From Acutalibacteraceae bacterium (lineage in GTDB: Bacteria > Bacillota > Clostridia > Oscillospirales > Acutalibacteraceae): a stretch of DNA of 64,000 bases. The translations under genes and the position numbers were made by a program. Below, in pieces: positions 1-64,000 of the stretch. The stretch covers positions 5,151 through 69,150 of the forward strand of contig JAZRMY010000011.1 in assembly GCA_045647925.1 (NCBI GenBank), given 5' to 3'. The stretch's first letter is position 1. Each line of letters starts with the position of its first letter. A model generated the notes under the pieces. The model made no database searches, was not told where the DNA came from, and was given only the letters and a program-made list of their open reading frames with translations.

Positions 1-799
1 ATACCTTAACAGTATTATTGGTTTTAAATCTATCCGTAATGCTAAGCACGAGTTTATAATTACTAAAATTTCCCGTTCACTTAAAGAGGTGGTAAACCAC
101 TTAGCACTTGAATTCTCTCAAAGTGATTTTAAGCCTGTGGCGTGTGAGCTTGAAATAGGTCCTAACGGAATACCGCTTGAATTCGATTATAACGGTGGCA
201 AAATAGTTATAAACGGTAGTATAGACCGTGTTGATAAATATGACGGTTATGTACGTGTTGTTGACTATAAAACAGGTAGTAAAAAATTCAAATTACCTGA
301 TGTTTTATTTGGTCTAAATCTGCAAATGCTACTATATCTATACGCCGTTACAAAGCATAAGGAATATTTACCTGCGGGTATACTTTATATGCCTTCAAAG
401 CGTGACCTTAATGATGACGGTATGGCAATGAACGGCTTAGTTCTTGCGGATTTAAGTGTTGTAACCGCTATGGAAAAGGAAAATAAGGGCGAATATGTTC
501 CGGCGTTGGCTTTAAATAAGGACGGTTCGTATTCTAAAAGATTAACCTCATTTGCATCCGACGAAGAATTTAATTTAATTTTCAAACATATAGAAAAGTT
601 GATTGCAAATGTAGGTGAGGAAATTTTGGGCGGCGATATTTCGGTTTCACCAATTGATGGCAGGGAATCGGCCGCTTGTGCTTACTGTGATTATAAATCG
701 GTATGCGGTATTGAAAATAAATCTGCATTTAAAGTACCAAATCTTAAAAATAGTGAAGTGTTTGAAAAAATGAAGGAGGCAGATGAAAATGGCATTTAA
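1..799 (+). CDS. addB: AddB/RexB helicase-nuclease subunit B, C-terminal part (5' end lies outside the window)
   Basis: The frame is open from the window edge, with no stop before the first Met at 89. The C-terminal Cys cluster CAYCDYKSVCG fits the AddB Fe-S nuclease domain. It overlaps the start of addA. Confidence 0.8.
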   Translation, partial: YLNSIIGFKSIRNAKHEFIITKISRSLKEVVNHLALEFSQSDFKPVACELEIGPNGIPLEFDYNGGKIVINGSIDRVDKYDGYVRVVDYKTGSKKFKLPDVLFGLNLQMLLYLYAVTKHKEYLPAGILYMPSKRDLNDDGMAMNGLVLADLSVVTAMEKENKGEYVPALALNKDGSYSKRLTSFASDEEFNLIFKHIEKLIANVGEEILGGDISVSPIDGRESAACAYCDYKSVCGIENKSAFKVPNLKNSEVFEKMKEADENGI

Positions 800-3700
800 A
801 CCTACAAAAGAACAAGAAAAAGCCATTTTTGAAAAAGGTAATATATTAGTATCTGCCGCCGCAGGCTCGGGAAAAACTGCAGTTTTAGTTGAAAGAGTTA
901 TTTCTATTCTTAAAGACAAAGCAAGTAATATTAGCGCAGACGAGCTTTTAATTGTAACCTTTACAAATGCCGCCGCCGCAGAAATGCGTTCACGAATTGA
1001 AAAAAGGCTTGATGAAGAATGCAAAATTAATCCGCTTGATACCGGACTATTATTACAAAAACATTTGTTAAGTAATGCTAAAATTTGCACTATCGATTCC
1101 TTTTGTATTGATTTAGTACGCGAAAATTTCGATAAGCTTGATATTTCTCCCGATTTTAGTATAGTAGATGCTTATTCGCTAAAGGAAATTGACCAAAATG
1201 TTATTTATGGAATTATAAATAGGTATTTAGAGGAAAACAATCCTATATTCCACGAATTACTAGATATTGTTGGTGCTGAATTCGACGAAGGCAATTTTGC
1301 TGAAACGGTTCTTTCAATTTATGAATATTCCAGACAAATGCCGTTTCCGGACGAATGGTTTAATTTACTTTCAAATCAATATTCCTGCGGTAATTTTTCG
1401 AGTGAGAATGTTTGGTATAAGCTTGCTTTTCAAAAGGCAGAAAAGGTATTATTATCAATGCAAAAATCAATTGCAAATTGTATTGATTTAATATCTGTTT
1501 CTCAAAAGGCAATTGATTCTTATTTAGGTGTTTTTTCTGATTTTGCTAAACAAATTTCAAATTTAATTGATGCCGCTAAAACAAATGAATGGGACACCTT
1601 TTATAATTCACTTTGCCAGTTCAAACCTTTATCTCTGCCAAGTGTAAGGGGACTTAACGGGTTAGAAGATATTACTGCGGCAAAGGAAACATACAAATAT
1701 CTCTGCGAAAAGCCAATTGAAGAGTTAGAAAAAATATTTTATGGTGACTTTCAGTTTATTGATTCACAGTTCAAAAAGCTTAATAAACCAATTATGCTTT
1801 TAGTTGAAATATTAAAGGAATTTGAAAGCAAGGTATTTAATGAATATAAAGAAAACAATAAATTTACATTCCATAATACCGAGCATTTAGCACTTAAACT
1901 GTTGTGTAAATCAGAAAATGGTGAAATTACCGTAAACCCCGATTCTACCGAGCTATTAAGTCGATTTAAAGAGGTAATGGTAGACGAATATCAGGATACC
2001 AACGATTTACAGGATATGCTTTTCTATGTATTATCAAATTTCGAAAAGAATCTTTTTGCCGTTGGCGATGTAAAGCAAAGTATTTACGCTTTCCGTGGGG
2101 CTAATCCATCTAATTTCTTAAATAAGAAAAACCGTTACATTGATATTGAAAAATCTAATGAGGATGATTCTAAAAAAATTATATTAGGTAATAATTTTAG
2201 AACAAAATCCGCAGTTTGCGATTATATTAATTTCTTTTTCTCTATTTTTATGCAAAGGGAGACAGGTGATATAGATTATACCGATGGCGAACAGTTAATT
2301 CCATCGGCTATATATCCCAATACTGAAACACCTTGTGTTTGCTATGATATTATTGATTGCACTAATTCTAACGAAAACTCACTTGTATTAGAAGCAAGAA
2401 ATATAGCAAGAATTATTCGTGATACTATTGACGGTGAAGAATGTATTAAGCTTGATGATAACACCCTTAGAAAAGCAAAATACAGCGATTTTACAATACT
2501 TTTGCGCTCAATGAGTAATAAAGCACCTGAAATAGTAGCCGAGCTTAAAAAGCACAACATTCCAATTAACTTAAATCTTGAAAGCTTTGCAGATACATTG
2601 GAAATTTCTACTTTTTTAGCTTTATTAAAGGTTATTGATAATCCTCAATCTGATGTAGAATTGCTTAGTGTTATGCTTTCGCCGATATTTGGCTTCAATC
2701 CTGATGAATTAGCAGAAATCAGGTCAAATAAGAAAGACGGTAACTTATATTCTGCGGTTATTTTTGCTTCGCAAAACGGTAATGTTAAGTGTAAAAGCTT
2801 TCTTGAAGCACTAGAAGTATATCGTTTGTATTCTGTAACTAATAGTTTACCTAAACTGATTTCAAAGCTTTTAAGCGAAACCGAATATCTTAATATTGTA
2901 AGCGCCATGGATGACGGCGAAAGAAGAAAAAATAATTTACTTTTACTTTGCGATTATGCGGCACAATATTCACAAGGTAATATTTCAAATATTGGTGGAT
3001 TTGTAAGGTTTATTAATAATCAGTCAAGCTCTATAAAGTCTGCAATCGCTTCGGCTCATACAAATGCCGTTAATATTATGTCTATTCATGCTTCAAAGGG
3101 CTTACAGTTTCCTATTTGTATTATTGCTTCCACGGCCTCTTATTTTAATGACCAAGAGGTAAGAGAAAGATGTGTATTTGATACAAAGCTTGGTTTAGGC
3201 TTTAAGTATTTTGATGAGGATGATAAAACAAAATACAATACTATTTCGCGTCAAATAATTTTGGACAATAGAAAAAAGACCTCGCTTGAAGAAGAATTGC
3301 GTTTATTTTATGTAGCGCTTACAAGAACGCAGGATAAGCTTTATATGCTTTCTTCAATTAAAAATCTTGAAAAAACTGTAGAAAAATATAAAAATCTATT
3401 AATTTCTTCAAACGGCAAAATTGATTATTCGGTAATTTCCAGAACAAAATCCTATGCAGATTGGCTAATGCTATCATCACTTTTGCATCCAAACGGAAAG
3501 CAATTACGGGGTAGTGGCAGTTCTATTATTCCGCTTGAAACTAATTCGCCGCTTAATATCAATATAATTGATGCCCAAACGCTTTTTGACGCTACCGAAA
3601 TTACTGAAGTTGAAGAAATAAGCATTGATTATGGCATAGCGAATGAAATTAAACAAAATATTTCTTACAAATACCCTTATAGCGAAATTTTAAATATTGA

Positions 3701-4298
3701 ATCCAAAACCTCGGTTTCAGAAATAGCAAATAAAGCAGAAAGCGATAATTATTTGTTTACAGGTAAACCCGCATTTTTAAGCAGTGACGGTATTTCGGCT
3801 ACAGGCAGAGGTACTGCAATGCACAAGATAATGCAGTTCTTCAATTTTGAAAAATATGATGATATTGACTGCGAAATTGAAAGACTTTATGAATGGCAAT
3901 ATATTAGTGAAACCGAAATGAATTCACTTGATAAAAATGCCCTAAAGAAATTTTTTGCAAGTGATATTTTTAAAAGAATTAAAAATTCATCACTTGTAAA
4001 ACGTGAAATGCGCTTTTTAACCGAAGTACCTGCAACGCAAATTAATCCAAATTTAGATAAAATTTATGAAAACGAGAAGGTTATCATTCAGGGTGCGGTT
4101 GATATTTGCTTTGTGGAAGACGACGGTCTTGTTATACTTGATTTTAAAACAGATAGGGTAGACAATATCAACGATTTAAAGGCTGCATATTCAGAGCAGT
4201 TATCAATTTATGCTTTAGCTTGTGAGAAAATTTTTGAAAAACCCGTAAAAGAAAAACTTATTTATTCCTTCAAATTTTCTGACACAATAAAAATATAG
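783..4298 (+). CDS. addA: ATP-dependent helicase/nuclease subunit A (AddA, UvrD-like helicase plus C-terminal nuclease)
   Basis: 1171 aa. Walker A is AAAGSGKT and helicase motif II is VDEYQDTN. The C-terminal PD-(D/E)XK-like region reads GAVDICF...ILDFKTD. GGAGG RBS at 774-778. Confidence 0.9.
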   Translation: MKMAFKPTKEQEKAIFEKGNILVSAAAGSGKTAVLVERVISILKDKASNISADELLIVTFTNAAAAEMRSRIEKRLDEECKINPLDTGLLLQKHLLSNAKICTIDSFCIDLVRENFDKLDISPDFSIVDAYSLKEIDQNVIYGIINRYLEENNPIFHELLDIVGAEFDEGNFAETVLSIYEYSRQMPFPDEWFNLLSNQYSCGNFSSENVWYKLAFQKAEKVLLSMQKSIANCIDLISVSQKAIDSYLGVFSDFAKQISNLIDAAKTNEWDTFYNSLCQFKPLSLPSVRGLNGLEDITAAKETYKYLCEKPIEELEKIFYGDFQFIDSQFKKLNKPIMLLVEILKEFESKVFNEYKENNKFTFHNTEHLALKLLCKSENGEITVNPDSTELLSRFKEVMVDEYQDTNDLQDMLFYVLSNFEKNLFAVGDVKQSIYAFRGANPSNFLNKKNRYIDIEKSNEDDSKKIILGNNFRTKSAVCDYINFFFSIFMQRETGDIDYTDGEQLIPSAIYPNTETPCVCYDIIDCTNSNENSLVLEARNIARIIRDTIDGEECIKLDDNTLRKAKYSDFTILLRSMSNKAPEIVAELKKHNIPINLNLESFADTLEISTFLALLKVIDNPQSDVELLSVMLSPIFGFNPDELAEIRSNKKDGNLYSAVIFASQNGNVKCKSFLEALEVYRLYSVTNSLPKLISKLLSETEYLNIVSAMDDGERRKNNLLLLCDYAAQYSQGNISNIGGFVRFINNQSSSIKSAIASAHTNAVNIMSIHASKGLQFPICIIASTASYFNDQEVRERCVFDTKLGLGFKYFDEDDKTKYNTISRQIILDNRKKTSLEEELRLFYVALTRTQDKLYMLSSIKNLEKTVEKYKNLLISSNGKIDYSVISRTKSYADWLMLSSLLHPNGKQLRGSGSSIIPLETNSPLNINIIDAQTLFDATEITEVEEISIDYGIANEIKQNISYKYPYSEILNIESKTSVSEIANKAESDNYLFTGKPAFLSSDGISATGRGTAMHKIMQFFNFEKYDDIDCEIERLYEWQYISETEMNSLDKNALKKFFASDIFKRIKNSSLVKREMRFLTEVPATQINPNLDKIYENEKVIIQGAVDICFVEDDGLVILDFKTDRVDNINDLKAAYSEQLSIYALACEKIFEKPVKEKLIYSFKFSDTIKI

Positions 4299-4316
4299 GA
4301 GTGGTTTTCCACTCCT
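4297..4316. terminator. Bidirectional hairpin between convergent addA and rsmA
   Basis: AGGAGTGG-TTTT-CCACTCCT perfect 8-bp stem, placed at the stop codons of both genes and flanked by A/T runs. Confidence 0.6.
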
Positions 4317-5160
4317 ATATTTTTTCACTTATTTTTGCTAATTGTTCAATTGTTAATTGTTCGCTTCGTATAGTTTCAGAAATTCCTTCTTCAATTAAAG
4401 CGTTTCTTAAAGTATCCTTACTAACATTTAGTGTGTTTGAAACGGTGTTTACAAGTGTTTTTCTTCTTTGTGCAAAGCAAGCCTTTACAAAACTAAAGAA
4501 TTTCTTTTCATCAGTTACTGTAATAGGCGGATTTTTGCGAATCTTTAACTGAATTACTGCAGAATCTACATTTGGTGGCGGCATAAAAGAAGCTCTGCCG
4601 ACGTGGAATAGTATTTCAGCTTCGCTATAGTAGCTTACAGCAACTGTAACAGCACCGGCATCTCTGGTGCCAACCTCGGCACAAAGACGCTCTGCGGCCT
4701 CTTTTTGAACCATTACGGTTATATTATCAATAGGCAATCTGCTTTCAAGCAACATCATAATAATTGGAGAAGTAATATAGTAGGGAAGATTAGCGCAAAC
4801 GCAAACTTTAGAGCAATCGCTGAATTTTTCTTTAATTATTTCTTTTAAGTCAAGCTTCATGGCATCGCCGAATATTACCTCAACATTTTCGCAATCGGCT
4901 AAGGTTTTAGGTAGTATTGTTCTAAGACGGTCGTCTAATTCAATTGCTACAACACGTTTAGCAACCTTTGAAAGCTCGGCAGTAAGTACGCCGATACCGG
5001 GACCTATTTCTAATACGCCCATTTCACTGTCACAAGCAGACTCAGCCATTTGGGGACAAACAGACTCGTCAATCAAAAAGTTTTGTCCCAAAGATTTTTT
5101 AAAAGAAAAGCCTTCTTTTTTTAAAATAGATTCAATAGTTTTAATATTCGCAAGATTCAT
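4315..5160 (-). CDS. rsmA: 16S rRNA (adenine1518/1519-N6)-dimethyltransferase RsmA/KsgA
   Basis: Motifs LGQNFL and EIGPGIGVLT (SAM binding). I prefer the ATG at 5160, which has a GGAG RBS, over the ORF-track start at 5223. Confidence 0.9.
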   Translation of the reverse strand: MNLANIKTIESILKKEGFSFKKSLGQNFLIDESVCPQMAESACDSEMGVLEIGPGIGVLTAELSKVAKRVVAIELDDRLRTILPKTLADCENVEVIFGDAMKLDLKEIIKEKFSDCSKVCVCANLPYYITSPIIMMLLESRLPIDNITVMVQKEAAERLCAEVGTRDAGAVTVAVSYYSEAEILFHVGRASFMPPPNVDSAVIQLKIRKNPPITVTDEKKFFSFVKACFAQRRKTLVNTVSNTLNVSKDTLRNALIEEGISETIRSEQLTIEQLAKISEKI

Positions 5161-5279
5161 TTTCAAACTCCATATTTTAATGTTAATATTATACTTTAAA
5201 ATTTTACATTTTACAATAGACAAATCGTTTTAAATGTAGTATAATGTTAAATATATTTGATTTTGGATGTGAATTTTAA

Positions 5280-6020
5280 TTGGATAACAGATATTTTGAA
5301 AATGTAATTAACGAATTAACACCTTTTTTTGAGGCAAATAATATTACTGCTAAGGATGATATTTTTGTAGGTGAAAGCAAAGCGATTTCTGTAAAGTATG
5401 ACGAAGAAAAACAAATGTATACCTTGTCCGTTGCAGAGATTACCGAAGGTAACATCGGTGAATTTACCGAAATTAATTCTTGGCTTTTTGATGATACTCA
5501 GAACGCTAAGGACGCTTCAAGTGTTGGTATTGATTTCGCTAACTCACTTCGTAAAGAATTTGGTATTAAACACACCAGATCCGCTAATACGAATATTGAA
5601 TTACCAACCGCTGTTAAGGGCGATGTAGTTAATATTTCGGGCTTTTCTAAAAAAATGCTTGATATTTTCCCGGCCCTTAAGGATGAATACAAAAATCATA
5701 TCGCAGTTTACGGTAATTTCCTTTATCTGAATTTCTTTGGTGAGCATTTAGTTCCAAGACTTGTAAGACTTTTTGAAGAAGGCACCAAAAAGCAAATTAA
5801 AAAGTTTTACGATGTAGCAGAGGATGCTTATCTTAAGGGCGATAGAGATACCGTTAATACCTTGGTAGCACTTTTAACTGCTGCAGCTTATAAAAACGAA
5901 AAGGCAACCGCCGCTATTAAAGAAATGTTAAGCGAAAACAAACACTTCTTAAATTCGTTTGAATATTTTGTACCTTTCTTTGCAAAGGATAAAAAGCTTA
6001 TTAAAGCACTAATTAAATAA
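5280..6020 (+). CDS. Hypothetical soluble protein (246 aa), family not recognised
   Basis: Long ORF with a TTG start and a weak GGATGTG RBS. TAGACA-17-TATAAT promoter upstream and a strong terminator downstream. Confidence 0.55.
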   Translation: MDNRYFENVINELTPFFEANNITAKDDIFVGESKAISVKYDEEKQMYTLSVAEITEGNIGEFTEINSWLFDDTQNAKDASSVGIDFANSLRKEFGIKHTRSANTNIELPTAVKGDVVNISGFSKKMLDIFPALKDEYKNHIAVYGNFLYLNFFGEHLVPRLVRLFEEGTKKQIKKFYDVAEDAYLKGDRDTVNTLVALLTAAAYKNEKATAAIKEMLSENKHFLNSFEYFVPFFAKDKKLIKALIK

Positions 6021-6026
6021 TCTATA

Positions 6027-6062
6027 TAAAAAAGCACTCACAATTTTGTGAGTGCTTTTTTA
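6027..6062. terminator. Bidirectional intrinsic terminator (hypothetical gene / fhs)
   Basis: GCACTCAC-AATTTT-GTGAGTGC stem flanked by an A-run and a T-run. Confidence 0.8.
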
Positions 6063-6065
6063 TTT

Positions 6066-7742
6066 TTAGAAAAGACCTGAAATAACGCCGTTTTCGTCAA
6101 CGTCAATTCTTTCAGCTGCGGGAACCTTAGGAAGTCCCGGCATAGTCATAATATCGCCTGTAAGAACTACTATAAAGCCTGCACCTGCAGAAATTTTAAC
6201 ATTCTTAACAGTAACCTTAAAGCCGGTCGGAGCGCCAAGTTTTGTGGCATCGTCAGAAAAACTGTACTGAGTTTTTGCCATACAAACAGGGCAGTTAGAG
6301 AAGCCAAGTTCTGTTAATGAAGCAATTTGTTTTTTAGCGTTAGGTGTAAATATTACACCGTCGCCGCCGTAAATCTTACGAACAACAGCATCGATTTTTT
6401 CTTCAATTGTTGTGTCAAGCTCGTAAGAATAGGTGAAATCGCCCTTTTCTTCTTCGCAAAGACGAACAACCTCGTTTGCGAGTTCAATACCGCCTTCGCC
6501 GCCTTTTGCCCAAACGTCCGAAAGAATAACATTAACACCTAATTCTTTACATTTTGCAATAATGAATTCGATTTCATTATCGGTATCGGTCGGGAAGCGG
6601 TTAACAGCAACAACGCAAGGAAGCTTGTAAACGTCTTTAATATTTGAAACGTGTTTTAAAAGGTTTGGAATACCTTTTTCGAGCGCTTCAATATTTTCAT
6701 TACCAAGCTCTGTTTTAGCAAGACCACCGTGCATTTTAAGTGCTCTAACAGTAGCAACAAGAACAACTGCAGAAGGTGTAAGACCTGCCATACGGCACTT
6801 AATGTCAAGGAATTTTTCTGCGCCTAGGTCTGCACCGAAGCCTGCTTCGGTAATTGCATAATCTGCAAGCTTTAATGCCATCTTTGTAGCAGTAACACTG
6901 TTACAACCGTGCGCTATATTAGCAAAAGGACCGCCGTGAACAAGTGCGGGAGTACCTTCTAAAGATAGTACCAAGTTCGGCTTAATAGCCTCCTTTAAAA
7001 GAGCAGTCATAGCGCCTTGAGCGTTTATCTGACCGCAGGTTACAGGCTTATCGTCATAAGTGTAACCAACAATAATTCTTGAAAGACGCTCTTTAAGGTC
7101 GGTAATGTCACTTGCAAGACATAAAACCGCCATAATTTCACTTGCAACGGTAATATCAAAACCGTCTTCACGTGGAACACCGTTAACCTTACCACCAAGA
7201 CCGTCTGTTACATAGCGTAATTGACGGTCGTTCATATCTACACAACGTTTCCAAGTGATTTTACGAACGTCAATACCTAATTTATTGCCTTGGTGAATGT
7301 GGTTATCAAGCATGGCAGCAAGAAGGTTATTTGCAGCACCAATAGCGTGGAAGTCACCTGTAAAGTGAAGGTTAATATCTTCCATTGGTACTACCTGAGC
7401 ATAACCGCCGCCTGCAGCACCGCCCTTAACACCGAAAACAGGTCCTAAAGAGGGTTCGCGGAGTGCTACGCAAACGTTTTTACCAATTCGGTTAAGACCG
7501 TCAGCAAGACCGATTGTTGTGGTGGTTTTACCCTCACCCGCAGGGGTGGGGGTAATAGCCGTTACAAGAATAAGCTTACCGTTTTCTTTTTTACTTTCTT
7601 TCATTAATGAAAGATCAATTTTTGCTTTATAATTACCGTATTGCTCTAAATATTTAGCTTCAATACCTGCTTTTTCGGCAATTTCGGTAATTGGTTTCAT
7701 TTTACAATTTTGTGCAATTTCTATATCAGTTAAGAAAGCCAT
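6066..7742 (-). CDS. fhs: Formate--tetrahydrofolate ligase
   Basis: 558 aa with the P-loop [16 protein letters not shown] and full-length FTHFS-like sequence. It is the last gene of the pur operon. Confidence 0.95.
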
Positions 7743-7753
7743 AAAATCATCCC

Positions 7754-10700
7754 TTACTTAAAGTATTTAACTGCAGATTCAAACATCTTAATTTCATAGT
7801 CACCGGGAACGTTCTTGTAAAGACCGTAGCCTTTTCTTTCGGAGTGACCCATTTTACCGAATACACGGCCGTCAGGTGAGGTGATACCTTCAATAGCATA
7901 CATAGAATCGTTAGGATTAAAGTGAACGTCAGAAGTAGCGTTACCGTCTAAATCAACGTACTGTGTAGCAATCTGACCGTTTTCAGCTAACTTTTTGATT
8001 AATTCTTCGCTTGCCAAGAAACGACCTTCGCCGTGAGAAATCGGAACATTGTAAATATCGCCAACGTTTGTAGCAGAAAGCCAAGGTGACTTATTAGAAG
8101 CAATTCTTGTTCTAACAATTCTTGATTGGTGACGGGCAATAGTATTGAATGTGAGTGTTGGGCAATTTTCGTCGGTATCGATAATCTTACCGTAGGGAAC
8201 AAGACCAAGTTTAATTAATGCCTGGAAGCCGTTACAGATACCGCACATAAGACCGTCACGCTTTTCAAGTAATTCAGTAACCTGTTCTTTAATAGCAGCG
8301 TTACGGAAGAATGCAGTAATAAACTTACCGCTACCGTCGGGTTCGTCACCGCCCGAGAAACCACCGGGGATGAATATCATCTGTGATTCTTTGAGCTTAT
8401 TTGCAAAGGTATCAACGCTCTTTGCAATACCGTCGCTTGTGCGGTTGTTAATTACAAAGATTTCAGGCTCTGCACCTGCATCACGCATAACCTTAGCAGA
8501 GTCAAATTCACAGTTAGTACCCGGGAATACAGGAATTAATACCTTTGGTTTTGCAACCTTAATTGCAGGAGCAACACGTTCTGTTGCAGTGTAATTAAAG
8601 TTTTCCATAGGTGACTTGGAATCCTCAATATTGCACTTAAATACGCTTTCTAATTTATCTTCGTAAATGTTAAGAAGTTCGTTAAGGTCTAATTCTTCGT
8701 TTGCAAGTGTTATTTTACCGTCATCAGTTACAGTACCAATAACATTTTCACTGTAAACGTCTTCAGTAACTTCAAGAATAAATGAACCGTAGCTGTAACC
8801 GAAAATCTTATCAAGTGAAACGTTTTCAGCATACTTAAAGCCAAGACCGTTACCAAAGCACATTTTCATAACTGCTTCTGCTACGCCACCCATAGTTGGG
8901 GTATAACAAGCAACGCACTTCTTAGAGCGCATAAGCTCGGTTACAGTTGCGAAAAGCTTAAGCATAGAATCGGTTTTTGGTAGATTGTTTTCATCAAATT
9001 CAGGTGATAACATAATTACCTTATTACCTGCGGCTTTGAATTCGTTAGTTACGATATTGTCAACCTTATTAGTTGTAACAGCAAATGAAACAAGGGTAGG
9101 TGGTACGTCTAAATCTTCGAAAGAACCACTCATAGAGTCCTTACCGCCGATAGAACCGATACCGAATTCCATTTGTGCCTTAAATGCGCCTAAAAGTGCT
9201 GCCAAAGGCTTGCCCCAACGCTTAGAGTCTTTACCTAAACGCTCGAAATATTCTTGGAAAGTAAGGTAAACATCTTTAAATTCAGCACCTGTTGCAATAA
9301 GCTTACAAACAGATTCTATAACTGCTAAATATGCACCGTGATATGGGCTGTCAGTTGTGATGAACGGATTATAACCCCAAGACATAAGTGAACAATCGTT
9401 AGTGTGCTTCTTTTCAACACTAATCTTTTGTACCATTGCTTGAATTGGCGTTAACTGATTCTTACCGCCGAATGGCATAAGAACTGTACCTGCGCCAATA
9501 GTCGAGTCAAACTGTTCGGAAAGACCGCGTTTTGAACAAATGTTAAGGTCATCAGCCAACTTTTTGTAGTTTTCGGTAAAGGTACCTTCAACAGTTTTCT
9601 TTGTAATAACGGGTTTTGCAGGGGCAACGTCAATATGCTTTTCTGCACCGTTAGAATTTAAGAATTCGCGACTGATATTAACAATAGTATTACCGTTCCA
9701 ATGCATAACAAGACGCGGTTCTGCCTTAACCTCAGCAACAACAACTGCTTGTAGGTTTTCACTTTCGGCAAGCTTTAAGAAGTTATCTACATTTTCTTTT
9801 TCAATAACAACTGCCATTCTTTCTTGTGATTCACTAATAGCAAGCTCTGTACCGTCAAGACCGTCATACTTCTTAGGAACTGCATTAAGGTCGATTACAA
9901 GACCGTCAGCAAGTTCACCGATAGCAACCGAAACACCCCCTGCGCCAAAGTCGTTACAACGCTTAATCATCTTTGTAGCAATGGGGTTACGGAATAATCT
10001 TTGTAATTTGCGTTCTTCAGGAGCGTTACCTTTTTGTACTTCGGCACCGCAAGATTCAAGGGACTCTAATGTATGTGACTTAGAAGAACCTGTTGCACCG
10101 CCGCAACCGTCACGACCTGTGCTACCGCCTAAAAGAACAACAACGTCGCCATCTGTTGGCACTTCGCGGCGTACGTTTTCTGCGGGAGCAGCCGCAATAA
10201 CTGCACCGATTTCCATACGCTTTGCAGCATAACCGTCGTGATAGATTTCATCAACAATACCCGTTGCAAGACCGATTTGGTTACCGTATGAAGAATAACC
10301 GTCAGCCGCGGTAGTAACAATCTTTCTTTGAGGTAATTTACCTTGCATTGTTTCGCTAACGCTCTTAAGTGGGTCAGCAGCACCTGTTACACGCATTGCG
10401 CCGTAAACATAGCTTCTGCCTGAAAGCGGGTCACGAATCGCACCGCCGATACAAGTAGCAGCACCACCAAAGGGTTCAATTTCGGTAGGATGGTTGTGGG
10501 TTTCGTTTTTGAAGAGTAATAACCATTTTTCAGTTTTGCCTTCAATTTCAACATCAATTTTAACGGTACAAGCATTAATTTCTTCGGATTCATCCAATTT
10601 ATCAAGCTTGCCGTCTTTTTTAAGTTGTGTTACAGCAATGGTAGCTAAATCCATAAGGCAGATTGGTTTTGTTCTGCCTAAATTCTTACGAACTTCTAAG

Positions 10701-11443
10701 TATTCATTGTATGTATTCTGTAAAAGTTCGTCTTCAAAGGTTACGTTATCAATATTTGTTAAGAAGGTGGTATGACGGCAATGGTCAGACCAATAGGTAT
10801 CAATCATACGAATTTCGGTAATTGTAGGATTGCGGTTTTCTGACTTAAAGTAATCCTGACAGAATGCAATATCATCTGCATCCATTGCAAGACCGTAATT
10901 CTTAACAAAGTCTTCAAGACCCTTGCGGTCTAAATCAATAAAGCCTTCAAGAGTTTCAACAGTTGTAGGAATATCGTAATTAACCTTTAAGGTATCGTAG
11001 GTTTCAAGGGTTGCTTCTCTTGATTCAACAGGATTGATTACGTATTTCTTTATAGCCGCAAGCTCGTCGGCAGAAATATCACCGTAAAGGCAATAAACCT
11101 TTGCAGTTTTAACGGTTGGGCGTTCTTTTTGGGAAATAATTTGAATACACTGTGCGGCAGAATCTGCACGTTGGTCGTACTGACCTGGTAAAAATTCTGT
11201 TGCAAAAACTGTAGCACCATTGGTATCAATTTCGTTTGTAGCAATATCAAGCTGAGGTTCTGAAAATACAGTATTTACTGCATAATCAAAGAGTTCTTTT
11301 TCAATGTTTTCAACGTCATAGCGGTTAATTACACGAACATCGCTAACAGATTTAATCTGTAATAAGCCGTTTATGTTTGCTAAAACACCTCTTGCTTCGT
11401 TTGCTAATTCCTTTTTCTTTTCAACATAAATACGGTAAACCAT
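7754..11443 (-). CDS. purL: Phosphoribosylformylglycinamidine synthase, single-chain large form
   Basis: 1229 aa. The N-terminal and AIRS domains are fused to a C-terminal glutaminase (GICNGFQ, HGEGR). Confidence 0.9.
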
Positions 11444-12708
11444 TATTTAAGTACCTCCATTGCTTTTGCGCCAATATCCTTACGGTAAAAAGCATTATCA
11501 AAATGAACAGAATTAACATTTTTATAAGCCTTTTCCAAAGCTTCCTTTAAATTATCTGCAGTATCGGTTACACCAAGAACACGGCCACCTGCAGTTTTTA
11601 ATACACCATTATCTAATTTTGCACCTGCAACATAAACCTTATCTGCAACGCTTTCTTCAATCTTAAGCTCGAAGCCGCTTTCGTATTTTTGCGGGTAACC
11701 GCTTGAAGCCATAACAACACAAGCAGCAGCACCATTCTTGAATTTAACCTCTGTTTTATCAAGTGTACCGTTTGTGGTAGCTTGCATAACTTCTAAAAGG
11801 TCACTTTCAAGTAAGGGGAGAACAACCTGAGTTTCAGGGTCACCAAAACGGCAGTTATATTCAATTACCTTAGGACCGTTTGGTGTGAGCATAAGACCGA
11901 AGTAAAGACAACCCTTAAAGCTTCTGTTTTCACTGTTCATAGCATTGATTGTTGGAATAAAGATTGTTTCCATACATTCCTTTGCAATATCTTCGGTGTA
12001 ATAGGGGTTAGGTGCAACCGTTCCCATACCACCGGTGTTAAGACCCTTATCACCGTCCAAAGCGCGTTTATGGTCCATAGAAGAAACCATAGGAACAACA
12101 GTTTTACCGTCAGTAAAGGAAAGAACCGAAACTTCAGGGCCTGTTAAGAATTCTTCGATAACAACGTTGTTACCGCTATCACCAAAGATTTTATCCTCCA
12201 TCATAGAACGAACTGCATCCTTTGCAGCTTCACGTGTTTCGGCAATAATAACACCCTTACCGAGAGCCAAACCGTCTGCTTTAATTACAGTTGGAATTGG
12301 TGCGGTATCTAAATATTCAAGTGCAGCATCCAAGTCATTAAATACTTCATACTGCGCAGTTGGAATATTGTATTTTTTCATAAGATTTTTTGAAAAAACC
12401 TTACTGCCTTCAATTATAGCCGCCGCTTTATTAGGACCAAAGCAGGGAATACCTGCTTTGGTTAAAGCATCAACAGCGCCCAAAACAAGCGGATCATCAG
12501 GTGCTACTACTGCATAGTCAATACCGTTTTCCTTTGCAAATTCAACCTGTTTTTCAATGTCCTTTGCGCCGATATCAACAAGTGTTGCATCTTTCGCCAT
12601 ACCGCCGTTACCGGGCAAAGCGAAAATTTCGGTTATGTTTTTGTTTTCTTTTAATTTTTTTATGATGGCGTGTTCACGACCGCCACCGCCTACAACCATT
12701 ACTTTCAT
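11443..12708 (-). CDS. purD: Phosphoribosylamine--glycine ligase
   Basis: 421 aa, MKVMVVGGGGREHA N-terminus and ATP-grasp fold. One-nt stop/start overlap with purL. Confidence 0.95.
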   Translation of the reverse strand: MKVMVVGGGGREHAIIKKLKENKNITEIFALPGNGGMAKDATLVDIGAKDIEKQVEFAKENGIDYAVVAPDDPLVLGAVDALTKAGIPCFGPNKAAAIIEGSKVFSKNLMKKYNIPTAQYEVFNDLDAALEYLDTAPIPTVIKADGLALGKGVIIAETREAAKDAVRSMMEDKIFGDSGNNVVIEEFLTGPEVSVLSFTDGKTVVPMVSSMDHKRALDGDKGLNTGGMGTVAPNPYYTEDIAKECMETIFIPTINAMNSENRSFKGCLYFGLMLTPNGPKVIEYNCRFGDPETQVVLPLLESDLLEVMQATTNGTLDKTEVKFKNGAAACVVMASSGYPQKYESGFELKIEESVADKVYVAGAKLDNGVLKTAGGRVLGVTDTADNLKEALEKAYKNVNSVHFDNAFYRKDIGAKAMEVLK

Positions 12709-12719
12709 TTGTTTTCTCC

Positions 12720-13958
12720 TTAGTATATAGGGAACTTTTCACAAAGCTCGGTTACTTCTTTTGAAACTTTATCTTTATTTCCTTCAAAATCGTCAACAAT
12801 TAAGCGAATCCAATGAGCAATTTTTATCATTTCTTCTTCTTTGAAGCCACGAGTTGTAACCGCAGGTGAGCCTAAACGAAGACCGCTTGTAATAAATGGA
12901 CTTTGTGGGTCATTAGGAATTGTGTTTTTATTAGCAGTAATGTGAACTTCATCAAGTCTGTGCTCAAGCTCTTTACCTGTAATTCCTTCTTTAACAAGCT
13001 TTAAAAGCATCAAGTGGTTATCGGTACCGCCGGAAACTATTTCAAAGCCTTCATTAGTAAGTGCATCTGCAAGTGCAGCTGCATTTTTAACAACTTGTTT
13101 TTGATATTCTTTGTATTCATCTGTCAAAGCTTCACCTAAGGCTACGGCTTTTGCGGCAATAATGTGCATTAAAGGACCGCCTTGGGTACCGGGGAATACT
13201 GCTTTATCAATCTTTTTAGCGATTTCTTCGTCGTTAGAAAGAATCATACCGCCACGTGGACCGCGAAGTGTCTTGTGAGTTGTAGTTGTAACAACGTGGG
13301 CGTATGGAACGGGAGAAGGATGAACACCTGCGGCAATTAGACCTGCAATATGTGCCATATCAACCATTAAATAAGCGCTAACCTTATCGGCAATTTCACG
13401 GCAACGAGCAAAATCTATAATTCTTGAATAAGCAGAAGCGCCTACAACAATCAATTTGGGTTGACATTCGGTGGCGATTTTTTCCATTTCGTCATAGTCA
13501 ATCATTTCGGTTTCATCGTTAACACCGTAAGGGACAATGTTAAAATATTTACCCGAAATATTTACGGGTGAACCGTGGGAAAGATGGCCGCCTTGCTGTA
13601 AGTTCATACCCATAACAGTATCACCGGGTTGGAGCAAAGCAAAGAATGTTGCAAGGTTTGCATTAGCGCCACTATGTGGTTGAACATTGGCAAAATTACA
13701 ACCGAATAACTTTTTAGCGCGTTCCCTTGCGATGTCTTCAACAACGTCAACACATTGGCAACCGCCATAATAACGCTTTGTAGGATAGCCTTCTGCATAC
13801 TTATTAGTAAGCACACCGCCCGCAGCTAATAAAACGGCAGGGGAAACGATGTTTTCAGAAGCGATTAATTCGATATTACCGCGTTGTCTTTTGAGTTCAC
13901 TTTCGCAAGCCGCAGCAACTTCGCTGTCAAAATCTTTTAACTGTTCAAAAAAGTTCAT
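12720..13958 (-). CDS. glyA: Serine hydroxymethyltransferase
   Basis: 412 aa with the PLP-lysine region [16 protein letters not shown]. Confidence 0.95.
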
Positions 13959-13978
13959 TGGAATTCTCCTTGAATTTA

Positions 13979-15163
13979 TTAATGGTGGAATAATCTCATA
14001 CCGGTGAATGCCATTGCGATACCGTATTTATTACAGCAATCAATTACAGCATCATCACGGATAGACCCGCCGGGCTCTGCGATATAAGAAACGCCGCTAC
14101 GATATGCACGTTCAATATTATCGTCAAATGGGAAGAAAGCGTCAGAACCGAGTGCTACGCCCGAAATTGTAGAAAGATATTCTTTAATTTCGTCATCGGT
14201 AAGGGGTTGAGGCTGTGTTTCGAAATATTTCTGCCAGTTACCGTCTGCACAAACATCTTCTTCGTTTCTGTTTATATAACCGTCAATTACATTATCTCTT
14301 GTAGGACGGGCAATATTTGGTAGGAAAGGAAGATTTAATACCTTATCGTGTTGTCTTAAAAACCAAGTATCTGCTTTACTGCCTGCAAGACGGGTACAGT
14401 GAATACGTGACTGTTGACCGGCACCTACACCAATTGCCTGACCGTCAACCGCAAAGCAAACAGAGTTTGATTGAGTATATTTTAATGTAATAAGAGAAAT
14501 TATTAAATCGCGTTTAGCACTATCGGGTAAATTTTTATTTTCGGTTACAAGGTTAGAAAGTAATTCTTCATCAATTTTAAAGTTATTTCTGCCTTGTTCA
14601 AATGTAATACCGTAAACCTGCTTTGTTTCCTGTGGTGCAGGTACAAAATTGGGATCAATTTTAACGATATTGTAGTTACCGTTACGCTTTGATTTTAAGA
14701 TTTCAAGTGCTTCAGGGTCATAATCGGGTGCTATCACACCGTCAGATACCTCGCGCTTAATTAAAAGTGCGGTTGTAACGTCACACTTATCTGAAAGGGC
14801 TACCCAGTCGCCGAATGAACACATACGGTCGGTACCGCGAGCTCTAGCATATGCGCAAGCAAGCAATGAATCATCTAATCCTTCAATATCGTCTACAAAG
14901 CAAGCTTTTTTAAGCTTTTCGGGTAATATTGTGCCAACTGCGGCGCTTGTAGGACTTACGTGCTTAAAAGAAGTAACTGCGGGAAGTCCCAAAGCTTCTT
15001 TTAATTCTTTTACTAACTGCCAAGAGTTAAAAGCATCCAAAAAGTTGATGTAACCCGGTCTGCCGCAAAGAATTTCAATAGGTAATTCGCTACTGTCTGC
15101 CATATAGATTTTTGATGGCTTTTGGTTGGGGTTACAACCGTATTTAAGTTCAAATTCTTTCAT
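13979..15163 (-). CDS. purH: AICAR formyltransferase (PurH-like, formyltransferase domain only, no MGS-type cyclohydrolase domain)
   Basis: 394 aa. The sequence ends ...GMRLFHH like the bifunctional PurH C-terminus, but the N-terminal IMP cyclohydrolase domain is absent. Confidence 0.85.
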
Positions 15164-15174
15164 TTCGTTACTCC

Positions 15175-15891
15175 TTACTTATTTTTATTTACTATTCTTG
15201 ATTCGTAACTGCCGTCAGACAAATTAATATATCTTACAAAAAGGGAAACCTTGTTATCTTCATTAAGATTTTTCCAAATTAAATCGGTAAGAGTATCAAT
15301 ATCAACATCAGGTAATTCAAGTGTTTTCGGTTCACCTTCAAAGCTTGGTAAGGGATTTCCGTCACATTTATAAGTATGAATGAATTTTGCCTTACCTGCA
15401 AGTGGATTGCTGTAAGCGTAAGTGTATCTCTGACATGAAGAACCGTCACCGTCGGCAGATTTGAGAATAGACATAGCGAAATTCATAGCACCATCTTCAA
15501 GACGAATAATACCCGAAATACGAGGTGTGTAATTTGGTGCATCATCTTCAAACTCACGGGTGCGAAGTGACTGTTCAAAGGTCATTTGCTTGTCCATAAG
15601 TGAATATATAGTATCGGTTTGGTCACCGTTTGTAACGATTGTTTTATTACCGAGAACTCTTACAGGTGCATATATAATAAGGTGGGGGTCAGTCATTTTA
15701 GATTCATCAAAGGCTTGAGTTCTAATGCCTTCGCCATCTTCTATAAAGATACGGTTACGGCTATTTTCACTTCTGCCCATAATGAAATAAGCAGTAATTG
15801 CCTTTGTGCTATCAGCACTTTTACCTATAATAATACCTCTGCCATGATATGCCAAAGAATTAAGTTCATTTTCAATAGTCTTAATTTCCAT
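15175..15891 (-). CDS. purO: IMP cyclohydrolase, archaeal PurO type
   Basis: 238 aa. Blocks GRGIIIG...AYFIMGRSENSRNR, VTNGDQTD and YTPRISG resemble the PurO family as I remember it. It sits directly next to the formyltransferase-only purH. Confidence 0.7.
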   Translation of the reverse strand: MEIKTIENELNSLAYHGRGIIIGKSADSTKAITAYFIMGRSENSRNRIFIEDGEGIRTQAFDESKMTDPHLIIYAPVRVLGNKTIVTNGDQTDTIYSLMDKQMTFEQSLRTREFEDDAPNYTPRISGIIRLEDGAMNFAMSILKSADGDGSSCQRYTYAYSNPLAGKAKFIHTYKCDGNPLPSFEGEPKTLELPDVDIDTLTDLIWKNLNEDNKVSLFVRYINLSDGSYESRIVNKNK

Positions 15892-15908
15892 TTTAAGTTC
15901 TCCTTTTG

Positions 15909-16508
15909 TTATTTAAGATTAAGCTCGTTACAAACCTTTTCAACTGCCTGCGGTAAAATTATCCACTCGGCATTTTCCATAACACGCTTTTGCAATGTTT
16001 CGGGTGTGTCATCATCATTAATTTCTACCGCTTTTTGCATAATGATTTTGCCACCGTCAGGTATTTCGTTTACAAAATGCACAGTAGCACCCGTAACCTT
16101 AACACCGTATTCTAACGCGGCTTCGTGAACGTGAAGTCCGTAAAAACCTTTTCCGCAGAAAGAGGGAATAAGTGACGGATGAACATTAATAATTCTGTTT
16201 GCAAAATATGTAGTAAACTTTTCGCTTAAAATACACATAAATCCTGCAAGGACGATTATATCGATATTATTTTTATCTAAAATATCAATTAATGTATCTT
16301 CAAAAGCGTTACCCAATTCTTTTTTATTGCAAACGCAAGTAGAAATATCTGCATTTTCGGCTCTTTTTAAAGCGAAAGCATCGGGATTATTTGAAATAAC
16401 CAATTTAATTTCGCCTGATTTAATAATGCCGCAATTCACGGCATCAATAAGTGCTTGTAAGTTAGTTCCGCCGCCCGAAACCAAAACGGCTATGTTAGTC
16501 TTTTTCAT
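15909..16508 (-). CDS. purN: Phosphoribosylglycinamide formyltransferase
   Basis: 199 aa, with VLVSGGGTNLQA and NVHPSLIP motifs. Confidence 0.9.
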   Translation of the reverse strand: MKKTNIAVLVSGGGTNLQALIDAVNCGIIKSGEIKLVISNNPDAFALKRAENADISTCVCNKKELGNAFEDTLIDILDKNNIDIIVLAGFMCILSEKFTTYFANRIINVHPSLIPSFCGKGFYGLHVHEAALEYGVKVTGATVHFVNEIPDGGKIIMQKAVEINDDDTPETLQKRVMENAEWIILPQAVEKVCNELNLK

Positions 16509-16516
16509 AATACACC

Positions 16517-17554
16517 TTAAATAATTGTGATTTTATTATCAGATTTAACGATTTTACCTATAATATAAGCGTCTTCGCCGTTTGCTTTTAAGATTTCTAA
16601 TGCTTTGTCAGCATCTTCTTTAGCTACAACAATGCTCATACCAACGCCCATATTATATGTATTGTACATATCTCTTTCGGGAATATTACCTGTTTTTTGA
16701 AGTAAATCAAAAATAGGTAATACACGGATAGAGGATTTAACAATTTCAGCGCCAAAGCCGTCGGGAATGCTTCTTGGAATATTTTCATAGAAGCCGCCGC
16801 CTGTGATATGAGAAATTGCACGTACCTTTACGTTATCTAAAAGTGCAAGAACGGGTTTTACGTAAATTCTTGTAGGTGTAAGTAAGGTTTCACCTAAGGA
16901 TTTACCGCCAAGTTCATCATAAGTTTTGTTAAGGTCACAGTTTTCAACGTCAAAAACTTTACGAACAAGTGAAAAACCGTTTGAATGAACACCCGAAGAG
17001 GGAAGAGCGATAACAACGTCGTCCTCTTGCATAGTTGTATTATCAAGAACTTTTTTCTTATCAACAATACCAACAGCAAAGCCTGCAAGGTCGTAATCGT
17101 CAATTGGCATCATACCTGGGTGTTCTGCAGTTTCGCCGCCGATTAATGCAGCGCCTGACTGTACACAGCCTTCAGCAACACCGCCAACGATTTCTGCAAT
17201 TTTTTCAGGAATATTTTTGCCGCATGCAATATAGTCGAGGAAGAATAAAGGTTTTGCGCCAACGCAAATAATATCATTAACGCACATTGCAACAGCGTCA
17301 ATACCAATAGTGTCATGCTTATCCATTAAAATTGCAAGCTTAACCTTAGTACCGCAACCGTCAGTACCACTTACAAGAACAGGTTCTTCCATACCAAGCG
17401 GTAAGCCGAAGCAACCGCCGAAGCCACCTACGTCATCAAGGCAGCCTTCGTTCTTGGTTCTTGCAATATGCTTTTTCATAAGTTCAACCGCTTTGTAGCC
17501 TGCGGTAATATCAACGCCTGCATCAGCGTAGGATTTAGATTGTGAATTATTCAT
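16517..17554 (-). CDS. purM: Phosphoribosylformylglycinamidine cyclo-ligase (AIR synthetase)
   Basis: AIRS family (YADAGVDI, DGCGTK). I chose the ATG at 17554 because it avoids overlapping purF; the ORF-track start at 17605 runs into purF. Confidence 0.9.
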   Translation of the reverse strand: MNNSQSKSYADAGVDITAGYKAVELMKKHIARTKNEGCLDDVGGFGGCFGLPLGMEEPVLVSGTDGCGTKVKLAILMDKHDTIGIDAVAMCVNDIICVGAKPLFFLDYIACGKNIPEKIAEIVGGVAEGCVQSGAALIGGETAEHPGMMPIDDYDLAGFAVGIVDKKKVLDNTTMQEDDVVIALPSSGVHSNGFSLVRKVFDVENCDLNKTYDELGGKSLGETLLTPTRIYVKPVLALLDNVKVRAISHITGGGFYENIPRSIPDGFGAEIVKSSIRVLPIFDLLQKTGNIPERDMYNTYNMGVGMSIVVAKEDADKALEILKANGEDAYIIGKIVKSDNKITII

Positions 17555-17558
17555 TTTA

Positions 17559-18983
17559 TTATTCCTTTCCGTTCCAACAATATGTGCAAAGTTTATCTTC
17601 ATCAATGCCGATTGCTTTTACAATTCCTTCTAATGACTGGAATTCCAAAGAGGCAAAATTGAATTTTTCTGCAATAGTCTGTCGTAGTTTTTTACCGCGT
17701 TCGGTAGAGGAGTCGCTATATTCTGCGATATATTTAAATCCTTCTTCGCCTTCAAGTTCTAATATAATTCTACGCGCAATAAGGTCGTAGTCACTTGTAT
17801 TGCGAGAAAAGTTTAAATATTTACAGCTATACATAATAGGAGGACAAGCAGAACGCATATGAACCGATTTAGCCCCGTTATTGTAAAGAAAATCTACTGT
17901 TTCTTTAAGTTGAGTACCACGAACTATTGAATCATCAACAAAAAGTAAATTTTTATCTACAATAAGGTCGTGCACTGGGATTTGCTTCATTTTTGCAACT
18001 TTTCTACGTTCATTCTGTTTTTGCGGCGTAAAGCTTCTTGCCCAGGTTGGTGTATATTTAATGAAAGCACGTGCAAACGGGATTTTACTTTCGTTTGCGT
18101 AACCGATAGCGTGAGGTGTACCGGAATCGGGAACACCACCAACGTAATCAACGTCATTGGCAATGCCGGTTTCCTTATCGTGCTGCGCCATAATCTGACC
18201 GTTACGGTAACGCATTATTTCTACGTTAACACCCTCGTAGCAAGAGGTTGGATAACCGTAATAACTCCAAAGAAAAGCACAGATTTTAGTCTCTTTTCCG
18301 GGTTGAACGAGTTGAGTGCATGAATCATGTGTGAGTTCAACAACTTCTCCCGGTCCTAATTCCTTGTAATCCTCATAACCTAATTTAAGATATGAGAATG
18401 ATTCAAAAGCAACACAGTAGCCATCATCGTTTTTACCGATATGAATAGGCAATCTGCCAACCTTGTCACGTGCAGCTATTAAATGACCTTCGTCAGTAAG
18501 TATTAATATTGAAGCACTGCCTTTAATAACGCTTTGAACAAATTTAATGCCTTCGGCAAAACTGTCCTTCTGGTCGATTAGTGCAGAAATCAATTCAATA
18601 TAATTAACCTTACCGCCGGTCATAGCGTTAAAATGAATACCGTTATTTATAAGATGCTCTTCAATAAGCTCTTCGGCATTTTCAATAGCACCTATAAACG
18701 ATATTGCATAAGTTCCGATTTTTGAGCGCATAAGCAAGGGTTGTGGGTCATAATCACTAATACAACCGATTGCACTGTTACCGTACATTTCGTCGAAAAC
18801 TTTTTCGAACTTAGTACGGAAAGGGGAATTCTGAATATTATGAATATCCCTTTGTAAACCGATTTCTTTATCGTATGCCGCAATACCTGCTCTGCGCGTA
18901 CCTAAATGCGAGTGATAGTCAGTACCGAAAAACACATCAGAAATAGCATCATTTTTACTGACTACGCCAAAAAAACCACCCAT
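17559..18983 (-). CDS. purF: Amidophosphoribosyltransferase
   Basis: 474 aa, with an N-terminal Ntn-type amidotransferase domain and the PRTase motif LLFVDDSIVRGT. Confidence 0.9.
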   Translation of the reverse strand: MGGFFGVVSKNDAISDVFFGTDYHSHLGTRRAGIAAYDKEIGLQRDIHNIQNSPFRTKFEKVFDEMYGNSAIGCISDYDPQPLLMRSKIGTYAISFIGAIENAEELIEEHLINNGIHFNAMTGGKVNYIELISALIDQKDSFAEGIKFVQSVIKGSASILILTDEGHLIAARDKVGRLPIHIGKNDDGYCVAFESFSYLKLGYEDYKELGPGEVVELTHDSCTQLVQPGKETKICAFLWSYYGYPTSCYEGVNVEIMRYRNGQIMAQHDKETGIANDVDYVGGVPDSGTPHAIGYANESKIPFARAFIKYTPTWARSFTPQKQNERRKVAKMKQIPVHDLIVDKNLLFVDDSIVRGTQLKETVDFLYNNGAKSVHMRSACPPIMYSCKYLNFSRNTSDYDLIARRIILELEGEEGFKYIAEYSDSSTERGKKLRQTIAEKFNFASLEFQSLEGIVKAIGIDEDKLCTYCWNGKE

Positions 18984-19116
18984 TATTTACTCCTTATCAA
19001 AGATTTGTTGCCGAAACAGCAATTTAATTTACTGTTGCGACTAACTATAAACATTATTAGCCAAAAAACACCGAAAACCCGCCGATTAAGGCCGGTTTTG
19101 GTTTAAATACTTTGGC

Positions 19117-19803
19117 TTATGCAAAAAACAATTTAGAAAGTGTCATCGGATCGATATATTCGCCGTCTTTATAAACACGCATATTACCTGAAGCGATTTC
19201 GTCAATAAGCATAACATTGCCTTCAGGGTCATATCCGAATTCAAACTTAATGTCATAAAGGTCAAGACCTTTTTCTTTAAGGTCATCTGCAACGATTTTG
19301 GTAATCTGTTGAGTCATTGTTTTAATATCATCGTATTGCTTGTCTGTCATAACACCAAGTGCTACTAAAGCGTCCTTAATTACAAGCGGGTCGCCCTTAG
19401 CATCGTTTTTAAATGTCATTTCAACATAAGCGGGAAGGTCTGCGCCTTCTTCAATGTAGTCACCGTAACGGCGGATAAAGCTACCAACTGCTTTATAACG
19501 GCAGATAACCTCAAGACCGTGACCGAAAACTTTAGCAGGAAGAACTTCCATAGTAGTATCGTTAAGGTCAGCGCTTACGTAGTGTGTCTTAATGCCTGCT
19601 GCATTAATTTTTTCAAAGAAATAAATAGACATACGAAGGTTAACGTCGCCAACGCCTTCAATTGTAAGACCAACAGAGTTTTCGCCCGGATCAAACACGC
19701 CGTCTTTACCGGTACAATCGTCCTTAAATTTTAAAAGGCAATTTCCGTTTTCAAGTGCAAATACGTCTTTTGTTTTACCTGTGTAGATAAGTTTCTTTTC
19801 CAT
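19117..19803 (-). CDS. purC: Phosphoribosylaminoimidazole-succinocarboxamide synthase
   Basis: 228 aa with SAICAR synthase family similarity (YTGKTKDV...). Confidence 0.9.
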
Positions 19804-19817
19804 AATAAAATCCTCCG

Positions 19818-20309
19818 TTAATTAAACTGTGCTTCAATAGCATTATTTTTTTCTAAAACCTTTTGTGCGTCTGCTTTACGCTTAGCGTCAAGGCGGTTTG
19901 CTAAATTAGTATCTTCCACTGCAAGTATTTGTATACATAACAAAGCGGCATTAACTGCACCGTCAATAGCAACAGTAGCAACAGGAATACCGGAAGGCAT
20001 CTGTACTGTTGAAAGTAATGCGTCAATCCCGTTTAAGTGGCCAGATTTGATTGGAATGCCTATAACAGGCAAGGTTGTGTTTGCTGCAATAGCACCCGCT
20101 AAGTGCGCCGCCATACCTGCTGCGGCAATAATAGCACCAAAACCGTTTTCACGAGCGTTCACACTGAACTCTTTTGCTTCTACGGGAGTTCTGTGTGCAG
20201 AAAAAACATGAACCTCGTACGGAACATCAAAAGACTTTAAAGTATCAACTGCTTTTTGTACGGTTGGCAAATCGCTATCGCTTCCCATAATAATACCGAT
20301 TTTTTTCAT
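19818..20309 (-). CDS. purE: 5-(carboxyamino)imidazole ribonucleotide mutase / AIR carboxylase catalytic subunit
   Basis: [14 protein letters not shown] and AHRTP motifs. The ATG at 20309 is preceded by GGAGG; the TTG at 20324 in the ORF track lies inside that RBS. Confidence 0.9.
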
Positions 20310-20322
20310 AAATAAAACCTCC

Positions 20323-20450
20323 AAAAAAATAAGGGCGCACTTAATCCGTAAAGAATCAAGAGCGCCCAGACGGTCGGCAAAAATGTTCCCTGATTCATGT
20401 GGTGCTCCACTCAGTGAAAATTCACTTTTCCGTCAGTAACAGAGAACATT
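20323..20450 (-). promoter_or_regulatory. ZTP (pfl motif) riboswitch with intrinsic terminator; leader of the pur operon
   Basis: The minus-strand RNA reads ACUGACGG-(hairpin AGUGA/UCACU)-GUGGAGC ... CCGACCGUCUGGGCG. This parallels the pfl consensus GACUGGCG ... GGGGAGC ... CCGCCUGGGC. GACGG can pair with CCGUC as the pseudoknot. The GGGCGC...GCGCCC stem plus U-run forms an overlapping terminator. Confidence 0.7.
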
Positions 20451-20453
20451 GAA

Positions 20454-20482
20454 ATTATATCATAGCGCGAATATTTTGTCAA
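20454..20482 (-). promoter_or_regulatory. Sigma-A type promoter of the pur operon
   Basis: TTGACA-17 nt-TATAAT on the minus strand. Confidence 0.7.
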
Positions 20483-20566
20483 TAAATCAAATATAAATTT
20501 ATATAATATATTTTAAGAAATTTTTGTGCAAATTTTAAGATATTCATTAAAATGTTGCCAAAAAAC

Positions 20567-20594
20567 TTGACATTTATTTTTTTCTGCTTAAAAT
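20567..20594 (+). promoter_or_regulatory. Sigma-A type promoter of groES-groEL
   Basis: TTGACA-16 nt-TAAAAT, about 35 nt upstream of the groES RBS. Confidence 0.55.
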
Positions 20595-20628
20595 ATCAAT
20601 TATAAATAGTTAATTGGAGGTATTTTTT

Positions 20629-22561
<1,933 letters not shown>

Positions 22562-22574
22562 TATTTCCAAATTT

Positions 22575-22607
22575 AAAAACCGAGTTCATTTGAACTCGGT
22601 TTTTGTT
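22575..22607. terminator. Intrinsic terminator shared by groEL and the convergent small gene
   Basis: CCGAGTTCA-TT-TGAACTCGG stem flanked by A and T runs. Confidence 0.8.
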
Positions 22608-22781
22608 TTATTTGTCAGATATCGGGGTTACAATCGGTTTGCCCGAAGCGTCTAAAAGAACAGTAAGACCGCCTGAATAACCTGCATTGTGGTATAAATA
22701 ATTAACACCTGTATGTTTATCAACCCAAATTTCATTACCGCCACGCGAATATGTTTTTATAAATCTTTTTTCCTTTGCCAT
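22608..22781 (-). CDS. Small protein (57 aa), DUF6440-like; below the ORF-track length cutoff
   Basis: My own translation: MAKEKRFIKTYSRGGNEIWVDKHTGVNYLYHNAGYSGGLTVLLDASGKPIVTPISDK. GGAG RBS 8 nt upstream. The VDKxTGVNYL...GGLTxLLDxxGKP pattern matches my memory of DUF6440 proteins. It lies 13 nt downstream of folT. Confidence 0.6.
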   Translation of the reverse strand: MAKEKRFIKTYSRGGNEIWVDKHTGVNYLYHNAGYSGGLTVLLDASGKPIVTPISDK

Positions 22782-22794
22782 AATATCAACTCCA

Positions 22795-23325
22795 TTAATT
22801 AGGTAAATTTTTTGAAATTAAGTGATTAAATTTACTCTTTTTGGTAAATAAAAGACTTATTACCAAAATTTCAATAACCGTCATTAAAGCAACAAAGGGA
22901 ATACGGCCTACTAAAACAACCCAAAATGCCGCAATTCCACCACGGTAAAGTACCGAAATAAATACTGTATTTAGCGCTAAGGAACAAACAAGCTTATTAA
23001 TTATAACAGCTATTGAAATACGTAATACAGTTGCTTTTTTATAAAGAAAAATACCAAGACAAAGACCAACAAGCATATTTGTAATTGTATAACCAACAAA
23101 ATAAGGTCCAAAAGGTTTAATTAAAGCGCCTAGCAAATCACCAAAACCGCCAACAGCAATAGCATAGGGTATTCCTAAGTAACAGGCCGCAAATGCAACC
23201 GCAACAAAGCCAAAACTAATGCTGTTGTTCCATACAGAATAGGTTGGAACAAAGCGTTCTAAAATAATGTTGATTGCAATTAAAAGCGCCGTTAAAATAA
23301 TTTTAAATAGTTTGTTTTTTCTCAT
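22795..23325 (-). CDS. folT: Folate-family ECF transporter S component (FolT-like)
   Basis: 176 aa integral membrane protein with FolT-like sequence, preceded by a THF riboswitch. Confidence 0.8.
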   Translation of the reverse strand: MRKNKLFKIILTALLIAINIILERFVPTYSVWNNSISFGFVAVAFAACYLGIPYAIAVGGFGDLLGALIKPFGPYFVGYTITNMLVGLCLGIFLYKKATVLRISIAVIINKLVCSLALNTVFISVLYRGGIAAFWVVLVGRIPFVALMTVIEILVISLLFTKKSKFNHLISKNLPN

Positions 23326-23328
23326 AAA

Positions 23329-23479
23329 ATAAACCTCCCATTACCCGTTTTTCCGAATAATAGGAGGTAACAACCAGATATTACACGGCAGCGGGATGCG
23401 AATACCGAACCGCGAAAATCTTCGTCTGTGCGGCAACTCCCCGTCCGTACAGCACTTAACGCTCGGCATCCTACTCTGC
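23329..23479 (-). promoter_or_regulatory. THF riboswitch (THF-I class) with RBS-sequestering expression platform
   Basis: The minus-strand RNA GCAGAGUAGGAUGCCGAGCGUUAAGUGCUGUACGGACGGGGAGUUGCCGCACAGACGAAG...CGCAUCCCGCUGC closely parallels the Eubacterium siraeum THF aptamer (AGAGUAG, GCGUUAAGUG, ACGAAG, GCAUCCGCU). Downstream, ACCUCC(U)A can pair with UGGGAGGU, the RBS. Confidence 0.8.
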
Positions 23480-23492
23480 AATTGATGTTTTA

Positions 23493-23520
23493 ATTATATA
23501 TTAATTTGCGGCTTTGTCAA
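23493..23520 (-). promoter_or_regulatory. Sigma-A type promoter of the folT leader
   Basis: TTGACA-16 nt-TATAAT. It overlaps the stop codon of ogg. Confidence 0.65.
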
Positions 23521-24344
23521 CCAATTTTTGTATCTCTGGCATAGAAAAATATGTACTGCTGTGCAATACCGGCGTACTTTTGTGCATTTTCAGGCAATTC
23601 ACCGCTAAATAAAATTTCCATAGCCCGTTTTATCCAAACATCCTTTGGAAACGCTTCTATATGATGATGAGAAAACAATAAACAACAATCAGCAACCTTT
23701 GGGCCTACGCCCTTAATTTTCATAAGCTCGTTTCTTGCATCATCAAGCGGTATATCTTTTAATTTGCTTAAATTCACTTCGTTATTTGCAACTTTTTTTG
23801 CGGCGTCAAGCAGATATTTTGCCCTGAATCCACTTCTTAAAACCTGCAAATCATCAAGAGTAAGCCCTGCTAATTTTTCGGCAGTAGGGAAGGTGTAAAA
23901 ACCGTCCTTTTTATCGCCGAAATTTTCACAAAGCCTTTCTATGATACCCTTAATTCGCTTTATGTTGTTGTTTTGCGAAATAATAAATGAGCATAATGTT
24001 TCAAAGGGTTCTTGATTTAAAATTCGTATACCGTATGAATACTCACACGCTTTTTTCAGTGTTTCATCCTCGCTTAAAATTTCAACAATTTCGCTATAAT
24101 CACGGTTTAAATCGAAATAATTCTTCCAAATATTTGCATATTCGTCCTGTGTTGTGTTATAAAGCACAACAGTGCCGTCTTTAAGCTTTTCTAAAGCCAA
24201 ATACTTATTAAATGCAACGCCGCTCCAAACGCCGTTTTGGTCCATTTTCCAACGAAAAGCCTGACCGCAATCAAGCGTATGCGGAAGGTCGAATTCTTCA
24301 ATACCTTTTATATAAACGTTATTGTTTTTAAATTCAATATTCAT
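23517..24344 (-). CDS. ogg: 8-oxoguanine DNA glycosylase / HhH-GPD family N-glycosylase-lyase (Ogg type)
   Basis: LDCGQAFRW N-terminal motif, and HhH-GPD region IKGVGPKVADCCLLF...D. The ATG at 24344 has a GGAG RBS; the track start at 24353 is a GTG inside that RBS. Confidence 0.75.
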   Translation of the reverse strand: MNIEFKNNNVYIKGIEEFDLPHTLDCGQAFRWKMDQNGVWSGVAFNKYLALEKLKDGTVVLYNTTQDEYANIWKNYFDLNRDYSEIVEILSEDETLKKACEYSYGIRILNQEPFETLCSFIISQNNNIKRIKGIIERLCENFGDKKDGFYTFPTAEKLAGLTLDDLQVLRSGFRAKYLLDAAKKVANNEVNLSKLKDIPLDDARNELMKIKGVGPKVADCCLLFSHHHIEAFPKDVWIKRAMEILFSGELPENAQKYAGIAQQYIFFYARDTKIG

Positions 24345-24424
24345 TTTTATCACTCCGATATTTGCATTATACTTTTTTTGTGTTATAATAGCAATAAGAA
24401 AAATTATGAAAAGGAATTTTTGTT

Positions 24425-25120
24425 ATGCGTCAGGATATTTGTACAATACCAATTAGTGAGATTTTTGAAGTTAATGACGGTTGCCCGATTTGCAGAATGA
24501 GGGAGACGGTTGAAAAAAGAATTATCGAATACATTATGGGTGCCGCTATGATGGAGCCCGATATTCGAATTGAAACCAACCGTTTAGGCTTTTGTGAAAG
24601 ACATTTTGATATGATGTTGAATACTCGCGGAAGGCTTCAATTAGCTTTAATGCTTGAATCCCATGTTGCCGAAATCAATAAAAAGATTTTTGACAAAAAG
24701 CTTTTTAATTCCACTTCTAAAAAGGGAAATAATGCTCGTAAAATTTCGGATTCGTGCTTCGTGTGTGATAAAATTGAGTGGGGCTTTTCCCGTATGATTG
24801 ATACTATTTTCCGTTGCTACGAGGACGATAGGGAATTCAGAGAATTATTTAACGGTCAGCCTATGTTTTGCCTTAAGCATTATGAGTTATTATTGAATTC
24901 GCCTTCAAAAAAGATATTAAAAAGATACAGCAATGACTTTAATGAAAATTTAAGTAAAATTACAGGTAATTATGTTTCTGAACTACATAATGATTTACAA
25001 AAATATTGCTCTATGTACGATTACCGCTCAAGTGGCGGAAAGGGCGATTGGGGCAACAGTAAAAATTCGGTAGAACGAACTATTGCATTTTTAAACGGTA
25101 GAAGTTTTAGCGAAGAATAA
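24425..25120 (+). CDS. Cys-rich protein, DUF6062-like (two CxxC...CxxH modules)
   Basis: 231 aa. CPIC...CERH and CFVC...CLKH motifs suggest two zinc-binding modules. No TM segment. Confidence 0.6.
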   Translation: MRQDICTIPISEIFEVNDGCPICRMRETVEKRIIEYIMGAAMMEPDIRIETNRLGFCERHFDMMLNTRGRLQLALMLESHVAEINKKIFDKKLFNSTSKKGNNARKISDSCFVCDKIEWGFSRMIDTIFRCYEDDREFRELFNGQPMFCLKHYELLLNSPSKKILKRYSNDFNENLSKITGNYVSELHNDLQKYCSMYDYRSSGGKGDWGNSKNSVERTIAFLNGRSFSEE

Positions 25121-25284
25121 CTTTACATAATCTGTCGAAATTGCGCGAATGTTAATTACTAAACCCTTATTTTATGCGAGTTTTTCCACTTTTCCACCGA
25201 GTTTTCCACATTTTTATGTAAACTTGAATAAACCATCCAATATATGTTAATCCTATTACTAAATACAGTAAAAGGGGTAAAATT

Positions 25285-25557
25285 ATGGTAAAAGGTGTTA
25301 GTAAAACAATTATTGAGGTTAATAATACAGGCAGTAAATTTTTTGAAAAAATTGTATTTTATGTTACACCCGAATACGGAACCTTAAACGCCAAGCATTT
25401 AAAAAAAGCCGCTGCCGAGTTTGCTTATTGCTACAATAATTCCATAAACAAAAAACCGCTTAGAAAATATTATAAACGTAAAAAAATTATTACTTTTTTG
25501 AGCATTGGCATTACTTTATTAGGTGTGGTTGCAGCTTCGCTGATTTTTATTTTGTAA
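25285..25557 (+). CDS. Small hypothetical protein with C-terminal transmembrane anchor
   Basis: 90 aa. Basic stretch KKPLRKYYKRKK followed by the hydrophobic IITFLSIGITLLGVVAASLIFIL. AAAGGGG RBS. Confidence 0.5.
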   Translation: MVKGVSKTIIEVNNTGSKFFEKIVFYVTPEYGTLNAKHLKKAAAEFAYCYNNSINKKPLRKYYKRKKIITFLSIGITLLGVVAASLIFIL

Positions 25558-25570
25558 ATAAACTATTAAT

Positions 25571-25610
25571 AAATGCAAGATTAAGTTATTTTTCTTGCAT
25601 TTATTTTATT
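25571..25610 (+). terminator. Intrinsic terminator
   Basis: AAATGCAAG...CTTGCATTT stem followed by a T-rich tract. Confidence 0.55.
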
Positions 25611-25654
25611 TATGGAATATAATACATTGTATATTAATTTTGCAGGTGTTAAAA

Positions 25655-26383
25655 ATGAAAGATATTCTTAAAAAAAGTTTAAAAGTATTTTATTTAATGT
25701 TTGTTGTAAACATTATGTCTTTTTTTCTAATTATATCGTTTAGTGTTATTTCTGTTGTTGCTTTTACCGAGCAAATCGGTTATACCGCTTACGGAACTAT
25801 GGAGGGCAGTGAGGAACAGGTTAAGCTTTACGATTATTACTTTAAAGACGGCGAGGATACCAAAAAGGCAGAATACGAAGCAAAAGGTTATACTTTAAGT
25901 ACTCCGTCACTTCGCTCTAATCCCAGTAAAAAAGAAGACATTGCTACAAAAGCAGTTGCAGGTTCAATTTGTCTTTTAATGATGATTGCTATTTTACATA
26001 GCGAAATGTGGAAATTTGGCGATAAGGATAAAACCGCCGTTAAATATAAAGGGCAAAAGGAACTAATGCATAAAGGCTTTATTGTTGGCGCTATTGCTTC
26101 AATTCCGGCAGTAATTCTTTTAGTTGTATTTACTATTTTAAAATCAGGCTTTGCAAAAACGTTTCCATTATTGGTTTACAGTCTTTTAAATACATATTTG
26201 TTTGATTTTATTTATATTGTTGCAAATGGCGCAACAGCATTTGGCGATTTTGCTTGGTGGCAAATTTTGATTATTTTCTTAATGTTTACAATTATTCCAA
26301 TTTCCTGTGGAATATCATATACATTAGGTTATAAATCAATTTCAATTGGCGAAAAATTCGTTTACAAGAATAATAAAAAATAA
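25655..26383 (+). CDS. Polytopic membrane protein, unknown family
   Basis: The ATG at 25655 has an AGGTG RBS; the track start at 25595 overlaps the terminator. About 5 hydrophobic segments. Confidence 0.6.
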   Translation: MKDILKKSLKVFYLMFVVNIMSFFLIISFSVISVVAFTEQIGYTAYGTMEGSEEQVKLYDYYFKDGEDTKKAEYEAKGYTLSTPSLRSNPSKKEDIATKAVAGSICLLMMIAILHSEMWKFGDKDKTAVKYKGQKELMHKGFIVGAIASIPAVILLVVFTILKSGFAKTFPLLVYSLLNTYLFDFIYIVANGATAFGDFAWWQILIIFLMFTIIPISCGISYTLGYKSISIGEKFVYKNNKK

Positions 26384-26397
26384 GGATACGGTGTAAA

Positions 26398-27252
26398 ATG
26401 GCAGGTTTTTTTGGTTTATTTAATTACGATAAGGAAGGTCCCGGAATTTCTAAAAACGGACCCAAAAAGAAAACATTTATTGTGTTTTTTGAAACTTTTT
26501 TCAGAAATATTTGGAAATTCATTCCTATTAATATTGTTTACTCTTTAATTTCTGTTCCCGTGCTCACAAACGGTATTGCAAATGTAGGTTTAACTAATAT
26601 TGCAAGAAATACCGCAAGAGACAAGCATTCCTTCGGTCTTAGCGACTTTTTTGAAACTATTAAAAAGAACTTCAAGCAAGCATTAATCGCGGGAATTATT
26701 AATTTCTTTGCTTACGCTTTAATTTTCTTTGCCGCTTGGTTCTATTTTTCAAGTGAGGGAACCTTCGCTACAATCGGCCTTGGAATAACCTTTGCAATGT
26801 TCTTTATATTCACGGTAATGAATTTCTTCCTTTGGACACTTATTATTACCTTCGAATTCACTTTAAAGCAGGCGTATAAGAACAGCTTTAAATTTGTTTT
26901 CATTAATATGAAATATAACTTACTTTGTATATTGGTTAATCTTTTAATCATTGCAATTAACGTTGGTATTTTATTCATTACCCAAGGTTATTGGTTTATA
27001 GCGTTAGTAATTGAAGGCATAATTTTCCTTTTAACTTATCCTGCATTTAACGCGCTTTTAATTCAATTCTGTACCTTCCCGTCAATTAAAAAGTTTATAA
27101 TCGACCCGTACTATGCGCAACATCCTGATTTGGATATTGAAAAGCGCCGCAGCTTAGGTTTAGAGGTTGAAACCAAACCTAAAAAGACCGAAAAAACTGA
27201 AGACGGCGAAGAAGCAGACGAAGAGGATTCCGACGTAATTTTCGAAGATTGA
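26398..27252 (+). CDS. YesL-family (DUF624) membrane protein with acidic C-terminal tail
   Basis: The N-terminal region (FFETFFRNIWKF...VPVLTNGIANVGL...FFETIKKNFKQ) matches the DUF624 pattern. It starts 14 nt after the previous gene. Confidence 0.7.
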   Translation: MAGFFGLFNYDKEGPGISKNGPKKKTFIVFFETFFRNIWKFIPINIVYSLISVPVLTNGIANVGLTNIARNTARDKHSFGLSDFFETIKKNFKQALIAGIINFFAYALIFFAAWFYFSSEGTFATIGLGITFAMFFIFTVMNFFLWTLIITFEFTLKQAYKNSFKFVFINMKYNLLCILVNLLIIAINVGILFITQGYWFIALVIEGIIFLLTYPAFNALLIQFCTFPSIKKFIIDPYYAQHPDLDIEKRRSLGLEVETKPKKTEKTEDGEEADEEDSDVIFED

Positions 27253-27307
27253 TTTTTTTGAATTTTCAAGCATATAATTCCATATATGAGTTTTGGAGTG
27301 GTGTTAT

Positions 27308-27562
27308 ATGACTTGCAGAATTGCAGACCTTCGCAACAAGCAGGTAGTTTGTGTTAAAAGCGGAGAAATTTTAGGTTATGTTTCGGATGTTGAGTTTAAT
27401 ACCGCAAACGGTAGCCTTGAATCTATAATAATTTTTGGCAAACCAAAATTAATGGGGCTTTTCGGTAAATATGAAGACATTGTAATTCCTTGGTCTGATA
27501 TAGAGGTTATCGGGCAGGAAACAATTCTTGTTAAAAACGATTCGCCTAACTGTTTAAAATAA
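27308..27562 (+). CDS. ylmC: YlmC/YmxH-family sporulation protein (PRC-barrel)
   Basis: MTCRIADLRNKQVVCVKSGEILGYVSDVEF...IPWSDIEVIG is typical of YlmC/YmxH. GGAG RBS. Confidence 0.8.
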   Translation: MTCRIADLRNKQVVCVKSGEILGYVSDVEFNTANGSLESIIIFGKPKLMGLFGKYEDIVIPWSDIEVIGQETILVKNDSPNCLK

Positions 27563-27611
27563 AATTTTGTCAATATTAAAAAATCACTTTCTGTACAAAA
27601 TAGTATAGGAA

Positions 27612-28865
27612 GTGATTTTTTTGAAATTTATAAGAAGTTTAATAAAAATATTTTTCTTTATAACTACAATTTTCTGCACATTAATTTTTTCTGCCGTTAT
27701 ATATTTAAGCGGAAATATAAACGATAATTTTAAAATTAAAAAAGGCGAAACTTTAAATATTTCCTCGCCTTTACCGGTTACTGCAGTTTATAACGGGATA
27801 AAGCTTTCACAAATAAGTAACACCAAAACAATCGGAGAAGAATTTTCGGTTGATTTAAAGGCGTTCGGTATAATTCCTGTTTCACAGGTTAAGGTTGAGG
27901 TTGTTGACGAGCTGCACGTTGCAGTTCTTGGGACACCGTTTGGTATGAAAATTTACACCAAAGGGGTTTTGGTTACCGAAATCAGTGATGTAACTACCGC
28001 AAACGGTAATCAAAATATCGCTAAAAAAGCAGGTTTAAAGCAAGGTGATTATATCGTATCGGTTGACGGTAAAAAGGTCTACACAAACGAGGATTTAGTA
28101 AGCATCGTAGAAAACAGTTGCGGTAAAGAAATAAAGCTTGAAATTATGCGTAATGATACTAAAATTTATATTAATATTACTCCTGTAAAATCAACCGATA
28201 CCGATACTTACAAAATAGGTATTTGGGTAAAGGATAGCTCGGCAGGGGTTGGCACTCTGACTTTTTACAGTCCGTCAAATAATGTTGTATGCGGCCTTGG
28301 TCACGGCATTTGCGATAACGACACGGGCGACCTTTTAAAGCTTAATTCGGGCGAAATTGTTTCAGCTGAGATTTTATCAATCGAAAAAGGTAAGGTAGGA
28401 AGCCCCGGAAAATTAACGGGTAAGCTTAATTACAAAACCTTGGGCGATATTAATCTTAATTGTGAAATAGGTGTTTATTCGCTTTTAAAGGGCAATCTAA
28501 AGTTCAATAAATTAACTGAAATAGCGCTTAAGCAAGAGGTAAAGGATGGAAAAGCAGAAATATTATGCACAATTGATAGTAACCCGCCGCAAGTATATTC
28601 TTGTAATATTAAAGTTCGCAATTCAAACTACCATTCAAAAACTCAAAATTTACTTGTAACGATAACAGACCAACGTCTTTTACAAGCAACAGGCGGTATA
28701 GTGCAGGGAATGTCGGGAAGCCCTATAATCCAGAACGGAAAACTAATCGGCGCTGTTACGCACGTTTTAGTCGACGACCCAACCAAAGGCTACGGAATCT
28801 TTGCGGAGAATATGTTGGAAACAGCTCAAAGCGTGGCAAGTGAACAATTAAAAGAGGCATCATAA
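27612..28865 (+). CDS. spoIVB: SpoIVB peptidase (stage IV sporulation signalling serine protease, S55)
   Basis: 417 aa with an N-terminal TM, a PDZ region, catalytic GLGHGI and [20 protein letters not shown]. The start may instead be the TTG at 27621. Confidence 0.9.
   Translation: MIFLKFIRSLIKIFFFITTIFCTLIFSAVIYLSGNINDNFKIKKGETLNISSPLPVTAVYNGIKLSQISNTKTIGEEFSVDLKAFGIIPVSQVKVEVVDELHVAVLGTPFGMKIYTKGVLVTEISDVTTANGNQNIAKKAGLKQGDYIVSVDGKKVYTNEDLVSIVENSCGKEIKLEIMRNDTKIYINITPVKSTDTDTYKIGIWVKDSSAGVGTLTFYSPSNNVVCGLGHGICDNDTGDLLKLNSGEIVSAEILSIEKGKVGSPGKLTGKLNYKTLGDINLNCEIGVYSLLKGNLKFNKLTEIALKQEVKDGKAEILCTIDSNPPQVYSCNIKVRNSNYHSKTQNLLVTITDQRLLQATGGIVQGMSGSPIIQNGKLIGAVTHVLVDDPTKGYGIFAENMLETAQSVASEQLKEAS
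28711..28723 (+). repeat. Left copy of the 13-nt direct repeat TGTCGGGAAGCCC (inside spoIVB)
   Basis: An identical 13-mer recurs at 31596-31608. Similarity between the two spoIVB 3' regions begins exactly here. Confidence 0.6.
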
Positions 28866-28870
28866 CCTTA

Positions 28871-28994
28871 CCTTCCTCTGACGAGGAAGGGGTACCGCTT
28901 GCGGTGGAAGGAGAGAAAATTCAAAATCTCTCCCTCAGTCTTTTGCTTAGCAAAATCCAGCTCCCTCGTCAGAGGGAGCCTTTTTATGTTTTTT
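28871..28994 (+). other. Palindrome-rich structured element ending in an intrinsic terminator
   Basis: Five consecutive hairpins. The first (CCTTCCTC-TGAC-GAGGAAGG, 28871-28890) and last (GCTCCCTC-GTCA-GAGGGAGC, 28960-28979, followed by a T tract) are inverted copies of each other, with compensatory stem changes. Confidence 0.6.
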
Positions 28995-29015
28995 AAAATG
29001 TGTATATATTTATAA

Positions 29016-29044
29016 TTGAAAAAGATGTTTAATTGATATATAAT
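29016..29044 (+). promoter_or_regulatory. Sigma-A type promoter of the two-gene islet
   Basis: TTGAAA-17 nt-TATAAT, 25 nt upstream of the ATG at 29070. Confidence 0.55.
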
Positions 29045-29069
29045 ATAAAAAAGGGGTGCAAGGATTTTT

Positions 29070-30305
29070 ATGTTTAAAAGATTGTTGACATTTTTTGTTG
29101 TTATATTGATAGTATTTTCTTTTTCTATATCGGTTACTGCTGAAAGTACAAATACATATAAAGATTCTGTTACTGGAATTTCGTTCACTATTCCACAAGG
29201 TTGGAATGAAGCACCATTAAATGAGGAAAGAGAATATATTAAAGTTAAATATTTACCTGAAAATAACGACGGTGCATCAATTCAATTTGGTTATGCTGAT
29301 ATATGGGGACAAATGTCAGATAGTGATAAAGTCGGTTATTCACGTTCTGATTTTAATCATTCTGCAATAATGGAAAGCTTTACAAAAGAAGAAATACTAC
29401 AAATGATAGGCTATGATAGCTTTGGCGCTGAAATAGATACTGCATACTATAACGGAATTGAATATCTGGAAATAACTATTGATACAGAAATGTCGATTTT
29501 TGATGTTTCCGCCGATGTAACAATGATTACACTCTTGAGATTTGATAACGGATATTGGTATCAATTTGTTTACGGTGATATGGATGAAAAAAGTCACTAC
29601 CAAGAATTTGAAACAATGATTAATAGTCTAGAGTATCCATCTGTCACTAAAACAAGTAATGAAATCATAGATATTGATAGTGATGGTAATTTACAATTTA
29701 ATTTTTCAAATTTAATTTTAAGTTTAGTTATTACAATAGCCGTGTATTCCTTACCTATAATTATTTATAGATACGCAATAAAAAAACAACCATTGCCTGA
29801 AAAGAAAGCTAAAAAGATAACGATTATCTATGCCATTGTTGCTTTTTTCGTTATGGCAATTTTACTTGGCGGTGCACCTGGGGGAGCAATTATACTATGG
29901 AGTTTTGTTAATTACAAGGTTTTAACAACTTCAAATAAAAATGATATTGGCTTAAAATATGAAATATCTGATGATGAAATTAATCAAGAAACAGATTTTA
30001 AAAAAGTGACTGAGGAAAATATTGCCATTACCGAAAATAAAAATGAAGAAGATGAGATTTTTGTTGACGGATTTGAGGTAAAGGAACTTGAAGAATGTGC
30101 ATTAGAAAATGAATCTATATTACAATTGAATGAACCTGAAAAAGCGGATTATGAAGTTAAATCACCAATCCCACAAAAAGAGATATTCAATAACAAAGAA
30201 ACTCCAAAAGTTTTATTCTGCCGTAAATGTGGGACAAGACTTTTAGACGACAGTGATTTTTGTCACAAGTGTGGTTTAAGGGTTATAAAGGAGGATATTA
30301 AATGA
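29070..30305 (+). CDS. Membrane protein: signal peptide, ectodomain, TM region, acidic linker, C-terminal zinc ribbon
   Basis: 411 aa. N-terminal hydrophobic leader ending VTAES, hydrophobic segments around residues 215-285, and C-terminal CRKCG-x11-CHKCG. Confidence 0.7.
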   Translation: MFKRLLTFFVVILIVFSFSISVTAESTNTYKDSVTGISFTIPQGWNEAPLNEEREYIKVKYLPENNDGASIQFGYADIWGQMSDSDKVGYSRSDFNHSAIMESFTKEEILQMIGYDSFGAEIDTAYYNGIEYLEITIDTEMSIFDVSADVTMITLLRFDNGYWYQFVYGDMDEKSHYQEFETMINSLEYPSVTKTSNEIIDIDSDGNLQFNFSNLILSLVITIAVYSLPIIIYRYAIKKQPLPEKKAKKITIIYAIVAFFVMAILLGGAPGGAIILWSFVNYKVLTTSNKNDIGLKYEISDDEINQETDFKKVTEENIAITENKNEEDEIFVDGFEVKELEECALENESILQLNEPEKADYEVKSPIPQKEIFNNKETPKVLFCRKCGTRLLDDSDFCHKCGLRVIKEDIK

Positions 30306-31408
30306 TTTGCAAGCAGTGTAATAACAATGTGCCTAACGATAGTGAATATTGCCCGTTTTGTGGAAATGTTGTTGAAAAGGTAATTGTTGAAACAAATCCT
30401 GTTTCGGATGTAGATAAGGGATATACATATCTTGAATTAAAAGAATGGGAAAAAGCTAAAGAGATATTTGATTTTGCCATCGTGAATAATGATAATAAGG
30501 CAAAAGCGTATATTGGAAGATTATTAGCGAAACTTAAATTATCTGATTTAGTGAGTCTTTCTTCCGTAAATAAAAAACTTACTAAATTTGATGATTTTAA
30601 AATGGCTATTAAATATGCTGATGAAAATTATAAGCAACAACTTAAAAAGTGTTATTCTTTAGTTGAAGAGAAAATTAATCAAAAGAAAGCGAAATCTAAA
30701 ATAAGAGCAATTATATCTTCGATTTCTTGTGTATCATTGATTGTATTACTCGTACTGACTTATTTCGTTTTCATTCCGTTGGGAAGATTTTCATATTATA
30801 AAAACCTTTTATCTAATGGAAATATTGAAAAGGCGAGTAAATCATTTTCCAATAGCGAATGGTTTGAATTTAACGAAAAAGCGGAAGGACTTTTTTATAA
30901 TAAAGGTGTTTCTCTTGTAGAAAACAAAGATTATAAAAACGCAGAATTCTGCTTTGATATAACTAAAGATTTTAAAGATTCATATAATTATTATAATTAT
31001 TGCAAAGGTAATCGGTTACTATTAGAAAAAAACATAACTGCTTATACATATTTCTCTAATTGCAAGAATTTCTCTGATACAAAAAATTTAATTAAGGAAA
31101 CATCATGGCTTAATACTATTGAACTTTTACAAGGAACGTGGCATTTAGAATCATCAGAAAAAGAAACAAAAAGCCACTCTAATTCAAATAAAACAGACGA
31201 GAAAATAAAGGGTAGAGGCAGCGCACAAGCTATATATATTCCCATCTATACTATCGATGTTACAATAACATTTAATGGAATTGAAAAATTGAAACTTTTA
31301 GATAATGGGAAAATTGGTTATAAAGAATATTCTGACGAACATAGTGAAATTAAAATAATCAATGATTCTAAAATAGAAATTTTTGGTAACATATACAGTA
31401 AAGAATAA
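30302..31408 (+). CDS. Membrane protein: N-terminal zinc ribbon, helical-repeat region, single TM, C-terminal ectodomain
   Basis: 368 aa, with CKQC-x11-CPFCG at the N-terminus and the TM IISSISCVSLIVLLVLTYFVFIPL. ATGA stop/start overlap with the upstream gene. Confidence 0.7.
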   Translation: MICKQCNNNVPNDSEYCPFCGNVVEKVIVETNPVSDVDKGYTYLELKEWEKAKEIFDFAIVNNDNKAKAYIGRLLAKLKLSDLVSLSSVNKKLTKFDDFKMAIKYADENYKQQLKKCYSLVEEKINQKKAKSKIRAIISSISCVSLIVLLVLTYFVFIPLGRFSYYKNLLSNGNIEKASKSFSNSEWFEFNEKAEGLFYNKGVSLVENKDYKNAEFCFDITKDFKDSYNYYNYCKGNRLLLEKNITAYTYFSNCKNFSDTKNLIKETSWLNTIELLQGTWHLESSEKETKSHSNSNKTDEKIKGRGSAQAIYIPIYTIDVTITFNGIEKLKLLDNGKIGYKEYSDEHSEIKIINDSKIEIFGNIYSKE

Positions 31409-31495
31409 TACTTAAACAAGGGTTACGATTCTGCGTCTTAATTTGTTTGTCCTAAAATATAACGCATACCTTAAAATTTCAATTTCATATAATAC

Positions 31496-31528
31496 AAAGA
31501 AATCGTGCCTAACAGGCGCGGTTTCTTT
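31496..31528 (+). terminator. Long hairpin terminator-like structure after the islet genes
   Basis: AAAGAAATCGTGCC-TAACA-GGCGCGGTTTCTTT, a 14-bp stem including two G-U pairs. Confidence 0.5.
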
Positions 31529-31595
31529 GCGTTTAAGGGGGAAATTAGAAAATAATCGTTATAAAAACCATGTTGTATCCTGCTTGACATACTAG

Positions 31596-31608
31596 TGTCG
31601 GGAAGCCC
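31596..31608 (+). repeat. Right copy of the 13-nt direct repeat TGTCGGGAAGCCC
   Basis: Identical to 28711-28723. Upstream of it the two loci share no similarity. Confidence 0.6.
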
Positions 31609-31785
31609 GATTTTGCAAAATGGTAAGCTGATTGGAGCAGTAACCCACGTCCTTGTCGACGACCCCACCATAAGACAGGGGACGGTTCTGTGTCTTGCGT
31701 TCTTGTTGATGATCCCACAAAAGGCTACGGGATTTTTGTAGAGAATATGCTCGAAACTGCTCAAAAAGTTAATGAAAATAATTAA
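31596..31785 (+). pseudogene. Two stacked, diverged remnants of a spoIVB 3' end
   Basis: 31596-31669 encodes [25 protein letters not shown] 29-nt filler follows. Then 31699-31785, in a shifted frame, encodes [28 protein letters not shown]-stop. There is no upstream catalytic part and no start codon. Confidence 0.85.
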
Positions 31786-31854
31786 CTAAAAGATGTTTTA
31801 ATTTTATAGATTGAATGTAAAAATAAGTAACTATATTTATGTAAAAAAGCGTAA

Positions 31855-31883
31855 TTGACAGTTAAAAATTAAAGTGATATATT
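31855..31883 (+). promoter_or_regulatory. Sigma-A type promoter of the GH28/SGNH gene
   Basis: TTGACA-17 nt-TATATT. Confidence 0.5.
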
Positions 31884-31915
31884 TAATTTGACATATACTA
31901 TTGTGAGGTAAATTT

Positions 31916-34117
31916 ATGAGCTATAATGTATATCCTGTTACACAAACTGAAATTAAATGCGAAGACTATATCGTTAAAATTAACGGAAAACAAGTTGAGC
32001 TTAACACCGCAAGGGTTTCTTCTTTTCCTTTTAACCGACGTTGGCCCGGTCATCAGCGAGATATAGACCAAACTCAGCTTGTGAACTTTATTTCTCTTGA
32101 AACTGATGAAGCGTTACATTTTGAAATTAAACCAATTAAACCTTTTGATAATGCTGTTATACGTCCGTTATCGCTCGGAATTGAACCTAAAATAAACGAA
32201 GACGGCATTATATCTTTTACGCTTGAAAAAAGTACTTATTTTACGGTTGAACCTTACGGAATAAACAACGCTTTACATATTTTTGCCGACCCTTTAAGTG
32301 AATATAATATTGATAAAAATGATGAAAACGTTATATATTACGGCAAAGGGGAACACGACGTTGGTCTAATAACCCTTAAAAGCAATCAAACTCTATTTAT
32401 TGATGAAGGCGCGGTTGTTTATGCTTGTGTAAATGCGGAGGATGCCGATAATATTAAAATCCTTGGCAGAGGTATTCTTGATAACAGCAAAAACAAAGAA
32501 AAGGTTTTATTCGAATATAATGCCGAAAATAATGACGCCGCAATAAATAATGTTATACGTGACTACACCGTTTTACTTAAATATTGTACAAATATAGTAA
32601 TAGAAGGAATTACAATAAGAGATTCTTTGGTTTATAACATTAAACCGTTCGCTTGTAAAGATTTAAATATATCTAACGTTAAAATTATTGGTTGTTGGCG
32701 TTATAATTCCGATGGTATTGATATGCACAATTGCGAAAACGTTCTTATTGATAACTGTTTCTTACGTACTTTTGATGATTCGATTTGTATAAAGGGTTTT
32801 GATTTCTTTGACGCGGAAGATGCCGAAAAAGCGTCAAATGAAGCAATGTACCGTAACGGAAAAAGCTACGACATTTTTAAAAACGTTCTTGTTAAAAACT
32901 GCACTATTTGGAACGATTGGAGTAAATGTCTTGAAATCGGCGCGGAAACCAGAGCAGAAGAAATGTGTAATATTATTTTTGAAGATTGTAATATAATACA
33001 CGTTACGGGTTCACCGCTTGATTGTTACAATATCGACTACGGCGATGTTCACGATATAATTTACAGAAGGATTAACGTTGAATACGATGACGTAATTTTA
33101 AAACCGCTTGGACAAAATAGCGATTCGGAAAAGTATGTAAACAAAGACCCGAATTATTCACCGAGACTTATTTGCGTAATTGTAGATTTTCATCACGAAT
33201 ATTCCGCAGGTGGTACACGCCGTGGAAAATGCCGCAATTTCTTATTTGAGGATATACGCCTTTTTGGTAAGCACGCTCCTAAAGTGCATTTTGAAGGCTA
33301 CGACCAAGAACACCAAACCAAAGATATTCTAATTAAAAATATTTATTGGAACGGTGAACTTGTCAAAGAAATTGATAAAGAGAATTTCGTTATTGGTAAG
33401 TATACCGAAAATATTACTTATGAAGCCGACGATTTATATTCGAAAATCAAGGAAAACACCGTTAGTTCTAAAAATCAGTTAAAGGACAGTCAATGCGTAC
33501 GCTTTGAAAACCTTAACGGCAAGGGAAAACGTGTATTGTTTATGGGCAATTCTATAACGCTTCACGGTATTGTTGAGTCAATTGGTTGGTACAATGAATA
33601 CGGAATGGCGGCATCAAGTAAAGATAACGACTACGTTCATCTTCTTGAAAAGAAAATTAACGAAATTATTCCCGATTCACAGTTTTGTATTTGTCAGGTT
33701 TCACCGTGGGAAAGCGAATATAAAAACGGTAAATCAAAATACCACATTTTTGAAAACGCACGTGAATTTGATGCCGATTATATTGTTATGCGCTCGGTGG
33801 AAAATTGTCCTATTGATGACTTCGACCCAAAACTATATAAAAAAGAATTGGATGATTTACTTAACTATTTAAGCAAATCAGGTAAGGCAAAAATTGTTTT
33901 AACAACAGGCTTTTGGAAACACCCCGGCGATGAAATGATTATCGAATACGGCAAAGATAAAAATTTACCCGTAGTTTATCTTGGGGATTTAGGGGAAATG
34001 GACGAAATGAAAGCAATCGGACTTTTTGAACACAGAGGCGTTTCGCATCATCCGGGCGACCTTGGAATGAAAATAATGGCAGATAGAATATTCTCTGAAT
34101 TAAAGAAAATTTTATAA
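31916..34117 (+). CDS. Fusion protein: right-handed beta-helix glycoside hydrolase (GH28-like) plus C-terminal SGNH/GDSL-type hydrolase
   Basis: 733 aa. NSDGIDMHNC and FDDSICIKG resemble the GH28 NTDGxD / GDDC(I/V) motifs. The C-terminal RVLFMGNSITLHG resembles SGNH block I. No signal peptide. Confidence 0.65.
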   Translation: MSYNVYPVTQTEIKCEDYIVKINGKQVELNTARVSSFPFNRRWPGHQRDIDQTQLVNFISLETDEALHFEIKPIKPFDNAVIRPLSLGIEPKINEDGIISFTLEKSTYFTVEPYGINNALHIFADPLSEYNIDKNDENVIYYGKGEHDVGLITLKSNQTLFIDEGAVVYACVNAEDADNIKILGRGILDNSKNKEKVLFEYNAENNDAAINNVIRDYTVLLKYCTNIVIEGITIRDSLVYNIKPFACKDLNISNVKIIGCWRYNSDGIDMHNCENVLIDNCFLRTFDDSICIKGFDFFDAEDAEKASNEAMYRNGKSYDIFKNVLVKNCTIWNDWSKCLEIGAETRAEEMCNIIFEDCNIIHVTGSPLDCYNIDYGDVHDIIYRRINVEYDDVILKPLGQNSDSEKYVNKDPNYSPRLICVIVDFHHEYSAGGTRRGKCRNFLFEDIRLFGKHAPKVHFEGYDQEHQTKDILIKNIYWNGELVKEIDKENFVIGKYTENITYEADDLYSKIKENTVSSKNQLKDSQCVRFENLNGKGKRVLFMGNSITLHGIVESIGWYNEYGMAASSKDNDYVHLLEKKINEIIPDSQFCICQVSPWESEYKNGKSKYHIFENAREFDADYIVMRSVENCPIDDFDPKLYKKELDDLLNYLSKSGKAKIVLTTGFWKHPGDEMIIEYGKDKNLPVVYLGDLGEMDEMKAIGLFEHRGVSHHPGDLGMKIMADRIFSELKKIL

Positions 34118-34120
34118 TCA

Positions 34121-34147
34121 AAAAGGCAAGTTAAAACTTGCTTTTTC
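34121..34147 (+). terminator. Intrinsic terminator
   Basis: AAAAGGCAAG-TTAAAA-CTTGCTTTTT. Confidence 0.6.
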
Positions 34148-34194
34148 GTTTTTACTGTGCTAAAATTAGAGAAAATATTTTTTCGGGTGATAAT

Positions 34195-35172
34195 ATGAGG
34201 GATTTAGGATTTGTAAGAGACGTTGTAGGCACTAAGGATGACCCTAACCACCACATTTACGAAGCAAATGACGGCATATTTGTCCGTGATGTTGTAATTG
34301 ATGCAGGTATCGGCAAAGAGGTTACAATTGGTATTGTAAGTGATTTACACCTTAATTACGTAAATCAACAAGACTTTGACGAAGCAAACCCTGTTGTAAT
34401 GGCTTCTTATGAGCGCCGCAAATGGCTCGCGGGTGGCGAATCTGTACCGATGGCAAAAAGATGCTTAGAAGCAATTTCCGACTGTGACCAGATGATTGTT
34501 AACGGTGACACGCTTGATTTTTTAACCCACGGCGCTATGGAATTAATGGATAGGGAAGTTTGGGACAAGTACCCGAATATTTTAGCAAGCCTTGGCGGCC
34601 ACGAATGTACAAGAAGAATGCAAAGTCCCGTTGAAGACCCCACAACTATTGAATCTCGCTTTGAAGTTTTGCAAGATTATTGGAGACACGATATTCACTA
34701 TGTTTCACGTCTTGTTGGCGAAAAGGTTATTTGTGTTGTTATGAATAATAGCCAAGGAACATTTTACGACCACCAGATTGAACCTTTGAAGAAAGATATT
34801 GAATTAGCAAAAGAAAACGGTTATGTGGTTTTAGTATTCTTCCACGAACCGATTGATACCAATGACCCCAAAGACGAAGTAACAACACTTGAAATGGCGC
34901 TTTTAGTAGGTGATAAAAGCGGTTATCCTAAAAACTTCTATAACGGTATGCGACTTGGAAGTAAGGGAGCCGAAGCAAATAAAACCGTATACGAAATGAT
35001 AATTAATAACGCAGACGTTGTTAAAGCAGTTTTTGCAGGTCATAAGCACAGTGATTTTTATCTTGAAATTTTAGGACATAACAGTGACGGCACACCCGCT
35101 ATCATTCCACAATACGTTACAACCGCAACCGCTTATCAACGTGGACATTTACTTCGCGCTACCGTTAAATAA
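34195..35172 (+). CDS. Calcineurin-like metallophosphoesterase
   Basis: Motifs VSDLH, NGDTLDF, GGHE, FFHEP and AGHKH. I prefer the ATG at 34195 because the track start at 34138 lies inside the upstream terminator. Confidence 0.75.
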   Translation: MRDLGFVRDVVGTKDDPNHHIYEANDGIFVRDVVIDAGIGKEVTIGIVSDLHLNYVNQQDFDEANPVVMASYERRKWLAGGESVPMAKRCLEAISDCDQMIVNGDTLDFLTHGAMELMDREVWDKYPNILASLGGHECTRRMQSPVEDPTTIESRFEVLQDYWRHDIHYVSRLVGEKVICVVMNNSQGTFYDHQIEPLKKDIELAKENGYVVLVFFHEPIDTNDPKDEVTTLEMALLVGDKSGYPKNFYNGMRLGSKGAEANKTVYEMIINNADVVKAVFAGHKHSDFYLEILGHNSDGTPAIIPQYVTTATAYQRGHLLRATVK

Positions 35173-35190
35173 AAAAATTTAAAATTTCAC

Positions 35191-35219
35191 TTGAATTTAT
35201 AAGAAATTTATGGTAATAT
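35191..35219 (+). promoter_or_regulatory. Sigma-A type promoter of the riboswitch leader
   Basis: TTGAAT-17 nt-TAATAT. Confidence 0.55.
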
Positions 35220-35226
35220 ATTACCA

Positions 35227-35309
35227 ATGAGGGAGTAGCAAGCGTTACTTACGTAACAAGTCAACATTCCTGACTTTTTGTCTGGCTTGTTTTAAATTGC
35301 GAGACTCAT
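35227..35309 (+). promoter_or_regulatory. Probable yybP-ykoY (Mn2+) riboswitch aptamer
   Basis: AUGAG-GGAGUAGC...GGCUUG...GCGAGA-CUCAU. The P1 pairing AUGAG/CUCAU brackets the conserved GGGAGUAGC and GC(A/G)AGAC blocks remembered from the L. lactis aptamer. The central helices are shorter than in that reference. Confidence 0.55.
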
Positions 35310-35352
35310 GTATAACATTAGCTATGCATGGTGTCTGAATATTAAATATTTT

Positions 35353-35393
35353 ACCCCAAGTATAGCAAAAGTTATACTTGGGGTTATTTTTAT
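35353..35393 (+). terminator. Leader terminator (expression platform of the putative Mn2+ riboswitch)
   Basis: ACCCCAAGTATA-GCAAAAGT-TATACTTGGGGT, a perfect 12-bp stem plus T tract, 40 nt before the LOG start codon. Confidence 0.8.
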
Positions 35394-35432
35394 AAAATTT
35401 TTTATTATACTATTTATGAAAGGAGTAATTTT

Positions 35433-36014
35433 ATGAAAATATGTGTATTTGGTGCTGCTAGCTATGAGATTAACGAAAAGTATATCAAGTTAGTTGAAGA
35501 GTTAGGCGAATTATTGGCAAAACGTGGCCACGAATTAGTTTTCGGTGCGGGCGGTAACGGACTTATGGGCGCTGCAGCGAGAGGCGTAAGAAAACAAAAC
35601 GGCAAGATTTACGGTATTATTCCGTCATTCTTCCGCGATGAAACCATTGAAGCAATTTACGATAAATGCGACCAATTGATTTTCACCGAAACAATGGCGC
35701 AAAGAAAAACCAAAATGGAAGATTTGGCAGATGCTTTTATAATAGTCCCCGGTGGAATTGGTACCTTCGAAGAATTTTTCGAGGTTTTAACCCTTAAGCA
35801 GTTGGGAAGGCACACGAAACCAATCGTAATTTACGATATTAACGGCTATTATGAAAAGCTTGAAGAATTTCTTGATTTTTCAATAAGCGAAAAATTTATA
35901 AAGGATAATTGCAAACAACTTTACGGATACGAAAATGACCCCATAAAAGTTCTCGATTATATTGAAAATGATAAGCAAATTAAATTTGACGTTCACGAAA
36001 TGAAACAAGGTTAA
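35433..36014 (+). CDS. LOG-family protein (TIGR00730 Rossmann fold; nucleotide 5'-monophosphate nucleosidase type)
   Basis: 193 aa with GGGNGLMG and the PGGIGTFEE signature. Confidence 0.85.
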   Translation: MKICVFGAASYEINEKYIKLVEELGELLAKRGHELVFGAGGNGLMGAAARGVRKQNGKIYGIIPSFFRDETIEAIYDKCDQLIFTETMAQRKTKMEDLADAFIIVPGGIGTFEEFFEVLTLKQLGRHTKPIVIYDINGYYEKLEEFLDFSISEKFIKDNCKQLYGYENDPIKVLDYIENDKQIKFDVHEMKQG

Positions 36015-36031
36015 TTTTGGAGGAATAAAAA

Positions 36032-38644
36032 TTGTTATTTCATAATTTATCAAAAGAAAAGGTTTTAGAAAAACTAGCGACCGACGAAAAGAACGGTCTG
36101 TCACAAAAACAAATTACCGAATTAAGAGAAAAATTTGGGTTTAACAAGCTTAACGAGAAAAAGAAGAAAACAACCTTTCAACGCTTTGCAGAACAGTTTA
36201 AGGATGTTATGATTTTAATTCTTTTGGTTGCGGCGGCTGTTTCATTTGTTATTGCTTGTATTGAAGGTAACCCAAAAGAATTTTTTGAACCGTTACTTAT
36301 TCTTTTAATTGTTGTATTGAATGCAATTATGGGCGTTATGCAAGAAAGCAAGGCAGAAAAGGCGCTTGATGCTTTGAAAAATATGTCTGCGCCGCACGCA
36401 CGTGTTATACGTGACGGTAAAGAAACCGTTATTGATGCTGCCCAGCTTGTTCCCGGTGATATTATTAAGCTTGAAGCAGGGGACTTTGTTCCGGCAGATG
36501 CAAGACTTTTGCATAGCGTTAGCCTTAAATCCGAAGAATCTGCACTTACGGGTGAATCAGTTCCAAGTGAAAAGGATGCAAGTCTAGAAGTTGCGGAAAA
36601 TGCTCCGATAGGCGATAGAACCAATATGGTATTTTCGGGTTGTACAATTACCTACGGTACCGCTATCGCAGTCGTAACTGCAACCGGTATGGATACCGAA
36701 ATGGGTAAAATTGCAAACCTTTTAGATAGCGAAACCGAAACCCAGACCCCGTTACAGCAAAAACTCGCTCAGCTTGGTAAATATTTGGGTATTGTTGCGC
36801 TTGCGGCTTGCGGTATTATCTTTATTATCGGTGTTCTTAACAGTATTCCTGCGCTTGAAATATTTATGACTTCGGTATCACTTGCTGTATCTGCTATACC
36901 CGAAGGCTTACCCGCAATTGTTACAATTGTACTTTCAATCGGTGTACAGCGTATGGTTAAGAAAAATGCTCTTATCCGCCGTTTGCCCGCAGTTGAAACC
37001 CTTGGTAGTGCATCGGTTATCTGTTCGGATAAAACAGGTACATTAACCCAAAACCGTATGACACTTACTAAGGCCTATGTTGACGGCAAGGATGTTACCG
37101 ACATACCATATAAAAACAACGATGACGTTAATTTATTGTTACAGTATGCCGCACTTTGTTGTGATGGCTCTGTAATATTTGAAGACGGCAAGGAAGAACA
37201 CATAGGCGACCCAACCGAAACTGCAATTATTTATGCGGCGCATAAAGCAGGTATGCCTAAAGATGAAATTAATGAGAAATATCCCCGTCTTGCAGAAATT
37301 CCTTTCGATTCTGACAGAAAGTTAATGACAACCGTAAATAAAATTGACGGTAAAAACGTTGTTATTGTAAAGGGCGCTTTCGATATGATGGCGCAAAGAT
37401 GTGTTGCAGGTAACCTTGAAAAAGGCAAAGAAATTACCGAAGAAATGAGCCGTAATGCTTTACGTGTTTTAGCAGTAGGTTATAAGGTAATAGATAATGT
37501 ACCCGAAAATCCGACAAGTGAAGAGCTTGAAAACGGTCTTACCTTTATGGGTCTTGTTGGTATGATTGACCCGCCGCGTCCTGAAGCTCGTGAAGCTGTA
37601 GCACTTTGCAGACGTGCAGGTATTAAGCCTGTTATGATTACGGGTGACCACGTTGTAACTGCATCTGCTATTGCAAAAGAACTTGGTATTTTACTTGAAG
37701 GCGATATGGCTATAACAGGCGCTGAACTTGACGCTATGACCGACCGTGAACTTGACAGTATGGTTGAAAAAATATCTGTTTATGCACGTGTTTCACCTGA
37801 AAACAAAATACGTATTGTAAAGGCTTGGCAAAGAAAAGAACAGGTTGTTTCTATGACTGGTGACGGCGTAAACGATGCGCCTGCCCTTAAAGCTGCCGAT
37901 ATTGGTTGTGCTATGGGTATAACCGGTACAGACGTTGCTAAGGGTGCCGCTGATATGACCCTTACAGACGATAACTTTGCAACAATTGTTGACGCTGTAA
38001 GAGAGGGTAGAGGCATCTATGCTAACATTAAAAAGGTTGTAGGCTTCTTACTTGGTACAAATATAGGAGAAGTTATTACTGTATTTGTTGCTATGCTTTT
38101 ATGGCACGAAACTCCGCTTTTATCTATGCAGTTATTATGGATTAACCTTGTAACTGACTCACTTCCTGCAATTGCGCTCGGTATGGAAGCGGTTGAAAAA
38201 GATGTTATGGACAGAAAACCCAAGCCCAAGAACGAAAGCATTTTCGCACACGGCTTTGGTATCAGAGTAATTTTACAAGGTGTAATGTTTGCGGCGCTCA
38301 CATTATTTGCTTACTTCTACGGTAAAACTGTTGTTGGTACAACTGAAGCAGGTCAAACAATGGCATTTATTGTTTTAGCGCTTTCACAGGTTGTTCAGGT
38401 ATTCAATATGCGAAGTGAACATTCGTTATTTAAAATTGGTTTCTTTACAAACAAAAACCTTAACCTTGCGGCACTTGCATCCTTCTTGCTTGTTTTAGTT
38501 GTATTATTTACACCTGTAAGAATTGCATTTAATATTACTTTATTACCTCTTGGTATGTATTTAATCGCGTTAGGACTTGTAATTGTTCCGTTATTTGTTA
38601 TGGAAATTTCAAAGGCTATCGGACTAATTAAGCACAAACATTAA
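36032..38644 (+). CDS. P-type cation-transporting ATPase, type IIA (Ca2+/Mn2+ pump family)
   Basis: 870 aa with TGES, DKTGTLT, TGDGVNDAPALK and ten predicted TM helices. TTG start 8-9 nt after GGAGG. Confidence 0.9.
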   Translation: MLFHNLSKEKVLEKLATDEKNGLSQKQITELREKFGFNKLNEKKKKTTFQRFAEQFKDVMILILLVAAAVSFVIACIEGNPKEFFEPLLILLIVVLNAIMGVMQESKAEKALDALKNMSAPHARVIRDGKETVIDAAQLVPGDIIKLEAGDFVPADARLLHSVSLKSEESALTGESVPSEKDASLEVAENAPIGDRTNMVFSGCTITYGTAIAVVTATGMDTEMGKIANLLDSETETQTPLQQKLAQLGKYLGIVALAACGIIFIIGVLNSIPALEIFMTSVSLAVSAIPEGLPAIVTIVLSIGVQRMVKKNALIRRLPAVETLGSASVICSDKTGTLTQNRMTLTKAYVDGKDVTDIPYKNNDDVNLLLQYAALCCDGSVIFEDGKEEHIGDPTETAIIYAAHKAGMPKDEINEKYPRLAEIPFDSDRKLMTTVNKIDGKNVVIVKGAFDMMAQRCVAGNLEKGKEITEEMSRNALRVLAVGYKVIDNVPENPTSEELENGLTFMGLVGMIDPPRPEAREAVALCRRAGIKPVMITGDHVVTASAIAKELGILLEGDMAITGAELDAMTDRELDSMVEKISVYARVSPENKIRIVKAWQRKEQVVSMTGDGVNDAPALKAADIGCAMGITGTDVAKGAADMTLTDDNFATIVDAVREGRGIYANIKKVVGFLLGTNIGEVITVFVAMLLWHETPLLSMQLLWINLVTDSLPAIALGMEAVEKDVMDRKPKPKNESIFAHGFGIRVILQGVMFAALTLFAYFYGKTVVGTTEAGQTMAFIVLALSQVVQVFNMRSEHSLFKIGFFTNKNLNLAALASFLLVLVVLFTPVRIAFNITLLPLGMYLIALGLVIVPLFVMEISKAIGLIKHKH

Positions 38645-38646
38645 TC

Positions 38647-38682
38647 AAAAAACACTTCCGTGAAAAATCGGAAGTGTTTTTT
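38647..38682 (+). terminator. Intrinsic terminator
   Basis: AAAAAACACTTCCG-loop-CGGAAGTGTTTTTT. Confidence 0.85.
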
Positions 38683-38704
38683 GATAAAAACTTTAATATA
38701 ACTG

Positions 38705-38733
38705 TTGACAAATATAAGCATTAGTAGTATAAT
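38705..38733 (+). promoter_or_regulatory. Sigma-A type promoter of the yerC-like/his operon
   Basis: Perfect TTGACA-17 nt-TATAAT. Confidence 0.7.
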
Positions 38734-38776
38734 TCATTACATTAGTTAAGTAAAGTGTTTTTAAAAGGAGAAAATT

Positions 38777-39067
38777 ATGAGTAATTGGCATAGTAAAAGC
38801 ACAGATGAACTTTGCAAGGCATTACTTTCACTTGAAAATATTGATGAATGCTACGCTTTTTTAGAAGATATTTGTACAATTAAGGAAGTACTTGATATTT
38901 CACAAAGACTTGATGTTGCGAAAATGTTAAAAGACGGCATAAGCTATACGAAAATTGCAACCGCAACTGGTGCAAGCTCTGCAACAATTAGTCGTGTAAG
39001 CAAATGCTGTGAATACGGCACAGGCGGATACAAAACTGTTATAGACAGATTAAACGGAGAAAAATAA
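38777..39067 (+). CDS. YerC/YecD-family TrpR-like DNA-binding protein
   Basis: 96 aa. LLSLENIDECYAFLEDICTIKE...ISQRL...SYTKIATATGASSATISRV matches the YerC/YecD HTH family. One-nt stop/start overlap with hisZ. Confidence 0.8.
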   Translation: MSNWHSKSTDELCKALLSLENIDECYAFLEDICTIKEVLDISQRLDVAKMLKDGISYTKIATATGASSATISRVSKCCEYGTGGYKTVIDRLNGEK

Positions 39068-40173
39068 TGATAGACAGTAAAATTTTAAAAAGCGAAGAAA
39101 AAGCAATTTTTGCTTTAAGAAGTCTTTATAAAAAATACGGTTATAAACCTTTTAAAATGTCTAAATTCGAAGAATACGAATTTTACATAAGAAATAAGGA
39201 TTTTTTGATAAGTGACAGAATTATTACCTTTAATGATACAAACGGCAAGCTTTTAGCCTTAAAGCCTGACGTTACGCTTTCGATTATTAAAAATTGTGAA
39301 GATGTAAAGGGCGAAAAGCAAAAGGTATTTTATAACGAAAATGTTTACCGTATTTCTGAAAACACACACAGATACAAGGAAATTATGCAAGCAGGTCTTG
39401 AATGCATAGGAGATATTGATTTATACGATATTTATGAAACTGTATCTCTAGCTTCGCAAAGTCTTTCTTTGATATCAGAGGATTTTGTTTTGGAAATTTC
39501 GCATTTGGGTGTTCTTTCTGCAGTTATTGATTATGTTTGTGATAATAAAACCTTTAAAGCTAAGGCGATGGATTTAATTGCAAATAAGAATGCTCACGAC
39601 CTTAAAAGACTTTGCAATGAATACTCGATAAACAATGATAATACTACATTAATTTGTAATTTTATTTCTGTTTACGGCGAAAGAAATAAAGTTATATCCG
39701 AGCTTGAAAAGCTTTGCGGTGAAATAGTTAGAGATACTTTAATAGAACTAAAAACTATATCTGCAATGCTTGATAATTTACCGTTTAGTTCAAAAATTGT
39801 TTTTGATTTTTCTGTTGTAAATGATATGAACTATTATAACGGATTTGTTTTTAAAGGCTTTATTAACGGTATTTGCGACGGTATTCTTGCCGGCGGACAG
39901 TATGATAACTTAATGAAGAAAATGGATAGAAAATCAGGTGCGGTTGGTTTTGCGCTATACCTTGATTTACTAGAGCAGTTACCAAAAGAAAAAACCGATT
40001 TCGACGTTGAAGTTTTACTTATATATGATGAAAAATGTGATAATTTCGAAATAGCTAAAACTGTTGATAGTATTATTAAATCGGGTAAAACCGTAACGGC
40101 GCAAAAATGTATTCCAACAAAACTTCGCTATAAAGAAATTATTGATTTAAGAAAGGAAGGGTATAATGCTTAA
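39067..40173 (+). CDS. hisZ: ATP phosphoribosyltransferase regulatory subunit (HisRS paralogue)
   Basis: 368 aa HisRS-like core without an anticodon-binding domain, directly upstream of the short-form hisG. Confidence 0.85.
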   Translation: MIDSKILKSEEKAIFALRSLYKKYGYKPFKMSKFEEYEFYIRNKDFLISDRIITFNDTNGKLLALKPDVTLSIIKNCEDVKGEKQKVFYNENVYRISENTHRYKEIMQAGLECIGDIDLYDIYETVSLASQSLSLISEDFVLEISHLGVLSAVIDYVCDNKTFKAKAMDLIANKNAHDLKRLCNEYSINNDNTTLICNFISVYGERNKVISELEKLCGEIVRDTLIELKTISAMLDNLPFSSKIVFDFSVVNDMNYYNGFVFKGFINGICDGILAGGQYDNLMKKMDRKSGAVGFALYLDLLEQLPKEKTDFDVEVLLIYDEKCDNFEIAKTVDSIIKSGKTVTAQKCIPTKLRYKEIIDLRKEGYNA

Positions 40174-40795
40174 TGTTGCTTTGCCAAAGGGAAGACTTGG
40201 CGAAAAGGTTTATGCAATGTTTGAAGCCGCAGGCTATGAATGCCCTTCAATTAAGGAGAATAACCGTAAATTAATTTTCGAAAATACCGAAAAGCAAATA
40301 CGTTATTTTTGGGTAAAACCTAGTGATGTTGCGATTTACGTAGAAAGGGGAGCCGCAGACATAGGTGTTGCAGGTAAAGACATTTTGCTTGAATATTCAC
40401 CCGATGTTTACGAGCTATTAGACCTTAACTTAGGTAAATGCGATATGGCGGTTGCCGCCCCTAACGATTTTCATGATGACGGCGAAAAAACCTTACGTGT
40501 TGCTACTAAATTTACAAAAATTGCTGCCGATTATTATTCAAAACTCGGCAGAGAAATTGATATAATAAAGCTTAACGGCTCAATCGAAATAGCGCCAATT
40601 TTATCCCTTTCGGATGTTATTGTTGATATTGTTGAAACAGGAACAACCTTGAAAGAAAACAACCTTTCGGTAGTAACTAAATTTTTACCGATAAGCGCAA
40701 GACTTATTTCAAATAAATCATCCTTTAAATTTAAAAATACACAAATTGAGGATATTGTTAATTCCATTAAGAATCAGGTAGAGAATAATGATTAA
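40166..40795 (+). CDS. hisG: ATP phosphoribosyltransferase, short form
   Basis: 209 aa, LNVALPKGRL... typical of HisG-S. Confidence 0.9.
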   Translation: MLNVALPKGRLGEKVYAMFEAAGYECPSIKENNRKLIFENTEKQIRYFWVKPSDVAIYVERGAADIGVAGKDILLEYSPDVYELLDLNLGKCDMAVAAPNDFHDDGEKTLRVATKFTKIAADYYSKLGREIDIIKLNGSIEIAPILSLSDVIVDIVETGTTLKENNLSVVTKFLPISARLISNKSSFKFKNTQIEDIVNSIKNQVENND

Positions 40796-42065
40796 AATTT
40801 TAAATTATAACGAGGTTTCAAGTGATGAAATCTTTGCAAGAGATAATATTGCTTCAAACGTTGAAGACATTGTAACCGATATAATTAAAAACGTAATAGC
40901 AAACGGTGACAAAGCTCTTTTTGAATACTGCTTAAAATTCGATAAGGCTGAACTTAAAACCTTAGAAGTAACAAAAGAAGAAATTGATGAAGCTTTTGCT
41001 TTAGTTGATAACGAGTTTATTGAGATTTTAAAGGAAGCAGCAGAAAATATACGCGGTTTTCATCAAAAACAGGTTAAAAACAGCTTTATTATTAACGAAA
41101 AAGACGGTGTTGTAATTGGTCAAAAGGTAACACCAATCGAAAAGGTTGGTCTTTACGTACCGGGTGGTACTGCGGCATATCCTTCAACCGTTCTTATGGA
41201 CAGTATTCCTGCAAAGATTGCGGGTTGCAGCGAGATTGTTATGGTAACGCCACCGCTTTCAAACGGAAAGGTTAATCCCGTAATACTTGCCGCCGCTAAA
41301 ATTGCAGGTGTAGACCGCATATTTAAGGTTGGTGGTGCACAAGCCGTTGCCGCTTTGGCGTATGGTACAGAATCGATACCAAAGGTTGATAAAATAGTAG
41401 GTCCCGGTAACGCTTTTGTTGCAGAGGCTAAAAAACAAGTATTCGGCAAAGTTTCTATTGATATGATTGCAGGCCCCAGTGAAATTCTTGTTGTTGCAGA
41501 TTCTACTGCTAATGCTAAACATGTTGCGGCAGATTTGCTTTCTCAGGCAGAGCATGATAAAATGGCAAGTGCAGTTTTGGTTACCGATTCACTCGCTTTC
41601 GCACAAAAGGTAAGTGACGAATTAGAAATACAAATTCCAAAACTACCTCGTAACGAAATTGCCCGTGCTTCTATTGACAATAACGGTAAGATTATTGTAG
41701 CCGAAAACGATTTAATGAAAGCTATTGATATTGCAAATGAAATAGCGCCCGAACACCTTGAGCTTTGTGTTGATAATCCGTTTGATTACCTTGATAAAAT
41801 TAAACACGCAGGTTCAATCTTTATGGGCAAATATTGTCCCGAAGCTTTGGGCGACTACTTTGCAGGACCTAACCACACATTACCAACAAGCGGTACCGCA
41901 AGATTTTCTTCTCCGCTTTCGGTAGATGATTTTGTTAAAAAATCGCAGTTCACTTACTACACAAAAGAAGCCCTTTCTAAAGTTGCAAATAAAATAGAAT
42001 ACTTTGCAAACAAAGAGGGACTCAAAGCACACGCTAAAAGCGCAGTAATTCGTTTTGAGGACTAA
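40788..42065 (+). CDS. hisD: Histidinol dehydrogenase
   Basis: 425 aa, with the motif QAEHD and the sequence [13 protein letters not shown]. Confidence 0.95.
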
Positions 42066-42067
42066 AA

Positions 42068-43135
42068 ATGAGTAAATTCTTTTCACAAAAATATTCTGCT
42101 TTAACTCCGTATACCCCCGGTGAACAACCAAAGGATATGCAGTATTTAAAGCTTAATACAAATGAATCGCCATTTAAGGTTTCGCCGTCGGTTGAAAAAG
42201 CTTTAAAAACAGAATGCGAAAAATTACAGTTATATTCAGACCCTGAAAGTATTAATTTACGCAAGAAATTAGCAGAAATTTATTCTGTTTCACCCGAACA
42301 GGTAATAGTAACAAACGGCTCTGACGAAGTGCTTAATTTTGCTTTTATGGCTTTTTGCGATAGCGAAACACCGATTGCTTTTCCGGATATTACATACGGT
42401 TTTTACCCTGTATTTGCAGAACTTAATAACATTCCGTATCGTGAAATACCGCTTAAAGACGATTTTTCTATTGACATTAACGATTATATTGGAATAAATA
42501 AAACTATTGTTATAGCAAATCCTAACGCGCCTACGGGACTTATTTTATCTCTCCAAGATATTGAGAAAATAGTACAAAGCAACCCTCAAAACGTTGTAAT
42601 TATTGATGAAGCTTACATAGATTTCGGTGGCGTTAGTGCTATATCTCTCGTTGATAAATACGATAATTTACTTATTACCCAAACCTTTTCAAAATCACGT
42701 TCTATGGCGGGCGCAAGACTTGGTTTTGGTATAGGTAATAAAGACCTTATTGCCGACCTTAACACCATTAAATATTCGACTAATCCGTATAACGTAAACC
42801 GTTTAACCGAGTGGGCAGGTGTTGCGGCACTTAATGACAACGATTATTATATGGATAACTGCAAAACTATTATAAATAACCGTGAATGGACAGAAAATGA
42901 GCTTATTAAATTAGGTTTTTCTGTTTTACCTTCAAAAGCAAATTTTGTTTTTGCAAAATCATCAAAAATTGACGGTGAAAAGCTCTACACAGAACTTAAA
43001 AACCGTGGTATTTTAATAAGACATTTTGGAAAAGAACGCATTAAGGATTATATTAGAATTACAATTGGTACAATAGAACAAATGCAAGTTTTTATTAATA
43101 CTTTAAAAGAAATTTTAGGAGAAAATTCTTTATGA
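42068..43135 (+). CDS. hisC: Histidinol-phosphate aminotransferase
   Basis: 355 aa class-II aminotransferase with PLP lysine context TFSKSRSMAG. Confidence 0.9.
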   Translation: MSKFFSQKYSALTPYTPGEQPKDMQYLKLNTNESPFKVSPSVEKALKTECEKLQLYSDPESINLRKKLAEIYSVSPEQVIVTNGSDEVLNFAFMAFCDSETPIAFPDITYGFYPVFAELNNIPYREIPLKDDFSIDINDYIGINKTIVIANPNAPTGLILSLQDIEKIVQSNPQNVVIIDEAYIDFGGVSAISLVDKYDNLLITQTFSKSRSMAGARLGFGIGNKDLIADLNTIKYSTNPYNVNRLTEWAGVAALNDNDYYMDNCKTIINNREWTENELIKLGFSVLPSKANFVFAKSSKIDGEKLYTELKNRGILIRHFGKERIKDYIRITIGTIEQMQVFINTLKEILGENSL

Positions 43136-43719
43136 GAAACGCAGAAATTGTAAGAAAAACTAAAGAAACAGATATTAAGTTATCCTTAAACCTTGACGGA
43201 AAAGGGGATAGCGTAATAAATTCGGGTTGTGGCTTTTTAGACCATATGTTAACTTTATTTTCAAAACACGCAAGATTTGATTTGAACGTTAAATGTGTTG
43301 GTGACGTTGAAGTTGATTATCACCACACAACCGAAGATATTGCTATTTGCCTTGGTGACGCTTTTAAAACCGCTATTGGTGATAAGAAGGGTATTTGCCG
43401 TTACGGTGATATTGTTCTTCCGATGGACGAAGCGCTAATTCTTTCTGCAGTTGATATTTCGGGCAGAGGACAATGCTACTACAATATGCAAATCCCAACC
43501 GAAAAAGTAGGCGATTTTGATACCGAATTATGCAAAGAATTTTGGGATGCTTTTGCCCGTCAGGCAGGTATTTCTCTACACATTGTTATGCTTGATGGCG
43601 GCAACTCGCACCACATTATTGAAGGCTCTTTTAAATCGGTTGCAAGAAGCCTTAGAAAAGCAGTTAAAATTGACCCTGAGCTCAAAGACGAAATCCCATC
43701 TACGAAAGGTATTATCTAA
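43132..43719 (+). CDS. hisB: Imidazoleglycerol-phosphate dehydratase
   Basis: 195 aa, with DYHHTTED and NSHHIIE motifs. Confidence 0.95.
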   Translation: MRNAEIVRKTKETDIKLSLNLDGKGDSVINSGCGFLDHMLTLFSKHARFDLNVKCVGDVEVDYHHTTEDIAICLGDAFKTAIGDKKGICRYGDIVLPMDEALILSAVDISGRGQCYYNMQIPTEKVGDFDTELCKEFWDAFARQAGISLHIVMLDGGNSHHIIEGSFKSVARSLRKAVKIDPELKDEIPSTKGII

Positions 43720-44339
43720 TGATAGCGATTATTGATTACGGTGTTGGAAATTTATTTTCATTAACATCATCTTTTAAAAAAATCGGAGCAGATATTGTTG
43801 TTACGTCGGATAAAAACGTAATTGAAAATGCCGATAAAATTATTTTACCGGGCGTTGGCGCTTTTGCCGATGCCGCGCGAAAACTTCGTGACAGCGGACT
43901 TGATACAGTTTTAATTAATGCCGCAAAAAACGGTAAAAAAATTATGGGTATTTGCCTTGGTATGCAGTTACTTTTTGAAAAAAGCTTTGAATATGGCGAA
44001 CATAAAGGGCTTGGTCTTTTAAAAGGTCAGGTTATACCAATGGAAAATACAATACCCGAAAACCTTAAAATTCCGCATATTGGTTGGAATGCTTTGCATT
44101 TCAAAAAGAAAAGTCCGCTTTTTAAATATTTGAAAGAAAACGACTGTGTATATTTTGTTCATTCTTTTTATGCAGATAACTGCGAAGACAGCGTAATTGC
44201 TACCGCAGAATATGGCAAAGAAATAACAGCAGCAGTACAGAAAGATAATATATACGGATGTCAATTCCACCCTGAAAAAAGCGGTAACGTAGGTCTTAAT
44301 ATTCTCAAAGCTTTTTGTGAAACGGAGGAAAATTTATGA
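43719..44339 (+). CDS. hisH: Imidazole glycerol phosphate synthase, glutaminase subunit
   Basis: 206 aa, with GICLGMQ and the QFHPEKS triad region. Confidence 0.95.
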   Translation: MIAIIDYGVGNLFSLTSSFKKIGADIVVTSDKNVIENADKIILPGVGAFADAARKLRDSGLDTVLINAAKNGKKIMGICLGMQLLFEKSFEYGEHKGLGLLKGQVIPMENTIPENLKIPHIGWNALHFKKKSPLFKYLKENDCVYFVHSFYADNCEDSVIATAEYGKEITAAVQKDNIYGCQFHPEKSGNVGLNILKAFCETEENL

Positions 44340-45049
44340 TAATTTTTCCTGCAATTGATTTATTTGATAAAAAAGCAGTTCGTCTTTATAAAGGCGACTA
44401 TGAAAATATGACCGTTTATAGCGAAAATCCTATTGAAATCGCTAAAGATTTCGAAAAATGCGGCGCAACCCATATACATATGGTTGATTTAGAGGGCGCA
44501 AAAGACGGTACAACACCTAATATTTCGATAGTTTCACAGGTTGCAAAGGAAACCTCGCTTTTTGTTGAAATTGGCGGTGGCATTCGTAATATAGAAACGG
44601 CACAAAAGTATATTGATGCAGGGGTTTCGCGTATTATTTTAGGTACCGCCGCAGTTGAAGACGAAAAATTTTTATTGGAATGTATAAATAAATTTGGTGA
44701 TAAAACTGCCGTTGGTGCCGATGTTAAGGAAGGCTACATTGCAATTAAAGGTTGGCTCGAAAAATCGAAGCTCACGCTTGATGAATTTCTTTTGAAAATG
44801 CAGTCATTTGGCGTTAAAAATGTGATTTGTACCGATATTTCAAAGGACGGCGCGATGAAGGGTACTAACCTAGAATTGTACCGCGAATTATCGCAAAAAT
44901 ATTCGTTGGATATTACTGCTTCGGGCGGAGTTTCCACTATTGACGACATTAAAAATCTTCACAAAATGGATATTTACGGCGCAATTATCGGCAAAGCGTA
45001 TTACATAGGCGCTATTGATTTAAAAGAGGCTATTGAGGTGGCTAAATGA
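44336..45049 (+). CDS. hisA: ProFAR isomerase
   Basis: 237 aa, MIIFPAIDL... TIM-barrel HisA. Confidence 0.95.
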   Translation: MIIFPAIDLFDKKAVRLYKGDYENMTVYSENPIEIAKDFEKCGATHIHMVDLEGAKDGTTPNISIVSQVAKETSLFVEIGGGIRNIETAQKYIDAGVSRIILGTAAVEDEKFLLECINKFGDKTAVGADVKEGYIAIKGWLEKSKLTLDEFLLKMQSFGVKNVICTDISKDGAMKGTNLELYRELSQKYSLDITASGGVSTIDDIKNLHKMDIYGAIIGKAYYIGAIDLKEAIEVAK

Positions 45050-45804
45050 TTACAAAACGAATAATTCCTTGCCTTGATATAAAAAACGGCAGAGTAGTAA
45101 AAGGAACAAATTTTAAAGGTCTTTCGGACGTTTCTTCGCCAATTGAACTTGCGAAATATTATTCCGATAACGGCGCAGACGAGCTTGTCTTTTATGATAT
45201 TACCGCTTCTTTTGAGCAAAGACAGTTGTTTACTGATATTTTGACCGATGTTGCGTCACAAATTTTTATACCGTTAACCGTTGGCGGAGGTATAAATACA
45301 CTCGAAGATTTTGACCGTGTACTTAAATGCGGCGCCGATAAAGTAAGTGTAAATTCAGGTGCAATTAAAAATCCAAAACTTATTTACGAAGCGGCTCAAA
45401 GATACGGCGACCAATGTGTAGTGCTGTCTGTTGATATTAAGCGCGTGAACGGCGAATTTCACGTTTTCGCAAAGGGTGGCAGAGAAGACACCGGACTTGA
45501 AGCGATTGAATGGATTAAAAACGGTGTAAATTCGGGCGCAGGGGAAATTGTTGTTAATTCAATTGATACCGACGGTGTAAAAAAAGGCTTTGATATTGAA
45601 CTTTTAAAGCTTGTTTGTAATGCCGTAAATGTACCTGTTATCGCTTCGGGCGGTGCAGGTAATACAAAACATTTTACCGATTTGTTCAAAGAAATACCCG
45701 ATATTGATGCGGCTTTGGCAGCGTCCGTTTTCCACTTTGGCGAAATTGAAATTCCAAAGCTTAAAGAAATTTTAAAAAGTAATGATATTATTGTGAGGTT
45801 ATAA
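45046..45804 (+). CDS. hisF: Imidazole glycerol phosphate synthase, cyclase subunit
   Basis: 252 aa, RIIPCLDIKNGRVVKG. Confidence 0.95.
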   Translation: MITKRIIPCLDIKNGRVVKGTNFKGLSDVSSPIELAKYYSDNGADELVFYDITASFEQRQLFTDILTDVASQIFIPLTVGGGINTLEDFDRVLKCGADKVSVNSGAIKNPKLIYEAAQRYGDQCVVLSVDIKRVNGEFHVFAKGGREDTGLEAIEWIKNGVNSGAGEIVVNSIDTDGVKKGFDIELLKLVCNAVNVPVIASGGAGNTKHFTDLFKEIPDIDAALAASVFHFGEIEIPKLKEILKSNDIIVRL

Positions 45805-45807
45805 TAA

Positions 45808-46458
45808 ATGGTTAATATTAACGAGCTTAAATTCGACCAAAACGGATTGATTCCCGCAGTTGTGGTTGATAGTATTACAAAAAAGGTTTTAACAGTAGCT
45901 TATATGAACAAGGAAAGTCTTCAAATTTCTATGGATAAGGGTCTTACTTGTTTTTACAGCCGTTCCCGTAACGAATTATGGTTAAAAGGGGAAACAAGCG
46001 GTAACTACCAACATATCGTAAGCATCACTGCCGATTGTGATAACGATGCTTTAGTGGTGGTTGTTGAAAAGGACGGTCCTGCTTGTCACAAGGGAACCGA
46101 TTCTTGTTTTACAAATACTCTTTGGGAAAGTGATGAATTACAGGAATTCAGCTTAAATTCACTTTACGATATGCTTATTGACCGTAAAATTAAAAAGCCC
46201 GAGGGCTCATATACAACCTACCTTTTTGAAAAGGGAATTGATAAGATTCTTAAAAAGGTTGGGGAAGAGTCAACCGAGGTTATTATTGCCGCAAAGGCCG
46301 ACGATAAAAACGAAACAATTTACGAGCTTGCAGACCTCATGTATCATGCAATGGTGCTTATGGTAGAAATGGGAATTACAACTGAAGATGTACACAAAGA
46401 ACTAGCATCTCGCCATATAATTGACCATAAAGTAAAGCAAGAAAAAATGACAAAATAA
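45808..46458 (+). CDS. hisI: Bifunctional phosphoribosyl-AMP cyclohydrolase / phosphoribosyl-ATP pyrophosphatase
   Basis: 216 aa, with HisI (GLIPAVV, CDNDAL) and HisE (YTTYLFEKG) halves. Confidence 0.9.
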
Positions 46459-46472
46459 ACATTTTTAGTTTT

Positions 46473-46507
46473 AAGTGCTGATTTTATTAAAAATCGGCAC
46501 TTTTTTA
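46473..46507 (+). terminator. Intrinsic terminator of the his operon
   Basis: AAGTGCTGATTTT-loop-AAAATCGGCACTT followed by a T-run. Confidence 0.8.
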
Positions 46508-46529
46508 TGCATAAAATTCAATAATATGC

Positions 46530-46558
46530 TTGAAAATATGCATAATTTAATATATAAT
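46530..46558 (+). promoter_or_regulatory. Sigma-A type promoter before nusB
   Basis: TTGAAA-17 nt-TATAAT. Confidence 0.6.
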
Positions 46559-46589
46559 ATAAACTGTATAAATATATAAGAGGTGCATT

Positions 46590-46982
46590 ATGAAACGTAA
46601 ACAAGCAAGAGAAGAAGCATTTATTCTTATTTTTGAAAAAGTATTCAATAATGATTCGGTTGAAGAAATTCTTGAACTTGCAAACGAAGTGAGAGATTTA
46701 GAAGCCGATGATTATATTAAAACTGTTTTTAAGGGTGTATACGAAAACCTTGAAGCACTTGACGATATAATTTCACAAAATGCAATTGGTTGGAGTATTG
46801 GTAGAATTTCTAAAACCGCTTTATGTGTTTTAAGGCTTTCGCTTTTTGAAATTAAATTTATGGAAGATATTCCTGTTTCGGTTTCAATTAACGAGGCAGT
46901 TGAGCTTTGTAAAAAGTATGCAACTAAAGATGATGCTTCATTTGTAAACGGTATTTTATCTACCGTTGCAAAATCTATTTAA
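46590..46982 (+). CDS. nusB: Transcription antitermination factor NusB
   Basis: 130 aa, MKRKQAREEAF... typical of NusB. Confidence 0.9.
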   Translation: MKRKQAREEAFILIFEKVFNNDSVEEILELANEVRDLEADDYIKTVFKGVYENLEALDDIISQNAIGWSIGRISKTALCVLRLSLFEIKFMEDIPVSVSINEAVELCKKYATKDDASFVNGILSTVAKSI

Positions 46983-46983
46983 T

Positions 46984-48189
46984 ATGCAAAACTCTTCCTT
47001 AACTGTTCGCCAACTCAATTTATTTGTTAAGTCATTAATTGAGGGGGATGTTCGCCTTAACGATATTACAGTAATCGGTGAAATTTCTAACTTTAAGAAT
47101 CATTATGCAAGCGGTCATCTTTATTTCACACTTAAGGATAATGATGCTTCAATCCGTTGCGTTATGTTTAAGGGTTACGCGCAATATATAAAATTTGCCG
47201 TAAAGGATGGCTTAAAGGTAGTTCTTCGCGGTAAGGTTTCTATTTACGAAAAGGATGGTCAGTACCAATTCTACGCTCAGGAAATGCATGAATACGGCAA
47301 AGGCGATATTGCATTACAGTTTGAACAAATAAAAGAAAAGCTTTCAAGCGAAGGCCTGTTTGATACAGAATCAAAAAGACCTATCCCTAAATTTCCAAAG
47401 CGTATTGCGGTTATTACCTCTGACACGGGGGCGGCCGTTCAGGATATTATCAATATTCTTTCACGCCGTTGGCCGCTCTGTGAAATAATGCTTTATCCCG
47501 TTGCTGTTCAGGGCGAAAACGCCGTGCCTGATATGCTTTCGGCTTTGGATAAGGTTTATGATTCATCCTTGTGCGATACTATCATTATCGGTCGTGGTGG
47601 TGGCTCTATTGAGGATTTATGGGCTTTCAACAGTGAAGCACTTGCCCGTAAAATATATGAATCGCCAATACCTGTAATTTCTGCCGTTGGTCACGAAACC
47701 GATTTTACAATATGTGACTTTGTTGCCGATTTACGAGCGCCAACACCGTCGGCAGCCGCAGAGCTTGCAGTGCCTGATATTAATGAGATTAATATAAAAA
47801 TCAATTCATTAAGCACTTCCTTAAAAAGTTCACTAATTTCTAAATACAATCTCAATAAGGTTAAATTAGAAAAACTTACAAATTCGTATATTTTTAAATC
47901 TCCAATTGATGCTTTTATTTCTGCGCGTCAGCAGATTACCGATAATTTAACCGACCGTCTTTTATTAAACTTTCAAAATATTTTAAACCATAATAAATCG
48001 CGTCTTTCGAATAATATTTCTAAGCTTGATGCTTTGAGTCCGCTTAAAATACTTTCACGCGGTTTTTCTGTAATTGAAAGTGAAGGTAAAGTTATCACAT
48101 CTGCAAAATCGGTTGAAATTGGAGATAATGTTACGCTTACTTTATCTGACGGTAAGCTAAACTGTACAGTAAATTCTAAAGGAGAATAA
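46984..48189 (+). CDS. xseA: Exodeoxyribonuclease VII large subunit
   Basis: An OB-fold N-terminus, and the GRGGGSIEDLWAFN motif. I chose the ATG at 46984, just after the nusB stop. Confidence 0.9.
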   Translation: MQNSSLTVRQLNLFVKSLIEGDVRLNDITVIGEISNFKNHYASGHLYFTLKDNDASIRCVMFKGYAQYIKFAVKDGLKVVLRGKVSIYEKDGQYQFYAQEMHEYGKGDIALQFEQIKEKLSSEGLFDTESKRPIPKFPKRIAVITSDTGAAVQDIINILSRRWPLCEIMLYPVAVQGENAVPDMLSALDKVYDSSLCDTIIIGRGGGSIEDLWAFNSEALARKIYESPIPVISAVGHETDFTICDFVADLRAPTPSAAAELAVPDINEINIKINSLSTSLKSSLISKYNLNKVKLEKLTNSYIFKSPIDAFISARQQITDNLTDRLLLNFQNILNHNKSRLSNNISKLDALSPLKILSRGFSVIESEGKVITSAKSVEIGDNVTLTLSDGKLNCTVNSKGE

Positions 48190-48190
48190 T

Positions 48191-48385
48191 ATGTCTGAAA
48201 ATTCCTTTGATTTTGAAAAATCCTTAAACGAGCTTGAAAAAATCGTTTCCGCTTTAGAAGATAACGAAATTTCCCTTAATGAAGCAATAAAGCTTTTTGA
48301 AAAGGGAATTGAGCTTTCTAATAAATGCCGCCAAACACTTGAAAAAGCAGAAATTAAAATTACTGCTTTAACCGGCAAGGAGTAA
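48191..48385 (+). CDS. xseB: Exodeoxyribonuclease VII small subunit
   Basis: 64 aa, FEKSLNELEKIVSALE. Confidence 0.9.
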   Translation: MSENSFDFEKSLNELEKIVSALEDNEISLNEAIKLFEKGIELSNKCRQTLEKAEIKITALTGKE

Positions 48386-48389
48386 ATCT

Positions 48390-49268
48390 ATGATTAACGC
48401 GCTAATTAATAACTATAAGACCGTTTTTGAAGCCGAGATAGATAAATTACTCCCTTTAAAAGATTATCCTTATAACGAGGTTTTAAATGCAGGAAGATAC
48501 AGTCTGCTTTTAGGCGGTAAAAGAATAAGACCTATAATTACCGCAGAATTCTGCCTTCTTGCAGGCGGCTATGTGGAAGATTCATACAACTTCGCAATTG
48601 CGCTTGAAATGATACACACATATTCTCTTATTCATGACGATTTACCTTGTATGGATAACGATGATTTGCGTAGAGGTAAACCCTCGTGTCATAAAGCATT
48701 TGGCGAGGATATCGCACTTCTTGCAGGGGATACTTTACTTACAGAGGCTTTTAACATATTATCAAAGGCCAATTTACCGAGTGACAGAATTGTAAAAGCG
48801 GTTGAATTTTTATCACACCATGCGGGTCTTCACGGAATGATTGGCGGTCAGGTGCTTGATTTACAGTTTGAAAAAATCAGACCGGATGCTCAAAAACTTA
48901 TAGATATGTATTCACGCAAAACCTCGGGTCTTTTAATTGCCGCAGCACAGCTTGGATTAATCGCGGCTGGAAAGACCGATAGTGAATCAATTGTTAATGC
49001 TAACAACTATGCACGAGATTTAGGCATAGCTTTTCAGATTATTGATGATATTCTTGACTGTACTGCCGACGAAAAGCTTTTAGGCAAGCCTGTTGGCAGT
49101 GATGAAAAGAATAATAAAACTACATTTGTTACGCTTTTCGGTTTGGAAAAAGCCAAGGAATTTGCAGAAAAATTCACACAATCTGCTTTAGCTTCTTTGG
49201 ATAAATTTGAAGGAGATAAAACAAATCTTAAAGCACTTACAGAATATTTATTAAAACGAGAATTTTAA
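48390..49268 (+). CDS. ispA: Farnesyl-diphosphate synthase (polyprenyl synthetase family)
   Basis: Two aspartate-rich motifs, LIHDDLPCMDNDDLRRG and FQIIDDILD. Confidence 0.85.
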   Translation: MINALINNYKTVFEAEIDKLLPLKDYPYNEVLNAGRYSLLLGGKRIRPIITAEFCLLAGGYVEDSYNFAIALEMIHTYSLIHDDLPCMDNDDLRRGKPSCHKAFGEDIALLAGDTLLTEAFNILSKANLPSDRIVKAVEFLSHHAGLHGMIGGQVLDLQFEKIRPDAQKLIDMYSRKTSGLLIAAAQLGLIAAGKTDSESIVNANNYARDLGIAFQIIDDILDCTADEKLLGKPVGSDEKNNKTTFVTLFGLEKAKEFAEKFTQSALASLDKFEGDKTNLKALTEYLLKREF

Positions 49269-49281
49269 AGGATGTGAAACG

Positions 49282-51111
49282 GTGAGTTATCCGATTTTAA
49301 GCAAAATTTCTTCCCCCGGCGATATTAAAAAAATGAATATCGGTGAAACCACCGCTTTATGTAAGGAACTACGCGAGTGTATTATTGAAACCGTTTCCAA
49401 AAATGGCGGTCATTTGGCTTCCAACCTTGGCGCAGTTGAATTAACCGTTGCGATTCACAGAACCTTTAATTCACCAAAAGACTCTATAATTTTTGATGTT
49501 GGTCATCAATGCTATACTCATAAACTTTTAACAGGTCGCTTTAACGAATTTCACACCCTTAGAACCGAGGGTGGTATTTCGGGATTTTTAAAGCCGAGCG
49601 AGAGTGAGCACGATGCTTTTATAACAGGGCACAGCAGTAATTCTATTTCTGCCGCATACGGTATTTATAAAGCAAAAAGATTACTCGGTGAAGACGGCAC
49701 TGCTATTGCCGTTATAGGCGACGGTGCGCTTACAGGCGGTATGGCATACGAAGCACTTAATAATGTAGGTAACGGTAAAAATAATTTTATAATTGTTTTA
49801 AATGATAATAAAATGTCTATTTCAAAAAATGTAGGCGCGCTATCACGAAGTCTTACAAAAATGAGAAATAAACCAAGATATCATTACTTTAAATTTGCGT
49901 TAAGTAATTTCTTGCTTAAAATACCTTTTATTGGCAAATTTTTGAACAAATTGTTATATACAGTAAAGGAAGCCTTTAAAGGATTAATTTATAAAAAGAA
50001 TATTTTTTCTTCGCTTGGCTTTAACTATTTAGGACCGGTTGACGGCCATAATATTGAGGCAATGGAATCGCTATTTAAGATTGCCCAAAATTATAACCGT
50101 CCGTCTATTGTTCACGTGATAACTACCAAAGGAAAAGGTTATTCTTACGCCGAAACGAGCCCTAAAAATTATCACGGTGTTTCGCCCTTCGATATTGATG
50201 AAGGTGCTAAGATAAGTGATAAGCTTTCCTTTTCAGATATTGCAGGCGATACGCTTTGCGAAATCGCAAAGAATGATGATACTGTTTGCGCTATTACCGC
50301 CGCAATGACCTCCGGCACAGGACTTTACCGCTTTTCAAAAGAATTTAAAAATAGGTTTTTTGATGTTGGTATTGCTGAACAACACGCCGTAACCTTTGCG
50401 GCAGGGCTTAAAAAAGGCGGACTTAAGCCTTATTTTGCGGTTTATTCATCATTTTTACAACGCGCTTATGACCAAATAATTCACGACTGTGCTATTGAAA
50501 ATCTACCAATTTGTTTGCTAGTTGACCGCGCGGGTATTGTTGGTGAGGACGGTGAAACTCATCAAGGTGTTTTTGATGTTTCATTTTTAACATCAATACC
50601 AAATACCGAAATTTATTCTCCTAGTTTTTATGATGAATTAAGGTATTATATTAAAAAATCCACCGCCGCAAAAAATATCACAGCCATTCGTTATCCCAGA
50701 GGATGCGAAAAGCCTATTGGTGAAGAAATTGATTTCAAACAAGATTATACAATTTTAAAGGGCGTCAGTAAAAAAGCAATAATTACTTATGGTAGGCTTT
50801 TTTCTAACGCTTATGACGCTAAAAGATTTGCAAACGAAATTAATGTAATTAAATTAAATAAAATTTTCCCGTTAAATGATAATTTAATTGAAGAGCTTAA
50901 AGCATTCGATGAAATTCATTTCTTTGAGGAATCACTTAAAAATGGCGGTATAGCAGAGCATTTACTTTCTGTTTTAAATTCAAATAATTATAAAGGCGAA
51001 TTTTCAATTCACGCTATTGAAAATAAGTTTATACCTGCCGCAGAGGTTAGCTCTGCATTAAAAGCTAACGGACTTGATACTGACAGTATGTTGAGGTGTA
51101 TAAATGGCTAA
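49282..51111 (+). CDS. dxs: 1-deoxy-D-xylulose-5-phosphate synthase
   Basis: 609 aa, GTG start, and the GDG...NDN thiamine diphosphate motif. Confidence 0.9.
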   Translation: MSYPILSKISSPGDIKKMNIGETTALCKELRECIIETVSKNGGHLASNLGAVELTVAIHRTFNSPKDSIIFDVGHQCYTHKLLTGRFNEFHTLRTEGGISGFLKPSESEHDAFITGHSSNSISAAYGIYKAKRLLGEDGTAIAVIGDGALTGGMAYEALNNVGNGKNNFIIVLNDNKMSISKNVGALSRSLTKMRNKPRYHYFKFALSNFLLKIPFIGKFLNKLLYTVKEAFKGLIYKKNIFSSLGFNYLGPVDGHNIEAMESLFKIAQNYNRPSIVHVITTKGKGYSYAETSPKNYHGVSPFDIDEGAKISDKLSFSDIAGDTLCEIAKNDDTVCAITAAMTSGTGLYRFSKEFKNRFFDVGIAEQHAVTFAAGLKKGGLKPYFAVYSSFLQRAYDQIIHDCAIENLPICLLVDRAGIVGEDGETHQGVFDVSFLTSIPNTEIYSPSFYDELRYYIKKSTAAKNITAIRYPRGCEKPIGEEIDFKQDYTILKGVSKKAIITYGRLFSNAYDAKRFANEINVIKLNKIFPLNDNLIEELKAFDEIHFFEESLKNGGIAEHLLSVLNSNNYKGEFSIHAIENKFIPAAEVSSALKANGLDTDSMLRCING

Positions 51112-51913
51112 AATCAGATTAGATGTTGCTTTGGTTGAAGGCGGATTTGCCGAAAGCCGTGAAAAAGCAAAAGCGCTTATAATGGCGGGTATTGTTTATG
51201 TTAATAATCAAAAATCCGATAAAGCAGGTAACACCATAAAACCCGATGATGTTATTGAAGTAAGAGGGGAAACACTTAAATATGTAAGCCGTGGCGGATT
51301 AAAGCTTGAAAAGGCAGTAAATGTTTTCGATTTTTCTTTGAATGATAAAATTTGTGCAGATATAGGTGCTTCTACAGGCGGATTTACTGACTGTATGCTT
51401 CAAAACGGTGCAAAAAAAGTTTACGCTATTGATGTTGGTTACGGTCAGCTTGCTTGGAAATTACGTACCGATGAGCGTGTTATTAACCTTGAACGTACAA
51501 ATTTCAGATATGTAACAAAAGAGCAAATTCCAGAGGAATTGGATTTTGCTTCGGTAGATGTTTCTTTCATATCCTTGTCATTAATTCTACCCGTTTTGTA
51601 TACCTTACTTAAAAGTGACGGTCAAGCAGTTTGCCTTATAAAACCGCAGTTTGAAGCAGGCAAAGAAAATGTGGGCAAAAAGGGTGTTGTTAGGGATAAA
51701 AACATTCATATTGCCGTTATTGAAAAAATCATTAATGTTATTTTAGAAAATAACTTTTCACTTTTAGGACTTGATTTTTCTCCTGTAAAGGGTCCTGAAG
51801 GTAATATAGAATACCTCTGCCATATTATGAAAAATACTGTTGGCGAAATTAAATGTGACGTTTCGGCAGCCTGTGTGGTAGAAAATTCTTACAACGAATT
51901 GAAGGAGTCTTAA
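51104..51913 (+). CDS. tlyA: TlyA-family rRNA 2'-O-methyltransferase (S4 plus FtsJ domains)
   Basis: 269 aa, RLDVALVEGGFAESREKAK and DIGASTGGFTD. Confidence 0.85.
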   Translation: MAKIRLDVALVEGGFAESREKAKALIMAGIVYVNNQKSDKAGNTIKPDDVIEVRGETLKYVSRGGLKLEKAVNVFDFSLNDKICADIGASTGGFTDCMLQNGAKKVYAIDVGYGQLAWKLRTDERVINLERTNFRYVTKEQIPEELDFASVDVSFISLSLILPVLYTLLKSDGQAVCLIKPQFEAGKENVGKKGVVRDKNIHIAVIEKIINVILENNFSLLGLDFSPVKGPEGNIEYLCHIMKNTVGEIKCDVSAACVVENSYNELKES

Positions 51914-51914
51914 T

Positions 51915-52760
51915 ATGGTTGTTGCTGTATTACCTAATTTAGATAAACGCGGTTCTTCCGAGGTGGTAGATAAATTAGGCGCATTATTCAAACGCGAGGG
52001 GATAACCGCCTATCTGCCTGATACTATATTCGGCGGTAATTTTGAACATGCGCCCGAAGATGAACTATATAGAATTGCAGATATAATAATAACTGTTGGC
52101 GGTGACGGTACAATTATTCGCTTTGCCAAAAGAGCCGCTATTGATAATAAGCCTGTTCTTGGTATTAATGCTGGCAGAATGGGTTATCTTGCAAACATTG
52201 AACAAAATGAATTGAACCTACTTTCAAAGCTTAAAACTAATGAATACATCATTGAAAACCGTATGATGCTTAATGTAAAAATTGTTGAAAACGGTAAGCT
52301 TTTAAACGAGTATACCGCCCTTAACGATGCAGTAATAACAAGTGGGTTTATTTCACGTATTATTGATACAAGCGTTTTTGTTAGAGAGGATTCAATTCAC
52401 TACCGTGCGGACGGTCTTATTGTTTCAACCCCAACAGGCTCTACCGCATATTCTATGTCTGCAGGTGGTCCTATTATTGACCCGCTTACTGAGAATTTCT
52501 GCATAACTCCAATCTGCTCTCACTCGCTTTCTGCAAAGCCAATTATACTTGGAACAGATAACGAGATAAAGCTTAAAGCCTTTTCAAAAAAGCGAACCGA
52601 TATTTATTTAACAATAGACGGCAGAAAGGTTTCCAATATTAAACCATATACAGAAATTTATGTTTCTAAATCTAATTTAACCGCAAAGCTTATTCGACTT
52701 AACGACCGTTCTTTTTATAAAACACTTTCAGTAAAATTCAAGGATGCAAGGAGTGTGTAG
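51915..52760 (+). CDS. nadK: NAD kinase
   Basis: 281 aa, with the GGDGT motif and a STPTGSTAYS region. Confidence 0.9.
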   Translation: MVVAVLPNLDKRGSSEVVDKLGALFKREGITAYLPDTIFGGNFEHAPEDELYRIADIIITVGGDGTIIRFAKRAAIDNKPVLGINAGRMGYLANIEQNELNLLSKLKTNEYIIENRMMLNVKIVENGKLLNEYTALNDAVITSGFISRIIDTSVFVREDSIHYRADGLIVSTPTGSTAYSMSAGGPIIDPLTENFCITPICSHSLSAKPIILGTDNEIKLKAFSKKRTDIYLTIDGRKVSNIKPYTEIYVSKSNLTAKLIRLNDRSFYKTLSVKFKDARSV

Positions 52761-52761
52761 C

Positions 52762-53208
52762 TTGAAAAACAAAAGACAAAAAGAAATACTTGAAATAATT
52801 AAACAAAAGGTTGTTTTAACTCAAGAGGATTTACAAAATGAGCTTTTGTTACTTGGCTATAATGTAACGCAGTCTACTGTTTCGCGTGATATTAAAGAAT
52901 TAAAGCTTATTAAAAGCCATGATTCGTTAGGTAATTACCGTTACATTTCAAACCAAAATGTTTCCAAATATTCACACTCGCATTACCGTGATATGTTCGT
53001 AAAGGCCGTTAAAACGGTTGACTGGGCGCTTAACAATGTTGTAATCAATTGTTATTCGGGTATGGCTTCAAGCGCTTGTGTGGCACTTGACGAAATGTTT
53101 CACGATATGATGTTAGGTTCACTCGCAGGTGATGACACTATTATTGTTGTGACCAAGAGCGAGCAACATTCTATTAACCTTGTTAATGAGTTAAATAATA
53201 TATTATAA
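52762..53208 (+). CDS. argR: Arginine repressor
   Basis: The winged-helix N-terminus contains TQSTVSRDIKEL; a GDDTI sequence is also present. I prefer the TTG at 52762, 8 nt after AAGGAG, to the track ATG at 52744, which overlaps nadK. Confidence 0.85.
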   Translation: MKNKRQKEILEIIKQKVVLTQEDLQNELLLLGYNVTQSTVSRDIKELKLIKSHDSLGNYRYISNQNVSKYSHSHYRDMFVKAVKTVDWALNNVVINCYSGMASSACVALDEMFHDMMLGSLAGDDTIIVVTKSEQHSINLVNELNNIL

Positions 53209-53220
53209 CAGAGGAAAGAT

Positions 53221-54897
53221 ATGCTAAAATTTCTTCATATTGAAAATATAGCCGTAATTGAACAAGCGGATATTGAGTTTAAGTCCGGCTTTAATGTTTT
53301 AACCGGTGAAACGGGTGCTGGTAAATCAATACTTATTGACTCTATTAACGCCGTTTTAGGTGAAAGAACCTCTAAGGATTTAATAAGAAACGGGTGCGAT
53401 AATGCATTAGTTTCCGCTGTCTTTGGTGATATTGACAGTTATACGACCGATATTTTAAATCAATACGGCGTCATACCTGATGAGGATGGAAATATTGTCA
53501 TTTCTCGAAAGCTTAGTCTTACAGGTAAGGGATATATTAAAATCAATAATATGCCGTTTACTGCAAATTCACTTAAGGATATTTCAAAAAATCTTATCAA
53601 TATCCACGGTCAACACGATAATCAAGCCTTATTAGACCCACAAAAACATATTCTTTATATTGATTTAGTTGCACAAAACCAAAATTTGATTGATGAATAT
53701 TATTGTGAATTTAAAAACCTTAATTCCATTCGCAAGGAATTGCAGTCGCTTGAAATGGACGATGACCAAAAGCAAAGAAAAATCGACCTATTAAAATACC
53801 AAATTAACGAGCTTGAATCTGCCAATATTAAGGTTGGCGAATTCCTTGATTTGAAGAAAAAGCTTGAAATTGCGGATGACTTTGAAAAAACCTATAAAGC
53901 ATTTAATTTTGCCGAGAGTTCAATTAACGGTAGCGAAGATAATGACGGTGTTTTAACCACTCTTCAAAACATAACACGGCAATTAACTAACATAAAAAGT
54001 GATATTGCAGAAAACAGTATTTCAAAAATTAATGATGCTTTATCAATAATAGAAGATGTAAGAAGCGATATTTCAAGCTTTTTAGGTGATACAGATTATT
54101 CAAACCTTAATCCCGATGAAATTAATCAAAGGCTTGACCTTCTTACAAGACTTATGTTAAAATACGGTTCGAGTGAAGAAAAAATGCTCGAATTTTTGGA
54201 AGATGCTAAAACACAGCTTGATAATATTGCTTTTTCCGATAAGCGCATTAAAGAGCTTTCGGATTTACTTGATGCTTCAACCGAAAGACTTATTAAATTA
54301 GCCGAAAGGTTAACCGCTTCAAGAAAAGAAGCTTCAAAGATTTTCCAAGAAAATGTAACCAATGTTTTAAAATATCTTAATATGCCTAATGTTAAATTTG
54401 TTGTAGATTTCCAAAAGGGCAGATATACTAAAAACGGTTGCGATATATGTGAATTTATGATAAGCGCAAATGACGGGGAAAGTCTTAAACCGCTTCATAA
54501 AATAGCATCAGGCGGCGAATTATCACGCGTAATGCTTAGTATTAAAAGCGTCTTGCTTGATAAGGATACTGTTGGTACTATGATTTTTGATGAAATTGAC
54601 ACCGGCATTAGCGGTTTTGCTGCAGGTAAGGTTGCAACACAGCTTAAAAAAGTATCAACTGCGCGTCAGGTAATATGTGTTACTCATTTAGCGCAAATTG
54701 CCGCAATTGCAGATGAGCACTTACTTATAGAAAAATCAACAAATAACGGAAGAACCTATACACAGGTTAATTCCTTAAATTATGAGCAAAAAATAAGCGA
54801 AATTGCCCGAATAATGTCCGGCACCGAGCTTACCGAAAATTTATACAATTCCGCTAAGGAACTAATAGACAGGAGTAATAACTATGAAAATTTATGA
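53221..54897 (+). CDS. recN: DNA repair protein RecN
   Basis: 558 aa SMC-like protein with Walker A GETGAGKS, the signature SGGELSR and Walker [10 protein letters not shown]. Confidence 0.95.
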
Positions 54898-56107
54898 TGA
54901 ACTTGTAGCGCGTGGACTTATAGCGCAGGTTACCGATGAAGCCGAAATCCGCGAGCTGATTGATAACGGTAAAGCAACATTTTATATTGGCTTTGACCCT
55001 ACCGCAGATAGTCTTCACGTAGGTCACTTTATGGCGCTTTGCCTTATGAAAAGACTTCAAATGGCAGGGAATAAGCCTATCGCATTAATCGGTGGCGGTA
55101 CAGGTCACATTGGCGACCCTTCGGGCAGAACAGATATGCGTTCTATGATGACCGCAGAACAGATTCAACACAACTGCGACTGCTTTAAAGAGCAGATGAG
55201 CCGTTTTATTGAATTTGGCGAAGGTAAAGCTCAAATGGTTAATAACGCCGAATGGCTTTTAAAGCTTAATTATGTTGAGCTTTTGCGCGAGGTTGGTGCA
55301 TGCTTCTCGGTTAACAATATGCTACGTGCAGAATGTTACAAGCAGCGTATGGAAAAGGGTCTTTCTTTCCTTGAATTCAACTATATGATAATGCAAAGCT
55401 ATGACTTTTATCATTTGTTTAAGGAATACGGCTGTAATATGCAGTTCGGCGGCGATGACCAATGGTCTAATATGCTTGGCGGTACCGAGCTTATCCGTAA
55501 AAAATTAGGTAAAGATGCTTATGCAATGACCATTACCTTATTGCTTAACTCAGAAGGTAAAAAGATGGGTAAGACCGCTTCGGGCGCTGTTTGGCTTGAT
55601 GCAAACAAGACCTCTCCTTATGAATTCTATCAATATTGGCGCAACGTTTCCGATGCTGACGTATTAAAGTGTATCAGAATGCTTACCTTCTTACCGCTTG
55701 AAGAAATTAACAAAATGGATTCTTGGGAAGGTAGTCAGCTTAATACTGCTAAAGAAATTCTTGCTTTCGAGCTTACTAAGCTTGTACACGGCGAAGAAGA
55801 GGCAAAAAAAGCAGAAACCACCGCAAAAGCAATCTTTGCAGGCGCAGGCTCTCACGAAAATATGCCTACTACTGAGCTTTCGGCTGATGATTTTACAGAC
55901 GGTAAAATAGGCGTACTTGCTATGATGGTTAAGGCTTCACTTGCTGCTTCAAACGGCGAAGCCAGAAGACTTGTTCAACAAGGCGGCGTAAGTATTAACG
56001 ACCAAAAAATCACCGACCCTGCTTATTCTTTAACACAAGATGATTTTGCAAACGAAATTATTCTTAAAAAGGGTAAGAAGAACTTTGTTAAGTTTGAGGT
56101 TAAATAA
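54884..56107 (+). CDS. tyrS: Tyrosine--tRNA ligase
   Basis: 407 aa, with HVGH, KMGKT and a C-terminal S4 domain. The ATG lies inside the recN 3' end (14-nt overlap) and is preceded by AGGAG. Confidence 0.95.
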
Positions 56108-56427
56108 TGGGACTTTTTAGTCGTAAAAAAAGAAACGAATCCTTACTTAAAACCTTTGACGGTAGGGAGCTTAAATACGTTACAAAACGTGTCACTCACG
56201 CTGACGGTAATGTAACCTACGATATTGTAGGTAAAAGCGGTAGAATTGCGGTTATTGGCGAATATATACGCATTATTTGTGGTGAAATAGATGTATTTAA
56301 CTGCAAGATTGACGATTCTAAATATTACCTTTTAATGAGTGGCGACGGTGTGACTATAGAAGGTGAAAATACCGTTACAGGTCAGTATGATAACATTACT
56401 GCATATTATACCTATTATCGAAAATAG
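56107..56427 (+). CDS. Hypothetical small protein (106 aa)
   Basis: TAATG stop/start overlap with tyrS, and a terminator immediately downstream. Family not recognised. Confidence 0.5.
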   Translation: MGLFSRKKRNESLLKTFDGRELKYVTKRVTHADGNVTYDIVGKSGRIAVIGEYIRIICGEIDVFNCKIDDSKYYLLMSGDGVTIEGENTVTGQYDNITAYYTYYRK

Positions 56428-56428
56428 C

Positions 56429-56457
56429 AAAAGACGAGGTAATACCTCGTCTTTTTT
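56429..56457 (+). terminator. Intrinsic terminator
   Basis: AAAGACGAGGT-AAT-ACCTCGTCTTTTTT. Confidence 0.85.
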
Positions 56458-56504
56458 GCATAATTTAGAAGTTTTTGGATAAGTTATTTTTGGGAGTGAT
56501 TAAT

Positions 56505-57119
56505 ATGACAAGTTTTAAAAATAGCGAAACAAAAATTAATTTAATGAGAGCCTTTGCAGGTGAAAGTCAAGCAAGAAACAGATACACCTTTGCGGCAGAA
56601 ATTGCAAAAAAACAAGGCTTATATGTTATTGAGGCTATATTTAACTTTACAGCCAATCAGGAGCTTGCACACGCGAATGTATTTATGAAGCATTTAAGCG
56701 AGGTTACAGGCGAAAATATCGAAGCTGACGGCACATATCCTGTTGAGGTTACGAATTCTGTAATAGAATTACTTGAAAATGCGGCACATAATGAATTTGA
56801 AGAGTATGATAATGTATATAAATCTTTTGCTGAAACTGCCGAAAGGGAAGGGAATATTCCTGTTGCTTCCAGTTTTAAGGAAATTGCAGAAATTGAAAAA
56901 ACACACTCAGAACGATTTAAGCTTTTTGCACAACTACTAAAAAGTGAAAAGCTTTTTGTATCAGATATAGAATGTGATTGGATGTGTTTAAACTGCGGTA
57001 ATATTTTTAACGGCAAAAAGGTGCCGGAGATTTGTCCGGTTTGCCACCATGAAAAAGGATATTTTATAAGACTGGAATTAGCACCATATGCCTGTAAGGG
57101 AAATAATACAAATTGTTAA
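56505..57119 (+). CDS. rbr: Rubrerythrin (diiron domain plus C-terminal rubredoxin-like CxxC...CxxC)
   Basis: NLMRAFAGESQARNRY and E..H diiron motifs. C-terminal CLNCG...CPVCHH. The ATG at 56505 follows GGGAG. Confidence 0.9.
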   Translation: MTSFKNSETKINLMRAFAGESQARNRYTFAAEIAKKQGLYVIEAIFNFTANQELAHANVFMKHLSEVTGENIEADGTYPVEVTNSVIELLENAAHNEFEEYDNVYKSFAETAEREGNIPVASSFKEIAEIEKTHSERFKLFAQLLKSEKLFVSDIECDWMCLNCGNIFNGKKVPEICPVCHHEKGYFIRLELAPYACKGNNTNC

Positions 57120-57164
57120 TTTTTTAACAAAATAATAGGGGAATTACCCAAAAAACTTTAGGGA

Positions 57165-57201
57165 ATAAAAAAAGACGGTTGCAATTAAGCAATCGTCTTT
57201 T
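57165..57201. terminator. Bidirectional terminator between rubrerythrin and tRNA-Leu
   Basis: AAGACGGTTGC-AATTA-GCAATCGTCTT flanked by A and T runs. Confidence 0.75.
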
Positions 57202-57288
57202 TGGTGCCGGTGGCCGGACTCGAACCGGCACGCTGTCGCCAGCGGTGGATTTTGAGTCCACTACGTCTGCCAATTCCATCACACCGGC
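57202..57288 (-). tRNA. tRNA-Leu (anticodon CAA), class II with long variable arm, CCA encoded
   Basis: The reverse complement folds as acceptor GCCGGTG/CACCGGC, anticodon stem GTGGA/TCCAC with loop CTCAAAA, variable arm CGCTGGCGACAGCG, T-loop GGTTCGAGTCC, and 3' ACCA. Confidence 0.92.
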
Positions 57289-57307
57289 AAATTGACTCGA
57301 CTTTGCT

Positions 57308-57336
57308 ATTATACATTATTTATATAATAAAATCAA
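57308..57336 (-). promoter_or_regulatory. Sigma-A type promoter of tRNA-Leu
   Basis: TTGATT-17 nt-TATAAT, ending 19 nt upstream of the mature tRNA 5' end. Confidence 0.55.
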
Positions 57337-57693
57337 GCATTTTTTATATGTATTTTAAAATATTTAATAAAATAATAAAAAATGTCATCGAATAGAAATT
57401 TTTAAAATGATGTTAGGTACATTTTATAAAAAGTTATTCGATGAGAGATAAACAATAAAATTATATTTTTTAAAAATGGTAAGCTATAAAAACCTTAAAA
57501 TAATATTAATACATAATTATAAGGGATATATAGCAAAAACCCAAACAAACCGACCAAATAGCTATATAAAATGGAAATAACCAATATTGCGGCAATTTTC
57601 ACTTCCCTTAATTATACTAAATATTCATTTAGTATAATTCGATATCAAAAAATTACAGCTAATAAATCAGTTGTTCCCTTTGGTTAATAATAT

Positions 57694-57727
57694 AAAAAAT
57701 TAAAAGCACCGCTTATTTGCGGTGCTT
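57694..57727 (-). terminator. Intrinsic terminator of rpsT
   Basis: AAGCACCGC-loop-GCGGTGCTT with a U-run on the minus strand. Confidence 0.85.
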
Positions 57728-57738
57728 AATAATTTAAA

Positions 57739-58002
57739 TTATGCGTTTGCCTTATTGAAACGAGTAACTAAAGCAGACTTCTTTCTAGCTGCATTGTTCT
57801 TATGAATGATACCTTTTGTGGTAGCCTGGTCGATTTTCTTAACAGCCTCTGTTACAACAGCAGCCATATCTTCAGACTTAGCATCAATAGCAGCGTCAGC
57901 CTTCTTAACAGCAGTTCTTAAAGCAGAACGATAAGCTTTATTCTTTTCGTAATTTGCTTTGCTAACAAGCACACGTTTTTTAGCAGATTTAATGTTCGGC
58001 AT
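57739..58002 (-). CDS. rpsT: 30S ribosomal protein S20
   Basis: MPNIKSAKKRV... The ATG at 58002 is preceded by GGAGGTG. Confidence 0.95.
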   Translation of the reverse strand: MPNIKSAKKRVLVSKANYEKNKAYRSALRTAVKKADAAIDAKSEDMAAVVTEAVKKIDQATTKGIIHKNNAARKKSALVTRFNKANA

Positions 58003-58102
58003 GATGACACCTCCTATCATTTACTCACGTACAAGTTATAATAACACAAAACTTTAAAAAATGCAATACTTTTTTTAAAATTAATTAAACTTTATTTTAT
58101 AT

Positions 58103-59950
58103 TTATTTTGTAACCTTATTTACAGGTATTTGATATGTTGGAACAATTCTCTTAACCAAATCACGAATATTAGCATTTTCGTCATACATAACATTTCGCA
58201 TTTCTTCGATTGTATTTAATAAAAATTCTTCATCAACATCAATCGGCTTACCAATATGTATTAATTCATTCTCGGTAGCGGTTAAGCCTTCTTCAGACAT
58301 AAGTAATTCTTCATAAAGCTTTTCACCCGGACGAAGACCTGTAAATTCAATCTGAATATCCTTATAAGGTGTAAAACCGGATAATCTGATTAAATTTTCT
58401 GCAAGGGTTAATATTTTTACAGGTTGTCCCATATCAAGAACAAATATTTCCCCTCCCCTTGCATTAGCACCTGCCTGTATTACAAGAGAAACTGCTTCGG
58501 AAATAGTCATAAAATACCTGATAATATTTGGGTCTGTAACGGTAAGTGGACCACCATGCTCTATTTGCTTTTTAAATAGCGGTATAACGCTTCCGTTACT
58601 GCCAAGCACATTACCAAATCTAACGGCTACAAATTCCGTATCGGAGCGATTATTAAAGGTTTGAATAATCATTTCGCAGATACGCTTACTTGCACCCATT
58701 ATATTTGTTGGGTTAACCGCCTTATCGGTAGAAATTAAAACAAATTTTTGTGTACCATACTTATCCGCCGCTTGAGCAGTTTTTAGTGTGCCGAAAACAT
58801 TGTTTTTAATTGTTTCGTTAGGGCTATCTTCCATTAAAGGCACATGCTTGTGTGCGGCAGCGTGATATACAATTTCAGGCTTATATGTTTTAAAAATAAA
58901 ATCAAGTCGCTTACTGTCTCTTACAGAGCCTATTAAAGTAACAATATCTAATGTTGGATATTTATACTTTAGTTCATTCTGAATATCATAAGCTGAATTC
59001 TCATAAACATCAAAAATGATTAATTGCTTTGGATTATGAAAAGCTAACTGTCTGCAAAGCTCACTACCAATTGACCCGCCGCCACCTGTGACTAAAATAA
59101 TTTTATTTTTAACATAATCAAAAACATTATCATCGCTTACGGTTATTGGTGCACGTCCAAGCAAGTCTTCAATTTTAACCTTACGAATTGAGGATGAAAT
59201 ATCCTTAACATCACGTAATTCATAAATAGGCGGAATAGTTTTTAAAACACACTTAGTTTGCTGACAAATATTCAAAATCTGAGTTTTATTTACATTGTCA
59301 CAGCTTGGTATGGCGAAAATAATGGTATCTATATTATATTTTTCAACTGCCTTAATTATATATTCTCTGCCACCAACGATGTGTACTCCCCTAATGTATT
59401 TATCGTGCTTTGACTCATCATCATCAATAACGCATTTAACATTGTATTTATTATTATATGAATATTCATTAATAATAACTCTTGCTGCGCTACCTGCACC
59501 AATAATTAAAACATTATGTGCCACAGAATTATTCACATTTTCTTTTGAAACAGTTGATTTTTTATTAATATAATACCTCAGAAAAAATCTGTGGATAATT
59601 ATAAAAAACACTGTAAAGAAATACATAAGTATATAAGCTGAAATATTTACATCAAATTTCTGAAAAACTGCTTTTTGGGAAATAATCGTTGCCAAAGCTG
59701 TGGTAAAGCAACCAAAAAATACTCTAAATATTTCATTCATACCAGAAAAGCGCCACAATATTTTATATACATTAATAAGGTACAGACAAAAAACTATAAG
59801 AAAAGGCCAAACAATAAGATTAAAAGTAAAAGGATTAATCCAGGAAATACTTATATCTTGCCCTATAAAAAAGAATGACAGAACAATAGATAAGGCCGCA
59901 ACAATTAAATCATAGATTATAAAAGAAAATAAATTTAATAAACGGTTCAT
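58103..59950 (-). CDS. Membrane-anchored polysaccharide biosynthesis protein, CapD/PglF/WbpM-type NDP-sugar 4,6-dehydratase
   Basis: 615 aa with four N-terminal TM helices, then two Rossmann regions (IIGAGSAA and VTGGGGSIGSE). Confidence 0.8.
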   Translation of the reverse strand: MNRLLNLFSFIIYDLIVAALSIVLSFFFIGQDISISWINPFTFNLIVWPFLIVFCLYLINVYKILWRFSGMNEIFRVFFGCFTTALATIISQKAVFQKFDVNISAYILMYFFTVFFIIIHRFFLRYYINKKSTVSKENVNNSVAHNVLIIGAGSAARVIINEYSYNNKYNVKCVIDDDESKHDKYIRGVHIVGGREYIIKAVEKYNIDTIIFAIPSCDNVNKTQILNICQQTKCVLKTIPPIYELRDVKDISSSIRKVKIEDLLGRAPITVSDDNVFDYVKNKIILVTGGGGSIGSELCRQLAFHNPKQLIIFDVYENSAYDIQNELKYKYPTLDIVTLIGSVRDSKRLDFIFKTYKPEIVYHAAAHKHVPLMEDSPNETIKNNVFGTLKTAQAADKYGTQKFVLISTDKAVNPTNIMGASKRICEMIIQTFNNRSDTEFVAVRFGNVLGSNGSVIPLFKKQIEHGGPLTVTDPNIIRYFMTISEAVSLVIQAGANARGGEIFVLDMGQPVKILTLAENLIRLSGFTPYKDIQIEFTGLRPGEKLYEELLMSEEGLTATENELIHIGKPIDVDEEFLLNTIEEMRNVMYDENANIRDLVKRIVPTYQIPVNKVTK

Positions 59951-59962
59951 TTAAAAACATCC

Positions 59963-60964
59963 TTATAACAAATTTATGCCATTGGATTTACATTTTAAAA
60001 TTTCTTTTTCAGGCCAGATAGAAACCTGAACCTCACCAACGTGAGCTTTATGTAAAAGATACATACAAAGCCTTGACTGACCAATACCGCCGCCGATAGT
60101 AAGCGGTAAAGCGCCCGCAAGAAGCATTTGGTGAAATTCATATTTCACGCGTTCTTCTTTATTTTCTGCTTTAAGCTGATTTAAAAGGCTTTCCCTATCA
60201 ACCCTGATTCCCATAGAAGAAATTTCAAACGGTATATCTAAAACACGGTTATAAAGTATAATATCACCGTTAAGATTCCAGTCGTCGTAATCAGGTGCTC
60301 TGCCGTCATGCTTCTGCCCTGATTTAAGTCTGCCACCAATTTTCATTATGAATACCGCACCATATTCCTTAGCGGCTTCATATTCGCGCTGTTTTCCGGT
60401 TAAATCGGGATATTTATCCTCTAATTCTTGTGTTGTAATAAAGGAAATTTCATCAGGTAAATAACAATCAAGGCAGGGATATTTTTCCTCGATTTCCTTC
60501 GCAGTATCTAAAACGGCGGAATATATATCCCTTACAGTTTGTTTTAAATAATCCTCTGTTCTATCCTCATTCGTTATGATTTTTTCCCAATCCCACTGGT
60601 CTACATAGATAGAATGTATATTATCGCATTCTTCATCACGTCTTATAGCGTTCATATCGGTATAAAGACCGGTATGCATTGGAAAACCGTATTTTAACAG
60701 TGCCATACGCTTCCATTTAGCAAGACTATGTACAACCTCAGCGATTTCCCCTGTTTCTAAAATATCAAAAGAAACAGGGCGTTCTACACCGTTAAGGTCG
60801 TCGTTAAGTCCGCTTCCCTGCTTTACAAAAAGCGGTGCGGAAACACGCGAAAGATTAAGATTTTCACAAAGCTTGCTTGCAAATTTTTCTTTTACAAGAG
60901 CAATTGCATTTTGGGTATCAAATTCGTTAAGTTTTGTAATATACTTACTCATAAAAACACTCAT
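59963..60964 (-). CDS. asnA: Aspartate--ammonia ligase (asparagine synthetase A)
   Basis: About 330 aa, class-II aaRS-like AsnA sequence. The start is either the ATG at 60964 or the one at 60952. It begins right after the asnS stop. Confidence 0.85.
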
Positions 60965-62341
60965 TTAAGAAATATTTCCCACAGTTCTGGGATAAAGTAT
61001 AACGTCACGGATATTCTGAACACCGGTAACATACATAATAATACGTTCAAGTCCTAAACCGAATCCACTATGCGGAACAGAACCGAAGCGGCGAAGAGCA
61101 ATGTAATGCTCATAGTCTTCCAAATTCATACCACGCTTCTGCATAGCGTCTAAAAGCTTATCAAGGTCTGCTTCACGTTCACTGCAACCTATAATTTCAC
61201 CAACACCGGGTACTAAAAGGTCGGTAGCGGCAACAGTCTTACCATCATCATTTTGCTTCATATAGAAGGACTTAATTTCTTTAGGATAATTTGTTAAAAA
61301 TACGGGGCGTTTGCAAATTTCCTCGGAAATATATCTTTCGTGCTCAGTCTGTAAGTCACAGCCCCATTCAACAGGATATTGGAAATCCCTACCCGAATTT
61401 TTAAGCACTTCAATTGCTTCCGTATAGGTCATAATTGCAAAATTATTGCTAACAACGCTCTGTAATTTTTCAATAAGACCCTTTTCAAAATGATTATCAA
61501 AGAATTTAAGTTCCTGCGGACATTTTTCCAAAACAGTATTAATGATATGCTTAATCATATCCTCTGCAATTTCAATAATGTCAGGCAATTCTGCGAAAGC
61601 AACCTCGGGTTCAACGTGCCAGAATTCTGCAACGTGGCGGGGTGTATTACTCTTTTCCGCACGGAAAGAAGGACCAAAGGTATAAATCTTACCTAGTGCC
61701 ATTGCAGCAACTTCGCCCTCTAATTGACCCGAAACGCTTAAAGCGGCACGGCGGCCGAAGAAATCGTCTGCATTGTAATCATCTTCATTTTTGTATTCGT
61801 TACTGTAACCAATAGTTGTTACCTTGAACATTTCGCCTGCACCCTCACAGTCACTAGCAGTAATTAAGGGTGTATGGATATAGGTGAAATGTCTATTCTG
61901 GAAGAATTCGTGAATACAAGCAGAAACAACCGAACGAACTCGCAATACAGCATTAAAGGTATTTGTTCTTACGCGCAAATGCGGTATTGTACGTAAATAT
62001 TCAAGAGTATGTCTTTTCTTCTGCAAAGGATATTCGGGTGGACATTCGCCTAAAACGGTTATATTTTTAGCGTTTATTTCAACCGAATCAACCGCAACAG
62101 CAGATTTAACCAAAGTACCCTCAACTTTCAAGGAAGTACCTAATTTCATAAATTCAGATATTTCAGACATAACGGCTTTATCAATTACAACCTGAAGATG
62201 CTTTAAGGTTGTACCGTCATTAAGCTCGATAAAAGCCATATTTTTAGAATCTCTTGAGGTTCTTACCCAACCGCAAACAGTAACATCTGTATCGATAAGA
62301 TTTGCATTTTCAAAAATTTCATAAATGTCAATGTGTTTCAA
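60965..62341 (-). CDS. asnS: Asparagine--tRNA ligase
   Basis: Class IIb synthetase with an OB-fold N-terminus, FRAE, and GLGLERI. I prefer the TTG at 62341, 8 nt after GGAG; the longer track ORF runs into the T-box terminator. Confidence 0.9.
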   Translation of the reverse strand: MKHIDIYEIFENANLIDTDVTVCGWVRTSRDSKNMAFIELNDGTTLKHLQVVIDKAVMSEISEFMKLGTSLKVEGTLVKSAVAVDSVEINAKNITVLGECPPEYPLQKKRHTLEYLRTIPHLRVRTNTFNAVLRVRSVVSACIHEFFQNRHFTYIHTPLITASDCEGAGEMFKVTTIGYSNEYKNEDDYNADDFFGRRAALSVSGQLEGEVAAMALGKIYTFGPSFRAEKSNTPRHVAEFWHVEPEVAFAELPDIIEIAEDMIKHIINTVLEKCPQELKFFDNHFEKGLIEKLQSVVSNNFAIMTYTEAIEVLKNSGRDFQYPVEWGCDLQTEHERYISEEICKRPVFLTNYPKEIKSFYMKQNDDGKTVAATDLLVPGVGEIIGCSEREADLDKLLDAMQKRGMNLEDYEHYIALRRFGSVPHSGFGLGLERIIMYVTGVQNIRDVILYPRTVGNIS

Positions 62342-62344
62342 AAA

Positions 62345-62620
62345 AATCACTCCAAATATAAAAATAGCGTCCATTAGTCCCATTTTATTAGGACGAATAG
62401 ACGCATTATCCGCGGTGCCACCTAATTTACCTTAAAAAAGGTCACTTTTCAACCTGACAGTTGTTTTGATTTAACGCATCAAGTACGACTCACCTACTAA
62501 GTTACCCGTTCAGATTGCTGCTCCGAAGTGTTATTCATATTACCCGACCGCCGTATTTCCACCATCAACGACTCTCTAAACATCAAAAATAATACTACTT
62601 CTCTTCATCAAAGCATTTAA
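62345..62620 (-). promoter_or_regulatory. T-box riboswitch leader, Asn (AAC) specifier
   Basis: On the minus strand: stem I with AGAGA and GGUGGAAA elements; AAC followed by A in the specifier loop (62530-62532); the T-box sequence AAAUUAGGUGGCACCGCG (62411-62428); and a 14-bp terminator hairpin plus U-run just before the asnS RBS. Confidence 0.85.
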
Positions 62621-62627
62621 CAGTAAA

Positions 62628-62656
62628 ATTATATCATTTTAATTCAAAAATGTCAA
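62628..62656 (-). promoter_or_regulatory. Sigma-A type promoter of the T-box leader
   Basis: Perfect TTGACA-17 nt-TATAAT. Confidence 0.7.
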
Positions 62657-62660
62657 CCAC

Positions 62661-63245
62661 CTAAATAGAGGCAGCTTCTATAATCTCACGCAACTTCAAA
62701 AAATCATTATTATTATTAACAGAAAAAGGTATTATTTGCACATTTTCCGCAAAATCGCCTAATTCATCATTAATAAGCTCTAACCTGTTTGCCGTTTCGG
62801 TTTTATTAAGCTTATCAGCTTTAGTTAAAACAACGGTATACGGATAGCCCATTTGCGAAAGAAAATCAAGCATCCAAAGGTCAAATTCAGTTGCAGGATG
62901 GCGCATATCAATAAGCTGAAAAACCATTTTAATGTTCCTTTGAGACTTAAAATAGCCTTCCATAAGCTCGCTCCAACGCTCTTTTTCGGCAAAATTAACC
63001 TTTGCATAACCATAACCCGGAAGGTCTACAAGGCGAACAGAGTCTACCTTGTAGAAATTAATAGTAATAGTTTTACCCGGTTTTGAGCTAACTCTTGCAA
63101 TGGATTTTCTACCTAAAACCTTATTAATAAGCGATGATTTACCAACGTTAGACCTACCGCAAAAACAAATTTCGGGTAAATCCGATTGCTCTAACTGTTC
63201 AAATTTTGCAAAAGCCTTTTCAAATTGTGCATTATTATAATTCAT
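62661..63245 (-). CDS. ysxC: Ribosome biogenesis GTP-binding protein YsxC/EngB
   Basis: 194 aa, with GRSNVGKSSLIN (G1), DLPGYG (G3) and TKADK (G4). Confidence 0.9.
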   Translation of the reverse strand: MNYNNAQFEKAFAKFEQLEQSDLPEICFCGRSNVGKSSLINKVLGRKSIARVSSKPGKTITINFYKVDSVRLVDLPGYGYAKVNFAEKERWSELMEGYFKSQRNIKMVFQLIDMRHPATEFDLWMLDFLSQMGYPYTVVLTKADKLNKTETANRLELINDELGDFAENVQIIPFSVNNNNDFLKLREIIEAASI

Positions 63246-63261
63246 AAATAATTTCCTTTAC

Positions 63262-64000
63262 TTAACTTACAGCACTGTTAGAAGCGGTAGTTAAAGTCTC
63301 ATTAAATAAATTAATATCCTTATTCTCGCTTACAGTATTGTTAACTAATGCAAATTCAATAATTTCACTTACATTAGAAACGGGAATAAATTTAACATTT
63401 TCCTTTACAACTAAATCAACTTCGTCTAAATCTGCAATATTATCTTTAGGAATAAATACAGTTTTAACACCGCCACGGTATGCCGCCATAGACTTTTCCT
63501 TAAGACCGCCTATAGCTAATACCCTACCTCTTAGTGTTACTTCACCCGTCATAGCAATGTCGCGCTTTACAGGCACGTTTTTAAGTGCAGATATAATTCC
63601 CGTTACCATAGTAACACCGGCAGACGGACCATCCTTTGGAACTGCTGCTTCGGTAGCGTGAATATGTATATCCTTATCCTTATAAAACAAGGAGTCTATT
63701 CCGTACTTTTCTGCATTTGCCCTTACAAAGCTTATGGCAGTTTTGGCAGATTCTTTCATAACTTCACCCAAAGAGCCTGTAAGTTCAATCTTGCCTGTAC
63801 CATCCATAACAGAAACTTCAAGCTGCATTATCTCGCCGCCAACACTAGTCCAAGCAAGTCCGTTAATAATGCCAACCTCATCCTTTGGCAAAATAACCTC
63901 GGGCTTATATTTATGTTTGCCAAGCATTTTTACAACGTCACTATCACGTAGTGTTACCTTTTGGGCGCTACCTTCGGCAATAAGCTTAGCAGATTTTCTG
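63262..64000 (-). CDS. lon: Lon protease, C-terminal proteolytic domain (5' part outside the window)
   Basis: The frame is open to the window edge. PKDGPSAGVTMVT contains the catalytic Ser, and the catalytic Lys region is present. Followed by ysxC, as in Bacillus. Confidence 0.9.
   Translation of the reverse strand, partial: RKSAKLIAEGSAQKVTLRDSDVVKMLGKHKYKPEVILPKDEVGIINGLAWTSVGGEIMQLEVSVMDGTGKIELTGSLGEVMKESAKTAISFVRANAEKYGIDSLFYKDKDIHIHATEAAVPKDGPSAGVTMVTGIISALKNVPVKRDIAMTGEVTLRGRVLAIGGLKEKSMAAYRGGVKTVFIPKDNIADLDEVDLVVKENVKFIPVSNVSEIIEFALVNNTVSENKDINLFNETLTTASNSAVS

Follow-up and report, generated by a model that had tools for sequence, protein, structure and literature searches.

In staphylococci, SCCmec and pseudo-SCC elements occupy the 3' end of rlmH (orfX), use Ccr serine recombinases and form arrays separated by repeats of the site; SCC cassettes that lack ccr are mobilised in trans. 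Many Dehalococcoides islands at ssrA are devoid of an integration module and were read as cis-mobilisable, spreading by accretion (McMurdie et al. 2011, PMC3146451). ICESt1, ICESt3 and CIMEs of Streptococcus thermophilus are found at the fda 3' end, and accretion-mobilisation has been described for them (Pavlovic 2004, Bellanger 2011, as summarised in PMC5704250). Other streptococcal ICEs carry serine integrase triplets and target mutT, traG and hsdM (Ambroset et al. 2016, PMC4701971). Intervening elements are reported in sporulation genes i.e. skin in sigK, SPbeta in spsM, gin in gerE and yin in yabG (PMC5595907, PMC10747680). Here we propose, with a probability of about 0.8, that repeated spoIVB 3' ends mark the attachment site (attB) of conjugative elements with three tandem large serine recombinases (LSRs), plus stacked cassettes.

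The array downstream of spoIVB

The window, i.e. the whole stretch of 64,000 nucleotides analysed, contains the following features at its spoIVB locus.

27612..28865, + strand: intact spoIVB, 417 codons from GTG (414 aa in databases; TIGR02860)
28690..28735, + strand: attB-like site within the intact gene, centre TG at 28711-28712, codon 367 ATG / codon 368 TCG (catalytic serine)
28710..28865, + strand: X0, the 3' end functional now, codons 367-417 and stop; mosaic
28866..28990, + strand: five-hairpin structured element, fold z = -4.4, ending in the spoIVB terminator
28960-28979 and T run, + strand: spoIVB terminator (terminator scan)
29016..29044, + strand: promoter-like site of the cassette genes, TTGAAA-17-TATAAT, 11/12 positions, a consensus match only
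29070..30305, + strand: cassette gene 1, 411-aa membrane protein with C-terminal zinc ribbon (Pfam Zn_Ribbon_1)
30302..31408, + strand: cassette gene 2, 368 aa, N-terminal zinc ribbon and TPR (Pfam)
31443..31466, + strand: motif', second upstream copy of the end motif, TTGTTTGTCCTAAAATATAACGCA, 128 nt before the P-motif
31495..31530, + strand: terminator-like hairpin of the cassette right-end module, -23.4 kcal/mol
31571..31594, + strand: P-motif, candidate element-side half-site of attR (type 2, TGTTGTATCCTGCTTGACATACTA), single match in the window
31595..31669, + strand: X1 (remnant A), displaced, truncated 3' end, GTG and codons 368-391
31670..31698, + strand: right-end vestige of cassette 2, 29 nt, hairpin AGACAGGGGACGGTTCTGTGTCT
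31699..31785, + strand: X2 (remnant B), oldest displaced 3' end, codons ~384 to stop

The gene had been described as intact in a first-pass annotation made from the sequence alone. This is borne out by a profile search, in which TIGR02860 gives 366 bits against a cutoff of 305, and by the presence of both its Peptidase_S55 and PDZ domains. It is not a split gene of the skin type and, being intact, needs no excision. S368 pairs in alignment with catalytic S378 of the B. subtilis SpoIVB structure 9lnf. The attB-like position is the start of the displaced spoIVB copies, and the same base is the point at which spoIVB of relatives is cut by a conjugative element (L081, L048, L105; ...GGxATG/TGAGTGTG, the slash marking the cut). 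The last ~30-55 nt of X0 derive from a recently exchanged cassette block, as seen in the comparison with locus L107.

The enclosed 2730 nt have a GC content of 0.297 compared to 0.361 for the window mean (0.16th percentile), the lowest of that size in the window. The first-pass description of an islet richer in AT than its flanks, with a structured element, a promoter, two coupled genes and a terminator, is thus confirmed, each part having been located, the promoter as a consensus match. The five-hairpin element belongs to a family repeated after spoIVB stops (copies in L073, with 95.5% identity, L038, L042, L023, L016 and L041); it shows compensatory changes in 9 of 34 pairs and has no Rfam match. 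Cassette gene 1, which has no match in NCBIfam or PADLOC, has homologues of 64-98% identity; in the four loci examined (window, L002, L107, L109) the gene lies directly 3' of spoIVB. It overlaps gene 2 by ATGA. Similarity of gene 2 to L002, L107 and L109 stops at 30905-31009 in all alignments; since it ends near 31007, the C-terminal part of the gene is mosaic. The arrangement with motif' is also present at the right end of an LSR element (L106) and at ~16 of the 37 sites scanned, and the right-end hairpin is common to ~10 other cassettes (kept in L002, L003, L038, L045, L052, L061, L066 and L016). The P-motif of the window has two substitutions at near-invariant core-proximal positions and shares 20 of its 24 bases with the motif beside the LSR triplet of L096. 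No recombinase was detected in the islet by Pfam and NCBIfam profile scans. The window cassette is composed of two zinc-ribbon membrane genes only, and like a CIME it has no integration or transfer genes.

The spoIVB 3' end does occur three times, in the intact gene and in two partial, synonymously diverged copies, and the codons for VLVDDPT exist in three nucleotide versions. Their identity, estimated beforehand at about three quarters with differences at third codon positions, was measured at 76% for remnant A (31596-31670 vs 28711-28785 of X0; 16 of 19 differences on third positions) and 75% for remnant B (31683-31765 vs 28748-28830 of X0; 11 of 14 over its first 22 codons). A search for the 13-mer TGTCGGGAAGCCC returned the two places already noticed, 28711 and 31596, and no other (chance expectation 0.01). 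The repeat is therefore real, but copy A starts at 31595, with GTG for ATG, rather than at 31596, and the 13-mer is not the recombination core: the junction comprises TG only, at most TGTCGGG, and the remaining bases reflect coding conservation. The supposed filler indeed measures 29 nt and contains a 6-bp inverted repeat (AAGACA...TGTCTT, folding at -10.9 kcal/mol); it is however the last trace of the right end of a second cassette, and its sequence directly precedes the end motif in L037, L043 and L056. X2 has presumably lost its own P-motif and first ~16 codons by deletion, because L037 retains hairpin, P-motif and 3' end together. The window array is a decayed two-cassette fossil, in the order X0, cassette 1, a degenerate attR with truncated X1, the 29-nt vestige of cassette 2 and partial X2.

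Related loci, the parent element and cassette transfer

We compared ~110 related spoIVB loci. At species level, one to three extra spoIVB 3' ends or cassettes are present in 23 of 80 loci, i.e. 23 of the 58 whose downstream sequence reaches at least 2 kb. This alignment of relatives, which the first-pass annotation had proposed, shows that cassettes bounded by the motif and a displaced 3' end recur. The extra copies, found by protein similarity, are all on the same strand and start at codon 367 (369 in one alignment). Directly 5' of them lies a 24-nt motif, TGTTGGTCCTATATTGACACACTC, whose consensus was built from 43 junctions; it is 70-99% conserved while the 10 nt preceding it are not, and it stays sharp against unrelated cargo across species with only 50% identical SpoIVB. 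The same architecture is found with unrelated cargo in many species. Pfam analysis of the two window genes and of 30 cassette proteins from relatives gave diverse accessory genes and no recombinase, in agreement with the earlier suggestion of a non-autonomous or decayed element lacking one. No Phage_integrase-type protein was detected in the cassettes or elements examined, so that the locus does not belong to the tyrosine-integrase islands. A tblastn search with the LSRs of L096 detected no LSR downstream of spoIVB in any locus. In public metagenomes the attR ORF matches >2300 distinct short Peptidase_S55 sequences, and all 120 matches listed are fragments of 59-90 aa. The end motif was not found in viral contigs.

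In loci L081-L084, L048 and L105, spoIVB is cut after ATG367 (ATG/TGA...) and the inserted DNA begins with GAGTGTGTTATAATAGGACCAACA. The reverse complement of this sequence agrees with the P-motif in 21 of 24 bases and with motif' in all 24. The inserted DNA encodes NlpC/P60, PrgI and a TraG/VirB4-like P-loop protein. Split genes were observed in relatives only (P0017/P0018, 364 aa; L048; L105). In L096 and L106, at the right ends of two elements, LSR triplets (Resolvase, Recombinase, Zn_ribbon_recom) lie beside a P-motif with its 3' end and stop ~170-190 nt short of it; the scans of the window islet showed no recombinase. The larger parent with a recombinase, for which a search had been suggested, thus exists in relatives as a three-LSR element at the same site. 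In L096-L103 the right end of the LSR element is directly followed by three tandem cassettes with four 3' ends; the tandem with a cognate conjugative element, as known for CIMEs, is seen in these relatives rather than in the window. No single contig spans the whole element from split gene to LSRs, its ends being linked only via the inverted repeats. Reconstructed from separate contigs, attP would read TGTTGGTCCTATATTGACACACTC-G-TG-T-GAGTGTGTTATAATAGGACCAACA, with two half-sites whose arms are complementary at 21 of 24 positions, and TG/TGT is common to attB, attL and attR; a search of JGI metagenome contigs gave no match to the attP junction. The right border of the cassettes corresponds to attR, and the left border to the intact attB-type gene with no element left end. 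Because this left border is an intact attB-type sequence and not attL, the cassettes are not textbook CIMEs.

Within one sister species, three states of the locus were observed: no extra cassette (state A), one extra cassette (state B) and element-split, with flanks 99.5% identical. State B differs from state A by one added cassette, whose junction lies inside TGTCGGG. Its new functional 3' end departs from the old one right after ATGTCGGG, and the old 3' end and its downstream DNA are unchanged behind the cassette. Repeated insertion with a replacement end, the older end being pushed downstream, had been deduced from the window and is here seen directly. Comparisons between species indicate that cassettes move horizontally. 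The spoIVB body of the window is 47-72% (about 60%) identical to that of L107, but identity reaches 97-100% from ~28812 onward, and L107 holds a near-identical copy of the cassette; the first-pass annotation had proposed to look for other copies. Cassettes of L045 and L052 are 93.6% identical compared to 75% for spoIVB, and those of L085 and L064 are 93.1% identical while their spoIVB genes have no blastn match. Several transfer boundaries are located inside the 3' end and not at TG, so that some of the exchange is due to ordinary homologous recombination. The cassette of the window was exchanged in this way, with a junction near 28812-28835.

Proposed route and alternative readings

In the attachment-site reading, attB would lie inside spoIVB, and the crossover would fall on TG in codon 367, just before the codon for the catalytic serine. 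The ends of the autonomous element form inverted repeats of ~24 bp; on integration the element truncates spoIVB, leaving at its right junction an attR made of P-motif, G, TG and the original 3' end. A cassette consists of a complete replacement 3' end with terminator, 1-8 kb of cargo and a P-motif at its end; the newest adjoins the gene, older 3' ends being displaced downstream. The LSRs are the presumed catalysts of these events, for which the precise junction of the presence/absence polymorphism in the sister species is indirect support, and TG is the presumed central dinucleotide. Integration at an att site, as first suggested, is retained, but the enzyme is most likely a large serine recombinase and not the tyrosine integrase then implied. 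Likewise a replacement 3' end is indeed brought by the cassettes, not by the autonomous element, which has none and leaves spoIVB truncated. Accretion-mobilisation appears to be the most likely route: an element integrated upstream of a resident cassette would excise via attL and the distal attR, take the cassette to a new host, integrate there at attB and later depart via the proximal attR, the gene being then intact again with a 3' end supplied by the cassette. Homologous recombination in the conserved 3' ends also swaps cassettes between species. Precedents exist for elements with serine-integrase triplets whose insertion disrupts genes and creates repeats of 2-8 bp (PMC4701971), and for accretion and cis-mobilisation (PMC5704250, PMC3146451).

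Direct capture resembling that of integrons, in which a circle of P-motif, TG and 3' end is inserted into attB and excised likewise by an LSR in trans, without a conjugative carrier, is a possible but doubtful alternative. It agrees with the exact one-cassette difference between states A and B, where no element is present, with the position of the newest cassette, always beside the gene, and with the retention of the P-side site only; but the tandem of element and cassettes in L096 fits accretion, no cassette circle was observed, and the reaction needed, attR x attB, is outside normal LSR pairings. LSRs normally pair attP with attB only, or attL with attR given a directionality factor, and we know of no efficient LSR reaction between attR and attB. 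Recent transfer boundaries inside the 3' end (L085/L064, window/L107), together with copies whose central parts are often identical within a genome, as after gene conversion, could be produced by DNA uptake and homologous recombination only, the 3' ends acting as portable homology arms with no site-specific step. We judge this improbable as the sole process: it leaves unexplained the conserved 24-nt non-coding motif with its sharp cargo boundary, the inverted-repeat partner of the motif at split genes, the A/B junction within 7 shared bases of otherwise differing copies and the adjacency of LSR triplets.

A tyrosine-integrase island that carried the target 3' end in its attP, with the 13-mer as core, and has since lost its integrase is very improbable. 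Islands of this type usually show replacement 3' ends and direct repeats, and the 13-mer repeats exactly in the window; elsewhere, however, identity between intact and displaced copies falls short of 13 nt (codon 368 is often AGC vs TCG), no related locus examined has a tyrosine integrase, and the elements at the site have serine recombinases and inverted-repeat ends. A local duplication of the 3' end followed by divergence, without mobile DNA, is hardly credible even though the copies are close together and in direct orientation. The synonymous divergence of ~25% conflicts with such an origin, as the first-pass annotation held for a recent event, and so does the 97-100% identity of the islet to DNA of a different species; the islet also has the lowest GC of the window, and many species show the same architecture with unrelated cargo. 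The A/B junction in the sister species, the identity of cassettes across species and the match between window and L107 contradict it as well.

We consider with more reserve than the attachment-site reading, and as rather unlikely, a joint reading in which codon 367/368 is an integron-like capture platform in gut Oscillospirales, at which LSRs acting in trans directly insert and excise cassettes devoid of recombinases, and the parent is an intervening element of a forespore gene. If it were true, the protease would receive a new catalytic C-terminal module with each cassette, and the spoIVB site would be a main route of entry for genes of carbohydrate utilisation and surface proteins. spoIVB of B. 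subtilis is expressed in the forespore, whereas the intervening elements described so far are, to our knowledge, located in mother-cell genes. On this reading the parent conjugative element would be the first to interrupt a forespore-expressed sporulation gene, with its excision, and possibly transfer or reintegration, coupled to sporulation. An intervening element had been envisaged for the window as a distant prospect: it is real in relatives with a split gene and inapplicable to the window itself. The locus is not an integron in the strict sense. The syntenic upstream genes (PRC-barrel, DUF624, DUF6062) include no recombinase, the cassettes bring regulators and promoters of their own, and the end motif is a half-site, not an imperfect palindrome of the attC type.

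Comparison with known systems

The closest known systems are tandem accretion arrays i.e. Dehalococcoides ssrA islands, SCC and CIMEs, of which the spoIVB system is a variant; recombinase-less cassettes pile up at the spoIVB site across many gut Clostridia. Like it, the ssrA islands are in tandem downstream of a single-copy gene, bounded by repeats of its 3' end with a conserved short motif directly 5' of each repeat, and have integrases of the serine-recombinase family (PMC3146451). Their target is a tmRNA gene with a 20-bp repeat, whereas here it is a protein-coding sporulation gene with a complete 153-nt coding 3' end; in addition, the spoIVB autonomous element truncates the gene without a replacement end, and its recombinases form a triplet on a conjugative element. 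In the ICESt1/CIME system, modules without a recombinase likewise share a single att site with a conjugative element, in tandem array, and their spread is explained by composite excision and transfer. ICESt1 and ICESt3 however rely on a tyrosine integrase, and CIMEs retain both attL and attR, while spoIVB cassettes are associated with LSRs and have attR only on the right, with an attB-type left border. SCC shares serine recombinases, a conserved target gene with the site in its 3' end, cassette arrays and recombinase-less cassettes (see also PMC3146451). Its repeat of ~15-18 bp is at the very end of a gene that is never truncated; at spoIVB the crossover would fall at the catalytic serine, with 51 codons left before the stop, and unlike in SCC the cassettes must supply the whole C-terminal coding segment.

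The streptococcal triplet ICEs have in common with the spoIVB element three tandem LSR genes at one end, site-specific integration, disrupted genes and very short repeats; spoIVB is not reported among their targets, and cassette arrays with replacement gene ends are not described for them (Ambroset et al. 2016, PMC4701971). The likeness to skin-like elements concerns relatives (L081, L048, L105), in which a sporulation gene is split precisely by a mobile element, one that most likely carries serine recombinases. Unlike in those systems, the gene of the window is intact, and the splitting element is conjugative rather than prophage-like.

The spoIVB array of the window

The spoIVB gene (27612-28865) is intact (TIGR02860, 366 bits) and contains Peptidase_S55 and PDZ domains. 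The first-pass annotation had described three versions of its 3' end around an AT-rich islet, and all its statements on the sequence were confirmed. The 13-mer TGTCGGGAAGCCC occurs in the window only at 28711 and 31596. spoIVB codons 367-391 match remnant A (31596-31670) at 76% identity, and codons 380-407 match remnant B (31683-31765) at 75%; third codon positions account for most of the differences, 16 of 19 in remnant A and 11 of 14 (first 22 codons) in remnant B. The enclosed 2.7 kb have a GC content of 0.297 against a window mean of 0.361, the lowest of any stretch of that size. In the islet a five-hairpin element, with the spoIVB terminator at its end, is followed by a promoter-like site, by two genes for zinc-ribbon membrane proteins that overlap each other (ORF1, 29070-30305; ORF2, 30302-31408) and by a strong hairpin.

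Parts of the array, 5' to 3' (P-motif, 24-nt end motif abutting a displaced 3' end; motif', its second copy upstream)
28710-28865: functional 3' end (X0), mosaic
3' of X0: cassette 1, with structured terminator element, promoter-like site, ORF1, ORF2 and a right-end module (motif', hairpin, P-motif)
3' of cassette 1: remnant A (X1), truncated past codon 391
between X1 and X2: 29-nt piece, identical to the hairpin 5' of the end motif in three relatives' contigs (L037, L043, L056)
last part: remnant B (X2), from about codon 384 to its own stop

The 29-nt hairpin piece and the partial X2 point to two deletions: the body of a second cassette would have been lost first, then its P-motif, along with 16 codons from the start of X2. 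The P-motif of the window is substituted at two near-invariant positions (GACATACTA vs GACACACTC). The array looks fixed and decaying, a fossil array, and the attachment site (attB) inside the intact spoIVB looks normal. A search for an empty site, with a functional gene ending in ...AQKVNENN, had been proposed; no such ending was found among the homologues listed, and this tail is probably decayed. ORF2 resembles its homologues in L002, L107 and L109 only up to 30905-31009 in all three cases; its C-terminal third (31008-31408) and the non-coding DNA past it therefore have a separate origin, and the cassette is a mosaic.

The five-hairpin element (28866-28990 in the window) lies directly 3' of the stop codons of spoIVB or of displaced 3' ends. 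The window and L073 copies are 95.5% identical, the SpoIVB proteins of the two only about 50%, and compensatory changes are found in 9 of 34 predicted pairs. It corresponds to no Rfam family, and could be a mobile terminator or REP-like module, or an undescribed RNA.

Copies of the five-hairpin element in relatives' contigs
L073 11284-11371
L038 12531-12586
L042 13456-13515
L023 7531-7647
L016 13086-13216
L041 11352-11403 (reverse)

An Rfam scan of 27000-33000 (E <= 1) gave only a chance CRISPR-DR6 match within ORF2 (E = 0.76). The islet had no blastn match in plasmid and phage collections, and PADLOC and NCBIfam gave none for ORF1 and ORF2. A 407-aa gene 3' of recN, considered as a second SpoIVB paralogue, is tyrS. 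In the window spoIVB and nusB-xseA are about 18 kb apart (28866-46590), the interval comprising the islet, a GH28-like gene, a 344-aa ORF, a LOG-like gene, a P-type ATPase and the his operon. Its genes were not found in the 10-kb downstream flanks of relatives; in L016, L009 and L035, xseA and the following genes lie within 2-9 kb of spoIVB (nusB too in L016). The entire stretch may consist of piled-up insertions with decayed scars.

Displaced 3' ends and cargo in related genomes

The distribution of spoIVB 3' ends was surveyed with one genome per species, giving 80 loci, all from uncultured Acutalibacteraceae or Oscillospiraceae (SpoIVB 47-80% identical to that of the window). Upstream gene order is conserved and downstream order variable. 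In 23 of the 80 loci, one to three extra 3' ends were present within 10 kb; the copies detected all run in the same direction, and codon 367 is the first in each of them except one. The DNA between copies consists of 1-8 kb of unrelated accessory genes.

Cargo between copies
AraC regulators with sugar-acid, rhamnose or glycyl-radical-enzyme operons
GH10 and GH127 glycoside hydrolases
BspA-type surface proteins
Fic, PadR and MFS genes

Each displaced copy is directly preceded by the 24-nt motif (consensus TGTTGGTCCTATATTGACACACTC; type 2, TGTTGTATCCYNCTTGACACACTC, to which the window copy at 31571-31594 belongs). The motif is 70-99% conserved between species, and unrelated cargo lies on its left. 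Codon 367 is GTG in displaced copies whereas it is ATG in the functional gene. A second motif copy is found about 125-155 nt upstream at about 16 of 37 scanned sites, including the window (31443-31466).

Paired direct motif copies about 150 nt apart
L029: 11792 and 11940
L040: 13597 and 13749
L106: 13125 and 13279

Public metagenomes gave more than 2300 distinct short Peptidase_S55 fragment matches, and all 120 listed are fragments of 59-90 aa. Gene callers annotate the junctions between motif and displaced end (attR; L085 13044-13226 and protein fragments P0121-P0240) as 'Peptidase_S55' proteins of this size. These ORFs begin within the end motif (MCWSYIDTLVSGSP...) and run into the displaced 3' end; they are scars, not genes, and thousands are in databases. 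Assemblies often end in or just past the spoIVB 3' end (L008, L022, L041, L048, L055, L057, L058), and many P0121-P0240 contigs are shorter than 1 kb; such breaks are expected from a 150-nt repeat combined with strain heterogeneity at a hotspot. Among homologues with SpoIVB 80-88% identical (P0002-P0015) the C-terminal tails clearly differ (SVASEQLKEAS, SVADQQKLKEAS, SVAECNKLKDAS and others), a variety that fits frequent 3'-end replacement.

The process can be followed in a sister species (SpoIVB 87-88% identical to that of the window), whose flanks are 99.5% identical between samples. In state A, spoIVB is followed by an AraC/MR_MLE/SDR cassette and a displaced end. State B has in addition a 2-kb cassette (192-aa and DUF6273 genes) adjoining the gene. 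In state C, spoIVB is split by the conjugative element. The functional 3' end of state B diverges from that of state A at the base right after ATGTCGGG, and the 3' end and downstream DNA of state A are kept unchanged 3' of the P-motif. The earlier proposal that an insert brings a replacement 3' end and pushes the old one downstream is thus seen directly. Homologous recombination is an unlikely cause of this junction, because the copies share only 7 bases there.

Cassettes are far more similar between species than spoIVB is: 93.6% against 75% in L045/L052, and 93.1% in L085/L064, where spoIVB has no detectable blastn match. The window cassette is 97-100% identical to that of L107 from about 28812 to about 30600; L107 is another species, with different upstream genes and a spoIVB body only 47-72% identical. 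The left edge of the transferred block lies within the last third of the 3' end (window/L107; L085/L064), and copies within one genome often have identical centres and different edges. By both observations, the conserved 3' ends have a second role: they provide the homology needed for recombination and gene conversion.

The parent element and a probable route of cassette gain

Two truncated SpoIVB proteins of 364 aa were found among close homologues. Their contigs (L081-L084), as well as L048 and L105, have the gene split (...GGxATG|TGAGTGTGTTATAATAGGACCAACA...), with a stop right after Met367.

spoIVB split by the element
L081 11090-20194
L048 11101-11201
L105, reverse strand, first 190 nt

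The splitting DNA encodes DUF5348, NlpC/P60, PrgI and a TraG/VirB4-like P-loop protein, and is by this gene content a conjugative element. Its first 24 nt are inverted relative to the end motif, matching the P-motif at 21 of 24 positions and motif' at all 24, so that motif' repeats the left end of the element perfectly in inverted orientation. In L096 and L106 three tandem large serine recombinases (LSRs) are followed, about 170-190 nt downstream, by the motif and a 3' end; HTH and sigma-70-region-4 genes lie 5' of them, with RecD2-like, DUF3854 and ParM-like genes in addition in L106. In L096-L103 the right end of the element leads directly into three cassettes with four 3' ends. The L105 host has a far higher GC content, yet the same left end is in its spoIVB, so the element travels between distant hosts and retains its target. 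The reconstructed attP (GACACACTCGTGTGAGTGTGT, 52 bp, its ends joined from separate contigs) has inverted arms around GTGT, and attB, attL, attR and attP have only TG/TGT in common, a pattern that would be expected for LSRs. Streptococcal elements with serine-integrase triplets likewise disrupt genes and leave 2-8 bp repeats (PMC4701971). The crossover lies immediately (about one base) 5' of the codon aligned to the catalytic Ser378 of B. subtilis SpoIVB. The P-motif had no match in viral contigs, nor the reconstructed attP junction in JGI metagenome contigs.

Cassettes appear to lack recombinases: there was none among 30 scanned cassette proteins and ORF1 and ORF2, and tblastn gave no match downstream of intact spoIVB with the L096 LSRs (L001-L104) or with the proteins of the L081 element (L001-L084). 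The most economical route, with canonical reactions only, is accretion-mobilisation, a mechanism known from ICESt1/CIMEs and suggested for Dehalococcoides ssrA islands (PMC5704250, PMC3146451). An element integrated upstream of a cassette would excise by attL x distal attR, transfer with the cassette to a new host, and integrate there by attP x attB; it would then exit via attL x proximal attR, and the cassette would stay behind, its 3' end now completing the host gene. Direct capture by attR x attB is possible. For the first cassette, two origins are conceivable: rescue of a split gene by an incoming intact allele that joined illegitimately within the element, or insertion into one of the copies in a tandem duplication, with a deletion afterwards. 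Right ends with paired motifs are found in the LSR element as well as in several cassettes, and this motif'-spacer-P-motif module, common to the element and many cassettes, fits a derivation from element right ends; motif' may serve as an accessory binding site or mark an older junction.

Other readings of the repeated ends were dropped. The template repeat of a diversity-generating retroelement would call for adenine-specific differences and a reverse transcriptase, and neither is present. The resemblance to a group II intron 5' end (GUGYG) is coincidental with codons 367-368. The TTGACA of the motif, considered as a promoter of the displaced end, is accompanied by neither a properly spaced -10 box nor a ribosome-binding site. 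About one third of the displaced copies are truncated or carry stops or internal deletions (damaged in the window, L003, L037, L066, L068 and L009), which speaks against functional small ORFs.

A gene-gain hotspot compared with known islands

Full-text literature searches on spoIVB turned up no paper that connects the gene with serine recombinases, conjugative elements or intervening elements. The spoIVB site is a very common, previously undescribed gene-gain hotspot of uncultured gut and rumen Clostridia, at which sugar-utilisation operons, glycoside hydrolases, glycyl-radical enzymes and surface proteins are gained. Stable cargo can accumulate at a site whose use by a serine recombinase destroys the target, because every cassette brings a replacement gene end. 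Expression of spoIVB takes place in the forespore, where excision of the element would cure the spore; germ-line excision of these conjugative elements, tolerated or exploited, becomes a testable question. The 24-nt motif and the short 'Peptidase_S55' ORFs are now recognisable as annotation artefacts and assembly breakers, and the attB/attP pair is a candidate source of new LSR tools for genome engineering.

Like ssrA islands and SCC, the arrays consist of tandem islands that lack an integrase and lie at the serine-recombinase site of a single-copy gene. What is new is the target, spoIVB, at its catalytic-serine codon; an autonomous element that destroys the gene and cassettes that repair it by supplying a 153-nt replacement end; the attB-type left border of the cassettes; and the very wide distribution of the site in gut Oscillospirales.
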